A stretch of DNA of 32,000 nt, taken from NCBI RefSeq assembly GCF_000014265.1, contig NC_008312.1, forward strand, positions 3,630,001 to 3,662,000. The letters run 5' to 3'. The notes beneath the pieces were generated by a model. The model was given only the letters and a program-made list of their open reading frames with translations, was not told the DNA's origin and made no database searches. This document shows positions 1-32,000 of this stretch, piece after piece. The DNA comes from Trichodesmium erythraeum IMS101. Lineage in GTDB: Bacteria; Cyanobacteriota; Cyanobacteriia; Cyanobacteriales; Microcoleaceae. The first letter of the stretch is position 1. Each line of letters starts with the position of its first letter. The position numbers were made by a program, and so were the translations under genes.

Positions 1-362
1 TCCTCCCCCGGTTTTTTACTGCGAACAACTACCCGATAGTCATCTTGGTACTGAAAAATATGCTTGGCAGTGAGCACATAATAAGTAGAACCTTGTTTAC
101 CAATAATAACCCCCGAACCTGACGAGCTAAAAGGGTCACCTCCAGAAACAGTACTACGAGCAACAACTTCTACAGTAATATTTTCAGCTAATCTATATAT
201 ATAAATTTGGTTGAAAGGAGCATTGTCTTGTCTAGGAGTAATAATTGGATCAGGTCTAGAAATTTTAGTAGAAACATCTGTACTTATTTGTGATTCATAT
301 TTATTGCAGCTGACCAGAGCAATAGTAATTAACCCAACAGTTAGTTTAGTAATATGTTTCAT
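1..362 (-). CDS. Trypsin-like (S1) serine protease, putative lipoprotein; 5' part only, gene runs off the left edge
   Basis: My reverse translation from the ATG at 362-360 stays open to base 1. It reads MKHITKLTVGLITIALVSC (signal peptide with lipobox-like LVSC) ... SSGSGVIIGKQGSTYYVLTAKHI. The GSG-x-I...LTA-x-H block is typical of the region around the catalytic His of trypsin-like peptidases. It is absent from the ORF track because it has no stop in the window. Confidence 0.55.
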   Translation of the reverse strand, partial: MKHITKLTVGLITIALVSCNKYESQISTDVSTKISRPDPIITPRQDNAPFNQIYIYRLAENITVEVVARSTVSGGDPFSSSGSGVIIGKQGSTYYVLTAKHIFQYQDDYRVVVRSKKPGE

Positions 363-488
363 TATAGTTATTTTCTTCCTTAAATATTTAGAAATTACTT
401 TAATATTTTCTCACCATTCAGCTATTAGCATTTACCTCTCAGGTTTTAAACCTATGCAAGTAACTACTAAAGTTACCTAATGACCAAA

Positions 489-528
489 TTCCCTTCCTTT
501 CTTTTCCCCTCTTTTCCCTTCCTTTCCT
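489..528. repeat. 40-nt pure pyrimidine (C/T) tract
   Basis: ttcccttcctttcttttcccctcttttcccttcctttcct contains only C and T and is roughly mirror-symmetric. It lies ~130 nt upstream of the protease start codon. Confidence 0.8.
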
Positions 529-626
529 AACATACAGAATGCTACACAAACCGAGCTTTACCAACATAACTTTTTAACTATCCTTTGAGATAAACTCCTC
601 CTTCCCACGTAACCAGTTAATAACTC

Positions 627-654
627 ATAGCCGATAGCCGATAGCCAATAGCTG
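627..654. repeat. STRR-type heptamer tandem repeat (ATAGCCG x4, last two degenerate)
   Basis: Direct reading gives atagccg atagccg atagcca atagctg. Short tandemly repeated heptamers are characteristic of heterocystous cyanobacteria. Confidence 0.8.
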
Positions 655-1291
655 AATACTTACTATCTTTTAAATTTTAGCCATATTATAACAGCAACTC
701 CCACAATAATAGACTTAGTTAACCATTCTTGATTTACTAATATTTCTTCACCATTAGTTTATATATATCGATCCAATTATACCCATCAAATTACAGCTAA
801 TTTCCCGCAAACGACCTACAAAGTAAATCGTAAAAATCATCCAGTGTAGGCATCTGGCCCCCGTAGACATCTAGCCCCCGTAGGCCTACCTCATAAACCT
901 GAAACACCCTGTATATAGATTATGGTAAAACCCCACAAACAGAATAGTTTGTAGTAGAAAACCAGGCCACCAAGTAACTGCTCTCCAGATAACTGACCTC
1001 AGAGCATAGCCTAACTGAAACCTCCGTCAAGGCCCATAACCAAAAGGAGGCTAGTCCTCTATCATCTCCCTATTCCTGATGTAGAGAGATTATATGCAAC
1101 CTCCCTACCCACAGTCCTTTGTATGGAACCTCCCTACGGACCCCCTTCCCCTAGTCCTGAAAAATCCTTTTTGAGCCCACCCTACCTTAAAGTTGGGATA
1201 AAAAAAAGGAGAATCAAAAAAAAGTCCCCCTTTCAGATAAAGACTTAGGGAGAGCAGAAAAATACCATTAAATTAGGTAAGTTGCCAGAAA

Positions 1292-1852
1292 TTATTTAGT
1301 AGGTGAAGAATACCGCAACATTGAATTAATATCAAGAACCTTAATATCCCCATATTGTTCAAAAATAGTAGCTGAATGTCTCAGAGGCTCAACAGAATCT
1401 TTGAGATTTAATTCACCCATTTGATTAACCATTTCTTGAGCATTATCACCAGGTTTAAGAGTCATCAAAACATTAGTATTAGGACAGCTACCAGTATAGC
1501 CATCTAGACTAGAAAGAGCACATAATACAGGTAAGTTATTTGTACGACTAGGAACAATTTTCCTCAAACTTCCTATACTTTGAAAACGATTAAATCTATT
1601 AGAAATTATACGGCAACGCTTCTGGGGATCATATCCAGCATTAATGAAATAATTACTTTCCCAAATAATGAGAGTTATTTTCCCCCGAATGGGATGGTCT
1701 GCAATAGTAGCAGACTTACCATTATCAGTACCACAGTAGAAACTAGCCAAGCCACCATTTTGTTGAGCCCGACTATGGTGAGTTAGACCAAAAATTACAG
1801 CCAAACTAAAACAACTAATAGTTGCCCATCGTTGGACAAATTTAAAATTCAT
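1292..1852 (-). CDS. COP23 (circadian oscillating protein 23) family secreted protein
   Basis: The ORF-track protein has a signal peptide followed by FYCGTDNGKSATIADHPIRGKITLIIWESNYFINAGYDPQKRCRIISNRFNRF. This matches the COP23 pattern as I recall it (FxCG..., I-x-W-x-S-x-YF, GY-x-PQ-x-RC-x-x-VS-x-RF). The track start at 1861 is GTG. The ATG at 1852 (MNFKFVQRW...) has a GGAG 8 nt upstream, so I prefer it. Confidence 0.7.
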   Translation of the reverse strand: MNFKFVQRWATISCFSLAVIFGLTHHSRAQQNGGLASFYCGTDNGKSATIADHPIRGKITLIIWESNYFINAGYDPQKRCRIISNRFNRFQSIGSLRKIVPSRTNNLPVLCALSSLDGYTGSCPNTNVLMTLKPGDNAQEMVNQMGELNLKDSVEPLRHSATIFEQYGDIKVLDINSMLRYSSPTK

Positions 1853-2058
1853 ACATAGCACTCCTTTACCAACAAAGATATAGTAATTATAGTCAAATTT
1901 TTCCTTGAGTTGCTATTTGGAATATAGCTTTAAATTTTTTGTAGTATTCTGCCTTTAAAGTTGGTATCAACAAATAGAAACTTTCAGGTAAAAAAAAAGT
2001 GGGTTTTTGTAGGATAATTTAATTTTTGCTGAATGTAAAAAAACAACTTATGAACTTG

Positions 2059-2676
2059 TTAATTATCAGTTTTCCTTTTTTCTGCTGCAATATTTTTCTC
2101 AAGTTTTAGCAAAGCCTGATTAACTTTTTCCTCCAACTTTTGAAAACTTTGTTCTCTTAAACTACTCCATTCTGGCAACTTATTAATAAACTGTTGTAAA
2201 TCAACAATTACACTTGCTAAATCATTAATTTGTTTCAGTTCCGGCCGCTGGTTAAACTGCTGAGAAAATAAATTTAATTCTGCTTGCAATAGTTTTATAG
2301 TTTTCTCCTGAATATCTAATCGATTCGACAAAGTTTTAAGAGTTTCCAGCAAAGGTTGAATTTTTTCTTCTACCTGATGAATTTCTAATACTTCAGTTGT
2401 AGACTTCAAAGATTTTATATTATTTTGTAACTCAGAAATTATTTCAGAAATTGAATCTTGATATTTGTCTATTTTCCCAGTTGTCTCAAATTTAATTGCT
2501 TTAATTTGCGCTCCTAAATTTCGTCTATTCACAAGATTAATTAATAAAGAAATTAAGACCAAACCTAATGGATAAACAATTGGTTTTTGCCAAAAATAAT
2601 TAACAAAAATTCCAACAGCAGAGGCAAAAATAAAAACATATTCAGCTATTTCTAAAAAGCGAAGGCGGTGCAACAT
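2059..2676 (-). CDS. Hypothetical membrane-anchored coiled-coil protein
   Basis: 205-aa ORF. It has two N-terminal hydrophobic segments (VFIFASAVGIFVNYFW, VYPLGLVLISLLINLV), then a long heptad-like, Glu/Lys/Gln/Leu-rich region. I recognise no family. Confidence 0.55.
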   Translation of the reverse strand: MLHRLRFLEIAEYVFIFASAVGIFVNYFWQKPIVYPLGLVLISLLINLVNRRNLGAQIKAIKFETTGKIDKYQDSISEIISELQNNIKSLKSTTEVLEIHQVEEKIQPLLETLKTLSNRLDIQEKTIKLLQAELNLFSQQFNQRPELKQINDLASVIVDLQQFINKLPEWSSLREQSFQKLEEKVNQALLKLEKNIAAEKRKTDN

Positions 2677-2680
2677 ATTT

Positions 2681-2710
2681 TTAGTTATTAGTTATTAGTT
2701 ATTAGTTATT
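2681..2710. repeat. STRR heptamer tandem repeat (TTAGTTA x4; TAACTAA on the minus strand)
   Basis: ttagtta is repeated four times, immediately 5' of the start codon (2676) of the minus-strand coiled-coil gene. Confidence 0.85.
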
Positions 2711-3419
2711 CCCCTGAGGAAGAACTAGATTATTCATGTTATTTAAGGAAACAATACCACCGTGAAGCCGGAAGCTTAAAACCTTATTTATTGGACAAGT
2801 TGTTTATAGACAGCGATCGCTTATAACGTTAGAAGTGGTTGAAAAACTACAAGCTATATAGCTGAAGTTAAAAATCATACCACCGATAAAAAAATATACT
2901 TGACAGTAGTGTATCCTAATAAAAGTAGCTAAAAAAGAATAGCTCTAATACCATTTATCAAAAAGTTTTTAACTTACCTAACCACATAAATTATGATGTG
3001 ACTTGATTATATATATAAACACAAACAATACTAAAAGATATTATATTATAACACTTTAAAAAAAATAATGATATCAATAAGTAGCTGTAAATTATTAAAA
3101 TCAGGCATAAAACCTTCTCTATTAGCCACTTTTAAAATTAGTATCAGAAGCTAAATTATCACCGTAATTAAATTTTAAAATAGCAAGAATATTCTAACTA
3201 ACCTGATAAGTACTATACATGTTTGTGTAAAAAAATTATGAGTCAATAAATCTCTGTAATTTGTACAAGTGCTCATAGATTTTTTACTCCAGTTAGGTTA
3301 TATTAACTCCCATGTATAAACGCTAGACTGAAGTAACATTTAAATTATTAAGTAACTAACATAGGTAGAATAACCTTTTTTATAATTAATGTTCTTATTC
3401 ATATTAATTTAATAATATT

Positions 3420-3462
3420 GTACGGACGTTGCATATACAGACATTGTATGCAGCATCCGTAC
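3420..3462. repeat. Imperfect 16-bp inverted repeat (dispersed hairpin repeat of the GTACGGACGTTGCATA type)
   Basis: The arms are gtacggacgttgcata (3420-3435) and tatgcagcatccgtac (3447-3462), with 2 mismatches. Related half-sites occur at 1095-1140, 9961-9987 and 17443-17474. Confidence 0.6.
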
Positions 3463-3779
3463 TTCTCGAGGGTGGCAGTTAGACCTATACCTCCTACTCA
3501 ATATCAGGGTTGAAAAGTTTTTGAGAAATGGTATTATTCTCAGAGATTAAAGTTTATAATTGTCTTCAGCCTTCATAAATAGTTATCTGGAAATATCAGT
3601 AACTTGTGTACATGATTTTTTTTATTTTTGAGCCGGATCAAAATAATAAATAACAGCAGTATCATTAGAGCTTATAATGACAGATTTTCAGGATATAAAA
3701 TTAGACAAAAGCTACTATCTATGAATAATAAAAGGTGAGTACTTATGATCATAAATCATAACCCACCTTGAGGTTTTTT

Positions 3780-5186
3780 TCATATTTGTAGAATCATTCG
3801 TGCCAAGTTGAAATAAATTAAAACACCGAGAACATCCACAGCAGTTGTAATAAAAGGTGCTGACATTAATGCTGGGTCTAACCCAAATGAGCGAAACAAA
3901 AATGGCAAAGCAGAGCCAGCAATAGAAGCCAAAGTTGAGATAGCGACTAAACTTATTCCTACGGTCACTGAGACTTCTAAATTTCCATTAACAATAAATA
4001 AGTATGCCCAAGCTGTTGCCAATAAACCGAGAATACTTCCAAGCATGGCACCAGCACAAGCTTCACGGATAATGACTTTCAGAATTCCAATTTTCCAGAT
4101 TTCATCAGTATTCATACCCCGAATGACAACAGTTGAAGACTGCGCCCCCACATTTCCACCAGTACCAGTTAATAATGGAATAAATGCTGCCAAAGTAACT
4201 ACCTTTTTCAGAATATCTTCTTGTGCTGTAATAATTCCACCTGTAACACTATTTGTCAGTAGTAAAACAAATAACCAAACTACCCTTCTACGAGCAACAG
4301 TAAATAAATTCACCTGGAAATAATTATCACCATCAGACTGCACCCCACCTAAAGCATAAATATCTTCAGTAGTTTCCTGTTCCAAAATATCAAGAACATC
4401 ATCAACGGTAATAATGCCCACAAGTCTTTGTTCACTGTCAACTACTGGTATTGCTAAAAAATCATAACGCTGAATAACACGGACAACTTCTTCTTGGTCA
4501 GTACCAGTTTGCACCGAGACAAAGTCACGACTCATTATTTCCCCAATAGTTTGGTTGAGCTGAGAGGTAACTAAGTCTCGAAGTGATAAAATACCTGTAA
4601 GATAACGGTTAGTGTCAGTGACATATAGAGAATAAACTGTCTCGGTAACATTAGCTAGTGAACGAATACGTTCTAAACTTTCGGCAACGGTATATTCTTC
4701 TTTAAGGGAGATGTATTCTGGAGTCATTATCCGCCCTGCTGTTCCGGAGTCATAACCCAGGAGTTGGGCGGTAGCTTGGCGTTCAGTAGGACTGAGTTGA
4801 CCTAATAAACGTCGGACAACAGCTGCTGGAAGTTCTTCAAAGAGTTTGACACGATCATCAGGGGACATTTTATCAACAATATCTATGACTTCTTGGCGCT
4901 TAAACTTTTCACATAAAGACTGTTGTACAGTAGAGCCTAGTTGTTCATAAACTTCGATCGCTTCTACTTTAGGCAGTAACCGAAAAGCAATGACTTGCAT
5001 AGTTTCTGGTAAACCTTCGATCGCTTCAGCAATATCGGCTGGTTGTACTGGTACTAAAAGAGCTTTGGCTCCAGACAAATTATCTTGTTCTAGTAGAGTT
5101 TGAAGCTGCGATCGAACTAATTCCCGTAGTTCTTGACGAGAAATAGTGGTTATGGAAGGGGGTGAATATTTATTCTTTTCAATCAA
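3780..5186 (-). CDS. mgtE: Magnesium transporter MgtE
   Basis: 468 aa with MgtE architecture: an N-terminal domain, tandem CBS region (...GILSLRDLV..., ...LVGIITVDDVLD...) and a C-terminal 5-TM domain (...GTGGNVGAQSS...PFITTAVDVLGVLIYF...). It starts at TTG with GGAGGG 8 nt upstream. Confidence 0.9.
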   Translation of the reverse strand: MIEKNKYSPPSITTISRQELRELVRSQLQTLLEQDNLSGAKALLVPVQPADIAEAIEGLPETMQVIAFRLLPKVEAIEVYEQLGSTVQQSLCEKFKRQEVIDIVDKMSPDDRVKLFEELPAAVVRRLLGQLSPTERQATAQLLGYDSGTAGRIMTPEYISLKEEYTVAESLERIRSLANVTETVYSLYVTDTNRYLTGILSLRDLVTSQLNQTIGEIMSRDFVSVQTGTDQEEVVRVIQRYDFLAIPVVDSEQRLVGIITVDDVLDILEQETTEDIYALGGVQSDGDNYFQVNLFTVARRRVVWLFVLLLTNSVTGGIITAQEDILKKVVTLAAFIPLLTGTGGNVGAQSSTVVIRGMNTDEIWKIGILKVIIREACAGAMLGSILGLLATAWAYLFIVNGNLEVSVTVGISLVAISTLASIAGSALPFLFRSFGLDPALMSAPFITTAVDVLGVLIYFNLARMILQI

Positions 5187-5608
5187 AGTTAGCCCTCCTA
5201 TGAGATATGTTCCTGAGTTCAGTTTAGAAGCTAAGGGAAATTTTTTTTTCCCTTAGAGTCAATAAAGTCCTAGTTTTTAGGGTGTGGTTTGTACCATTTT
5301 GCAAAAACTTTTCTATGTTTTCTTGAGGTAGGGAGTGAAGGACTCCCAATAAATTAGGTATAAAAAGATATTAACTCCTGCTAAAAGAAAAAAAAATAAT
5401 AAGTTATGCAGAATTAATTATATATGCTTTTAATAGAAAATTTTACTCTCCCTGACATTATAGATGTGGGCTATATTAATTATTTGTTTCTTGAGCCCAA
5501 TAAACCGAGCTCATCATATCTTAATTATTTCATCATCACAAGTAATTAAACAATTTATGCTTAACTATTCCATTCTGAAAATGACTTATTTTTTGTTTCT
5601 ATATACAA

Positions 5609-7234
5609 CTATGTTTTTATTTTTTCAACTACCACTACAGGAATTAAACTCTTTTCTAAAACTGCTTGAGAAACTGACCCAACTAACACATTGTCCCATA
5701 AACGATCCCCCTTTTTTCCTATGACAATTTCTGCTGCTCCATACTCTTGCGCTATAAAAATTATTTCTTCTGAAGCATCACCCGCAACAGTTATAAACTG
5801 ATGCCGAATATCTGCCAAAAGTTGCCTAGTTTGCTGTCGCAGTTGCTCAATACTGTTGCGGTATTCAAATTGAAGAACGTGCAAGACTACAATTTCCCCG
5901 TCACAACGCCTCGCCAGTTCTGCAGCTTTTAATAACACATCAACGGCAAGAGGTGAGGTATCAACGGCGGCTAATAATATAATAGGACGAGCGATCGCTA
6001 CTTTTGTCGGATCGACTTCTCCTTTTTCTAACAGTTTTGGTGCTAAGGCAGGTATTGCCCAAGCTCCCAAAGGTGCTGTGACTAATATGGAAAGGGCGGC
6101 GATCGCTAAAATTGTTTCTCCTCCCTCAATGCCTACCGCTAGAGGAATAGCACCAATAGCAGCCTGCACAGTTGCTTTTGCAGAATTTCCAGGTAGTAAA
6201 AATAGACGTTCTTGCAAATTCCAATTACTGCCCAAGGTCGAGAGATACCAACCAAACATCCGCCCGACAAAAGTACCCAGAGCTAAAATTAATAACCCCA
6301 CTAAGAAGACATTTTCTAGGACTTGCAAGGGGATACTAGCACCGAGCAAAACAAACAAAATTATTTGCGCTATCGTCCACAAGGTCTCAAAACCATTTCT
6401 TAAGCGTCGCCCCAGGGGAGGATCAAATTCGAGCACAAAAAATCCTGTTGCCATGACTGCCAAATAACCAGAGAATATGGGGAATTTTTCTGCTAAGACT
6501 ACTAATAAGAGGGTCAGGCTTCCAGCAACTAAAGTATCTTGGGTAGAATTTTGAGTCCAATTTTGTTTGACTAATAATAATACTAATATTTGCGCCATCA
6601 GCAACCCAGCGATCGCTCCCAAAATTATTTGCAGAGTAACCTGAAAGGGTAATATTTGTAATAAGTTTATAGTGATGCCACCAGGTAAAGTTATGCCAAT
6701 AGTTGTTCCCTGGGATAAAAATGCCAGTAGTAAACTAAAAATTAACAACAGCAAAACATCTGACAAAGCACTACCAGTTAAAATTGCATCAGGAATACCT
6801 TTAGTCACGCCCCAACCCAAACTTTTGAGCCGCAACATTCCAGGAACAATAACTGCAGGAGACTCGGCACCGATGATACAGCCTAATAACAACCCGGTAG
6901 CAAAGTCAAAATTAAGTAACCACATAGCGGCTAGGGCAATAACAATAGCTTCACAGGTTGCTGGGAGAAAACCTAGGCGCAGTGCTACACTACCTTGTTG
7001 TGCTAATTTTTCTCTGTCTAGACCTAAGCCTGCTTTCATTAAAATTATTGTTACAGCAAAGGTGCGCAGAGAGTCGGCAGCTTCCAAAATGCTAGAGTCG
7101 ATAGTATTGCTAATTTGAGGACCTAATAATATTCCCACTAATAGCATTCCTATTAGGGGTGGTGCTTTTAACCTCAAGGCAATTTCACCGACAAAAAAGC
7201 CAGTTAATAATATCCAAATAATACTTTCTAGCAT
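5609..7234 (-). CDS. Cation:proton antiporter (CPA family) with C-terminal universal stress protein (USP) domain
   Basis: 541 aa. About 400 aa are polytopic Na+/H+-exchanger-like membrane domain. The C-terminal ~130 aa is a USP-like alpha/beta domain (ILLAAVDTSPLAVDVLLKAAELARR...VVLHV...EIVIGKKGDRLWDNVLVGSVSQAVLEKSLIPVVVV). Confidence 0.8.
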   Translation of the reverse strand: MLESIIWILLTGFFVGEIALRLKAPPLIGMLLVGILLGPQISNTIDSSILEAADSLRTFAVTIILMKAGLGLDREKLAQQGSVALRLGFLPATCEAIVIALAAMWLLNFDFATGLLLGCIIGAESPAVIVPGMLRLKSLGWGVTKGIPDAILTGSALSDVLLLLIFSLLLAFLSQGTTIGITLPGGITINLLQILPFQVTLQIILGAIAGLLMAQILVLLLVKQNWTQNSTQDTLVAGSLTLLLVVLAEKFPIFSGYLAVMATGFFVLEFDPPLGRRLRNGFETLWTIAQIILFVLLGASIPLQVLENVFLVGLLILALGTFVGRMFGWYLSTLGSNWNLQERLFLLPGNSAKATVQAAIGAIPLAVGIEGGETILAIAALSILVTAPLGAWAIPALAPKLLEKGEVDPTKVAIARPIILLAAVDTSPLAVDVLLKAAELARRCDGEIVVLHVLQFEYRNSIEQLRQQTRQLLADIRHQFITVAGDASEEIIFIAQEYGAAEIVIGKKGDRLWDNVLVGSVSQAVLEKSLIPVVVVEKIKT

Positions 7235-8103
7235 AGTTTAAGAATTAATAATTAATCTAATAATAGGTTGGAATAAGCTATTGTTAAAACTAACAATTTT
7301 AAGTTTTTTGTTGTTTTTTTATCAGGTAAAAATAACCTAAAAAATATTGTTTTTGTTTTTTACTTCAAGGTAATTTTGCTCATAAATTTCACAATTTATA
7401 TTTTTAAAAAAAACATTTTTTTCTGGCCTGGTATTAGTTTAAAAAGATTATTTTTGGTGAAAATACCAATATTTAAACATTAAAAATGAATATAAATTAG
7501 AGCTATTTGTAAATAAATTTTGAGGATAATTTAGCTGATTATAAAAAAAATTGTAATCTAAATATAAGCTAGTGCTAGGTGATTTTTATTTTGAAGTTTA
7601 CAATTTTTTTATACCTCAAAAAAAATTATTTAACTTTGGTGGTAAGTGATGCTAATAGATTATAATTTATCATCAAAATAAACTGATAAAAATGAATCTA
7701 AGGGAAATTCAAGATTTTAGCGATCGCTAACTTCAAGCAAGTCAAACAGCTTCGGATGTGTTTATTGTAGCAAAACCTCCATCTAAAAAATAATTGGGAC
7801 TTAGGCCAAAACTAAGTTGAGGGACAAAATTTTGTGAGAGTAAAAATTTAGGGCATAAGCATCTGTAGTGTTAAAGTTTTGAGCAGATAAAAGTTAACTT
7901 TTGACTTTTTATTTTAGACTTTTGGCTTTTATAAAGTAGTATAAACATCATCAGAACTTGGGCAAATAAACCCATAAACCAGGCTTTTTTGTAAATATCT
8001 ATTGTTAAAAATAAAGATTTATCCTAGAAACCGGGCCTCCGCCTGGGTAAGTCTTAATAATGATATTATGTATTGTTTAGCTAAATTTGTAATTTAGACA
8101 ATT

Positions 8104-9891
8104 ATGCGAACCCATTATTGTGGCCAAGTAAATAGTAATAATATTGAAGAAACTGTGAACCTCTGTGGATGGGTAGACCGCCGTCGGGATCATGGGGGGG
8201 TAATTTTTTTAGACTTGCGCGATCGCTCTGGTCTTATCCAAATTGTCAGCGACCCAGAGCGCACACCAGACTCCTATCAAATAGCAGGAGATATTCGTAA
8301 TGAATATGTTGTACAGATCACAGGTCGAGTCAGTCGTCGCCCCGAAGAGTCTCTCAACCCCAAACTTCCTACTGGGGAAATCGAAATTTACGCCGATGAT
8401 ATTCAACTATTGAATGGCTTAGGTAAACAACTGCCATTTCAGGTTTCCACAGCTGAAACAGAAGCAGTACGAGAAGAGTTGCGACTAAAATACCGATATT
8501 TAGACTTGAGAAGGGAACGCATGACTCGCAACTTATTATTACGTCATGAAGTTATCAAAGCGATACGTCGTTTTCTGGAAGACGAACAAAATTTTGTTGA
8601 AATTGAAACCCCGATCCTAACACGCTCTACTCCAGAAGGAGCAAGGGATTATCTAGTTCCCAGTCGCGTTCATCCTGGGGAATGGTTTGCCTTACCCCAA
8701 TCTCCCCAACTTTTTAAGCAAATATTGATGGTGTCTGGTTTTGACCGTTATTATCAAATCGCCCGTTGTTTCCGGGATGAAGATTTGCGAGCGGATAGAC
8801 AACCAGAATTTACTCAGTTAGATATGGAAATGAGCTTCATGTCTCAGGAGGAAATTCTGCAGTTAAATGAGAAGTTGGTAGCTTACATTTTTCAGAAAGT
8901 AAAAGGTATAGACTTACCTTTACCATTTCCGCGACTGACTTATACCGAAGCGATGGAACGTTATGGTAGTGATAAACCTGATGTTCGCTTCGGTTTAGAA
9001 TTAGTGGATGTCTCTGACTTGATGAAAGATTCTGGTTTTAAGGTATTTTCCGGTGCCATTGCTAAAGGTGGGATCGTGAAAGTATTGCCTATTCCTGGAG
9101 GTAACGATGCCATCTCCAATGTTAGAATTAAACCTGGTGGAGACTTGTTTAAAGAAGCGAGTGAAGTAGGAGCAAAAGGTTTAGCTTACGTTCGTGTCAA
9201 AGAAGGCGGTAAGATAGATACTATTGGAGCTATCAAAGACAACCTCACCGATGAGCAAAAACAGGAATTACTCAAACGTACTAATGCTCAACCTGGTCAT
9301 TTGCTGTTATTTGCCGCGGATGACGCAAATACTGTTAATAAAACCTTAGACCGCCTCCGGTTGGTTATCGGGGAACAATTAGGATTAATTGATCAGGATA
9401 AAATTAGTCTATTATGGGTGACAGACTTTCCCATGTTTGAATGGAATGAGGATGAACAACGTTTGGAAGCTTTACACCACCCCTTTACTGCACCTCACCC
9501 AGACGATATTAATGACCTCAAGACTGCACGAGCCCAAGCTTATGATTTAGTGTTTAATGGTTATGAAGTTGGCGGTGGTAGTCTGCGGATATATCAACGG
9601 GATGTTCAGGAAAAGGTATTTGAAGCTATCGGTTTATCTGCTCAGGAAGCTGATAATAAGTTTGGCTTTTTATTGGAAGCATTTGAATATGGTACTCCTC
9701 CCCACGGTGGTATTGCTTATGGTTTAGATCGGTTAGTGATGCTGTTAGCAGTCGAGGAGTCTATTCGGGATGTAATTGCATTTCCGAAGACTCAACAGGC
9801 AAAGTGTTTGTTGGCAAATGCACCCTCTGAGGTTGATAAAAAGCAGTTGAAAGAATTACACGTTAGTTCTATTTCTAAGGCGAAATCTTAG
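8104..9891 (+). CDS. aspS: Aspartate--tRNA ligase (bacterial type, with GAD insertion domain)
   Basis: 595 aa. MRTHYCGQV...[23 protein letters not shown] is the OB-fold N-terminus. Class II motifs are present ([38 protein letters not shown]). Confidence 0.95.
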
Positions 9892-9988
9892 CCAGACTTA
9901 CAGTACAAGGAGCAGGAAACCCACCCCCTTGCTGAACAAGTCTTTTTCAAGAATAGTAGAGGCCTTGCATGCAATGTCCCTACGGAGA

Positions 9989-10085
9989 AAAAAGTATATG
10001 GTTCGCAGTAGGGTTTTAGCCATTGAAATATTTACCTTAGAGCTAAAACCTTACTGCAAGCTTTAATTATAACTATTCAACCGGA
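9989..10085 (+). repeat. ~90-bp dispersed hairpin repeat, copy 1 of 2 in window
   Basis: The stem is 16 bp with 1 mismatch: gcagtagggttttagc (10005-10020) and gctaaaaccttactgc (10042-10057). The tail aagctttaattataactattcaacc follows. The head (tatatggtt) and tail are shared with 25688-25775. Confidence 0.7.
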
Positions 10086-10170
10086 CATGATATAAAAACA
10101 TTGATCATGCTTGATATTCAACATTCTACTATTTCCTTGATTTAATTCCAGTTTGCAAAATTTCTAAAAC

Positions 10171-10296
10171 TTATTCCATTGGTTGTACTCCTACAGGCGT
10201 CAATACCCGTCTTCAAATTGGCTTGAGACCAAAACGATGTTCATCCATTGCCCAGAGTTCTACAGTTGCTTCTAGATATTCAGCTTTCAAAAGTTC
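10171..10296 (-). pseudogene. IS630-family (DDE) transposase fragment, stop-interrupted
   Basis: My reverse translation gives ELLKAEYLEATVELWAMDEHRFGLKPI*RRVLTPVGVQPME*. The W-x-x-DE-x-RFGL...RR-x-W-x-x-x-G-x-x-P block is typical of the first catalytic-Asp region of IS630/Tc1-like transposases. No intact ORF remains. Confidence 0.5.
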
Positions 10297-10533
10297 AAAT
10301 GAGTGACAGAGTTTTTTTTTCCATTTTCCTTATTCGGCTAGAGTTGCCGAAAATTGAATCTTAGGCTAGAGTTCCATTTCTAGTTGGGCTGGTCGCTCAT
10401 TTAAACTCGGGTTTTATTTGAGTATTCCCACTTTTTTACTAGAATTACTGATCACTTAATTGAGATGCACTCCATTTGTTCACATTTTGCGCAAATATTA
10501 TCCAGGAGTTACCAAGGGAGAACCCAGAAACTA

Positions 10534-10620
10534 TTTTTTTAAATCAATTTTTTTAAATCAATTTTTTTAAATCAATTTTTTTAAATCAATTTTTTTAAAT
10601 CAATTTTTTTAAATCAATTT
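10534..10620. repeat. 14-bp tandem repeat (AAATCAATTTTTTT), about 6 copies
   Basis: Units start at 10541, 10555, 10569, 10583, 10597 and 10611 and are perfectly identical. The array ends 10 nt from the stop codon of the heterocyclase gene. Confidence 0.95.
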
Positions 10621-10630
10621 CCCGGCCTCA

Positions 10631-12940
10631 TTAAAACACCATCGGCATTGAATTCATCTCCTCTTCTTGCAACGCTGCAGACAACAAACCCATTTTCACC
10701 GGAACATCATATAACCTCCCCTTGCCAAAGCGCGACCAAAAATGACGCAACCCAGGCACAATAACCTTAACTACTTTTAACTCAATATCCGGACGAGTCT
10801 GATCTAATACCAAAGTTTCCATTCCTGCCTCTTGAGCAATTTTCACACAAGTCAAAACATCATCATAAATATCATCGCTCCAAAGCTTAGGATAATCTCC
10901 ATAAACCTTAGCAGGTATTTCTGGATGGGGAGCTAAATAAGGATGACTTTCTAAAGTTGCTGTGGTCATCCATCTCTGGAGCCCTTCCTCCATCTGACTA
11001 ATATCTTGCTGATCCATTCCCAACCCAATTTGATTTACTTCCGTTACTGCTCGCAGAATGGCAATTTTCGGGTCAAAATGCGCTCCAAAACCAGTAATAA
11101 CTCGCTCATATTCTTCATTAACTCGACGAGATACGGCAGTAAAAGCAGGTATCCCTAAATCTGTAGTTAAATCTAATACCCATAACTCCCGCTGATTTTG
11201 TTCATAAAATTCTTGCACTTCCAATAAATAGGGGTCGTCAAAACTTGCTAAATCTACTCCCGGACGCTGCAAAGAATTATACCACCAAATTGCCACACTG
11301 TCGCGCTCAACTAATTCCATAAATCCTTGCAAAATTGCTTCTTCTATGGTATTGCCCGCAGCATTGCCATTGGAATCAGCTACACAAAAATTATGCTTTT
11401 TGGGCAATTTATAAGCATAATAACACCAAGCAGTAGGCAAATATTTGTGGGTCTCCTCCGTCAGTGACCACACTGGAGTCCATTCAATTTCTTGACTGGC
11501 ATCAAAAGGTTGGGGGATCCAATCATGAGCCACTTTAGAATTAGCATTCAATTCCTCCCGGTTAGCATACTGAGTCGGACTAAAATGTAGACATCTTTCT
11601 GGATGAATACCTTGCTTTCCCAATTTGGCTAAAGTTGACTTTTTCCGAGGTTCGTCTCCCTGGAATATTCCCGAATAACGTTCGATCGCTTCACAAAAAC
11701 CACTGGCTTTAGATTGGCGATCGCTCTTACCTTTACCTCCACTTTTATGACGCAGGGAACGACGCAAAGCACCGAGACTTTTCGCAGCACCAAAACTATG
11801 GATAGCACTGTAAGTATGAATTAAAGGATTTTCGGGGTCAGAAACTCGCACCAAAGCACTGACAACTCCTGTAATGGGACTAATCAATTTTTTGTAGCGT
11901 TTGGTTGTTTGGTCGGGAGTGAATGCCCGGTGACCGCCATCTGTGGTAAAATGCTTTTTGCGACTGCTGAGACTGAGAGGATAAGATGACATTTCTTGGA
12001 GTAACTTGGAATCTCCACAAGCTTCACATTGGGGGCGTTTACTCAAAATGTGAGTTGTTGTGGAGAAGTCGGTTTGGTTGAAAGTAACCACTTTTCCAGC
12101 GAGAGTAGTAAACTTTGGCATTTCTACCCCACTTTCTTTGACTATCCATTTCGCAACTTCCGTAGTTATAAGATTAATTCCCGTTGCCAAAGTTGAAGGA
12201 AGGAAAACAGGGGGAGGAGGCAAGCACCCAGTAACATCTCTTTTGCTAGCACTGGAGACAACAGATTTTTCTTTTTGTCGCAAAACTGTGGCTTCCACTT
12301 CCCGATGTCCCCGTAAACGTTGACTTAAGCATTCCCAACATCCTGTATTTTCTGGTTCAAATATGGGACCCAACCACAGGACTCCCCCTACTGGTTTTGC
12401 TAACAACCAAGGTTGGCTAGCTGAGAGGGCGGTTTTATTAATCTCTTTTAATTGTGGTTGGAGGTAGTCGTCGGTGAGAACAACTAATAGTGCCTTGCGG
12501 TCTGATGTGAGTGGGTAGTTTTCCCAAGGTTTAGTTTTGATACCCACTGCTGTTAAACTTTCGATTAATAAATCTGTGGTTGTTTCTCCCACTGAGGCGA
12601 TATAAACCGTATTTTTTTGGAGACAGTCCGAGGCGAATTGGGGTTCGACATTCAGTAATGACCAAAATGCAGCGGCAGGTGGGGGTAGTTCGGGAGTTGC
12701 TTCTGTTAAATAACCTTTAGTTTTGAGGCGGTTAAGAACATATTCTACGTCTTCTGGGTATGCTATTTCTGCTAAAGTTTCACAGATTTCCTCAAAGCTA
12801 TGTTGACCATCTAATAGGGGGATGAGTTGACAGTAGAATTCTCCGGTGAGGGCGTCGGTGGAATTTTCTCCTAGGAGGTAAACGTGCTTGGGTTCGATAA
12901 TTTCGATGTGAAAGTGGGGTTTGATTTGTGGATTTGACAT
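10631..12940 (-). CDS. Cyanobactin heterocyclase (PatD/TruD family; fused E1-like/RRE docking domain + YcaO cyclodehydratase)
   Basis: 769 aa, colinear by eye with PatD as I recall it. Matching blocks include IKPHFHIEIIEPKHVYLLGE, VLTDDYLQPQLKEINK, QPWLLAKPVGGVLWLGPIF, GCWECLSQRLRGHREVEA, RPQCEACGD, HFTTDGGHRAFTPDQT, SGKGKSDRQSKASGFCEAIERYSGIFQGDEPR, SNGNAAGNTIEEAILQGFMELVERDS, DQTRPDIELKVVKVIVPGLR and RLYDVPVKMG. Confidence 0.93.
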   Translation of the reverse strand: MSNPQIKPHFHIEIIEPKHVYLLGENSTDALTGEFYCQLIPLLDGQHSFEEICETLAEIAYPEDVEYVLNRLKTKGYLTEATPELPPPAAAFWSLLNVEPQFASDCLQKNTVYIASVGETTTDLLIESLTAVGIKTKPWENYPLTSDRKALLVVLTDDYLQPQLKEINKTALSASQPWLLAKPVGGVLWLGPIFEPENTGCWECLSQRLRGHREVEATVLRQKEKSVVSSASKRDVTGCLPPPPVFLPSTLATGINLITTEVAKWIVKESGVEMPKFTTLAGKVVTFNQTDFSTTTHILSKRPQCEACGDSKLLQEMSSYPLSLSSRKKHFTTDGGHRAFTPDQTTKRYKKLISPITGVVSALVRVSDPENPLIHTYSAIHSFGAAKSLGALRRSLRHKSGGKGKSDRQSKASGFCEAIERYSGIFQGDEPRKKSTLAKLGKQGIHPERCLHFSPTQYANREELNANSKVAHDWIPQPFDASQEIEWTPVWSLTEETHKYLPTAWCYYAYKLPKKHNFCVADSNGNAAGNTIEEAILQGFMELVERDSVAIWWYNSLQRPGVDLASFDDPYLLEVQEFYEQNQRELWVLDLTTDLGIPAFTAVSRRVNEEYERVITGFGAHFDPKIAILRAVTEVNQIGLGMDQQDISQMEEGLQRWMTTATLESHPYLAPHPEIPAKVYGDYPKLWSDDIYDDVLTCVKIAQEAGMETLVLDQTRPDIELKVVKVIVPGLRHFWSRFGKGRLYDVPVKMGLLSAALQEEEMNSMPMVF

Positions 12941-12965
12941 TATAATTATTTCAGTTAATTATGTG

Positions 12966-12990
12966 GGTTGGGTTGAGGAAGGAAACCCAA
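12966..12990. repeat. Dispersed hairpin repeat GGTTGGGTTGAGGAAGGAAACCCAAC
   Basis: gttgggtt and aacccaac form an 8-bp stem. The same element, with 2 differences, occurs at 19902-19929. This copy lies in the 5' leader of the heterocyclase gene. Confidence 0.65.
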
Positions 12991-13109
12991 CAAATACAAA
13001 TTGTTAAGTTACCTCAAATCACCAGAAGGCCAGCACTATAATATTTTATGTAGTGTCTAGACCAATTGTCAGTATATAATCATAACATTGAGTCATAAAT
13101 TATATACAC

Positions 13110-13172
13110 AGGACTTAAGCAAATTGATCTATGGACGCCATTTGTTATAGGACGTGCTCGTGGGTAAGTCCT
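13110..13172. repeat. MITE-like element with GGACTTA...TAAGTCC terminal inverted repeats
   Basis: aggacttaagc (13110-13120) pairs with gggtaagtcct (13162-13172). It belongs to the same family as 27260-27373 and 29310-29398. Confidence 0.5.
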
Positions 13173-13249
13173 GATACAAAAACTAATCCGCAAAAATGGA
13201 GAACAGTTTTTGAGAAATGCTACAAGTCCTGAATATAATAATCTCATAG

Positions 13250-13588
13250 TCAGGATGAACGGTTGATTCTAATTAACTTATTTTTTAAGCTTTCAGTAGT
13301 TGAAATTGTCCCATGAATTCGGTTGGCAACTCCAACAAAGTTAGAATCTTCTGTACAAACAATTATTCCTTCATGGTTGGAATTAGCAATATGTAGTTGA
13401 ATGAAATCACGACGATTTCGTGTCAAAACAGCTCGTCCGTTATTAACAGCAAATGCTAATACTTCTTCATCGGGGATTTGTAAATTTGCTTTACCTGCCG
13501 CTTGAGCAGTTAAAACATTATAACCCATATTTGTTAAATTTTTGACGACAGGCAATGGAAAGTTTTCATCTGCATAAAGTAGTACCAT
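13250..13588 (-). CDS. DUF5615-family PIN-like putative toxin
   Basis: 112 aa. MVLLYADENFPLPVVKNLTNMGYNVLT...AVLTRNRRDF matches the (F/L)-x-ADEN...G-x-x-V... pattern of DUF5615/Mut7-C-like PIN proteins. Its start lies 1 nt from the stop of the upstream DUF433 gene, suggesting translational coupling. Confidence 0.75.
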   Translation of the reverse strand: MVLLYADENFPLPVVKNLTNMGYNVLTAQAAGKANLQIPDEEVLAFAVNNGRAVLTRNRRDFIQLHIANSNHEGIIVCTEDSNFVGVANRIHGTISTTESLKNKLIRINRSS

Positions 13589-13589
13589 C

Positions 13590-13964
13590 TTATTCTACTT
13601 CTGTTTCCATGATGACTTCATTCTCTCGAATAGCACTTTCAATCTCTTCTAGATGTCTTTCTGCATAAACCCAAGCATTGACTAGATCAACAGCACTGAG
13701 GGTAGGAAATGCTGCCAAAATCTCAGGGTCGCTCATTCCTAAGCGGCGATCGCTCACCAATGACCAAACTGGAATCCGAGTTTTCCCAACACAAGCATCA
13801 CCACCACACACATTGGGCGTTTTGTTAATTCCTTGGGAAGCAAGAGTTTGAGTTGCTAGTAGTCTCAAAGCTACATTTATAGCTTCATCGAGGGAACAAT
13901 ATTGACCACTTTGTACTTGATTACGAATAAATTTTTCTAGTTCTGGGTCGAGAGTTATTTCCAT
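13590..13964 (-). CDS. Putative antitoxin: N-terminal ParD-like ribbon-helix-helix segment fused to a DUF433 domain
   Basis: ITLDPELEKFIRNQVQSGQYCSLDEAINVALRLL resembles the ParD/RHH antitoxin N-terminus. GGDACVGKTRIPVWSLV...AFPTLSAVDLVNAWVY is the DUF433 core. The track start at 14006 is TTG and overlaps an IS fragment, so I prefer the ATG at 13964 (MEITLD...). Confidence 0.7.
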   Translation of the reverse strand: MEITLDPELEKFIRNQVQSGQYCSLDEAINVALRLLATQTLASQGINKTPNVCGGDACVGKTRIPVWSLVSDRRLGMSDPEILAAFPTLSAVDLVNAWVYAERHLEEIESAIRENEVIMETEVE

Positions 13965-13965
13965 A

Positions 13966-14130
13966 ATCTTATTATATTTCAAACTGAAAATTCCCAGGGG
14001 TATCAAATAAATGGCCAGAAAACCTGGAAACTTTCAAGTTGGGCACTCCTACCATATTACCACCTGTTGCAATAATTGTGAATTCAAACTGATAGATGGG
14101 CAAATACAGGGAAGTTTTTCTCTAGATCAT
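13966..14130 (+). mobile_element. 5' fragment (upstream sequence plus first ~40 codons) of an IS200-like Y1 transposase, second copy
   Basis: cttattatatttc...ataaATGgccagaaaacctggaaactttcaagttgggcactcctaccatattaccacctgttgcaataattgtgaattcaaactgat is clearly homologous at nucleotide level to 16103-16270. It encodes MARKPGNFQVGHSYHITTCCNNCEFKLI and then loses the frame. Confidence 0.75.
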
Positions 14131-14173
14131 CATCAGACTTGAAACAGAGCGATCGCTCCCTTCTACTTCTCTA

Positions 14174-14323
14174 CAGATAGTGCAGAAAATTTGGGTGCAA
14201 CATGACGGTACTGAAGATGCGATCGCTGACCAATTAGTCGAAAAAGGAGTACCTGCAGAAGATATTGTTTTGGCCTATCATCCACCATTACTCAGAAAAT
14301 ATACAGAATTTGCCGAAAGTTAA
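14174..14323 (+). pseudogene. XisI (fdxN-element excision factor family) C-terminal fragment
   Basis: My translation ends at the TAA at 14321-14323: ...QIVQKIWVQHDGTEDAIADQLVEKGVPAEDIVLAYHPPLLRKYTEFAES*. This matches the conserved XisI C-terminus (KIWIQ-x-DGTE-x-GIA..L...G-x-P...IVLAFHPP). There is no start codon or N-terminal half. Confidence 0.7.
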
Positions 14324-14540
14324 TTAAAAGTACTTCTGTTGGTTAGTTTATACAACATGTACTATACTGTACTTAGTTTGACTTTGTCTAGTCCAAGTCG
14401 ATGTCAAACATTTCTTTATTGCCAATACTTGTCTGTTGGCCAAAGACTCGTTGGCCATAAAAGCTATTGATTGACTTTTCCCCGTGGGGTAGTAATGAAA
14501 AAAGTAATTAATATAGACAACTTTTGCAACTTTATAAGTT

Positions 14541-14578
14541 AAAAATTAAAAAAAATTAAAAGTTAAAAGTTAAAACTC
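14541..14578. repeat. STRR-like heptamer array (AAAAGTT / AAAAATT)
   Basis: aaaaatt ... aaaaatt aaaagtt aaaagtt aaaactc ends 2 nt before the oxidase ATG at 14581. Confidence 0.6.
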
Positions 14579-14580
14579 AA

Positions 14581-16008
14581 ATGACATCCTCTCTATTCAC
14601 TCTATCCCTAACTTCATTAGTCACCCTGATCCATGAAGATGACAATATCATATTACAAGCTCCCATCCGCAGTCCACTCAAAAAAACTACTCCAACTCGC
14701 CAAGTCAAATTTGAACATCCCTCCTCAGGTTTAATATCGGCATTAAATCATCTCAAGTCTTCCCAGAAAACCTACCCTCAACTTAAAGCATTAGTGGTAG
14801 CTGCTGATGGCGAGGAAGCGGGAGAAAGATTTGATGTAGAATTGGAAAAACTCATAAATACAGGTTGGGTTTCCCATTCCCTTTACCCCCTGGCAACAGT
14901 TATCCCAATAGTGGAAAAAAACTATCGCTTTAAGTCTCCAGAAATTGCACAACTACAAGGAAAATTTACCTTGTCCCGTTTTGCCTATTTACACCAAAGC
15001 CAAGGGAAAACCATCATAGAATGTCCCCTGTCTACTAGTCAAATAATTGCATTAGACTGGCGATGTGGTGCCTTGCTTGCCAAATTATCTCAACCACAAA
15101 CCCCTAGCAGTTTGAGCGCAGATATTCCCGATATTACTGAAGAAATTGCCCAAAAATTCCTGGCTTTGTTGATGGCAACTCAAATGTTATCCCCAGAAAC
15201 CGAACCCACCCCGCTGATGTATTGGGAATTTCACGACTTGCTATTTCACAGTCGCTCTCGGATAGGAAGACACAACAACCCAACTGGAGGCACAATGAGA
15301 TTTTTTGGCAAAACTGAACCTTTGCCTATTGTCAAACCACCAATGAGTGACAAAGTTATTAAACTGGTGCAACCTAACTTAGAATATTTGACTCAAATTG
15401 ACATTCCCTTGACAAAAGCATTGGAGTTACGCCAGTCTATTCGGGAGTACGATGAACAACCAATACGGTTGCAACAATTGGGAAAATTGTTATATTGTTG
15501 CGCTAGGATTAAAAAAATAGAGACTATGGAAACAGAGGAATTCGGTACACTGCATTTAAACTATCGTCCTTATCCTTGTGGCGGTGCAATTTATGAGTTG
15601 GAAATTTATCCAGTGGTGAACCGTTGTCAAGGTTTGGCAGCAGGGGTCTATCACTATCAACCTTTGGAGCATTGTCTGTATCAAATTTCGGCTCATGAAA
15701 CACAAGTGGAGGCATTGATAGAGGATGCTTACAAGTCTAGTGGTGAACAAGATCAACCTCAAGTTTTGTTGGTAATAACAGCTAGGTTTGGGCGAATATT
15801 TTGGAAGTATGAATCAATTGCTTATGCTTTGATATTGAAGCACGTTGGTGTATTGTATCAAACTTTTTATTTAATGGCAACGGGGATGCACTTAGCTCCC
15901 TGTGCTTTGGGGATAGGAGATGCTGATAATTTTGCTCAGATAACAGGGTTAGATTATTATGAAGAGTCTTCTGTTGGGGAGTTTCTTTTGGGTTCGGTGA
16001 GGAACTAG
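14581..16008 (+). CDS. Stand-alone cyanobactin azoline oxidase (SagB-type FMN dehydrogenase, ThcOx-like)
   Basis: 475 aa. The C-terminal ~220 aa is a nitroreductase/SagB-type domain (RQSIREYDEQPI...RPYPCGGAIYELEIYPVV...GVYHYQPLEH...LLVITARFGRIFWKYESIAYALILKHVGVLYQTFYLMATGMHLAPCALG). The N-terminal ~230 aa is an extra region, as in stand-alone cyanobactin oxidases. Confidence 0.85.
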   Translation: MTSSLFTLSLTSLVTLIHEDDNIILQAPIRSPLKKTTPTRQVKFEHPSSGLISALNHLKSSQKTYPQLKALVVAADGEEAGERFDVELEKLINTGWVSHSLYPLATVIPIVEKNYRFKSPEIAQLQGKFTLSRFAYLHQSQGKTIIECPLSTSQIIALDWRCGALLAKLSQPQTPSSLSADIPDITEEIAQKFLALLMATQMLSPETEPTPLMYWEFHDLLFHSRSRIGRHNNPTGGTMRFFGKTEPLPIVKPPMSDKVIKLVQPNLEYLTQIDIPLTKALELRQSIREYDEQPIRLQQLGKLLYCCARIKKIETMETEEFGTLHLNYRPYPCGGAIYELEIYPVVNRCQGLAAGVYHYQPLEHCLYQISAHETQVEALIEDAYKSSGEQDQPQVLLVITARFGRIFWKYESIAYALILKHVGVLYQTFYLMATGMHLAPCALGIGDADNFAQITGLDYYEESSVGEFLLGSVRN

Positions 16009-16144
16009 TTATTACGGCGCTACCCCGTTTTTTCGGTAAAAATTTAGTTTCCGGAGATATCTAATAAGAATGTAGAGCACCGAATATATGGAGAGTTATT
16101 TTCTAATTATATTTCCCACTCCAAATACCCAAATGTATAAATAA

Positions 16145-16931
16145 ATGGCTAGAAAACCTCGAAACTTTCAAACTGGATATTCCTACCACATTACCACCCG
16201 TTGCAATAATCGTGAATTTAAACTGATCCGACGCGAATGCAGGGAAGTTTTTCTCTATGCCATCAAGAAAGCTATTAAGAAGTACAACTTCAAACTGTAC
16301 GCTCTCTGTATTATGTCTAATCACGTCCATTATCTTATAGAACCCGCCCAACCTGAAGATTTAGCTAAAATTATGCATTTTCTCAACTGGTATACGGCTA
16401 TGTGCTTTAACCGAATGTTGAAGCGCACTGGACATTTTTTATTGGGAAAAACGTTATTTTGCTGATGGTTTTCCTCCAGGCGATGGGGAGCGAGCTATAA
16501 ATACTCTTCGATATATCCATGGAAATCCCAAAGCTGCCAAAATACGCGGGGGGTTTTTCTACGACTTTAGTAATTATGGTAGTTACGAACGTTTGACTGA
16601 TGATGGTCTCACGGAGTGGCATCCAGCTTTTTTGAAATTAGCCAATACTTTGGAAGGGTGTGCCCAGAAGTATAAGGGGTTTTGCAACAAATACAAGCCA
16701 AAACAAAAAACTCCCAAAAAGTCCCACTGGGGAAGTAGGCTTTTAGGGGGTATAACTCTCAATTTTGAAAAGCGATCGTCTCAAAAGACAAAAAAATCAT
16801 CGACTTCCTTTGACTTTCCCCCGTGCCAGGTACCCCCGTGCCAGGTAACCGAAAAGCTAGAAGTAGCAAAGGTAGTAAGTCAATTTGTTGAAGCAAACAG
16901 ACCGCCGAAGCAAGAGGGAAAGGATTTTTGA
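16145..16931 (+). pseudogene. IS200-like / REP-associated tyrosine (Y1, HUH) transposase, frameshifted
   Basis: Frame 1 reads MARKPRNFQTGYSYHITTRCNNREF...CIMSNHVHYLIEP (HUH motif H-V-H)...RTGHF. The protein continues in the +1 frame from 16443 as WEKRYFADG...INTLRYIHGNPKAA (catalytic Tyr motif). About 4 extra nt at 16437-16442 break GHF|WEKRY. Confidence 0.8.
16641..16859 (+). repeat. Direct repeat, left copy (3' part of the IS200-like transposase gene)
   Basis: It aligns base for base with 17503-17706. By eye I count 4 mismatches plus a 15-nt internal tandem duplication (cccccgtgccaggta x2) found only in this copy. Confidence 0.9.
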
Positions 16932-16964
16932 CATTTTCTTGAGTTATGTGATACGCTAAAGTTC

Positions 16965-17168
16965 TTACTCGTCGTCTCCGTCGTAAGAACAGCTACAGAG
17001 TCTAGGGTGTAACCCATCACCAGAGGGCCCTGGGCCATTTGCCAATGGGCCATGGCCTTGGTTTCCTTCTGTGAGGTTCTCTTCTCTGAGTTCCTCCAGG
17101 GCAGGTCTAGCAACTAGGGAGCGAAAAACAGGTTGACTTGAGTTGGGCTGGATATTCTTTTTTCCCAT
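16965..17168 (-). CDS. Cyanobactin precursor peptide (PatE-like), single core
   Basis: I verified the translation codon by codon: MGKKNIQPNSSQPVFRSLVARPALEELREENLTEGNQGHGPLANGPGPSGDGLHPRLCSCSYDGDDE. The leader blocks M-x-KKN-x-x-P-x-x-x-x-PV-x-R and L-x-EL-x-EE-x-L resemble PatE/TruE/TenE. The C-terminal SYDG is the macrocyclase signature. A GAGG lies 8 nt upstream of the ATG. Confidence 0.85.
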   Translation of the reverse strand: MGKKNIQPNSSQPVFRSLVARPALEELREENLTEGNQGHGPLANGPGPSGDGLHPRLCSCSYDGDDE

Positions 17169-17200
17169 GGATATTACCTCTGTTTGTTTGGATATAGATA

Positions 17201-17229
17201 ATAGTAATAAAGTTTCTTTTTTCTGTCAA
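17201..17229 (-). promoter_or_regulatory. Sigma70-type promoter candidate for the precursor gene
   Basis: On the minus strand: TTGACA (complement of 17224-17229), exactly 17 nt, then TACTAT (complement of 17201-17206). It sits ~33 nt upstream of the ATG at 17168. Confidence 0.45.
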
Positions 17230-17502
17230 TTATATTTCCCCCAGTTTGATTAATTTTTGAAACTTTTCTCTACCTGTCAGACTATTGAACGCAGGCGGGG
17301 GCGAGCGTGATTACACCAAAATCTGTTGAAACCCTCGCGCGGAGCGACCATAGATAAATTAGATTTTGAGCCCAGGCATTACTTAATGGCATTACTATTA
17401 GCAAGAGATCAGTTAACTTCTCCTCAAATAGACTACAACTTTGTAGGGAGGTTGCTTTGTAGGAACGTTCCCAGATAACTGATACAATTAACAACTATAT
17501 TC

Positions 17503-17706
17503 GCCAATACTTTGGAAGGGTGTGCCCAGAAGTATAAGGGGTTTTGCAACAAATACAAGCCAAAACAAAAAACTCCCAAAAACTCCCACTGGGGAAGTAG
17601 GCTTTTAGGGGGTATAACTCTCAATTTTGAAAAGCGATCGTCTCAAAAGACAAAAAAATTATCGACTTCTTTTTACTTTCCCCCGTGCCAGGTAACCGAA
17701 AAGCTA
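17503..17706 (+). repeat. Direct repeat, right copy (orphan 3' fragment of a second IS200-like transposase copy)
   Basis: See 16641-16859. It encodes ...NTLEGCAQKYKGFCNKYKPKQKTPKNSHWGSRLLGGITLNFEKRSSQKTKK... with no upstream catalytic part. Confidence 0.9.
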
Positions 17707-17835
17707 CTATTAGCAAGACCTTAGAGTGACCATTATGTACAAAAATAAAAATAATTTTAAATTATTGGTAAAAATTTCAGCACTTACTATGGTAAGTTAT
17801 ATACGATTTATAAAAAAACAGGAGTTAAACATTGG

Positions 17836-17880
17836 TAACTAATGACTAATAACTGATAACTAATAATTAATAACTGATAA
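17836..17880. repeat. STRR heptamer array (TAACTAA/TAACTGA, 6 units)
   Basis: taactaa tgactaa taactga taactaa taattaa taactga taa ends 3 nt before the PatA-like ATG at 17884. Confidence 0.85.
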
Positions 17881-17883
17881 AAG

Positions 17884-19884
17884 ATGCCCGAAATTTCTTC
17901 AATTCCTGGAATCAAACAACTATGGGCAAAAACCAAAGGTAACTCTGAGGTTTGCGTGGCAGTGCTTGACGGTCTAGTTGACCTGAAACATCCTTGTTTT
18001 GAGGGAGCTAATTTGACTCAACTACCAAGCTTAGTTCAAGGTCAAGCTACTCCTCAAAGCGAGATGTCTCTCCATGGGACTCATGTGGCCAGTATAATTT
18101 TTGGTCAGCCAAACTCAAGCGTCTCTGGTATTGCTCCCCACTGTCGAGGTTTAATAGTTCCCATATTCTCAGACTATCATCGCCGAACTTCTCAGTTGAA
18201 TTTAGCACGGGCCATCGAACAAGCGGTGAATGCTGGGGCTAATATTATTAATATTAGTGGGGGTGAACTGACAGATTATGGTGAAGCTGAAGACTGGCTT
18301 AACCGTGCGGTGAGTTTATGCCAAAATAATAATGTTTTGCTTGTTGCTGCAGCGGGTAATGACGGCTGTGAATGTTTGCATGTTCCGGCAGCACTACCCA
18401 CTGTTCTAGCAGCAGGAGCCATGGGAGAAAACGGACAGCCCCTAGATTATAGTAACTGGGGCGAAAATTATCAGACTCAAGGTATTCTGGCTCTGGGAGA
18501 AAATATTTTAGGTGCTGAACCAGGAGGTGGTACAAGACAGTTGAGTGGGACCAGCTTTGCCACCCCAGTAGTGTCAGGAGTTGCTGCATTATTGATGAGT
18601 TTGCAGTTGCAAAGAGAGGAAAAACCAGACTCACAAAAAGTGCGTACTGCCTTACTCAAGACAGCTGTTCCATGTCATGCTCAAGAAAAACGCCGTTGTT
18701 TAGTTGGCCAGATGAATATTTCAGGTGCCATTGCACATATAACAGGAGAAACTATGTCAGAATCAGAACAAGATAATAGTAATGGTATTGAAGCTAGCTG
18801 TGGTTGTGAGTCAACTCCAGAAGCTAGCTTGCCAGGTTCAGTTGGCCTAGAAAATAGTCTACCGACTCCCGCCGACAATGGTGTGGTAGCTGCAGGGGTC
18901 GTTGAAGCTGGCGTCACGGCTTCACAACCATTATCATCAACTAATACATCTAATACATCTAATAATCAAATTTCTGCTATGCCAAATAATAGTCAAAGTA
19001 ACAATAGTAATGGAATCACACCCAGTCAACCTCCTCAAGACGTGACAAATATAGTCTACGTTATTGGTACATTGGGTTATGACTTTGGAACTGAAGCACG
19101 GCGGGACTCATTTAAACAGTTGATGCCAGCAGTTACTATTGGAAATACCCAAATTCCAGCTAACCCTTATGATGCTCGTCAAATGGTGGATTATTTGGCG
19201 AATAATCTTTCGGAAGCTAAATCTTTGATTTGGACTTTGAATATGGAATTGACTCCTATCTATGCTATTGAAGCTGTGGGGTCATTTGCACGGGAAGTTT
19301 ATGAAGCTTTGCAAGAGTTACTTGCAGGGGAAGTAGAAGCGGAAGATGCTGAGAGATATATTGAGCGGGTGAGTATTCCGGGAAAATTAACTGGGCGTAC
19401 AGTTAAGTTGTTCTCAGGCCAAGTGGTGCCTGTGATTGAACCTGTTAGTCCTCGTGGTATTTATGGCTGGCGGGTGAATACATTGGTTGGTTCTGCTTTG
19501 GAAGCAGTTCGTGGAGAACAAGCAGAGGCTGACGATGAGCAAATGCGTCGGAGTTTGAGCAGTTTCCTAAATCGAGTTTATTACGATCTACGCAATTTAG
19601 GGCAGACTTCTCAAGACCGAGCTTTAAATTTTGCAGCTACTAATGCTTTCCAAGCGGCTCAAACTTTCTCTACAGCAGTGGCAGCAGGCATGGAGTTGGA
19701 TAGTATTGCTGTGACCAAGAGTCCATTCTGTCGGATGGATAGTGATTGTTGGGACGTGCAGTTGAAGTTTTTCGATCCAGAAAATAACCGTCGGGCGAAG
19801 AAGGTGTTCCGGTTTACCATTGATGTTAGCGATTTCATTCCGGTAACTTTGGGCGAAGTTCGTTCTTGGTCTTCTCCTTATTAG
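17884..19884 (+). CDS. Cyanobactin N-terminal protease (PatA family: subtilisin domain + PatA/PatG C-terminal domain)
   Basis: 666 aa. The triad contexts are AVLDG, HGTHVASIIFGQ and SGTSFATPVVSGVAALL. It is nearly colinear with PatA as I recall it (GIAPHCRGLIVPIFSD, VNAGANIINISGGE, NNVLLVAAAGNDGCECLHVPAALP). An Asn/Ser-rich linker precedes the C-terminal domain GTLGYDFGTEARRDSFKQLMP...FRFTIDVSDFIPVTLGEVRSWSS. Confidence 0.92.
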   Translation: MPEISSIPGIKQLWAKTKGNSEVCVAVLDGLVDLKHPCFEGANLTQLPSLVQGQATPQSEMSLHGTHVASIIFGQPNSSVSGIAPHCRGLIVPIFSDYHRRTSQLNLARAIEQAVNAGANIINISGGELTDYGEAEDWLNRAVSLCQNNNVLLVAAAGNDGCECLHVPAALPTVLAAGAMGENGQPLDYSNWGENYQTQGILALGENILGAEPGGGTRQLSGTSFATPVVSGVAALLMSLQLQREEKPDSQKVRTALLKTAVPCHAQEKRRCLVGQMNISGAIAHITGETMSESEQDNSNGIEASCGCESTPEASLPGSVGLENSLPTPADNGVVAAGVVEAGVTASQPLSSTNTSNTSNNQISAMPNNSQSNNSNGITPSQPPQDVTNIVYVIGTLGYDFGTEARRDSFKQLMPAVTIGNTQIPANPYDARQMVDYLANNLSEAKSLIWTLNMELTPIYAIEAVGSFAREVYEALQELLAGEVEAEDAERYIERVSIPGKLTGRTVKLFSGQVVPVIEPVSPRGIYGWRVNTLVGSALEAVRGEQAEADDEQMRRSLSSFLNRVYYDLRNLGQTSQDRALNFAATNAFQAAQTFSTAVAAGMELDSIAVTKSPFCRMDSDCWDVQLKFFDPENNRRAKKVFRFTIDVSDFIPVTLGEVRSWSSPY

Positions 19885-19901
19885 AGGAGCGGCTAGGTGT
19901 A

Positions 19902-19929
19902 GGTTGGGTTGAGGAAAGGAAACTCAACC
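19902..19929. repeat. Dispersed hairpin repeat GGTTGGGTTGAGGAAAGGAAACTCAAC (possible terminator of the PatA-like gene)
   Basis: It is the same element as 12966-12990 and lies 18 nt downstream of the 19884 stop. Confidence 0.55.
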
Positions 19930-20033
19930 AGCCATCAGCAGCTGAGTTAAACTGATTTAATAGGATATAGTTTAAGACATAGTTAGTAGACTTTCCAAGT
20001 AGACTTTACTTCTCCGGTTCTCTACTACGAACT

Positions 20034-20072
20034 TAAAAACAAATAGCAACGATTTTGGTTATCAATCGTTGC
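20034..20072 (-). terminator. Intrinsic terminator candidate for the minus-strand PatB/PatC-like unit
   Basis: A perfect 9-bp stem (gcaacgatt at 20046-20054, aatcgttgc at 20064-20072) encloses a 9-nt loop. On the minus strand TATTTGTTTTT follows. It lies ~42 nt past the stop at 20114. Confidence 0.5.
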
Positions 20073-20113
20073 CTAAATTCACAAAATCCTTGGCGGGCTA
20101 CTGAGGCTCCTCC

Positions 20114-20332
20114 TTATGCCCAAATGCGCCCGCGACGAGGGAAAGGAGGTTTGCCTTCCCGCTTTTGGTCTTGAAACATTCCCTTCCAACGTCCATAATC
20201 TTCTAGACCTGTTGCCAATATAGTGTTCTCTTCTATTTTAAGCTCAGGTTGTTGGACTGGTTGTGATGGTGGAGAAGTTATTTCTGACTTAGCTTGAGGT
20301 GTTTTTTTGACATCTTTTTTCGACATGATCAT
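20114..20332 (-). CDS. Small Pro/Lys-rich protein in the PatC position (tentative PatC/TenC/TruC-like)
   Basis: 72-aa ORF. A perfect AAGGAGG lies 6 nt upstream of the second ATG at 20326 (MSKKDVKK...), which is probably the true start. It is co-oriented with and downstream of the PatB-like ORF, as in patB-patC. I assign the family from position and size only, not from remembered sequence. Confidence 0.45.
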   Translation of the reverse strand: MIMSKKDVKKTPQAKSEITSPPSQPVQQPELKIEENTILATGLEDYGRWKGMFQDQKREGKPPFPRRGRIWA

Positions 20333-20413
20333 CCTCCTTTTGACATTTCCAGGGATTGAAACACCCTGTATTTTAAATTAGTGTAACATTTAACCGACTC
20401 AAAACTATACGCT

Positions 20414-20608
20414 TTAAATCTGTACGGCATCACCAGTTAAAGTGATTGCTGCTACCTGCAAAGCTCGTAACATGACATTATGAATGCTGTTGCACACCCA
20501 GTGTGCAGTATATCCGCACTGAGGGCATTGAAACTTTTTGTGACCACTTAGTTTTTTGTGGTTCTGATCCCATTCAGGGTAGTATAAGACTCCTTTGAAT
20601 TGGCCATC
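20414..20608 (-). pseudogene. Possible decayed TnpB (IS605 OrfB / IS1341-type) C-terminal fragment
   Basis: My reverse translation has no start codon: DGQFKGVLYYPEWDQNHKKLSGHKKFQCPQCGYTAHWVCNSIHNVMLRALQVAAITLTGDAVQI*. The F-x-CP-x-CG-x-x-x-(HWV)-x-N-x-x-x-N-x-x-x-x-AL block is colinear with the W-x-CP-x-CG...DRD-x-NA-x-x-N zinc-ribbon/RuvC-III end of TnpB, but the DRD is lost. Confidence 0.3.
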
Positions 20609-20671
20609 CTAACCATAAGATATAATCTGAGTTATATGTGGGATAATTATATTGCCAAAGCTAAAGCCTCA

Positions 20672-20887
20672 CTACAAACAAAAATAGTTACCACCCCAAC
20701 CAGAAGACATGATCTGATTATATGTGGGATAATTATAGGGTGCCGGATCGTTATAGTTAGCTCCGTGCATCAAATCCATACGAATTGCTACTAGGTCTTG
20801 ACCCCGGCCGTGCTCCACATCTACTGCTAGATGAGGAGAAATAATATCGGGTCTTTTTACCGGAGCTGCTTGTTTAGGTAATCTCAT
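20672..20887 (-). CDS. Small protein in the PatB position (tentative PatB/AcyB/McaB-like); N-terminus resembles a cyanobactin leader
   Basis: 71 aa with an ATG start: MRLPKQAAPVKRPDIISPHLAVDVEHGRGQDLVAIRMDLMHGANYNDPAPYNYPTYNQIMSSGWGGNYFCL. It is transcribed divergently from the PatG-like gene and is followed by the PatC-like ORF on the same strand. I assign the family from context. Confidence 0.45.
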   Translation of the reverse strand: MRLPKQAAPVKRPDIISPHLAVDVEHGRGQDLVAIRMDLMHGANYNDPAPYNYPTYNQIMSSGWGGNYFCL

Positions 20888-21036
20888 ATTTTTGACTAGA
20901 CTATATATTCAATTAATTCAGTCTATTATACCTTATTAATCATAATAGAACAAACTTGACAATTCTTAATTGGTTGCCTATTTGCCAACTTTAGGTGTAA
21001 ACTTAGTCTGGAAATGTAATTTATATTGAATGAATT

Positions 21037-23145
21037 GTGCCAGACTTTGCAGATATTCCCGGACTCACCAAATTATGGACTCACACGAAAGGAGACCCTC
21101 GCATCACAGTTGCCCTCCTCGATGGAACTGCTGATATAGAACGTGGTTGCTTTCAGGGGGCCAATGTTACGAAAATCAATTCTTATTGGCAAGAAGCAAT
21201 AGAGCTTGACCCCAAAGATATAGACACCTACCGAGAAATTCAGAACTCTGATGAAAAAAGTGAAGTTAAACAGGCAAAACTGAAAGAAGCTATCCCAGAC
21301 GAAATAACTTTACAAATTCTCGGAGCAGCTTTCCACGCGACTCATGTCTTTAGTAACATTTTCGGACAACCAGGAACTCCCGTGGAAGGTATTGCCTACA
21401 AATGTCGGGGCATTAATATTCCTCTTGGTTATGGTAATGACTATTATATCGACCCCATAAACTTAGCTCGTGGCATTAACCTAGCAGTAGACTTGGGAGC
21501 AAATATTATTCACTGTGCTGCCTGTCGCCCTAACCAAACTGGTATTGGTCACGAAATTCTAGAAAAGGCAGTACGTCAAGCTCAGGAAAATAATGTTTTA
21601 ATTGTGGCTCCCACAGGCAATAATAAAGGTGAATGTTGGTGTCTCCCTGCTATTTTGCCTGGAGTCATGTCCGTAGGAGCAATGAAGGATAATGGTCAGG
21701 TATTCAAATTTAGTAACTGGGGCGGACAATATCAACAACAAGGTATTATTGCTCCGGGGGAAAATATTCTCGGTGCTCAACCAGGAACAGAAGAAACTGT
21801 CCGCCAAAAAGGTACCAGTTGTGCAGCGCCAATGGTGACAGCTATTTCGGCATTGCTGATGAGTTTGCAGTTGCAGCAAGGAGCATCTCCAGATGCAGAA
21901 GCAGTGAGGGCAGCTTTAACAAACAGTGCTATTCCCTGCACTTTAGAAGATACCGAAGAAATCGAACGTTGTATGTTGGGTAAACTGAATGTTGCCGGAG
22001 CTTATCAACTTTTGACAGGAAAGCAGTTAGAAGCAGTGGGAGTTTCTGCGGCTGAAGCGACCTCAGAAGAAGATGTAATATTGGAAGATAGTGGGGTTGA
22101 TGTGGGGGAAGTTATTGTAGATGAAACTTCAGTAGTTCCTGCCCAGGAAAATGCTCCCATATCTTTTTCTCTGCCAGTGGGAGAAAATAGAGAGAGTCTG
22201 ACAAATGTGGCAACAAATATCACTGCTGCATCGGGAGTAGAGCAAAACAATATCAAACCCACAAAAGTTTCTCAAACTGCTCATGGTGTTACCCCGAGTG
22301 CTCGCTCCAATATGATTTATGCTTTGGGTACCTTGGGTTATGATTTTGGTACTGAGGCACGACGAGACTCATTTAAACAGTTAATGCCAGCAGTGATATT
22401 AAACGGGGTACAAGTTCCAGCTAATCCCTATGATGGTCGTCAGATGGCTGATTATCTGGATGCTAATTTATATGAAGGGAAATCTTTAATCTGGACTTTC
22501 AATATAGAATTAACTCCTATTTATGCCCTCAGACCTGTAGGTGCATTTGCGGACGATATTTATGAAACTCTGCAAAATATGTTAGCAGGAGAGGTGGAGG
22601 CAGAAGACCATGAAGACTACATCGACAGGGTGAGTATTACCGGGAGGTTAACTGACCAAACAGTAAAGTTGTTTTCTGGGCAAACCCTGCCGGTGGTGAA
22701 AATAAACAGCCCCCGGGGAATGTATGGTTGGACGGTGAATAGCCTAATAGATAATGCTTTGGAGTCAGTTAGGACAGAACAAACAGAGGCAGAGGAGGAG
22801 GCAATACGGAAATCTCTGAGAAGTTTTTTGCAACGGGTTTATTATGATCTGCGCAACCTGGGTCAGGCAGATCGCGATCGCGCCATCAACTTTGCAGCGA
22901 CAAATGCTTTCCAAGCAACGGCGACTATTTCTGAAGCAGTAGCTATTGGCATGGAGTTGCACAGTATAGAGGTAGAGAAGAGTCCTTTCTGTCGTTACAA
23001 TAGTAACTGTTGGGATGTTAAGTTGAAATTTTTTAACCCAGATAATAGTAGGAGAGCCAAGAGAGTTTATCGTTTTACTATTGATGTGTCAGATTTAATG
23101 CCTGTAACTTTGGGTAAAGTGCGGTCTTGGTCTGTGCCTAAGTGA
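21037..23145 (+). CDS. Cyanobactin C-terminal protease/macrocyclase (PatG family, no oxidase domain) + PatA/PatG C-terminal domain
   Basis: 702 aa with a GTG start. The triad contexts are ALLDG, HATHVFSNIFGQ and KGTSCAAPMVTAISALLMSLQ. The Asp-to-His spacing is ~35 aa longer than in the PatA-like paralog (insert ~21172-21321, SYWQEAIELDPKDIDTYREIQNSDEKSEVKQAKLKEAIPDEITLQIL). This fits the macrocyclase-specific capping insertion. The C-terminal domain runs GTLGYDFGTEARRDSFKQLMP...YRFTIDVSDLMPVTLGKVRSWS. Confidence 0.9.
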   Translation: MPDFADIPGLTKLWTHTKGDPRITVALLDGTADIERGCFQGANVTKINSYWQEAIELDPKDIDTYREIQNSDEKSEVKQAKLKEAIPDEITLQILGAAFHATHVFSNIFGQPGTPVEGIAYKCRGINIPLGYGNDYYIDPINLARGINLAVDLGANIIHCAACRPNQTGIGHEILEKAVRQAQENNVLIVAPTGNNKGECWCLPAILPGVMSVGAMKDNGQVFKFSNWGGQYQQQGIIAPGENILGAQPGTEETVRQKGTSCAAPMVTAISALLMSLQLQQGASPDAEAVRAALTNSAIPCTLEDTEEIERCMLGKLNVAGAYQLLTGKQLEAVGVSAAEATSEEDVILEDSGVDVGEVIVDETSVVPAQENAPISFSLPVGENRESLTNVATNITAASGVEQNNIKPTKVSQTAHGVTPSARSNMIYALGTLGYDFGTEARRDSFKQLMPAVILNGVQVPANPYDGRQMADYLDANLYEGKSLIWTFNIELTPIYALRPVGAFADDIYETLQNMLAGEVEAEDHEDYIDRVSITGRLTDQTVKLFSGQTLPVVKINSPRGMYGWTVNSLIDNALESVRTEQTEAEEEAIRKSLRSFLQRVYYDLRNLGQADRDRAINFAATNAFQATATISEAVAIGMELHSIEVEKSPFCRYNSNCWDVKLKFFNPDNSRRAKRVYRFTIDVSDLMPVTLGKVRSWSVPK

Positions 23146-23626
23146 AGACAGGAGTTTTGTTTGTAGTTTTGCTCTAGCCCTAACAATATATGGGGTTTGA
23201 ACAAAACTACGAAACTACGAAAGTAATCAAATAAATATTCGATGAAACTTTATTGTACCACACATTGTATCCCCTCAATAATTGGGGGTAGGGAATAATT
23301 CTACTGACCATGAGCAACCAAGGGAATTAAGAGAAGCTTGAGCACGGATAATAGAGTTGCCAGAGAAAGAATGACTCCTGCTTCACAGATGGGATCTTTA
23401 GATATACTCAAAAAAGTTGATTCCCAACTTACGGGTAGTGTTCACCAGAGACATAAAAATATTCCAAGATGCGATAGTTATAAGTGTCTGGGTAGAATAA
23501 CTAACCTGGTAGTTCTCTATAGTAATGGTCAAGTAAAAATTGTGTCATTGTAATTATGTATGGGTAGTCTGGATAGTAATGGTAAGATATGAGATCTTGA
23601 GAGTAATAAAGTTCAGTTTGTACCAG

Positions 23627-23728
23627 ATGTATTGTCCTAAATTCCAGCCTACTAAAATTATAAAGCATGAACATACTCACTATGGTAAGCCTCGTTTTCG
23701 TGCAGATAAAACCATACAGAATATTTAG
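23627..23728 (+). pseudogene. Possible remnant of a transposase N-terminal zinc-ribbon (IS1/IS1595-like)
   Basis: MYCPKFQPTKIIKHEHTHYGKPRFRADKTIQNI* resembles CP-x-C-x-x-x-x-I-x-K-x-G...GK-x-R(F/Y)-x-C, but two Cys positions are replaced (F, A). Nothing follows it. Confidence 0.25.
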
Positions 23729-24023
23729 AGGCTTTCTGGTCCGAAACCCTCTACTAGATATGGTGCTTCTGTGTAAGTTCTATATATTTGAGAATTTGAG
23801 AATATTCAAACAATAATCTCGACTACTATACTTTTCTGGAAATTTCTAATAGACCTCTCGAGTAATTCCGTAAACTTTTGTACTGCTATCTGTCAAAATT
23901 GAATTTTTGTCCTATCGAGTGAGAGCATCTTTCTCCAGTATGGTAACAAGACGCTCACACTAGTAACCCACCAGGAATATTCCATAGAATTTCCTGAGAT
24001 TATTTTGCAGAAATTTCTAATAC

Positions 24024-25592
24024 TTAATCCTTTAAAGTCGAACGCATAGTTGGAAACATAATGACATCCCTAATACTTTGAGTATTTGTCAGCAACATCA
24101 CCAGACGGTCTACTCCAATACCCATTCCACCACAGTTAGGCATCCCCAGTGATAACGCTTGAATAAAATCTTCATCCATTGGGTGCGCTTCATCATCCCC
24201 TGCCTCTCTTTGAGCGATCTGTTCCTCAAAACGTTGGCGCTGGTCTTGTGGATCATTTAACTCGGAGAAACCATTAGAATATTCTGTGCCGTGAATAAAC
24301 AACTCAAATCTTTCCACAAAACCTGGTTTACTATGATGTCTTTTTGCTAACGGGCTAACCTCAACCGGAAAATCAATCACAAAAGTAGGTTGAATTAAAG
24401 TTGACTCTACTTTTTGATCAAAAACTGCATATAAAAGATAACCTAAACTTTGAGTTTCTAATTTGGATAATTTCAGGTTTAATTTTTCTGCTGCTCGAAT
24501 AGCTTCTGGCAACTCTAGGTTATCAAAATCTAGTCCTGTTTCATCCTTAACTGCTTCCACCATTGTTTTTACTTGCCAATGTTTTCCTGTGAAATTAGGA
24601 TATTTTTGACTATAGTCATATTGACGTTCTAAACTAATAGTTTGCCCTTGATATTCTATCTGTTTTAAATCCCCCAAAATATTGGTTAAACTATAACAAA
24701 TAACATCCTCTACCAAGCCCAGAATTTCAAAATAATCTGCATAAGCCTGATAAACTTCTAGGGAAGTAAACTCAGGATTATGAGTACTATCAATTCCTTC
24801 ATTTCTAAATACTCTTCCTAATTCAAATACCCGTTCAAAACCTCCACAAATTGCCCGTTTGAGAAATAATTCTGTAGCAATTCGTAAATATAAATCTACA
24901 TCTAAAGCATTATGATGAGTAACAAAAGGTCGAGCTGCAGCACCACCATAAATTGACTGTAAAATTGGTGTTTCTATTTCATAAAAATTAGCATCCCAAA
25001 GATATGTTCGAATACTTTGCATAATTTTGCTCCGCACTCTAAAACGCTGTAAAGCTTCAGCATTTCCAGCCAAATCCATTTCCCGGTGACGGCGACAAAT
25101 TTCTGGGTCATTTACACCATAATAAGAGTCAGGAAAAGGAATAATAGCTTTGGAGAGCACATCCAATTTATTTACCTGAATTGATAACTCACCTCTATTA
25201 GTACGACAACCTATTCCTTCCGCACTAACAAAATCTCCTACATCTAATAATTTTTGAACTTGTTTAAAGCTTAAACCAGGGTCGCCCTTTACTAATTTTT
25301 TCTCAATTTTAAGTTGAATTTTTCCAGTTTCATCTGTTAGGTTAATAAAACCAATACTACCACTATCTCGCTTAGAAGTAATACGACCGCAAACCTTTAA
25401 GAATTTTTCATTGGGGTCTGTTTCTCCAGGTTCTAATTCCTTTGCTGGTGGAGAAAATAGATCTATTACTTGCTTAGTGGTATGCGATCGCTCTATGGCT
25501 TGACTAGGATAGGGGTCTATTCCTTGGGCGCGTAATTCATCAACTTTTTGTGAACGAACTTCTACTTCATTCCTGGTTTCGCTTTTAGCCAT
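24024..25592 (-). CDS. lysS: Lysine--tRNA ligase (class II), somewhat divergent
   Basis: 522 aa. It has an OB-fold anticodon-binding region (KVCGRITSKRDSGSIGFINLTDETGKIQL) and class II core blocks (GGAAARPFVTHHNALDVDLYLRIATELFLKR, FRNEGIDSTHNPEFTSLEVYQAY, ERFELFIHGTEYSNGFSELNDP, GMGIGVDRLVMLLT). Confidence 0.9.
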   Translation of the reverse strand: MAKSETRNEVEVRSQKVDELRAQGIDPYPSQAIERSHTTKQVIDLFSPPAKELEPGETDPNEKFLKVCGRITSKRDSGSIGFINLTDETGKIQLKIEKKLVKGDPGLSFKQVQKLLDVGDFVSAEGIGCRTNRGELSIQVNKLDVLSKAIIPFPDSYYGVNDPEICRRHREMDLAGNAEALQRFRVRSKIMQSIRTYLWDANFYEIETPILQSIYGGAAARPFVTHHNALDVDLYLRIATELFLKRAICGGFERVFELGRVFRNEGIDSTHNPEFTSLEVYQAYADYFEILGLVEDVICYSLTNILGDLKQIEYQGQTISLERQYDYSQKYPNFTGKHWQVKTMVEAVKDETGLDFDNLELPEAIRAAEKLNLKLSKLETQSLGYLLYAVFDQKVESTLIQPTFVIDFPVEVSPLAKRHHSKPGFVERFELFIHGTEYSNGFSELNDPQDQRQRFEEQIAQREAGDDEAHPMDEDFIQALSLGMPNCGGMGIGVDRLVMLLTNTQSIRDVIMFPTMRSTLKD

Positions 25593-25687
25593 TAGTGATT
25601 TTACTCTTTAGATTATTAATCAAGAGGAAATAATACCACATTTTTATATTTTTGGGCTGTCACAAAAATTAAATTATTCCAAAATAA

Positions 25688-25775
25688 TAAAATATATGGT
25701 TTATAGTAGAGCTTTAGCCCTCAGTATAGATAGAGCTTTTGCTTTACTATTAGCTTTAATTATAACTATTCAACC
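25688..25775 (+). repeat. ~90-bp dispersed hairpin repeat, copy 2 of 2 in window
   Basis: aaaatatatggtttatagtagagctttagcc...gctttactattagctttaattataactattcaacc shares its head, stem outline and 25-nt tail with 9989-10085, in the same orientation. Confidence 0.7.
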
Positions 25776-26340
25776 AGCAAATAAAACACAGGTCTGAATA
25801 AAAATTATCTGGCTTGTTTCCCAGTGACCAAATTGTTAAGATGACAGGACTGACCCACGGATATGAAATTATACACCATTTCTTGTCGGGGTTAACGGCC
25901 GAGTGCTCCGCAACATGAAAGCCCCTATCATAATTGTGGTCATGGTCATAGGTAAATCTTAAATGATATAGATATTACTAATGCTTGAGAGTAGTAAAAA
26001 TAAGCCTTAAAAATTTGCATGAAACTGACAATAATATAACTATTACTTATCTTGAGAAGCAAATTTTTTGTAATCATCTTGAGCATCTGATAGTAACTTT
26101 TCAGCAGAAAGAATTCGTTCTTTAATTATTGGTGTGAAACCAGCTATTTTTTCCTTTCCACTGCGAACTTAAATAATAACCTCTTAAATGTCACTTATTC
26201 TAGAGACTCCACTACTCCTTGTCAACCTCACTAAATTCCAAATATCTCCACCACCCAATTCTGTAGACCGTTGTGCTAACCATTGAGAATTAATAACCTG
26301 AGAACGAGGTACAACTTCAAACAAAAAATATTCCCATAAA

Positions 26341-26440
26341 ATTTTCAGACGACTTAGCTCCGGGAGCTCAAACTCAATAGGAGCTAATAAAATTTCAGAC
26401 AACCTAGCCCCGGGAGCCCAAACTCAATAGGAGCTAAAAT
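26341..26440. repeat. 50-bp tandem duplication (2 copies, ~6 mismatches), each with a short palindrome
   Basis: attttcagacgacttagctccgggagctcaaactcaataggagctaataa is followed by aatttcagacaacctagccccgggagcccaaactcaataggagctaaaat. Copy 1 contains the palindrome agctcc-g-ggagct. The array starts 10 nt beyond the PP2C stop. Confidence 0.85.
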
Positions 26441-26449
26441 ATAATAACT

Positions 26450-27214
26450 TTAACCATACCGTGCCAACAATAAAGTCAAATCATCATCAGTCCTCCCCGT
26501 TACCTTTGGCGAGCGCAAAAAATCCTCCAACTGCTTATTTGCCTCTTCTTCATTAGTAACCACCGTCATAAACTTAAACAAAGGAGCAAAAAACGGACTA
26601 TGAGGCAACCCCATTGGCATTTTCAAAGCTAACATTTGCAACCCATCCGAAAAAATTGCTAAATGAACAAGTTTTCCTCGCCATATATTCACCTGAGCAT
26701 TTTCTACACCTTGCTCTGAAATCAAAAAAGTTGTCTCATTAACATGTTCTCCAGTCTGAGGTGATGTCACTGGAAAAATATTCTCCTCTCCATCCCCTAC
26801 AACTGCTGCACCATCTCCCACTTGAGCAGCAATAGCAAACTCTGGTGTTGCCACCACCAAAATCAAAGTTGCAGCCAACTCCCGCCCCTCAACCTCTCTA
26901 ACCCGAGACTCAGCCAAAACAGCATTTTTCGCCGCCTTCAAAGTATCAACTAACAAAAATTGCCAACCAACATCATCTACTGGCAACAACTTTTGTTGGG
27001 AAATAGCCTCTACTGCAACACCAACAGCTATTTTAGCACCAACATCTCCCAAGTTAGACGAACCTGCACCATCAGCAACAGCAGCAACTAAAATTCCCTC
27101 CGGCAAAATCTGCCAATGATGTGCATCCTGACATAGTTGTCCCCGTTTCTCGTGACTCTTACCCGCCACTGATACCGATATCACTCGCCACTTAATTTCT
27201 GCTTCTATTGACAT
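26450..27214 (-). CDS. PP2C-family Ser/Thr protein phosphatase (stand-alone, bacterial type)
   Basis: 254 aa. ISVSVAGKSHEKRGQLCQDAHHW...VAAVADGAGSSNLGDVGAKIA...TLILVV...AAQVGDGAAVV...IFSDGL...TDDDLTLL follows the PP2C metal-binding Asp pattern (DG-x-G, GD-G, SDG, DD-x-T). Confidence 0.75.
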   Translation of the reverse strand: MSIEAEIKWRVISVSVAGKSHEKRGQLCQDAHHWQILPEGILVAAVADGAGSSNLGDVGAKIAVGVAVEAISQQKLLPVDDVGWQFLLVDTLKAAKNAVLAESRVREVEGRELAATLILVVATPEFAIAAQVGDGAAVVGDGEENIFPVTSPQTGEHVNETTFLISEQGVENAQVNIWRGKLVHLAIFSDGLQMLALKMPMGLPHSPFFAPLFKFMTVVTNEEEANKQLEDFLRSPKVTGRTDDDLTLLLARYG

Positions 27215-27259
27215 AACCTAATATTTACCAAACTTTTTTTTTCTTCAATGCACTAATTT

Positions 27260-27373
27260 AAGACTTACACACCCATAAAGTAACTCTGTCATTGCTGGGG
27301 AAAACACTTACAAAGCAGTCTGTAAAGATAGTAACCTCAAGTGGCCATAACTTTTTCCCAATGCGTAAGTCCA
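27260..27373. repeat. MITE-like element with GACTTAC...GTAAGTC terminal inverted repeats
   Basis: aagacttacac (27260-27270) pairs with gcgtaagtcca (27363-27373). It occupies the spacer between the vWA and PP2C genes. Confidence 0.5.
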
Positions 27374-27637
27374 GCAATTGTTAATGAAAACTGCTATCAT
27401 GACCACAGACAGATAAAATGGTGAAATAAGCCTAAGTTAGGTAACATCGAAAGTAGTAATATCCCACCAAAGTAACCCAAGCACAAAAAAAAGGTCTGTT
27501 GGGTTTAACTTCGCTCTACAAGGGTCTACATTGTTAAGTGTATCAGTCCAATAATGCTTGACATTCCAAATTTTAGCTCCAGATCCCAGTTTCTATATAA
27601 GTTCTGTTTATATAACTTTTTCTTCTTCCTTTCATAA

Positions 27638-28300
27638 TTAAACTGCTCCCCATCCAGGAGGAGGTAGGGCGACTTGTTCGTCAACTTTAGAATGAGAAAC
27701 TTGCTGCATACTAGCAGATAGCCAAATAAACATTTCTCGAAAATTAAGTCCTCTCAGTTTTAGGGGCGTTCTCTGAACTATTTCCCCCAACTTATCCATA
27801 TTTGCTCCTTCCACACCCACTGCAAAGAAGGCAACATGCTTGTTATCCTCCTCCTGTTTAATGCGATCGCCAGCTTCTTTGAAAACTTTTTCTGATTCTC
27901 CTTGAGGTTCACCATCAGTAATCAAAAATACCCAAGGTCGATAATAAGTTATACCATTATTCCGATATTCTGACTTCCGGGCAGCAATCATATCTAGAGC
28001 TTTATGAATGGCAGTACCCATATAAGTTTGTCCTTGGGCCGTTAATATTGGATTTTCAAATTGGTCAGCGGTAATAAAGTCTTGGACAATTTTCACCTGA
28101 TTATCAAAAGAAATAATAGCAACCTCTACCCGTTTTTTAGCCAAGTCATCAGTAATTAAATTATCTCTAAAAGTTTCCAACCCATCATTTAAAGCTTTAA
28201 TAGGTGTGCCCGTCATTGATGCCGAAGTATCTAATAGTAACACACAAGGGCAACGAGGTTCGGGATTTTCTGCAAATTCTACTAATTCATCAAGTCTCAT
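27638..28300 (-). CDS. von Willebrand factor A (vWA) domain protein, TerY-like
   Basis: 220 aa. It has the MIDAS motif LLLDTSASMTG, then a vWA fold pattern (VEVAIISFDNQV...GQTYMGTAIHKALDMI...PWVFLITDGEPQG). The size and N-terminus (RLDELVEFAENPEPRCPCVLLLD) resemble TerY-type vWA proteins. Confidence 0.8.
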   Translation of the reverse strand: MRLDELVEFAENPEPRCPCVLLLDTSASMTGTPIKALNDGLETFRDNLITDDLAKKRVEVAIISFDNQVKIVQDFITADQFENPILTAQGQTYMGTAIHKALDMIAARKSEYRNNGITYYRPWVFLITDGEPQGESEKVFKEAGDRIKQEEDNKHVAFFAVGVEGANMDKLGEIVQRTPLKLRGLNFREMFIWLSASMQQVSHSKVDEQVALPPPGWGAV

Positions 28301-28580
28301 ATTAATTTTGTTTTGGGTTATGTTATTTTCTGATTTTTGTCTCTGATTCTGAGACTTTAGTTCTACAATATTAAACGAATATTATCTTTTTTTATTAGTG
28401 GTAACAAATATTTTAATAATACTTGGGCTACTTTTTTAATCTTAACTAGAGAATTTAGGTTACCTCCAATTGATAAATTACACTCAGGACAATTATGCTC
28501 TCAAAAAGAAAAATGGTTTTTTGATTTTCAAGAACATTCTACTAAATTCAGTTTTTATTTTATGAGGTTTAACCTCAACT

Positions 28581-28616
28581 ACTAAAAAGCCAGACTCAAA
28601 CAGCTGGCTTTTTAGT
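28581..28616. terminator. Perfect 13-bp hairpin, bidirectional intrinsic-terminator-like
   Basis: actaaaaagccag (28581-28593) and ctggctttttagt (28604-28616) are exact reverse complements around a 10-nt loop. The core GCCAG/CTGGC stem is followed by T5 on both strands. It sits in a 1.27-kb ORF-free region. Confidence 0.4.
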
Positions 28617-29309
28617 AATTGATTTAATTGACCCCTGTAGCTAATTTAGACTTAGCCTCAGTTTTGATATTCAATTTTTTTTTACTGCAATCATGTCATA
28701 TTTAGATATAACAAAACCCATGCTAGCAAAGCACATCTTTAAACCTCAAAAGCTTGTTTATCAAAGCTTTTAGTGTTTCTAATTTAAGTAGTAACTGCTA
28801 TAATAATTAGTTAGCAGTTTTAAAATTAAATCTTTTATAGTATCAGCTAATTTTTTATATTTTTTAGCTAATTATTTAATTATTTTTTGTCTAGATTTAC
28901 TGTCTTTTTTTTATTCTAGATATTTTCCTTTGAACTGACTTAAGTTTTCTTTTTTGACCTTCTCAAATATTTAGGTTCAGGTCAGAACCAATACTTGAAA
29001 TTACAAATAAATCTATTAAGCCTAAATCTACACCGATTATTTTATCTTGTTTTATATCTGGTTTCATTTCTAGCACGGACTTATATTCTCAACTCAAAGT
29101 TACAAACAAGACCATTAGATTTCCTAGTAATTGATGTAGTTTTAATTACAAATATGTCTAGTAAGACTCTATTAACAATTACCTTTACATGACCTATCTT
29201 AGATAATTGAACTCTGTTACTTACAACCAAGATGTTGTTGAAACTGAGAATAAGTAAATCTCTTCTCGTGATTCAGATTAAGTCAGAAAACCTTAGCCTA
29301 GCAAAATCT

Positions 29310-29398
29310 TGATCAGACTTATGAGCTTTAAGCCATCTATAGAATAGATATTTTACCCGGCGTATTAAAACCGGGTTAATTTGTGTAAGTCTGATCAG
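29310..29398. repeat. MITE-like element with TGATCAGACTTA...TAAGTCTGATCA terminal inverted repeats
   Basis: tgatcagacttat (29310-29322) pairs with gtaagtctgatca (29386-29398). An inner hairpin is present (acccgg...ccgggt). Confidence 0.55.
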
Positions 29399-29572
29399 GC
29401 AGGAATGCAGCAGCTACATTTGAGGTAAGCGACTAGCAGACAGGATGCTCGTACTACAGAAGCTTGAAAGTTAATACTTATACCTGAGATACTTAGAATC
29501 TACTGTAAGTATAAATGTATAAATATGTTATTATTTATTCCTAACTTCTGAGTCTTGACTTCTAACTCCTGA

Positions 29573-29785
29573 CTACTTTCTTAGCAATAACTTTTCAGTT
29601 AATTCCTCTTCATCCTCTTCACCCCAGTTTTCCAGCCAATCTCCATCAATATTTTCGACATATAAACTAACATGATTAATACCCCAAGTTAGTCGATCTT
29701 CTTGCAAATTTTGGACAGCTTGAAAAGCTTGCCAAGCTTTTTCTAAACGTTCTTTATTTGATAGAGTTGTGCCAGTTGTTACCAT
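29573..29785 (-). CDS. Hypothetical small acidic protein (70 aa)
   Basis: ATG-initiated ORF, co-oriented with and 75 nt downstream of the 231-aa ORF. The C-terminus is acidic (DGDWLENWGEEDEEELTEK). I recognise no family. Confidence 0.4.
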   Translation of the reverse strand: MVTTGTTLSNKERLEKAWQAFQAVQNLQEDRLTWGINHVSLYVENIDGDWLENWGEEDEEELTEKLLLRK

Positions 29786-29860
29786 ATATCCTGCCTACTG
29801 TTAAAATGTATAGTTTTATTTTCCAAAATGAAGCAAAACTCAATAGGAATAGATCAATTC

Positions 29861-30556
29861 CTATCTAAAACAAAACTTAATGTATTTAGCCTCCTTTAAA
29901 TGTTTGCTGTTATGCAGAATGAGATTTACTAATTGAATAACAGATCTATCTTGACTTGGGTTATAACTAACAAAAATACCCCGTCTAATTTTCCATTGTT
30001 GCAATGTATCTTTCCATTCTTTATATTTATAATTACAAAATTCACCTGATATAGTAGTGAGTTGTACACAAAGAGGTTTACCTGTGTTACTACTTACAAT
30101 TACATCTGTTGCCATCGACAAATCTGCAATATAACGATGTACAACAAAACCATCACGACTTTTAATTTGACGGGCGATAGACTCTATTAATTGAGCATCT
30201 TTTTGATTAAACTCTCCTGATCTTAACTTTTGTTTCCATATATAGAATTTATGGTCATTTTTATTAAACCATTTTGGAAAAAGACTTTCATACCAGTATG
30301 TAATTGGAGATGGAAGGTGCTGCAAAAATATTTGTCTTTCTTCATTTGTTAAAGATTGTAATTTTAACCAAAATTCTCCATCCTTAATTAATTCTAATAA
30401 AAACCCTACTAAAAGCCTCTTTTGAGTTAGTGAGCCTGGTCTTATATCTTTAATCCAACGCCTGACTTCATCTAACCTCTGGGCTAAAGCAGGTTCGGTT
30501 GACCAGGCAAGACGGCTAAGTTGTTTTAGCTTAGGCTCGATTTCTCTTGCTTGCAA
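29861..30556 (-). CDS. Hypothetical protein (231 aa), unknown family
   Basis: It starts at TTG with GGAGGG 5 nt upstream. No in-frame ATG occurs for ~145 codons. The composition looks like a globular protein. I recognise no family. Confidence 0.55.
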   Translation of the reverse strand: MQAREIEPKLKQLSRLAWSTEPALAQRLDEVRRWIKDIRPGSLTQKRLLVGFLLELIKDGEFWLKLQSLTNEERQIFLQHLPSPITYWYESLFPKWFNKNDHKFYIWKQKLRSGEFNQKDAQLIESIARQIKSRDGFVVHRYIADLSMATDVIVSSNTGKPLCVQLTTISGEFCNYKYKEWKDTLQQWKIRRGIFVSYNPSQDRSVIQLVNLILHNSKHLKEAKYIKFCFR

Positions 30557-30871
30557 TCACCCTCCTACATCAGACCCATTATAAGAATCTTTAAAAACTC
30601 TTATATTATAACTTATATTGTAGCGGTTGATTCTTAATGTTAAGGATATTAACAAACTATAAAAGATCAAAATATTGTCTTTAAAGACATCTGTAGTAAT
30701 AATACATGATCATCTATTGACTAATTTCATTTTAAGTGGTATAGAACCTTCAATACAACTACAATAAGATTGCACATATAAATCTTAAGGCGGCTTAAAA
30801 AAAATAAAGATTCTTATGTTCATTCTAGGTTCACAATAATTATTAGCAGTAACTATAAATACAGAAAAGCA

Positions 30872-32000
30872 ATGTCAGAATTAACTATTGAATCAATCTT
30901 ACAAGAAAAACGTCTTTTCCAACCACCAGAAAAATTTGTCCAAACGGCCCAAATTAAAGGTATAGAGCAATACAAGGAACTCTACGAAAAAGCTAAAAGT
31001 AACCCAGAAGAATTTTGGGCAGAATTAGCTGAAACAGAATTAGACTGGTTCCAAAAATGGGACAAAGTTCTTGAGTGGCAACCACCCTTTGCAAAATGGT
31101 TTATTAATGGCAAAATTAATATCTCTTATAACTGTCTAGATCGTCACCTTACTACCTGGCGAAGGAACAAAGCAGCCCTAATATGGGAAGGAGAACCAGG
31201 AGACTCTCGCACTATAACCTATGCTCAACTGCATCGAGAAGTATGTCAAATGGCAAATGTCTTTAAGCAATTAGGAGTAAAAAAAGGCGATCGCGTCGGT
31301 ATCTACATGCCCATGATTCCTGAAGCAGCGATCGCCATGTTAGCTTGTGCAAGAATTGGCGCCCCCCATACTGTCGTCTTTGGTGGATTCAGTGCTGATG
31401 CCCTCAAAAACCGCCTTGTTGATGCTGAAGCAAAATTAGTCGTCACTGCCGATGGAGGTTGGCGCAAAGATGCCATTGTTCCTCTCAAAGAACAAGTCGA
31501 CAAAGCACTCATGGCAGGTGCCCCTAGTGTAGAAAATGTTCTAGTTGTCAAACGTACTGCCCAAAAAATTCAGATGGAACCAGGGCGCGACCATTGGTGG
31601 CACGACCTTCAAAAAAGTGCTTCCGGGGAATGCCCAGCGGAACCAATGGATAGTGAAGATATGCTATTTATCCTTTACACAAGTGGCACAACAGGTACAC
31701 CCAAAGGAGTAGTACACACCACAGGTGGTTATAACCTTTATACTCACGTTACTAATAAATGGGCATTTGACTTACAAGACACAGATGTATATTGGTGTAC
31801 TGCTGATGTAGGATGGATTACAGGCCATAGTTATATTGTCTACGGTCCCCTCTCTAACGGTGCCACTACCCTTATGTATGAAGGGGCACCACGGGCATCT
31901 AATCCCGGTTGTCTCTGGGATGTAGTCGAAAAATATGGCGTCACCATCTTCTACACCGCCCCCACTGCAATTAGAGCATTAATGAAAATGGGAGAACAAC
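30872..32000 (+). CDS. acs: Acetyl-CoA synthetase (AMP-forming), 5' two-thirds; runs off the right edge
   Basis: My translation from the ATG at 30872 reads [22 protein letters not shown]...[18 protein letters not shown]...[23 protein letters not shown]...[22 protein letters not shown]...[20 protein letters not shown]. These are canonical Acs motifs. It is not in the ORF track because it has no stop. Confidence 0.93.

What the first reader, a model, noticed from the sequence alone, without database searches (positions are those of the whole stretch)
10631..23145. Complete but fragmented cyanobactin (patellamide-class RiPP) gene cluster between aspS and lysS
Seen in sequence: a PatD-type E1-like/YcaO heterocyclase (10631-12940, -), a SagB-type oxidase (14581-16008, +) and a PatE-like precursor (16965-17168, -). 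There are also two subtilisin-fold proteases carrying the shared PatA/PatG C-terminal domain (17884-19884 and 21037-23145, +) and two small ORFs in the PatB-then-PatC order (20887-20114, -). The canonical pat/tru/ten clusters are co-directional operons. Here the genes lie on both strands in at least five transcription units. A toxin-antitoxin pair and several transposase or excision-gene remnants separate them. No PatF-type prenyltransferase ORF is visible. Despite this debris every biosynthetic ORF is intact, which suggests the pathway is still under selection.
Basis: partly seen in the sequence, partly recalled or inferred. Interest (0 to 1): 0.75.

Follow-up and report, generated by a model that had tools for sequence, protein, structure and literature searches.

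The report
Known trichamide (tri) cyanobactin gene cluster

Summary
These are the PatD-type heterocyclase, a stand-alone ThcOx-type oxidase, a 67-aa precursor, a PatA protease, PatC and PatB, and a PatG macrocyclase without an oxidase domain. No PatF is present, not even as a remnant.

The five main proteins are letter-for-letter those of Trichodesmium erythraeum IMS101. The precursor carries GDGLHPRLCSC, the published core of trichamide. Two reviews describe this tri cluster as 12.5 kb with 11 ORFs, bidirectional, with a separate oxidase, no F gene, and bordered by tRNA-synthetase genes. The organism belongs to the Oscillatoriales, not the Nostocales.

Verdict: observation confirmed, already known, low interest.

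One side result may be new. The frameshifted "transposase remnant" next to the precursor gene belongs to a single clade of Y1/HUH genes. In all 33 cyanobactin-bearing metagenome contigs, that clade lies among cyanobactin genes. Where enough contig is present, its order is F, Y1, E, usually tail-to-tail with the precursor gene at about 34 bp. Its core shows dN/dS of about 0.06. It is therefore probably not random debris.

The parts
10631..12940 (-). PatD-type cyclodehydratase (N-terminal winged-helix/RRE, E1-like domain, YcaO domain), 769 aa. It is identical to ABG51575.1 of T. erythraeum IMS101.
   Evidence: Family scores. It covers MusD, LynD and TruD full length in the PDB at 1020-1056 bits. 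Exact-sequence look-up.
13250..14006 (-). Type II toxin-antitoxin pair. The antitoxin is DUF433 with a ParD-like N-terminus (13590-14006; gene callers start it at 13964). The toxin is DUF5615 (13250-13588). A 55-aa ORF with no family match lies at 13080-13247.
   Evidence: The DUF433 gene sits next to D at about 90% nucleotide identity in Okeania (L008) and Dapis (L009).
14005..14132 (+). Orphan copy of the first ~43 codons of the Y1_Tnp gene. It forms a direct repeat with 16139-16265 (85-88% identity). The two copies bracket the XisI remnant and the oxidase gene.
   Evidence: Repeat families D4 and D7. tblastn E = 8e-9.
14180..14323 (+). XisI C-terminal remnant of 47 aa, matching profile positions 66-109 of 110.
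   Evidence: PF08869 at 65.6 bits. Also called.
14581..16008 (+). Stand-alone FMN-dependent azoline oxidase of the ThcOx/CyaGox type, 475 aa. It is identical to ABG51579.1.
   Evidence: PDB entries 5LQ4 and 8PZ5 match at 440 bits over residues 40-473. Exact look-up.
16145..16931 (+). Y1/HUH (IS200- or RAYT-like) gene, disabled only by a 4-nt insertion that shifts the frame at about 16439. Otherwise it is collinear with intact 254-255-aa homologues. Its 3' end lies 33 bp from the stop codon of the precursor gene, tail to tail.
   Evidence: An intact relative at 97% identity is P0168. Clade analysis.
16965..17168 (-). Precursor peptide of 67 aa: MGKKNIQPNSSQPVFRSLVARPALEELREENLTEGNQGHGPLANGPGPS-GDGLHPRLCSC-SYDGDDE. 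It has a leader, one core (residues 50-60) and a C-terminal SYDG recognition motif.
   Evidence: The core equals published trichamide. The exact sequence is named as a T. erythraeum RiPP.
17499..17716 (+). Partial duplicate of the 3' part of the Y1 gene (97% identical to 16637-16835). The precursor gene therefore sits between two direct repeats.
   Evidence: Repeat families D1 and D6. tblastn.
17884..19884 (+). PatA-type N-terminal protease of 666 aa: a subtilisin domain carrying the motifs AVLDG (Asp), HGTHV (His) and GTSFATP (Ser), followed by PatG_D and PatG_C domains. It is identical to ABG51582.1.
   Evidence: PagA and PatA protease structures match at 403-444 bits. Exact look-up.
20114..20332 (-). 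PatC/TenC/TruC-family small protein of 72 aa.
   Evidence: TIGR04447 at 50.3 bits, cut-off 30.
20672..20887 (-). PatB/AcyB/McaB-family small protein of 71 aa.
   Evidence: TIGR04220 at 119.9 bits, cut-off 55.
21037..23145 (+). PatG-type macrocyclase of 702 aa with no oxidase domain. It has a subtilisin domain with the macrocyclase insertion, then PatG_D and PatG_C domains. It is identical to ABG51585.1.
   Evidence: It aligns to the PatG macrocyclase structures 4AKS and 4H6X over residues 7-342, including the inserted segment and the motifs LLDG, HATHV and GTSCAAP. Exact look-up.
10533..10620 (.). 14-bp tandem repeat (ATTTTTTTAAATCA, 6.3 copies). It abuts the left end of the DNA shared with related clusters, at about 10625. 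Its copy number differs by one unit from strain GBRTRLIN201.
8104..9891 (+). aspS (aspartate-tRNA ligase), the left flank.
24024..25592 (-). lysS (lysine-tRNA ligase), the right flank.

Best explanation
The region is the tri (trichamide) cyanobactin biosynthetic gene cluster of Trichodesmium erythraeum, strain IMS101 or a near-identical strain.

**How it works.** The steps below are inferred from the characterised Pat, Tru, Lyn and Thc homologues, with the published product structure as the end point.
1. The 67-aa precursor is translated.
2. Its leader (including LEELREENL) docks on the RRE/winged-helix domain of the heterocyclase. The YcaO domain then converts the two core cysteines into thiazolines, using ATP.
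3. The PatA-type protease cuts in front of the core, after GPGPS.
4. The PatG-type macrocyclase recognises the C-terminal SYDG motif and cuts after the last thiazoline. It then joins the core ends into an 11-residue ring.
5. The separate ThcOx-type FMN oxidase turns the thiazolines into thiazoles.

The product is cyclo-GDGLHPRLCSC with two thiazoles (trichamide, 1099 Da). PatB and PatC have no assigned role. There is no prenyltransferase, and the product is not prenylated.

The genes lie in six blocks of alternating orientation. Pieces of a Y1/HUH gene, an XisI remnant and a toxin-antitoxin pair are interspersed among them.
For: - **Families:** every ORF scores far above the curated cut-offs.
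- **Solved structures:** the heterocyclase matches MusD, LynD and TruD. The oxidase matches CyaGox/ThcOx. The proteases match PatA/PagA and the PatG macrocyclase, including its insertion and the catalytic motifs.
- **Identity:** all five main proteins are exact matches to T. erythraeum IMS101 or GBRTRLIN201 entries on a 7,750,108-bp contig. DNA identity to a T. erythraeum assembly is 99.99-100% over 22 kb.
- **Product:** precursor residues 50-60 are GDGLHPRLCSC. This is the trichamide sequence tabulated in PMC2854353.
- **Published description:** PMC2854353 and PMC4663559 give 12.5 kb, 11 ORFs, a bidirectional order, one precursor with one core, oxidase and protease on separate genes, tRNA-synthetase genes at the borders, and the only pathway without an F gene. 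Each point matches the window.
Against: Nothing contradicts the identification. The limits are these:
- The primary paper (Sudek et al. 2006, PMC1489667) is not in the held library. The published description therefore comes from two reviews.
- The order of the enzymatic steps and the exact N-terminal cut site are inferred from homologues and from the published product. They were not tested here.
- The N-terminal recognition sequence (GPGPS) is not the canonical G(L/V)E(A/P)S.
Confidence: 0.97

Rival explanations
1. One reading: a previously undescribed, unusually fragmented cyanobactin cluster in a Nostocales genome, notable because split architectures are unknown for characterised clusters.
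For: The gene content and the split layout are real.
Against: The proteins are exact matches to T. erythraeum IMS101, which is in the Oscillatoriales. The core equals trichamide. The bidirectional tri layout is in print, and so are the bidirectional acy and sph layouts.
Confidence: 0.01
2. The cluster is a decaying, silent remnant. Mobile-element damage has uncoupled the genes and no product is made.
For: The Y1 gene is frameshifted and XisI is a stump. The orthologous locus in Dapis sp. BLCC M229 has a truncated oxidase, a truncated Y1 gene and a truncated DUF433 gene, and no A or G gene within 10 kb.
Against: All seven biosynthetic ORFs are full length compared with solved homologues. They are identical in independent T. 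erythraeum assemblies. The reviews report that trichamide was purified from IMS101 cultures.
Confidence: 0.03
3. This is a sub-hypothesis that is compatible with the best explanation. The 12.6-kb block was acquired horizontally and inserted between aspS and lysS in the T. erythraeum lineage.
For: - DNA shared with Okeania, Dapis, Xenococcaceae and other Trichodesmium MAGs stops within a few bases of the D stop codon (about 10625). On the other side it stops 67 bp past the G stop codon (about 23212).
- In Trichodesmium MAG_R02, a protein-kinase-like gene follows D, not aspS.
- In Okeania and Dapis, the cluster is not near aspS.
- The published authors also proposed transfer on the basis of the tRNA-synthetase flanks.
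Against: No empty aspS-lysS junction was found. The aspS neighbourhoods in Okeania SIO1I7, Dapis M229 and Trichodesmium MO_231.B1 share nothing with the window on either side. Synteny here is too scrambled to define an insertion. G+C in the cluster (0.39-0.44) is close to that of the flanking genes.
Confidence: 0.35

Closest known systems
tri (trichamide) cluster of Trichodesmium erythraeum IMS101 (Sudek et al. 2006, as summarised in PMC2854353 and PMC4663559)
   Same: Everything that could be compared matches: organism, exact protein sequences, core peptide GDGLHPRLCSC, a span of about 12.5 kb, bidirectional order, one precursor with one core, a separate oxidase, no F gene and tRNA-synthetase flanks.
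   Different: Nothing detectable. The window differs from strain GBRTRLIN201 by one 14-bp repeat unit and one base over 22 kb.
thc (cyanothecamide) pathway of Cyanothece sp. PCC 7425, with the stand-alone oxidase ThcOx/CyaGox
   Same: The oxidase is a separate three-domain protein (HTH_57, ThcOx, nitroreductase). It scores 440 bits against PDB 5LQ4 and 8PZ5 over nearly its full length.
   Different: It is a different organism with different precursors and products. I did not fetch the thc locus, so its gene order was not compared.
pat, ten and tru clusters (Prochloron, Nostoc spongiaeforme)
   Same: They share the enzyme set A, B, C, D, E and G, and the same chemistry: heterocyclisation, two proteolytic steps, macrocyclisation and oxidation.
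   Different: In pat and ten, all genes are co-directional, the oxidase is fused to PatG, an F gene is present and the precursor carries several cores. Here there are six orientation blocks, a separate oxidase, no F gene and one core.
acy (anacyclamide), sph (sphaerocyclamide) and art (arthrospiramide) clusters
   Same: The acy and sph layouts are bidirectional. A 'transposase' lies between E and F in sph and art, and sph also carries XisI and Uma2 genes. The same F-Y1-E order appears in the metagenome loci.
   Different: The acy cluster lacks both a D gene and an oxidase. The sph table shows only a prenyltransferase as tailoring enzyme. In tri, the F gene is missing and the Y1 gene is frameshifted.

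Membership tests
Cyanobactin RiPP pathway | PatA-type N-terminal subtilisin protease with the shared C-terminal PatG_D and PatG_C domains | tested here: met
   TIGR03895 at 973.5 bits (cut-off 421). Peptidase_S8, PatG_D and PatG_C domains present. PatA and PagA structures match at 403-444 bits. Asp, His and Ser motifs are present in the sequence.
Cyanobactin RiPP pathway | PatG-type macrocyclase: a subtilisin domain with the macrocyclase-specific insertion and a catalytic triad | tested here: met
   TIGR03895 at 938.9 bits. It aligns to the PatG macrocyclase structures 4AKS and 4H6X across the inserted helices, with LLDG, HATHV and GTSCAAP conserved.
Cyanobactin RiPP pathway | E-type precursor with a conserved leader, a hypervariable core and a C-terminal (A/S)YDG recognition sequence | tested here: met
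   TIGR03678 at 68.1 bits (cut-off 39.6) and PF19155. The sequence ends in ...CSC-SYDGDDE. Okeania and Dapis orthologues keep the leader and SYDGDD but differ in the core.
Cyanobactin RiPP pathway (azole subclass) | PatD-type fused E1-like/RRE and YcaO cyclodehydratase | tested here: met
   PF02624 at 339 bits over the full profile, PF21084 at 115 bits, TIGR03882 at 139 bits. Full-length match to LynD, TruD and MusD.
Cyanobactin RiPP pathway (azole subclass) | FMN-dependent azoline oxidase, either fused to G or stand-alone | tested here: met
   It is stand-alone. HTH_57, ThcOx and Nitroreductase domains present, with TIGR03605 at 214 bits. CyaGox 5LQ4 matches at 440 bits. The G protein has no oxidase domain.
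Cyanobactin RiPP pathway | PatF/LynF/TruF-family protein (present in most pathways but not defining) | tested here: not met
   tblastn of a bona fide F protein (L010, TIGR04445 at 383 bits) against the window gave a best E of 4.5. The literature states that tri is the exception lacking F.
tri/trichamide cluster specifically | The precursor core equals the trichamide sequence and the proteins equal those of T. erythraeum IMS101 | tested here: met
   The core GDGLHPRLCSC matches Table 2 of PMC2854353. Exact-sequence look-up returns ABG51575.1, ABG51579.1, ABG51582.1, ABG51585.1 and WP_044136730.1, all from T. erythraeum.
tri/trichamide cluster specifically | The product (an 11-residue N-C macrocycle with two thiazoles) is made | not testable with these tools
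   Reported in the literature only.
IS200/IS605 TnpA or RAYT (Y1 HUH transposases), for the 'transposase remnant' at 16145-16931 | HUH motif plus a catalytic tyrosine in an intact ORF, with scores above the family cut-offs | tested here: inconclusive
   Pfam Y1_Tnp is above its cut-off (61-69 bits against 23). The intact L010 homologue is below both NCBIfam cut-offs: RAYT at 65.4 against 80, and IS200 at 31.7 against 55. The HVH and RYIHGNP motifs are invariant across 18 family members. In the window, a 4-nt insertion separates the HUH part from the tyrosine part.

The most novel reading that the evidence does not exclude
The Y1/HUH 'transposase' next to the precursor gene may not be debris. 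It may be a selected accessory gene of cyanobactin clusters that acts on the precursor-gene cassette, for example by promoting its duplication or exchange, or by controlling its expression.

**Shown here.**
- All 33 cyanobactin-linked copies from metagenomes, plus the window copy, form one NJ clade with no outsider.
- Where enough of the contig is present, the gene usually sits between F and E. In 23 of the 28 loci with a convergent precursor gene, the stops are 2-66 bp apart, mostly 31-36 bp.
- The core has dN/dS of about 0.055.
- Copies of its 3' end accompany extra precursor genes.

**Not shown.** Any activity, or any effect on the precursors. In IMS101 itself the gene is frameshifted.
Probability: 0.2. 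Interest if true: 0.55.

Novelty: already known. Interest (0 to 1): 0.1.

Why it matters
The finding as given matters little. The cluster, its split layout, its missing F gene, its flanks and its product were published in 2006 and appear in standard cyanobactin reviews.

The side observation has more value. A gene usually drawn as an incidental 'transposase between E and F' appears to be a conserved, purifying-selected companion of precursor genes across many cyanobactin clusters. If that holds, it offers a testable lead on how cyanobactin precursor cassettes multiply and diversify. It also means that tools which discard such 'transposases' when drawing cluster borders may be discarding a real cluster gene.

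Tried and rejected
- **Primary papers.** The trichamide paper (PMC1489667), Donia & Schmidt 2011 (PMC3119926), Gu et al. 2018 (PMC6463883) and Leikoski et al. 2010 (PMC2813007) are not held. I relied on two reviews instead.
- **Literature search for trichamide/triA/triK.** It returned only noise.
- **RNA genes.** Rfam at gathering thresholds and ARAGORN found none in the window.
- **PatF remnant.** None was found.
- **Empty-site test for an insertion.** aspS neighbourhoods in Okeania SIO1I7, Dapis M229 and Trichodesmium MO_231.B1 share no flanking gene with the window, so no empty site could be defined.
- **Hairpin or terminator in the 33-bp spacer between Y1 and the precursor gene.** The fold is no better than shuffled sequence, z = +1.14.
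- **Y1 gene as a generic multi-copy IS.** I considered and rejected this. Relatives outside the clade, found in 45 of the 80 loci, carry no cyanobactin gene, while the cyanobactin-linked copies are monophyletic.
- **Published analysis of the Y1 association.** Searches for cyanobactin with 'transposase' or 'IS200' found only single-cluster remarks for art and sph. This does not prove that it is undescribed.
Full report

Yes. The mechanical ORF list holds every ORF at the coordinates given. Profile searches confirm each assignment far above the curated cut-offs.
- 10631-12940(-) is a fused winged-helix/RRE, E1-like and YcaO cyclodehydratase.
- 14581-16008(+) is a three-domain ThcOx-type SagB dehydrogenase.
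- 16965-17168(-) is a microcyclamide/patellamide-family precursor.
- 17884-19884(+) and 21037-23145(+) are PatA/PatG-family proteases with the shared PatG_D and PatG_C domains.
- 20672-20887(-) is PatB and 20114-20332(-) is PatC.

Comparison with solved structures agrees. The heterocyclase covers MusD, LynD and TruD end to end. The oxidase covers CyaGox/ThcOx. The first protease is closest to the PatA and PagA protease domains. The second aligns to the PatG macrocyclase domain through its characteristic insertion, with Asp, His and Ser motifs intact.

The toxin-antitoxin pair (DUF433/ParD-like plus DUF5615), the Y1_Tnp pieces and an XisI stump are also real. The flanks are aspS and lysS. No PatF is present even as a remnant: a bona fide F protein from a related locus finds nothing in the window.

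**2. What is it?**

The heterocyclase, oxidase, precursor and both proteases are exact, full-length matches to entries of Trichodesmium erythraeum IMS101 and strain GBRTRLIN201, on a 7.75-Mb contig. The window is 99.99-100% identical over 22 kb to a T. erythraeum assembly.

The precursor reads ...GPGPS-GDGLHPRLCSC-SYDGDDE. GDGLHPRLCSC is the sequence tabulated for trichamide, an 11-residue macrocycle with two thiazoles and a mass of 1099.2 Da, from T. erythraeum (PMC2854353).

The same review and PMC4663559 describe the tri cluster as follows:
- one precursor gene with one core;
- oxidase and protease on separate genes;
- bordered by tRNA-synthetase genes;
- the only cyanobactin pathway without an F gene.

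Each of these points matches the window. This is the published tri cluster.

**3. How does it work?**

The steps are inferred from the characterised Pat, Tru, Lyn and Thc enzymes, to which these proteins are close. The published product structure is the end point.
1. The leader of the precursor binds the RRE of the heterocyclase. The YcaO domain converts the two core cysteines to thiazolines.
2. The PatA-type protease removes the leader.
3. The PatG-type macrocyclase recognises SYDG, releases the C-terminal tail and closes the ring.
4. The separate FMN oxidase aromatises the thiazolines to thiazoles.

PatB and PatC have no known role. The order of oxidation relative to macrocyclisation, and the cut after GPGPS (which is not the canonical G(L/V)E(A/P)S), are inferences.

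**4.
- The gene identifications, the completeness, the lack of F and 'still under selection' are right. The product was isolated from this strain.
- The novelty is not there.
- Other bidirectional cyanobactin clusters (acy, sph) are also in print.
- The suggested comparison with Nostocales is misplaced, because Trichodesmium is in the Oscillatoriales/Microcoleaceae.
- The strand changes define six blocks rather than five.

**5. Borders and the insertion question**

DNA shared with the orthologous clusters of Okeania sp. SIO3I5, Dapis sp. BLCC M229, a Xenococcaceae MAG and other Trichodesmium MAGs stops at about 10625. That is just past the heterocyclase stop codon, where a 14-bp tandem repeat begins. 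On the other side it stops at about 23212, which is 67 bp past the macrocyclase stop.

In Trichodesmium MAG_R02, a kinase-like gene follows the same heterocyclase, not aspS. In Okeania and Dapis the cluster is not near aspS. This fits a mobile block.

I could not find an empty aspS-lysS site. The aspS neighbourhoods in three relatives share nothing with the window on either side. The insertion idea, which the original authors also raised, stays open.

**6. The 'debris'**

Part of it travels with the cluster. The DUF433 gene sits beside the heterocyclase at about 90% nucleotide identity in Okeania and Dapis.

The Y1_Tnp 'remnant' at 16145-16931 is a whole gene. Its only lesion is a 4-nt insertion. 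An intact copy at 97% identity exists in marine metagenome assemblies (P0168). The gene ends 33 bp from the stop codon of the precursor gene, tail to tail. The same arrangement is seen with an intact 254-aa homologue in the Xenococcaceae locus and in two unrelated metagenome clusters.

I scanned metagenome contigs with an alignment of the family and obtained 80 loci.
- 33 loci carry cyanobactin genes and 45 do not.
- Where enough of the contig is present, the usual order is F(-), Y1(+), E(-). In 23 of the 28 loci with a convergent precursor gene, the stops are 2-66 bp apart, mostly 31-36 bp.
- In a neighbour-joining tree of the 195-residue core, the 33 linked copies and the window copy form one clade with no outsider.
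- Among pairs whose synonymous divergence is not saturated, the core has a median dN/dS of 0.055. The C-terminal tail is near 0.74.

Partial copies of the 3' end of the Y1 gene accompany additional precursor genes in Okeania and in several metagenome loci. The window has one such copy at 17499-17716, so its single precursor gene lies between 97%-identical direct repeats. A second pair of Y1 5'-end repeats brackets the XisI stump and the oxidase gene. Recombination between Y1 copies is thus a plausible cause of the scrambled layout, but this is an inference.

The literature I could read mentions only 'a transposase between E and F' for the art and sph clusters, as an incidental feature. I cannot exclude that papers I could not read treat this more fully.

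**7. Verdict**

The finding is already known and of low interest as given. The Y1 association is recorded as a side result that deserves its own follow-up.

Noticed in passing
window 16145-16931; loci L010, L020, L021, L023, L024-L050, L052, L054, L055, L057-L059: The Y1/HUH (RAYT-like, about 255 aa) gene beside the precursor gene belongs to a monophyletic clade found only next to cyanobactin genes. The clade holds 33 metagenome loci plus the window. The usual order is F(-), Y1(+), E(-). The spacer between the stops of Y1 and E is mostly about 34 bp, though several loci have longer spacers. Core dN/dS is about 0.055. The 45 relatives outside the clade have no cyanobactin neighbours. In IMS101 the gene has a 4-nt insertion frameshift at about 16439.
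   Followed up: partly
window 16637-16835 and 17499-17697; L008 3456-3611 and about 2708-2944; L019 about 3188-3760, 9736-9891 and 11189-11493; extra Y1 3'-end hits in L024, L025, L036, L044, L046, L048, L055, L057, L058: Each extra precursor gene in related clusters is accompanied by a copy of the last 100-300 nt of the Y1 gene. The duplication unit of precursor arrays therefore includes the 3' end of Y1. This tail evolves almost neutrally at the protein level (dN/dS about 0.74). In five loci it sits in a different frame from the core, which hints at a constraint on the DNA rather than on the protein.
   Followed up: partly
Spacer after the Y1 stop codon in L020, L024, L025, L028-L031, L033, L036, L048, L057 and others; window 16932-16964: The roughly 34-bp spacer between the Y1 and E stop codons has a recurring sequence (CAyTTTTTGAGGTnnGTGyTAGAAT). 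It contains an extended -10-like TGnTAGAAT on the Y1 strand, pointing antisense into the precursor gene. The window version is degenerate (GTGATACGCT). No significant hairpin was found in the window spacer (z = +1.14).
   Followed up: no
window 14005-14132 and 16139-16265: Direct repeats of the first ~127 nt of the Y1 gene (85-88% identity) bracket the XisI stump and the oxidase gene. The oxidase module may have been moved by recombination between Y1 copies. In the Xenococcaceae locus L010, the oxidase has the opposite orientation relative to Y1.
   Followed up: partly
window 10533-10620: A 14-bp tandem repeat (ATTTTTTTAAATCA, 6.3 copies) lies exactly at the left limit of the DNA shared with related clusters. 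The window has one unit more than T. erythraeum GBRTRLIN201 (L001). This is the only length difference over 22 kb.
   Followed up: partly
L008 and L019 (Okeania sp. SIO3I5, two contigs): The orthologous cluster (86-95% nucleotide identity for D, Ox, A, B and G) carries at least five precursor genes with different cores. It also carries a further toxin-antitoxin pair (UPF0175/DUF3368) and PDDEXK_2 genes, and it is also bidirectional. The split layout is therefore shared by this lineage of clusters, not special to T. erythraeum.
   Followed up: partly
L009 (Dapis sp. BLCC M229) 4277-9415: This is a decayed version of the same cluster. The heterocyclase and one precursor gene are intact. The oxidase is cut to its last 172 aa, Y1 to 61 aa and DUF433 to 107 aa. 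No A or G protease lies within 10 kb.
   Followed up: no
L011 (contig binned as Actinomycetota bacterium MAG69): This contig carries homologues of PatA (62% identity), PatB (61%), the heterocyclase (59%), the ThcOx-type oxidase (46%) and a second A/G-family protease. It is either a cyanobactin-like cluster outside cyanobacteria or a mis-binned contig.
   Followed up: no
L007 2312-6316 (Trichodesmium sp. MAG_R02): The heterocyclase is 99% identical to the window's, but the DNA after its stop codon is unrelated and holds a 607-aa kinase-like membrane protein. The cluster, or at least its D gene, sits in another context in a sister Trichodesmium.
   Followed up: no
window 17836-17880 and 26336-26437: Two more tandem repeats. 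TAACTAA occurs in 6.4 copies immediately upstream of the PatA-type protease start codon. A 50-bp unit occurs twice between the PP2C gene and a 72-aa ORF.
   Followed up: no
window 2700-3780, 7235-8100, 28300-29860: These are long AT-rich stretches (G+C 0.27-0.30) without ORFs of 50 aa or more. No Rfam family or tRNA was found anywhere in the window.
   Followed up: no
window 30782-32000 (+): An acetyl-CoA synthetase gene (ACAS_N plus AMP-binding domains) runs off the right end of the window.
   Followed up: no

What the first reader, a model, noticed from the sequence alone, without database searches (positions are those of the whole stretch)
16641..17706. Precursor gene is bracketed by ~205-219 bp direct repeats made from the 3' part of an IS200-like transposase
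Segments 16641-16859 and 17503-17706 are near-identical direct repeats. By eye they differ by 4 mismatches and one 15-nt tandem duplication. Both begin mid-gene at ...ANTLEGCAQKY... and end at gaaaagcta. The left copy is the tail of a frameshifted full-length transposase gene. The right copy is an orphan 3' fragment. The 643 bp between them holds the precursor gene (opposite strand to its neighbours), its promoter and ~220 bp of unassigned sequence. A 13-nt microhomology (actattagcaaga) occurs at 17394-17406 and again right after the right repeat at 17706-17718. This geometry allows the precursor cassette to be excised or swapped by homologous recombination. It may record how this cluster acquired or exchanged its substrate gene.
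Basis: seen in the sequence. Interest (0 to 1): 0.7.

Follow-up and report, generated by a model that had tools for sequence, protein, structure and literature searches.

The report
Duplicated trichamide precursor cassette scar
The two repeats mark the edges of an 862-bp unit (the end of a transposase-like gene plus the trichamide precursor gene) that different Trichodesmium genomes carry zero, one or two times; this strain keeps one precursor gene and the stump of a second unit.

Summary
Segments 16641-16859 and 17503-17706 are direct repeats with 4 mismatches and one 15-nt insertion, and independent assemblies reproduce them.

The window is the trichamide (tri) cyanobactin cluster of Trichodesmium erythraeum IMS101. 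The bracketed gene is the precursor triG.

The repeats are not IS ends. They are the join-point repeats of a tandemly iterated 862-bp cassette (16641-17502). The cassette holds part of the 3' end of a Y1-transposase-like gene, the convergent precursor gene, its promoter and a 96-nt junction filler.

Sister Trichodesmium assemblies carry the same join point with different contents:
- two precursors with different cores
- one precursor and no right repeat
- no precursor

About 70 natural precursor variants share an identical leader and differ in a hypervariable core.

IMS101 therefore holds 1.24 units. The right repeat is most simply the stump of a second cassette.

The IS-acquisition idea is not.

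The "transposase" is under purifying selection. It sits convergent to cyanobactin precursors, 33 nt stop-to-stop, in many genera, and its tail is copied along with extra precursors there too.

The parts
16145..16931 (+). Y1 (HUH) transposase-like gene. It is a pseudogene in this strain because of a TTTA insertion at 16438-16441. Sister strains have an intact 255-aa protein.
   Evidence: Pfam Y1_Tnp scores 61-71 bits. The NCBIfam RAYT and IS200 models score below their cut-offs. The frameshift was located against L088, L089, L091 and L100. The N-terminal ORF is ABG51580.1 of T. erythraeum IMS101.
16641..17502 (.). The 862-bp tandem unit U. It consists of A + T + precursor gene + promoter region P + M + Z.
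   Evidence: The start-to-start spacing of the repeats is 862 nt. The same unit is iterated in L093 and L099 with the same internal order. Units are 94-100% identical to each other outside the core-coding island.
16641..16859 (+). Repeat A, the left copy. It encodes residues about 166-238 of the transposase-like protein and contains an IMS101-specific 15-nt tandem duplication at 16818-16832.
   Evidence: This is the least constrained part of the protein, with dN/dS 0.13-0.30.
16860..16964 (+). Segment T: the last 24 codons of the transposase-like gene (stop at 16929-31) plus the 33-nt spacer up to the precursor stop codon.
   Evidence: T is 99-100% identical in every cassette of every relative. 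The stop-to-stop spacer length is conserved across genera.
16928..16957 (+). Promoter-like motif TTGACA-18 nt-TACGCT. It overlaps the transposase-like gene's stop codon and points antisense through the precursor gene.
   Evidence: The spacer is conserved as TTGACA/C-17 nt-(TGn)TAGAAT in 10 of 13 other genera examined, and with 18-nt spacing and TATGAT in L009. The IMS101 version has a weaker -10 and was not picked up by the consensus scan.
16965..17168 (-). triG, the trichamide precursor gene (67 aa, core GDGLHPRLCSC).
   Evidence: Pfam DUF5837 and NCBIfam TIGR03678 match. The core equals the trichamide sequence tabulated in PMC2854353. The protein is identical to P0121 of T. erythraeum.
17201..17229 (-). 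Promoter-like site for triG: TTGACA-17 nt-TACTAT, 10 of 12 matches.
   Evidence: The surrounding 17226-17254 is 99% conserved among cassettes.
17393..17406 (+). M, the 14-mer TACTATTAGCAAGA at the end of the cassette's promoter-side spacer.
   Evidence: It is present at the end of P in every cassette. In terminal cassettes of L091 and L099 it is followed directly by Y.
17407..17502 (+). Z, the 96-nt filler at the duplication join point between M and the next A. Its origin is unknown.
   Evidence: Z is present only where another A follows: window, L099, L093, L092, L089, L090, L103. It is absent from L091, L102, L104 and L105. Its similarity to the gene sequence upstream of A is not significant.
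17503..17706 (+). Repeat A', the right copy. It is an orphan internal fragment of the transposase-like gene and the start of an incomplete second unit.
   Evidence: In L093 and L099 the corresponding position carries a complete A-T-precursor cassette.
17705..17718 (+). M', the second copy of the 14-mer. It joins A' to the unique PatA upstream region.
   Evidence: The A'/M' junction overlaps by the dinucleotide TA.
17719..17883 (+). Y, the unique sequence upstream of the PatA-type protease gene. It is the right-hand boundary of the array in all relatives.
14005..14132 (+). 5' fragment of a second, older copy of the same transposase-like gene, 85-88% identical to 16139-16265.
   Evidence: It is present in all Trichodesmium relatives.

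Best explanation
Terms used below: A is the repeat (16641-16859), A' its right copy (17503-17706). T is the last 24 codons of the transposase-like gene plus the 33-nt spacer. E is a precursor gene. P is the promoter region (17169-17392). M is the 14-mer TACTATTAGCAAGA and M' its second copy. Z is the 96-nt filler (17407-17502). Y is the unique region upstream of PatA (17719-17883).

The repeat pair is the join-point signature of a tandem duplication of the trichamide precursor cassette.

Ancestral arrangement. A Y1-transposase-like gene faces one precursor gene, with 33 nt between their stop codons, followed by the PatA upstream region. The ALOHA_ZT_67 genome still shows this arrangement.

Origin of the repeats (inferred). 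One illegitimate event duplicated the segment running from inside the transposase-like gene's 3' third through the precursor and its promoter. It left a 96-nt filler (Z) at the join. From then on the duplicated gene piece (A) supplied about 200 bp of near-identical direct repeat.

Subsequent behaviour. Ordinary homologous unequal crossing-over and gene conversion between A copies expand, contract and reshuffle the array. Short-homology deletions remove individual precursors. The copy-number series 0, 1, 2 with one shared join point is shown. That RecA-type crossover causes it is inferred.

State of IMS101. It holds 1.24 units: one complete cassette and the first 204 bp of a second. The second unit most simply lost its gene end, precursor and promoter (533 bp) through a deletion joining ...GAAAAGCTA to the unit's own terminal 14-mer (inferred).

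Function. The orphan copy has no function of its own (inferred). It is a scar that still allows re-expansion or loss of triG.
For: Identity of the locus.
- The window is the IMS101 tri cluster.
- The repeat is real in six assemblies and the complete genome.

Same unit, different contents.
- L099 reads gene-A-T-E-P-M-Z-A-T-E-P-M-Y-PatA.
- L093 reads ...A-T-E(P0135)-P-M-Z-A-T-E(P0149)-P-M-Z-A'-M'-Y-PatA.
- The period is about 850 nt, matching the window's 862, and the precursor cores differ.

Shared join point.
- The M-Z-A junction is identical in the window, L099, L093, L092, L089, L090 and L103. This implies a single origin followed by copy-number change.

States without the right repeat.
- L091 joins window 17385 to 17708, with one M, no Z and no A'.
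- L102 has the same arrangement.

Precursor-less alleles.
- L104 and L105, from two samples, show a novel A|P junction.
- L106 shows the junction expected from an A x A' crossover.

Concerted evolution.
- A copies within one array share array-specific variants.
- Substitutions among strains cluster in A: 12 sites in 219 nt, against 3 in the 496 nt upstream.

Sharp variable island.
- Units are 94-100% identical except for an island of about 60-80 nt that codes the core, at 19-58% identity.
- About 70 natural variants exist. Of 27 sequences fetched, 25 share the first 34 residues.

Generality.
- Okeania carries gene-tail remnants next to each of its three precursors.
- In Microcoleus, Dolichospermum, Microcystis, Nostoc, Limnothrix, Oscillatoria, Planktothrix and Argonema, each extra precursor comes with a copy of the gene's last 90-350 nt. 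The breakpoints differ from genus to genus.
Against: - The origin of the 96-nt filler Z is unexplained.
- The A'/Y junction differs between IMS101 (GAAAAGCTA|CTATTAGCAAGA) and L093/L106 (CCGAAA|TATCAGCAAGA). Either two separate deletions occurred or the sequence changed later.
- The order of events cannot be settled: a stump of a lost second cassette, or a primary partial duplication that later expanded.
- Most relatives are short-read metagenome contigs. Assemblers can collapse or mis-join 200-nt repeats, so L106 and some array contexts (L090, L092) could be chimeric.
- No direct observation of recombination was made.
Confidence: 0.8

Rival explanations
1. Nascent partial duplication. A single complex event (template switching) copied only Z + A' into the 14-mer M of a one-cassette ancestor and duplicated M. 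The two-cassette arrays of relatives arose afterwards by A x A' unequal crossover. On this view the right repeat never had a precursor next to it in the IMS101 lineage.
For: - M and M' are 14/14 identical in the window, like a target duplication.
- L093, with two cassettes plus a terminal A', is exactly what one unequal crossover between two IMS101-type chromosomes would give.
- L091 looks like the empty site.
Against: - It needs an unusual three-junction event, whereas a tandem duplication followed by a deletion uses two ordinary ones.
- L099 has two full cassettes ending P-M-Y with no terminal A'.
- The L093 and IMS101 A'/Y junctions differ.
- Deletions that start at the same end of A and remove a precursor are directly seen in L103-L105.
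Confidence: 0.15
2. An IS200-type insertion sequence, in two copies or as a copy plus a remnant, captured or delivered the precursor gene. The bracket would then be a composite-transposon-like vehicle that records acquisition of the substrate gene.
For: - The gene has a Y1_Tnp domain.
- A third, 5' fragment of the same family lies at 14005-14132.
- Published descriptions of other cyanobactin clusters call the equivalent gene a transposase.
Against: - The gene is at the same place in every Trichodesmium relative.
- It sits convergent to a cyanobactin precursor with the same 33-nt stop-to-stop spacer in 15 of 19 assessable full-length homologue loci from many genera.
- It is under strong purifying selection, with dN/dS about 0.05 while synonymous sites are saturated.
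- DNA homology between genera stops at the coding sequence, and no terminal repeats or hairpin ends were found.
- It scores below the curated IS200 and RAYT cut-offs.
- The right copy lacks both gene ends.
- A' is 97-98% identical to the adjacent A but only about 80-88% to the other fragment.
Confidence: 0.04
3. Enzyme-driven cassette turnover. The conserved Y1 HUH protein nicks single-stranded DNA at or near its own 3' tail and the precursor flank. This would actively promote duplication, deletion and exchange of precursor cassettes, and the repeats would be its footprints.
For: - The gene is tightly linked to precursor genes across genera.
- The HUH and Tyr motifs are conserved and under strong constraint.
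- Tail copies accompany extra precursors in many genera.
- Several independent deletion junctions start within 16842-16886 with little or no microhomology.
Against: - Duplication breakpoints in the gene differ widely between genera, from position 437 to 787 of the query, and there are two within Trichodesmium, 16615 and 16641. Random illegitimate recombination next to an adjacent gene would give this pattern.
- The clustering of deletion junctions is biased by how they were found, through a 90%-identity protein cluster.
- Arrays exist where the gene is broken (IMS101, L099, L019, L020) or absent (Okeania).
- No conserved hairpin was identified.
Confidence: 0.1
4. Assembly artefact: a mis-joined or duplicated repeat in one assembly.
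For: Short-read contigs of relatives often break exactly at the repeat. L003 and L004 end at about 17523, L089 starts at 17498 and L088 ends at 16830.
Against: - The structure is identical in NCBI, ENA and four Logan assemblies and in the finished 7.75-Mb genome.
- The two copies differ at fixed positions.
- L006 spans 16796-17703 in one contig.
Confidence: 0.01

Closest known systems
Multi-copy precursor (E) genes in cyanobactin clusters: pagE at 1-12 copies in Planktothrix, six artE in Arthrospira, pirE1-4 in Microcystis
   Same: - Tandem precursor genes have conserved leaders and different cores.
- Copy number varies between strains.
- A single 'transposase' gene is noted beside the E genes: ISpagF, 'between artE and artF', 'between sphE and sphF', and a 271-aa ORF next to PirE4 (PMC9366434, PMC4663559, PMC6162287, PMC3428304).
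   Different: - The tri cluster is described as having a single precursor.
- Here the repeat unit, its join point and a stump of a lost unit are defined at nucleotide level.
- The papers I could read treat the transposase as an incidental IS. None describes it as a conserved convergent partner whose tail is copied with each precursor.
Hypervariable core cassettes of Prochloron pat/tru pathways (natural combinatorial libraries)
   Same: The DNA environment is near-identical, and a short core-coding stretch is completely different between strains (PMC3062557). Trichodesmium shows the same pattern: 25 of 27 variants share the first 34 residues, and flanks are 94-100% identical.
   Different: - In Prochloron the cassettes lie inside one precursor gene, and no flanking repeats or copy-number series are described.
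- Here whole-gene cassettes sit in a tandem array bounded by 200-nt repeats, in a free-living bloom former.
Classical bacterial tandem amplification: a rare join-point duplication followed by homologous unequal crossover
   Same: - One shared join point (M-Z-A).
- Direct repeats in the same orientation.
- A copy-number series of 0, 1 and 2.
- Evidence of conversion between copies.
   Different: - The unit is very small, at 862 bp.
- The copies diverge sharply in one 60-80-nt island, so the array stores different products rather than raising dosage.
- The variation is a standing polymorphism in wild populations.
IS200/IS605 TnpA and REP-associated tyrosine transposases (Y1 HUH enzymes)
   Same: The N-terminal 125 residues match Pfam Y1_Tnp. 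They contain the HUH motif (SNHVHYL) and the Tyr motif (RYIHGNPKAAK).
   Different: - The protein is 255 aa, with a conserved C-terminal extension of about 130 aa that matches no known domain.
- It scores below both curated NCBIfam cut-offs.
- It occupies a single conserved locus beside precursors.
- No element ends were found.
- No solved relative was found by sequence.

Membership tests
Cyanobactin biosynthetic gene cluster (tri / trichamide) | PatA- and PatG-type subtilisin proteases with PatG_D and PatG_C domains | tested here: met
   17884-19884 and 21037-23145 score 974 and 939 bits on TIGR03895. Pfam finds Peptidase_S8, PatG_D and PatG_C.
Cyanobactin biosynthetic gene cluster (tri / trichamide) | Precursor with a microcyclamide/patellamide-type leader and a core equal to the known product | tested here: met
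   TIGR03678 scores 68 bits. The core GDGLHPRLCSC equals the trichamide sequence in PMC2854353. The protein is 100% identical to the T. erythraeum protein P0121.
Cyanobactin biosynthetic gene cluster (tri / trichamide) | YcaO cyclodehydratase, a separate ThcOx-type oxidase, PatB/PatC proteins, and tRNA-synthetase genes at the borders | tested here: met
   AspRS lies at 8104-9891 and LysRS at 24024-25592, as described for tri in PMC4663559.
Tandem duplication / amplification array maintained by homologous recombination | Same-orientation, near-identical repeats that bound a unit | tested here: met
   97-98% identity over about 204 nt, with a spacing of 862 nt.
Tandem duplication / amplification array maintained by homologous recombination | One join point shared by alleles with different copy numbers | tested here: met
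   The M-Z-A junction is identical in the window, L099, L093, L092, L089, L090 and L103.
Tandem duplication / amplification array maintained by homologous recombination | Copy-number polymorphism among close relatives, including the loss product | tested here: met
   - Two precursors: L099, L093.
- One precursor: window, L091, L102.
- No precursor: L104, L105, L106.
L106 could be an assembler collapse of the repeat.
Tandem duplication / amplification array maintained by homologous recombination | Recombination observed directly (heterogeneity within one culture, RecA dependence) | not testable with these tools
   This needs long reads or PCR on cultures.
IS200/IS605 insertion sequence | Y1 HUH transposase domain | tested here: met
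   Pfam PF01797 scores 71 bits against a cut-off of 23. The HUH and Tyr motifs are present.
IS200/IS605 insertion sequence | Protein reaches the curated family threshold | tested here: not met
   NF033573 scores 28.9 bits against a cut-off of 55.
IS200/IS605 insertion sequence | Defined element ends (subterminal hairpins) and copies at unrelated sites | tested here: not met
   Nucleotide homology to 80 relatives stops within 9 nt of the start codon and, downstream, in the precursor gene. The locus is the same in all Trichodesmium relatives. Hairpins conserved only as structure were not searched for.
REP-associated tyrosine transposase (RAYT) | Protein reaches the curated family threshold | tested here: not met
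   NF047646 scores 61.1 bits against a cut-off of 80.
REP-associated tyrosine transposase (RAYT) | Flanked by REP palindromes that are dispersed in the genome | not tested
   The whole genome was not available. No flanking inverted pair stood out.
Composite transposon / IS-bracketed cassette | Two element copies, or at least two element ends, flank the cargo | tested here: not met
   The right copy is an internal fragment covering codons about 166-238 of 260. It lacks both the start and the last 24 codons of the gene.

The most novel reading that the evidence does not exclude
The 255-aa Y1 HUH 'transposase' is a domesticated component of cyanobactin clusters, not a mobile-element gene. It sits 33 nt from the precursor stop codon in many genera. 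The spacer carries a conserved promoter-like motif directed antisense through the precursor. The protein may act on the precursor cassettes, by nicking or strand transfer near its own 3' tail, to drive their duplication, loss and exchange. That would make it the missing engine behind hypervariable cyanobactin libraries. The IMS101 repeats would then be its footprint.
Probability: 0.1. Interest if true: 0.85.

Novelty: new variant of a known kind. Interest (0 to 1): 0.55.

Why it matters
Cyanobactin pathways are the textbook case of natural combinatorial peptide libraries. How whole new cores appear in otherwise identical DNA is still unexplained.

What this locus offers:
- A concrete, PCR-sized structure in which copy number (0, 1, 2) and content of precursor cassettes vary between close Trichodesmium relatives.
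- One shared join point and 200-nt recombination substrates.
- An open-ocean library of about 70 trichamide-type cores.

It also changes the reading of the "transposase" reported case by case in the art, pag, sph and pir clusters. That gene appears to be one conserved, selected gene, tightly coupled to precursor genes. This makes a role in regulating the precursor or in cassette turnover testable.

For IMS101 itself the repeat is a non-functional scar.

Tried and rejected
Searches and tests that led nowhere:
- Two exact-pattern scans of metagenome contigs found nothing. One used 40 nt of leader, the other 24 nt of repeat A.
- The primary papers were not held: Sudek 2006, PMC1489667, and Donia & Schmidt 2011, PMC3119926. 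What they say about triE/triF or ISpagF could not be checked.
- I tested whether filler Z is degenerate gene sequence. The local alignment score was no better than shuffles: 489 of 1000 against the whole gene, 134 of 2000 against the colinear 120 nt. Rejected as unsupported.
- Rfam gave no match in 15900-18000 at E<=1.
- A terminator-like hairpin on the minus strand inside A (16739-16723) is weak. It is missing from the shortest retained tails in Okeania, so it is not proposed as the reason tails are kept.
- A PDB sequence search with the intact protein gave no hit.
- The species' own genome was not among the genome-contig hits, where the best match was 83%. Other copies of the gene in the IMS101 chromosome could therefore not be surveyed.

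Ideas considered and set aside:
- A 13-nt inverted match between 16513-16525 and the triG start was treated as chance.
- IS608-style TTAC cleavage-site readings of M were treated as numerology.
Full report
**Abbreviations.**
- A is the repeat at 16641-16859 and A' its right copy at 17503-17706.
- T is the last 24 codons of the transposase-like gene plus the 33-nt spacer (16860-16964).
- E is a precursor gene.
- P is the promoter region (17169-17392).
- M is the 14-mer at 17393-17406 and M' its second copy at 17705-17718.
- Z is the 96-nt filler (17407-17502).
- Y is the unique region upstream of PatA (17719-17883).

**Observation.**
- Reading the sequence, the repeat finder and a pairwise alignment confirm the report.
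- 16641-16859 and 17503-17706 are direct repeats with 4 mismatches and one 15-nt tandem duplication (16818-16832), present only in the left copy.
- A 14-nt exact repeat, TACTATTAGCAAGA, lies at 17393-17406 and 17705-17718.
- The left copy lies inside a 787-nt gene (16145-16931) whose two reading-frame halves join into a 260-aa protein.
- The gene runs 72 nt beyond the repeat, so the right copy is an internal fragment.
- The structure is not an artefact. Six independently assembled contigs are 99.99-100% identical across it, and the precursor also occurs on a 7.75-Mb record.

**What the window is.**
- Pfam and NCBIfam identify a complete cyanobactin cluster, with these components:
  - a YcaO cyclodehydratase (10631-12940, minus strand)
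  - a toxin-antitoxin pair
  - a ThcOx-type oxidase (14581-16008)
  - the Y1_Tnp-like gene
  - a 67-aa precursor on the minus strand (16965-17168)
  - a PatA-type protease (17884-19884)
  - PatC and PatB
  - a PatG-type protease (21037-23145)
- AspRS and LysRS genes flank the cluster.
- The precursor core GDGLHPRLCSC is trichamide (PMC2854353; PMC4663559).
- The N-terminal ORF of the transposase-like gene is ABG51580.1 of Trichodesmium erythraeum IMS101.
- The cluster itself is therefore known. I found no description of the repeats in the papers I could read. The primary paper was not held.

**Relatives.**
- A search with the precursor returned about 70 distinct variants, nearly all on short ENA metagenome contigs.
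- Of 27 fetched, 25 share the first 34 residues exactly and end in (C)SYDG(D/E)DE. Their cores are unrelated and of different lengths.
- I mapped window segments onto contigs that carry these variants. The arrangements, in window orientation, are:
  - IMS101: gene.A-T-E-P-M-Z-A'-M'-Y-PatA.
  - L091 (Trichodesmium sp. ALOHA_ZT_67 MAG): gene.A-T-E-P-M-Y-PatA. Window 17386-17707 is absent.
  - L102 (JGI contig): the same terminal arrangement.
  - L099 (GCA_000987385.1, from memory T. thiebautii H9-4, not verified): gene.A-T-E-P-M-Z-A-T-E-P-M-Y-PatA, with two precursors.
  - L093: at least two cassettes plus a terminal A'-M'-Y. It carries the same two precursors as L099.
  - L090 and L094: an older, 80-82% diverged cassette with a different junction, P position 151 joined to gene position 16615.
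- The M-Z-A junction is identical wherever a further A follows.
- Aligned units are 94-100% identical in A, T, the leader and the promoter core. Identity drops to 19-58% only in 16995-17054, the core-coding stretch.

**Loss alleles.**
- Members of the 90% cluster of the transposase-like protein with odd C-termini led to four contigs.
- L104 and L105 come from two samples and two assemblers. They run from ThcOx through the gene and A, then across a novel junction (GAAAAGCT|GAGCGTGATT) into the last 81 nt of P, then Y and the PatA start. They carry no precursor.
- L103 has the same junction, followed by M-Z-A.
- L106 has gene.A|TATCAGCAAGA-Y-PatA. That is the product expected from an A x A' crossover in an L093-type array, but an assembler collapse of the repeat could give the same contig.
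- Copy number therefore spans 0, 1 and 2 on one scaffold.

**Interpretation of the IMS101 structure.**
- The simplest history has four steps.
  - It starts from a one-cassette ancestor like L091.
  - One tandem duplication, with Z as filler, creates the M-Z-A join.
  - Homologous unequal exchange between A copies follows.
  - In the IMS101 lineage, T-E-P (533 bp) is lost from the PatA-proximal unit. This joins ...GAAAAGCTA to that unit's own M with a 2-nt overlap.
- On this history M' is the second unit's M, not a target duplication.
- The alternative is a primary partial duplication that later expanded. It cannot be excluded. The IMS101 and L093 A'/Y junctions differ.
- Support for exchange between copies:
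  - A copies within one array share private variants.
  - Among strains, substitutions in the gene pile up in A, with 12 sites in 219 nt against 3 in the 496 nt upstream.

**The "transposase".**
- The intact protein is 255 aa and is intact in L088 (as far as that contig extends), L089, L091 and L100. IMS101 has a TTTA insertion, and L099 has an independent +T.
- It matches Pfam Y1_Tnp at 71 bits. It falls below the curated RAYT threshold (61 against 80) and the IS200 threshold (29 against 55). It has no solved relative by sequence.
- A genome scan found 445 related stretches in cyanobacteria.
- Nucleotide homology is confined to the coding sequence.
- Of 19 assessable loci whose match reaches the C-terminus, 15 carry a convergent cyanobactin precursor. 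Its stop codon lies 35-40 nt, mostly 37, after the last codon. That is the same 33-nt stop-to-stop spacer as in the window.
- These loci include Pseudanabaena, Microcoleus, Xenococcaceae, Oscillatoria, Nostocales, Anabaenopsis, Dolichospermum, Planktothrix, Microcystis, Nostoc, Limnothrix and Argonema.
- A more distant clade, at 62-66% identity, has no precursor.
- The HUH and Tyr motifs and a C-terminal motif are conserved.
- dN/dS is about 0.05 for residues 1-165, with synonymous sites saturated. It is 0.13-0.30 in the part that forms repeat A.
- This is a long-maintained cluster gene, not a decaying IS.
- The literature mentions a transposase next to the E genes in art, sph and pag, and a 271-aa hypothetical ORF in pir, always as a local curiosity.

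**Generality of the repeat.**
- Okeania has three precursors, each followed by a remnant of the gene's 3' tail, and no full gene.
- In at least ten other genomes, each additional precursor in a tandem array comes with a copy of the gene's last 90-350 nt.
  - Limnothrix has four extra tails at 99-100% identity.
  - The left breakpoints differ between genera.
- Because the gene ends 33 nt from the precursor, any duplication that includes the precursor must start inside the gene. That geometry is enough to explain the pattern.

**Conserved spacer.**
- The 33-nt spacer is conserved across genera as TTGACA/C-17 nt-(TGn)TAGAAT on the gene's strand. The -35 overlaps the stop codon.
- In IMS101 it reads TTGACA-18-TACGCT (16928-16957).
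- It would fire antisense through the precursor.
- It lies in segment T, so every cassette carries a copy.
- This is a lead, not a demonstrated promoter.

**Verdict.**
- The recombination reading is supported in a more specific form: a tandem cassette array, of which IMS101 keeps 1.24 units.
- The IS-acquisition reading is not supported.
- The orphan repeat is a scar without a function of its own.
- The wider results that deserve follow-up are the natural trichamide-type library, the copy-number series, and the conserved Y1-like gene with its promoter-like spacer.

Noticed in passing
window 16928-16957 (+); L007-L031, just after the transposase-like gene's stop codon: The 33-nt spacer between the transposase-like gene's stop and the precursor's stop holds a conserved near-consensus promoter motif: TTGACA/C-17 nt-(TGn)TAGAAT. 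It points antisense through the precursor gene, and the -35 overlaps the stop codon. The IMS101 version is TTGACA-18-TACGCT.
   Followed up: partly
loci L007-L048 (genome contigs homologues), compared with window 16145-17168: The Y1-transposase-like gene is a conserved convergent neighbour of cyanobactin precursor genes in many genera: 15 of 19 full-length homologue loci, with the spacer length conserved. dN/dS is about 0.05. It looks like a cluster component rather than an IS.
   Followed up: partly
L091:6526-7482 (-), inserted between the equivalents of window 19972 and 20044: The ALOHA_ZT_67 Trichodesmium cluster carries a LynF/TruF/PatF-family prenyltransferase gene (TIGR04445, 302 bits) plus a TnpB-like remnant after PatA. 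L099 has a 587-aa TnpB-like gene there. IMS101 lacks the F gene, and reviews cite tri as the only F-less cyanobactin cluster.
   Followed up: partly
window 14181/14182; L088:4162-5366: Compared with L088, L099 and L100, the window lacks about 1.2 kb encoding DUF2281, XisH and most of XisI. Only a 47-aa XisI remnant (14180-14323) is left, next to the 5' transposase-like fragment at 14005-14132.
   Followed up: partly
window 10514-10625: A 14-nt tandem repeat (AATCAATTTTTTTA, about 7 copies) lies downstream of the cyclodehydratase gene. Its copy number differs between the window and the otherwise identical L001.
   Followed up: no
L099 (GCA_000987385.1), L091, L088, L089 versus the window: The whole tri cluster is 98.5-99.4% identical at the nucleotide level between IMS101 and assemblies that appear to be other Trichodesmium lineages. 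Two assemblies have independent frameshifts in the transposase-like gene: IMS101 (this window) and L099 (GCA_000987385.1, from memory the cultured strain T. thiebautii H9-4, not verified). The five metagenome-derived contigs examined are intact as far as they extend.
   Followed up: no
L005 (Logan SRR9438682), ends at window-equivalent 17415: One short-read contig of the IMS101-type allele stops 9 nt after the 14-mer M rather than at the repeat boundary. This may be a coverage gap or a branch to a variant junction in that sample.
   Followed up: no
L101 (ENA ERZ780646 NODE_665): Partial copies of the triG leader and promoter lie next to a shorter PatA-like gene and large unrelated ORFs. This looks like a degenerate or relocated cassette remnant.
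   Followed up: no
window 17841-17880 and 2678-2710: Heptanucleotide repeats (TAACTGA/TAACTAA type) lie just upstream of PatA, with an inverted match 15 kb away. They are probably the common cyanobacterial short tandem repeats.
   Followed up: no
window 26339-26437: Two tandem copies of a 49-50-nt unit, 90% identical, lie upstream of the PP2C-like gene.
   Followed up: no

What the first reader, a model, noticed from the sequence alone, without database searches (positions are those of the whole stretch)
16965..17168. Single-core precursor with a polar core and contiguous Cys-Ser-Cys: predicted GDGLHPRLCSC macrocycle
The 67-aa peptide carries three cyanobactin recognition elements. The leader has MGKKNIQPNSSQPVFR and LEELREENL (compare PatE MNKKNILPQQGQPVIR and LAELSEEAL). 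GPGPS sits where the G(L/V)E(A/P)S N-terminal protease site normally lies. The C-terminus is SYDGDDE (compare AYDG/SYDG). This brackets one core, GDGLHPRLCSC (nt 16989-17021). The C-terminal Cys fits the rule that a heterocycle or Pro precedes the macrocyclisation site. Four things are unusual. First, there is only one cassette. Second, the core is charged (Asp, His, Arg), whereas described cyanobactins are mostly hydrophobic. Third, three consecutive heterocyclisable residues (C-S-C) could yield a contiguous thiazole-(oxazoline/Ser)-thiazole unit once the heterocyclase and oxidase act, unlike the alternating pattern of patellamide-type products. Fourth, the N-terminal cut site is non-canonical, so the core boundary is uncertain.
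Basis: partly seen in the sequence, partly recalled or inferred. Interest (0 to 1): 0.85.

Follow-up and report, generated by a model that had tools for sequence, protein, structure and literature searches.

The report
Known trichamide precursor gene (Trichodesmium)

Summary
It is a bona fide PatE-type cyanobactin precursor (TIGR03678 E=6e-19, Pfam DUF5837). It sits among a PatD/TruD-type YcaO heterocyclase, a standalone ThcOx-type oxidase, a PatA-type protease and a PatG-type macrocyclase. It is 100% identical to WP_044136730.1 of Trichodesmium erythraeum. The window is that organism's 12.5-kb tri cluster, bordered by aspS and lysS as published.

The predicted core GDGLHPRLCSC is, letter for letter, trichamide (Sudek et al. 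2006, as tabulated in PMC2854353): 11 residues, N-C cyclised, two thiazoles, MW 1,099.2. My calculation for cyclo(GDGLHPRLCSC) with two thiazoles and an unmodified Ser gives 1,099.25. So the cut after GPGPS is confirmed, and the Cys-Ser-Cys stretch gives thiazole-Ser-thiazole, not three contiguous heterocycles.

Side result: metagenomes hold at least 56 variants with an invariant leader and CSYDGDDE tail but unrelated cores. Some sit in tandem [repeat + precursor] units built from the 3' end of a Y1 transposase gene. I found no paper on this.

The parts
16965..17168 (-). Trichamide precursor gene (67 aa plus stop). I recall it as triG in Sudek et al. 2006, but I could not verify the name here.
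   Evidence: ORF. TIGR03678 and DUF5837 hits. 100% identical to T. erythraeum WP_044136730.1.
17121..17168 (-). Leader N-terminus MGKKNIQPNSSQPVFR (residues 1-16), PatE-like.
   Evidence: Aligns to PatE MDKKNILPQQGQPVIR in PDB 4v1u_C and 2kya_A. Invariant in 60 homologues.
17073..17099 (-). LEELREENL (residues 24-32), the counterpart of PatE LAELSEEAL, the leader element bound by the heterocyclase (RSI).
   Evidence: Alignment to PatE. L24, L27, E29, N31 and L32 are invariant and E25, E26, R28 and E30 are at least 90% conserved in 60 homologues. The binding role is inferred from LynD/PatE structures (4v1t family), not tested here.
17022..17036 (-). GPGPS (residues 45-49), the N-terminal protease recognition site (RSII). 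Cleavage is after Ser49.
   Evidence: Aligns with GMEAS, GIQAA, GLQAQ and GVRSA in variant precursors. The boundary of nucleotide divergence against L014 falls exactly after GPGPS. The published product starts at Gly50.
16989..17021 (-). Core peptide GDGLHPRLCSC (residues 50-60), which is trichamide.
   Evidence: The exact string is listed for trichamide in PMC2854353. The mass matches two thiazoles plus a free Ser.
16968..16988 (-). SYDGDDE (residues 61-67), the C-terminal recognition element for the PatG-type macrocyclase (RSIII).
   Evidence: G64 and D66 are invariant and S61, Y62, D63, D65 and E67 are at least 90% conserved in 60 homologues. Of 56 variants, 55 have Cys and 1 has Thr immediately before it.
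17201..17229 (-). Promoter-like site TTGACA-17 nt-TACTAT, about 33 nt upstream of the ATG.
   Evidence: Consensus scan, 10 of 12 matches. Consensus match only, not shown to be functional.
16723..16739 (-). Terminator-like hairpin plus T-run downstream of the precursor gene, inside the repeat. An identical copy lies at 17585-17601.
   Evidence: Consensus match only.
10631..12940 (-). PatD/TruD/LynD-type YcaO heterocyclase (769 aa).
   Evidence: Pfam YcaO E=3e-101 plus an N-terminal winged-helix domain. TIGR03604 and TIGR03882 hits. Full-length PDB hits to MusD 7u58, LynD 4v1t and TruD 4bs9, E=0.
14581..16008 (+). Standalone ThcOx-type FMN azoline oxidase (475 aa).
   Evidence: Pfam ThcOx, HTH_57 and Nitroreductase. 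TIGR03605 SagB. PDB 5lq4 and 8pz5, E about 1e-131.
17884..19884 (+). PatA-type N-terminal protease (666 aa).
   Evidence: TIGR03895 E=5e-293. The best PDB hits are N-terminal cyanobactin proteases 4h6w and 4h6v (444 and 408 bits), well above PatG macrocyclase domains (about 200 bits).
21037..23145 (+). PatG-type C-terminal protease/macrocyclase without an oxidase domain (702 aa, GTG start as listed).
   Evidence: TIGR03895 E=1e-282. The best PDB hits are PatG macrocyclase domains 4h6x, 4aks and 4akt (342-349 bits), above the PatA-type proteases (232-260 bits).
16637..16869 (+). Repeat copy 1, downstream of the precursor gene. It is the 3' part of the Y1 (IS200/RAYT-like) transposase pseudogene.
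17499..17716 (+). Repeat copy 2, upstream of the precursor gene (97% identical, spacing 862 nt). It is an isolated duplicate of Y1 transposase residues 165-236.
   Evidence: It is absent from the otherwise syntenic locus L011.
16145..16931 (+). Y1 transposase pseudogene, frameshifted near 16438-16440 and read as ORFs 16145-16465 and 16593-16931.
   Evidence: Pfam Y1_Tnp and NCBIfam REP_Tyr_transpos, the latter below its cut-off. tblastn of the intact 255-aa L011 protein splits into two frames.
13250..14006 (-). DUF5615 and DUF433/ParD-like pair, toxin-antitoxin-like, inside the cluster and conserved in all related loci.

Best explanation
The ORF is the precursor peptide of trichamide in the tri cyanobactin cluster of Trichodesmium erythraeum (IMS101-type genome). 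Proposed mechanism, step by step:

1. The 67-aa peptide is translated.
2. The YcaO heterocyclase (10631-12940) docks on the PatE-like leader (LEELREENL region) and cyclodehydrates Cys58 and Cys60 to thiazolines. Ser59 is left alone.
3. The PatA-type protease (17884-19884) removes the leader by cutting after GPGPS.
4. The PatG-type macrocyclase (21037-23145) recognises SYDG, cuts after the Cys60-derived heterocycle and joins it to Gly50, giving an 11-residue N-C macrocycle.
5. The standalone ThcOx-type oxidase (14581-16008) oxidises the two thiazolines to thiazoles.

The product is cyclo[Gly-Asp-Gly-Leu-His-Pro-Arg-Leu-Thz-Ser-Thz], C46H66N16O12S2, 1099.25 Da.

Shown, either published or computed here: the identity of the gene and the core, the product composition (11 aa, two thiazoles, N-C cyclic) and the enzyme family assignments. 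Inferred from pat/tru/lyn/thc biochemistry: the order of steps and which enzyme performs each one in this organism.
For: The sequence and coordinates come and the family hits. The protein is 100% identical to T. erythraeum WP_044136730.1 on a 7,750,108-bp contig. The window DNA is 100% identical to Logan contigs (L003-L006) that carry the identical precursor and 99.98% identical to the NCBI and ENA contigs L001 and L002. The core string matches the published trichamide entry (11 aa, 2 thiazoles, 1,099.2 Da, Sudek et al. 2006) in PMC2854353. My calculated mass of 1099.25 fits only the form with two thiazoles and a free Ser. The oxazoline and oxazole forms would be 1081.2 and 1079.2. PMC7345825 states that trichamide has 'serylthiazole and leucylthiazole moieties'. 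The cluster spans 10631-23145, which is 12,515 bp. It has a bidirectional layout, a separate oxidase, a single precursor and flanking tRNA-synthetase genes (aspS 8104-9891, lysS 24024-25592), all as described for tri in PMC4663559 and PMC2854353. The enzymes match solved PatA, PatG, TruD/LynD and ThcOx structures. Comparative support for the core boundaries: window and L014 are identical up to GPGPS, unrelated for exactly 33 nt, and identical again from SYDG.
Against: Nothing substantive. The primary paper (PMC1489667) is not in the held library, so structural details come from two reviews. One review prints the formula as C44H66N16O12S2, whereas the sequence requires C46. The H, N, O and S counts agree, and the C46 mass is the one that matches the published 1,099.2, so this is most likely a misprint. 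The order of enzymatic steps has not been shown for the tri enzymes themselves.
Confidence: 0.97

Rival explanations
1. The product carries three contiguous heterocycles (thiazole-oxazoline/oxazole-thiazole) because the heterocyclase also processes Ser59.
For: The heterocyclase is a full-length PatD/TruD/LynD homologue, and some members of that family, such as PatD, also cyclise Ser and Thr (established knowledge).
Against: The published product has two thiazoles, no oxazoline or oxazole, and a mass of 1,099.2. The calculated masses for the oxazoline and oxazole forms are 1081.2 and 1079.2. A review describes a 'serylthiazole' unit, meaning an intact Ser attached to a thiazole.
Confidence: 0.03
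2. The non-canonical GPGPS is not the cleavage site, so the real core is longer or shorter than GDGLHPRLCSC.
For: GPGPS departs from the G(L/V)E(A/P)S consensus, and a second GP motif (HGPLAN) lies upstream.
Against: The published 11-residue composition equals residues 50-60. In variant alleles the same alignment column holds GMEAS, GIQAA or GLQAQ. The sharp boundary of nucleotide divergence lies immediately after GPGPS.
Confidence: 0.02
3. The peptide and its product are a previously undescribed cyanobactin. This is the novelty reading implicit in the first reader's score.
For: None after checking.
Against: There is an exact protein match to an annotated T. erythraeum protein and an exact core match to trichamide in the literature.
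Confidence: 0.01

Closest known systems
Trichamide precursor and tri cluster of Trichodesmium erythraeum IMS101 (Sudek, Haygood, Youssef & Schmidt 2006, Appl Environ Microbiol 72:4382)
   Same: Everything matches. The protein is identical and the core GDGLHPRLCSC is identical. The cluster is also 12.5 kb and bidirectional, with a separate oxidase, two proteases, one heterocyclase, a single-copy core, flanking tRNA-synthetase genes and no PatF-type gene.
   Different: Nothing. This is the same locus.
PatE and the patellamide (pat) pathway of Prochloron
   Same: The leader architecture is the same (MxKKNIxPxxxQPVxR ... LxELxEExL), as are the (A/S)YDG C-terminal signal and the PatA, PatD and PatG homologues.
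   Different: This precursor has one cassette instead of two. The N-terminal site is GPGPS instead of G(L/V)E(A/P)S. The ring has 11 polar residues instead of 8 hydrophobic ones. Only Cys is heterocyclised. The oxidase is a separate protein rather than a PatG domain. There are no PatB, PatC or PatF homologues in this window.
thc pathway (cyanothecamides) of Cyanothece sp. PCC 7425, with ThcOx
   Same: Both have a standalone 470-475-aa oxidase with the ThcOx domain architecture. The oxidase here matches 5lq4 at E about 1e-131 over nearly its full length.
   Different: The organism, the precursor set and the cores all differ.
Natural combinatorial core libraries of cyanobactins: pat/tru variants in Prochloron (Donia et al. 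2006, from memory), anacyclamides and piricyclamides (PMC2854353, PMC3428304)
   Same: The side result matches this pattern. In Trichodesmium-type contigs the leader and flanks are about 100% identical at the nucleotide level and only the core cassette is replaced.
   Different: I found no description of this for Trichodesmium in the held literature. Here the cassettes also occur as tandem units of about 850 nt bounded by a repeat derived from a Y1 transposase gene.

Membership tests
Cyanobactin (PatE-type) precursor peptides | Conserved PatE-like leader recognised by the curated family models. | tested here: met
   TIGR03678 scores 68.1 bits against a cut-off of 39.6 (E=5.9e-19). Pfam DUF5837 scores 34.6 bits against a cut-off of 25. 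The leader aligns to PatE chains in the PDB.
Cyanobactin (PatE-type) precursor peptides | A core bracketed by an N-terminal protease site and a C-terminal (A/S)YDG-type site, with a heterocyclisable residue or Pro as the last core residue. | tested here: met
   The sequence reads GPGPS | GDGLHPRLCSC | SYDGDDE. The residue before SYDG is Cys in 55 of 56 homologues and Thr in 1.
Cyanobactin biosynthetic gene cluster | Both a PatA-type protease and a PatG-type macrocyclase encoded next to the precursor. | tested here: met
   TIGR03895 gives E=5e-293 and 1e-282. The best PDB hits are reciprocal: PatA/PagA for 17884-19884 and the PatG macrocyclase domain for 21037-23145.
Cyanobactin biosynthetic gene cluster (heterocycle-containing type) | A PatD/TruD-type YcaO cyclodehydratase and an azoline oxidase. 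| tested here: met
Cyanobactin biosynthetic gene cluster | A PatF-type (DUF5838) prenyltransferase homologue. This is common but not defining. | tested here: not met
   tblastn of the L011 DUF5838 protein finds no hit in the window. This agrees with the published remark that tri is the exception lacking an F gene.
Trichamide (the specific compound and locus) | Precursor and core sequence identical to the published ones, from T. erythraeum. | tested here: met
   100% identity to WP_044136730.1. The core string equals the published trichamide sequence.
Trichamide (the specific compound and locus) | The product is an N-C cyclic 11-mer with two thiazoles. | not testable with these tools
   Taken from the literature. 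The calculated mass of 1099.25 agrees with the published 1,099.2.

The most novel reading that the evidence does not exclude
The trichamide precursor is one allele of a large natural core library in oceanic Trichodesmium that appears to be undescribed. At least 56 different cores, from roughly 6 to about 20 residues depending on where each variant is cut and many of them Cys-rich, sit on a leader that is invariant even at the nucleotide level. They lie in a cluster backbone 96-99% identical to this one. Precursor copy number varies from 1 to 3 through tandem [repeat + precursor] units of about 850 nt, whose repeat is the 3' end of the neighbouring Y1 (RAYT-like) transposase gene. Recombination between these repeats would be the means of cassette gain, loss and exchange. 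One lineage also carries a PatF-type gene, so some of these products may be prenylated.
Probability: 0.4. Interest if true: 0.4.

Novelty: already known. Interest (0 to 1): 0.08.

Why it matters
For the finding as given, it matters little. The gene, the cluster and the compound were published in 2006 as an early example of predicting a natural-product structure from a genome, and no bioactivity was found for the compound. The value of this check is negative: it stops a well-reasoned but redundant 'discovery' from being pursued.

The side observation could interest people working on RiPP evolution and on Trichodesmium bloom chemistry. Field populations appear to carry dozens of trichamide-like cores on an invariant scaffold. 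That would give a ready list of predicted masses to look for in bloom metabolomes, and a case for studying how cassette hypervariability arises.

Tried and rejected
1. The primary paper PMC1489667 is not held. I used reviews instead.
2. The published gene names (triA-triK, with triG as the precursor) could not be verified in any held paper. I use functional names and mark the tri letters as recalled from memory.
3. The search for related loci in genome contigs returned only a spurious 15-residue match in a Chthoniobacterales MAG.
4. The search for related loci and an exact 42-nt leader pattern in metagenome contigs both returned nothing, although one JGI homologue exists in the protein collection (P0002). 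Variant loci were therefore obtained by exact-protein look-ups.
5. I considered whether the region between the two protease genes (19885-21036) holds a decayed PatF gene. It does not: there is no tblastn trace, and the difference from L011 is a clean 1.29-kb indel.
6. I considered whether base composition marks the cluster as foreign. The cluster genes have GC 0.40-0.45 and the flanks 0.27-0.42. The difference is too weak and too dependent on coding density to support any claim.
7. I considered an oxazoline at Ser59. It is rejected on mass and on the published composition.

Full report
**1. The observation.**
Reading the minus strand of 16800-17400 and listing ORFs confirms a 67-codon ATG-initiated ORF at 16965-17168. 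It encodes MGKKNIQPNSSQPVFRSLVARPALEELREENLTEGNQGHGPLANGPGPSGDGLHPRLCSCSYDGDDE.

Numbering from Met1, the parts map as follows:

| Element | Residues | Nucleotides |
|---|---|---|
| LEELREENL | 24-32 | 17073-17099 |
| GPGPS | 45-49 | 17022-17036 |
| SYDGDDE | 61-67 | 16968-16988 |

A GAGG lies about 10 nt upstream of the ATG. A promoter-like TTGACA-17-TACTAT lies at 17229-17201.

The match to the cyanobactin precursor family is not a chance resemblance. TIGR03678 gives E=5.9e-19, above its curated cut-off, and Pfam DUF5837 gives E=2.4e-8, also above its cut-off. The only PDB chains with any similarity are PatE peptides, aligned over the leader.

**2. The surroundings.**
- 10631-12940 (-) is a full-length PatD/TruD/LynD/MusD-type YcaO heterocyclase.
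- 14581-16008 (+) is a standalone ThcOx-type oxidase.
- 17884-19884 (+) is a PatA-type protease. Its best structural relatives are the N-terminal cyanobactin proteases.
- 21037-23145 (+) is a PatG-type protease. Its best relatives are the PatG macrocyclase domains, and it has no oxidase domain.

Other genes in or near the cluster:
- Between the heterocyclase and the oxidase lie a DUF5615 and DUF433/ParD-like pair (13250-14006) and a XisI fragment (14180-14323).
- Between the oxidase and the precursor lies a frameshifted Y1 (IS200/RAYT-like) transposase gene (16145-16931).
- The cluster is bordered by aspS (8104-9891) and lysS (24024-25592).

**3. Identity.**
The protein is 100% identical to the NCBI protein WP_044136730.1, 'microcyclamide/patellamide family RiPP [Trichodesmium erythraeum]'. 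It is carried on a 7,750,108-bp contig. The window DNA is 100% identical to four Logan contigs (L003-L006) that carry the identical precursor. It is 99.98% identical to an NCBI contig (L001) and an ENA metagenome scaffold (L002) that also carry it.

A full-text search for the core string found it in one paper, the 2010 cyanobactin review PMC2854353. [quoted passage not shown] 2006'.

The reviews describe the tri cluster as follows:
- 12.5 kb with 11 ORFs, bidirectional;
- a single precursor gene with a single core copy;
- an oxidase separate from the protease;
- bordered by tRNA-synthetase genes;
- the only cyanobactin pathway without an F gene.

Every one of these features is present in the window. 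The span 10631-23145 is 12,515 bp, and there is no PatF trace by tblastn. The finding is therefore the trichamide precursor gene.

**4.
For cyclo(GDGLHPRLCSC) I calculate the following:

| Form | Average mass (Da) |
|---|---|
| Unmodified | 1139.31 |
| Two thiazoles, Ser free (C46H66N16O12S2, monoisotopic 1098.4487) | 1099.25 |
| Two thiazoles plus oxazoline | 1081.23 |
| Two thiazoles plus oxazole | 1079.22 |

Only the first modified form matches the published 1,099.2. [quoted passage not shown] That review prints C44 where the sequence requires C46. The H, N, O and S counts agree, and the C46 mass matches the published value, so I take this as a misprint.

- (i) The single cassette is real and published.
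- (ii) The polar, charged core is real and published.
- (iii) Cys-Ser-Cys becomes Thz-Ser-Thz, with no third heterocycle.
- (iv) The GPGPS cut site is confirmed by the product.

**5. Mechanism.**
By homology with the pat, tru, lyn and thc systems, the steps are:
1. The heterocyclase binds the leader and cyclodehydrates Cys58 and Cys60.
2. The PatA-type protease cuts after Ser49.
3. The PatG-type enzyme cuts before Ser61 and macrocyclises.
4. The ThcOx-type oxidase aromatises the thiazolines.

The end product is established in the literature. The assignment of each step to each tri enzyme, and the order of steps, is inferred from family membership. It was not tested for these proteins in anything I could read.

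**6. Related sequences: a side result.**
The protein search returned 108 homologues. About 70 of them share the leader at 60-88% overall identity.

In an alignment of 60 of these, residues 1-24, L27, E29 and N31-T33 are invariant. E25, E26, R28 and E30 are at least 90% conserved. CSYDGDDE is nearly invariant. Everything between is hypervariable. Of the 60, 56 end in the standard (S)(Y/F)DG(D/E)DE tail and were scored. Their 56 variable regions are all different. The residue before SYDG is Cys in 55 and Thr in 1. The RSII column holds GPGPS, GVRSA, GMEAS, GIQAA, GLQAQ and others. This places GPGPS where a canonical GMEAS sits in sister alleles.

At the DNA level:
- The first 102 nt are 101-102/102 identical among five distinct alleles, and the last 27 nt are 26-27/27 identical.
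- In 30-nt windows, identity drops to 30-60% only over the core.
- Window and L014 are identical through GPGPS, differ over exactly 33 nt (GDGLHPRLCSC against FSFVYCKPPFT), and are identical again from SYDG.
- The loci carrying these alleles are 96-99% identical to the window over 2-10 kb.
- They include a 'Trichodesmium sp. ALOHA_ZT_67' MAG (L011) and an NCBI assembly GCA_000987385.1 (L016). I recall that assembly as T. thiebautii H9-4, unverified.

This is the 'constant scaffold, swapped cassette' pattern known from Prochloron pat/tru, Anabaena acy and Microcystis pir. Three literature searches found no description of it for Trichodesmium in the held library.

**7. Repeat architecture around the precursor gene.**
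The precursor gene is bracketed by two direct repeats, 16637-16869 and 17499-17716. They are 97% identical and 862 nt apart, and one copy has a 15-nt internal duplication. The downstream copy is the 3' end of the Y1 transposase pseudogene. The upstream copy is an isolated duplicate of residues 165-236 of that protein.

Related loci differ in this region:
- In L011, L014 and L018 the transposase gene is intact at 255 aa (tblastn).
- In L011 the upstream repeat copy is absent. L014 and L018 begin too close to the precursor gene to tell.
- In L007 there are two precursor genes with different cores, in tandem units of 846-870 nt that are 100% identical outside the core.
- L015 and L016 also have two units. 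One precursor in L016 and the one in L018 are frameshifted.

Each repeat carries a terminator-like hairpin.

The simplest reading is unequal recombination between the transposase-derived repeats, which changes precursor copy number. The isolated repeat in this window would then be the scar of such an event. This is inference. Short-read assemblies of tandem repeats can be wrong.

**8. Other differences between lineages.**
L011 has a 1.29-kb segment with a 318-aa DUF5838 (PatF-type) gene between the two protease genes. In the window this segment is replaced by 71 nt (19973-20043). L016 instead has a 587-aa TnpB-like gene there. L016 and L018 have an intact XisH/XisI pair where this window keeps only a XisI fragment.

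**9. Verdict.**
I rate novelty as 'already known' and interest as low. The cassette library and the tandem units are recorded as things noticed in passing. They also form the most novel reading that my evidence does not exclude.

Noticed in passing
Alignment A1 (P0002-P0071); loci L007, L011, L014, L015, L016, L018: There are at least 56 distinct core sequences on a leader that is invariant at both protein and nucleotide level, with a near-invariant CSYDGDDE tail. They lie in cluster backbones 96-99% identical to this window. Divergence is confined to the core: window and L014 differ over exactly the 33 core nucleotides. I found no paper on Trichodesmium precursor diversity in the held library.
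   Followed up: partly
window 16637-16869 and 17499-17716; L007 2429-4469; L015; L016 9018-10518: The precursor gene is bracketed by 97%-identical direct repeats derived from the 3' end of the adjacent Y1 transposase gene. Related contigs carry 2 precursor genes in tandem units of about 850 nt with the same structure, so precursor copy number is probably changed by recombination between these repeats.
   Followed up: partly
window 16145-16931 (+): The Y1 (IS200/RAYT-like) transposase gene is frameshifted near 16438-16440 and carries a 15-nt duplication (CCCCCGTGCCAGGTA x2, 16818-16847). It is intact at 255 aa in L011, L014 and L018. A 28-codon 5' fragment of the same gene lies at 14011-14094.
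   Followed up: yes
window 19973-20043 versus L011 6194-7483: A Trichodesmium sp. ALOHA_ZT_67 MAG has a 318-aa PatF-type (DUF5838) gene between the two protease genes. This window has a clean 1.29-kb gap there with no pseudogene trace. The published 'tri lacks an F gene' therefore holds for this strain but not for the whole genus.
   Followed up: partly
window 13250-14006 (-): A DUF5615 and DUF433/ParD-like gene pair, toxin-antitoxin-like, sits inside the biosynthetic cluster and is conserved at the same place in L011, L014, L016 and L018. Its role in the cluster is unknown.
   Followed up: no
window 14180-14323 (+): A 47-aa XisI fragment lies here. L016 and L018 have an intact XisH/XisI pair plus a DUF2281 gene at this position, so this genome carries a decayed version.
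   Followed up: no
window 10514-10625: About eight tandem copies of a 14-nt unit (AATCAATTTTTTTA) lie immediately downstream of the heterocyclase stop codon.
   Followed up: no
window 10038-10082 and 25731-25775: A 45-nt direct repeat (82% identical, last 24 nt identical) lies just outside aspS and just outside lysS, so it brackets the cluster plus lysS. Both copies are preceded by similar GTAG(G/A)G(T/C)TTTAGCC motifs. Both copies are also present in L011. It could be a dispersed REP-like element or a relic of island insertion. Not resolved.
   Followed up: partly
window 26339-26437: Two tandem copies of a 49-50-nt unit (90% identical) lie in an intergenic stretch.
   Followed up: no
Literature: PMC7345825, table of thiazole peptides: The review prints trichamide as C44H66N16O12S2. 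The sequence with two thiazoles requires C46H66N16O12S2 (1099.25 Da, matching the published 1,099.2), so this is probably a misprint.
   Followed up: yes
L017 1931-2143; L016 9018-9425; L018 204-453: Several homologous loci carry precursor genes that keep the leader but are frameshifted or truncated before the core or the SYDG tail. These are decayed cassettes within otherwise intact clusters.
   Followed up: no
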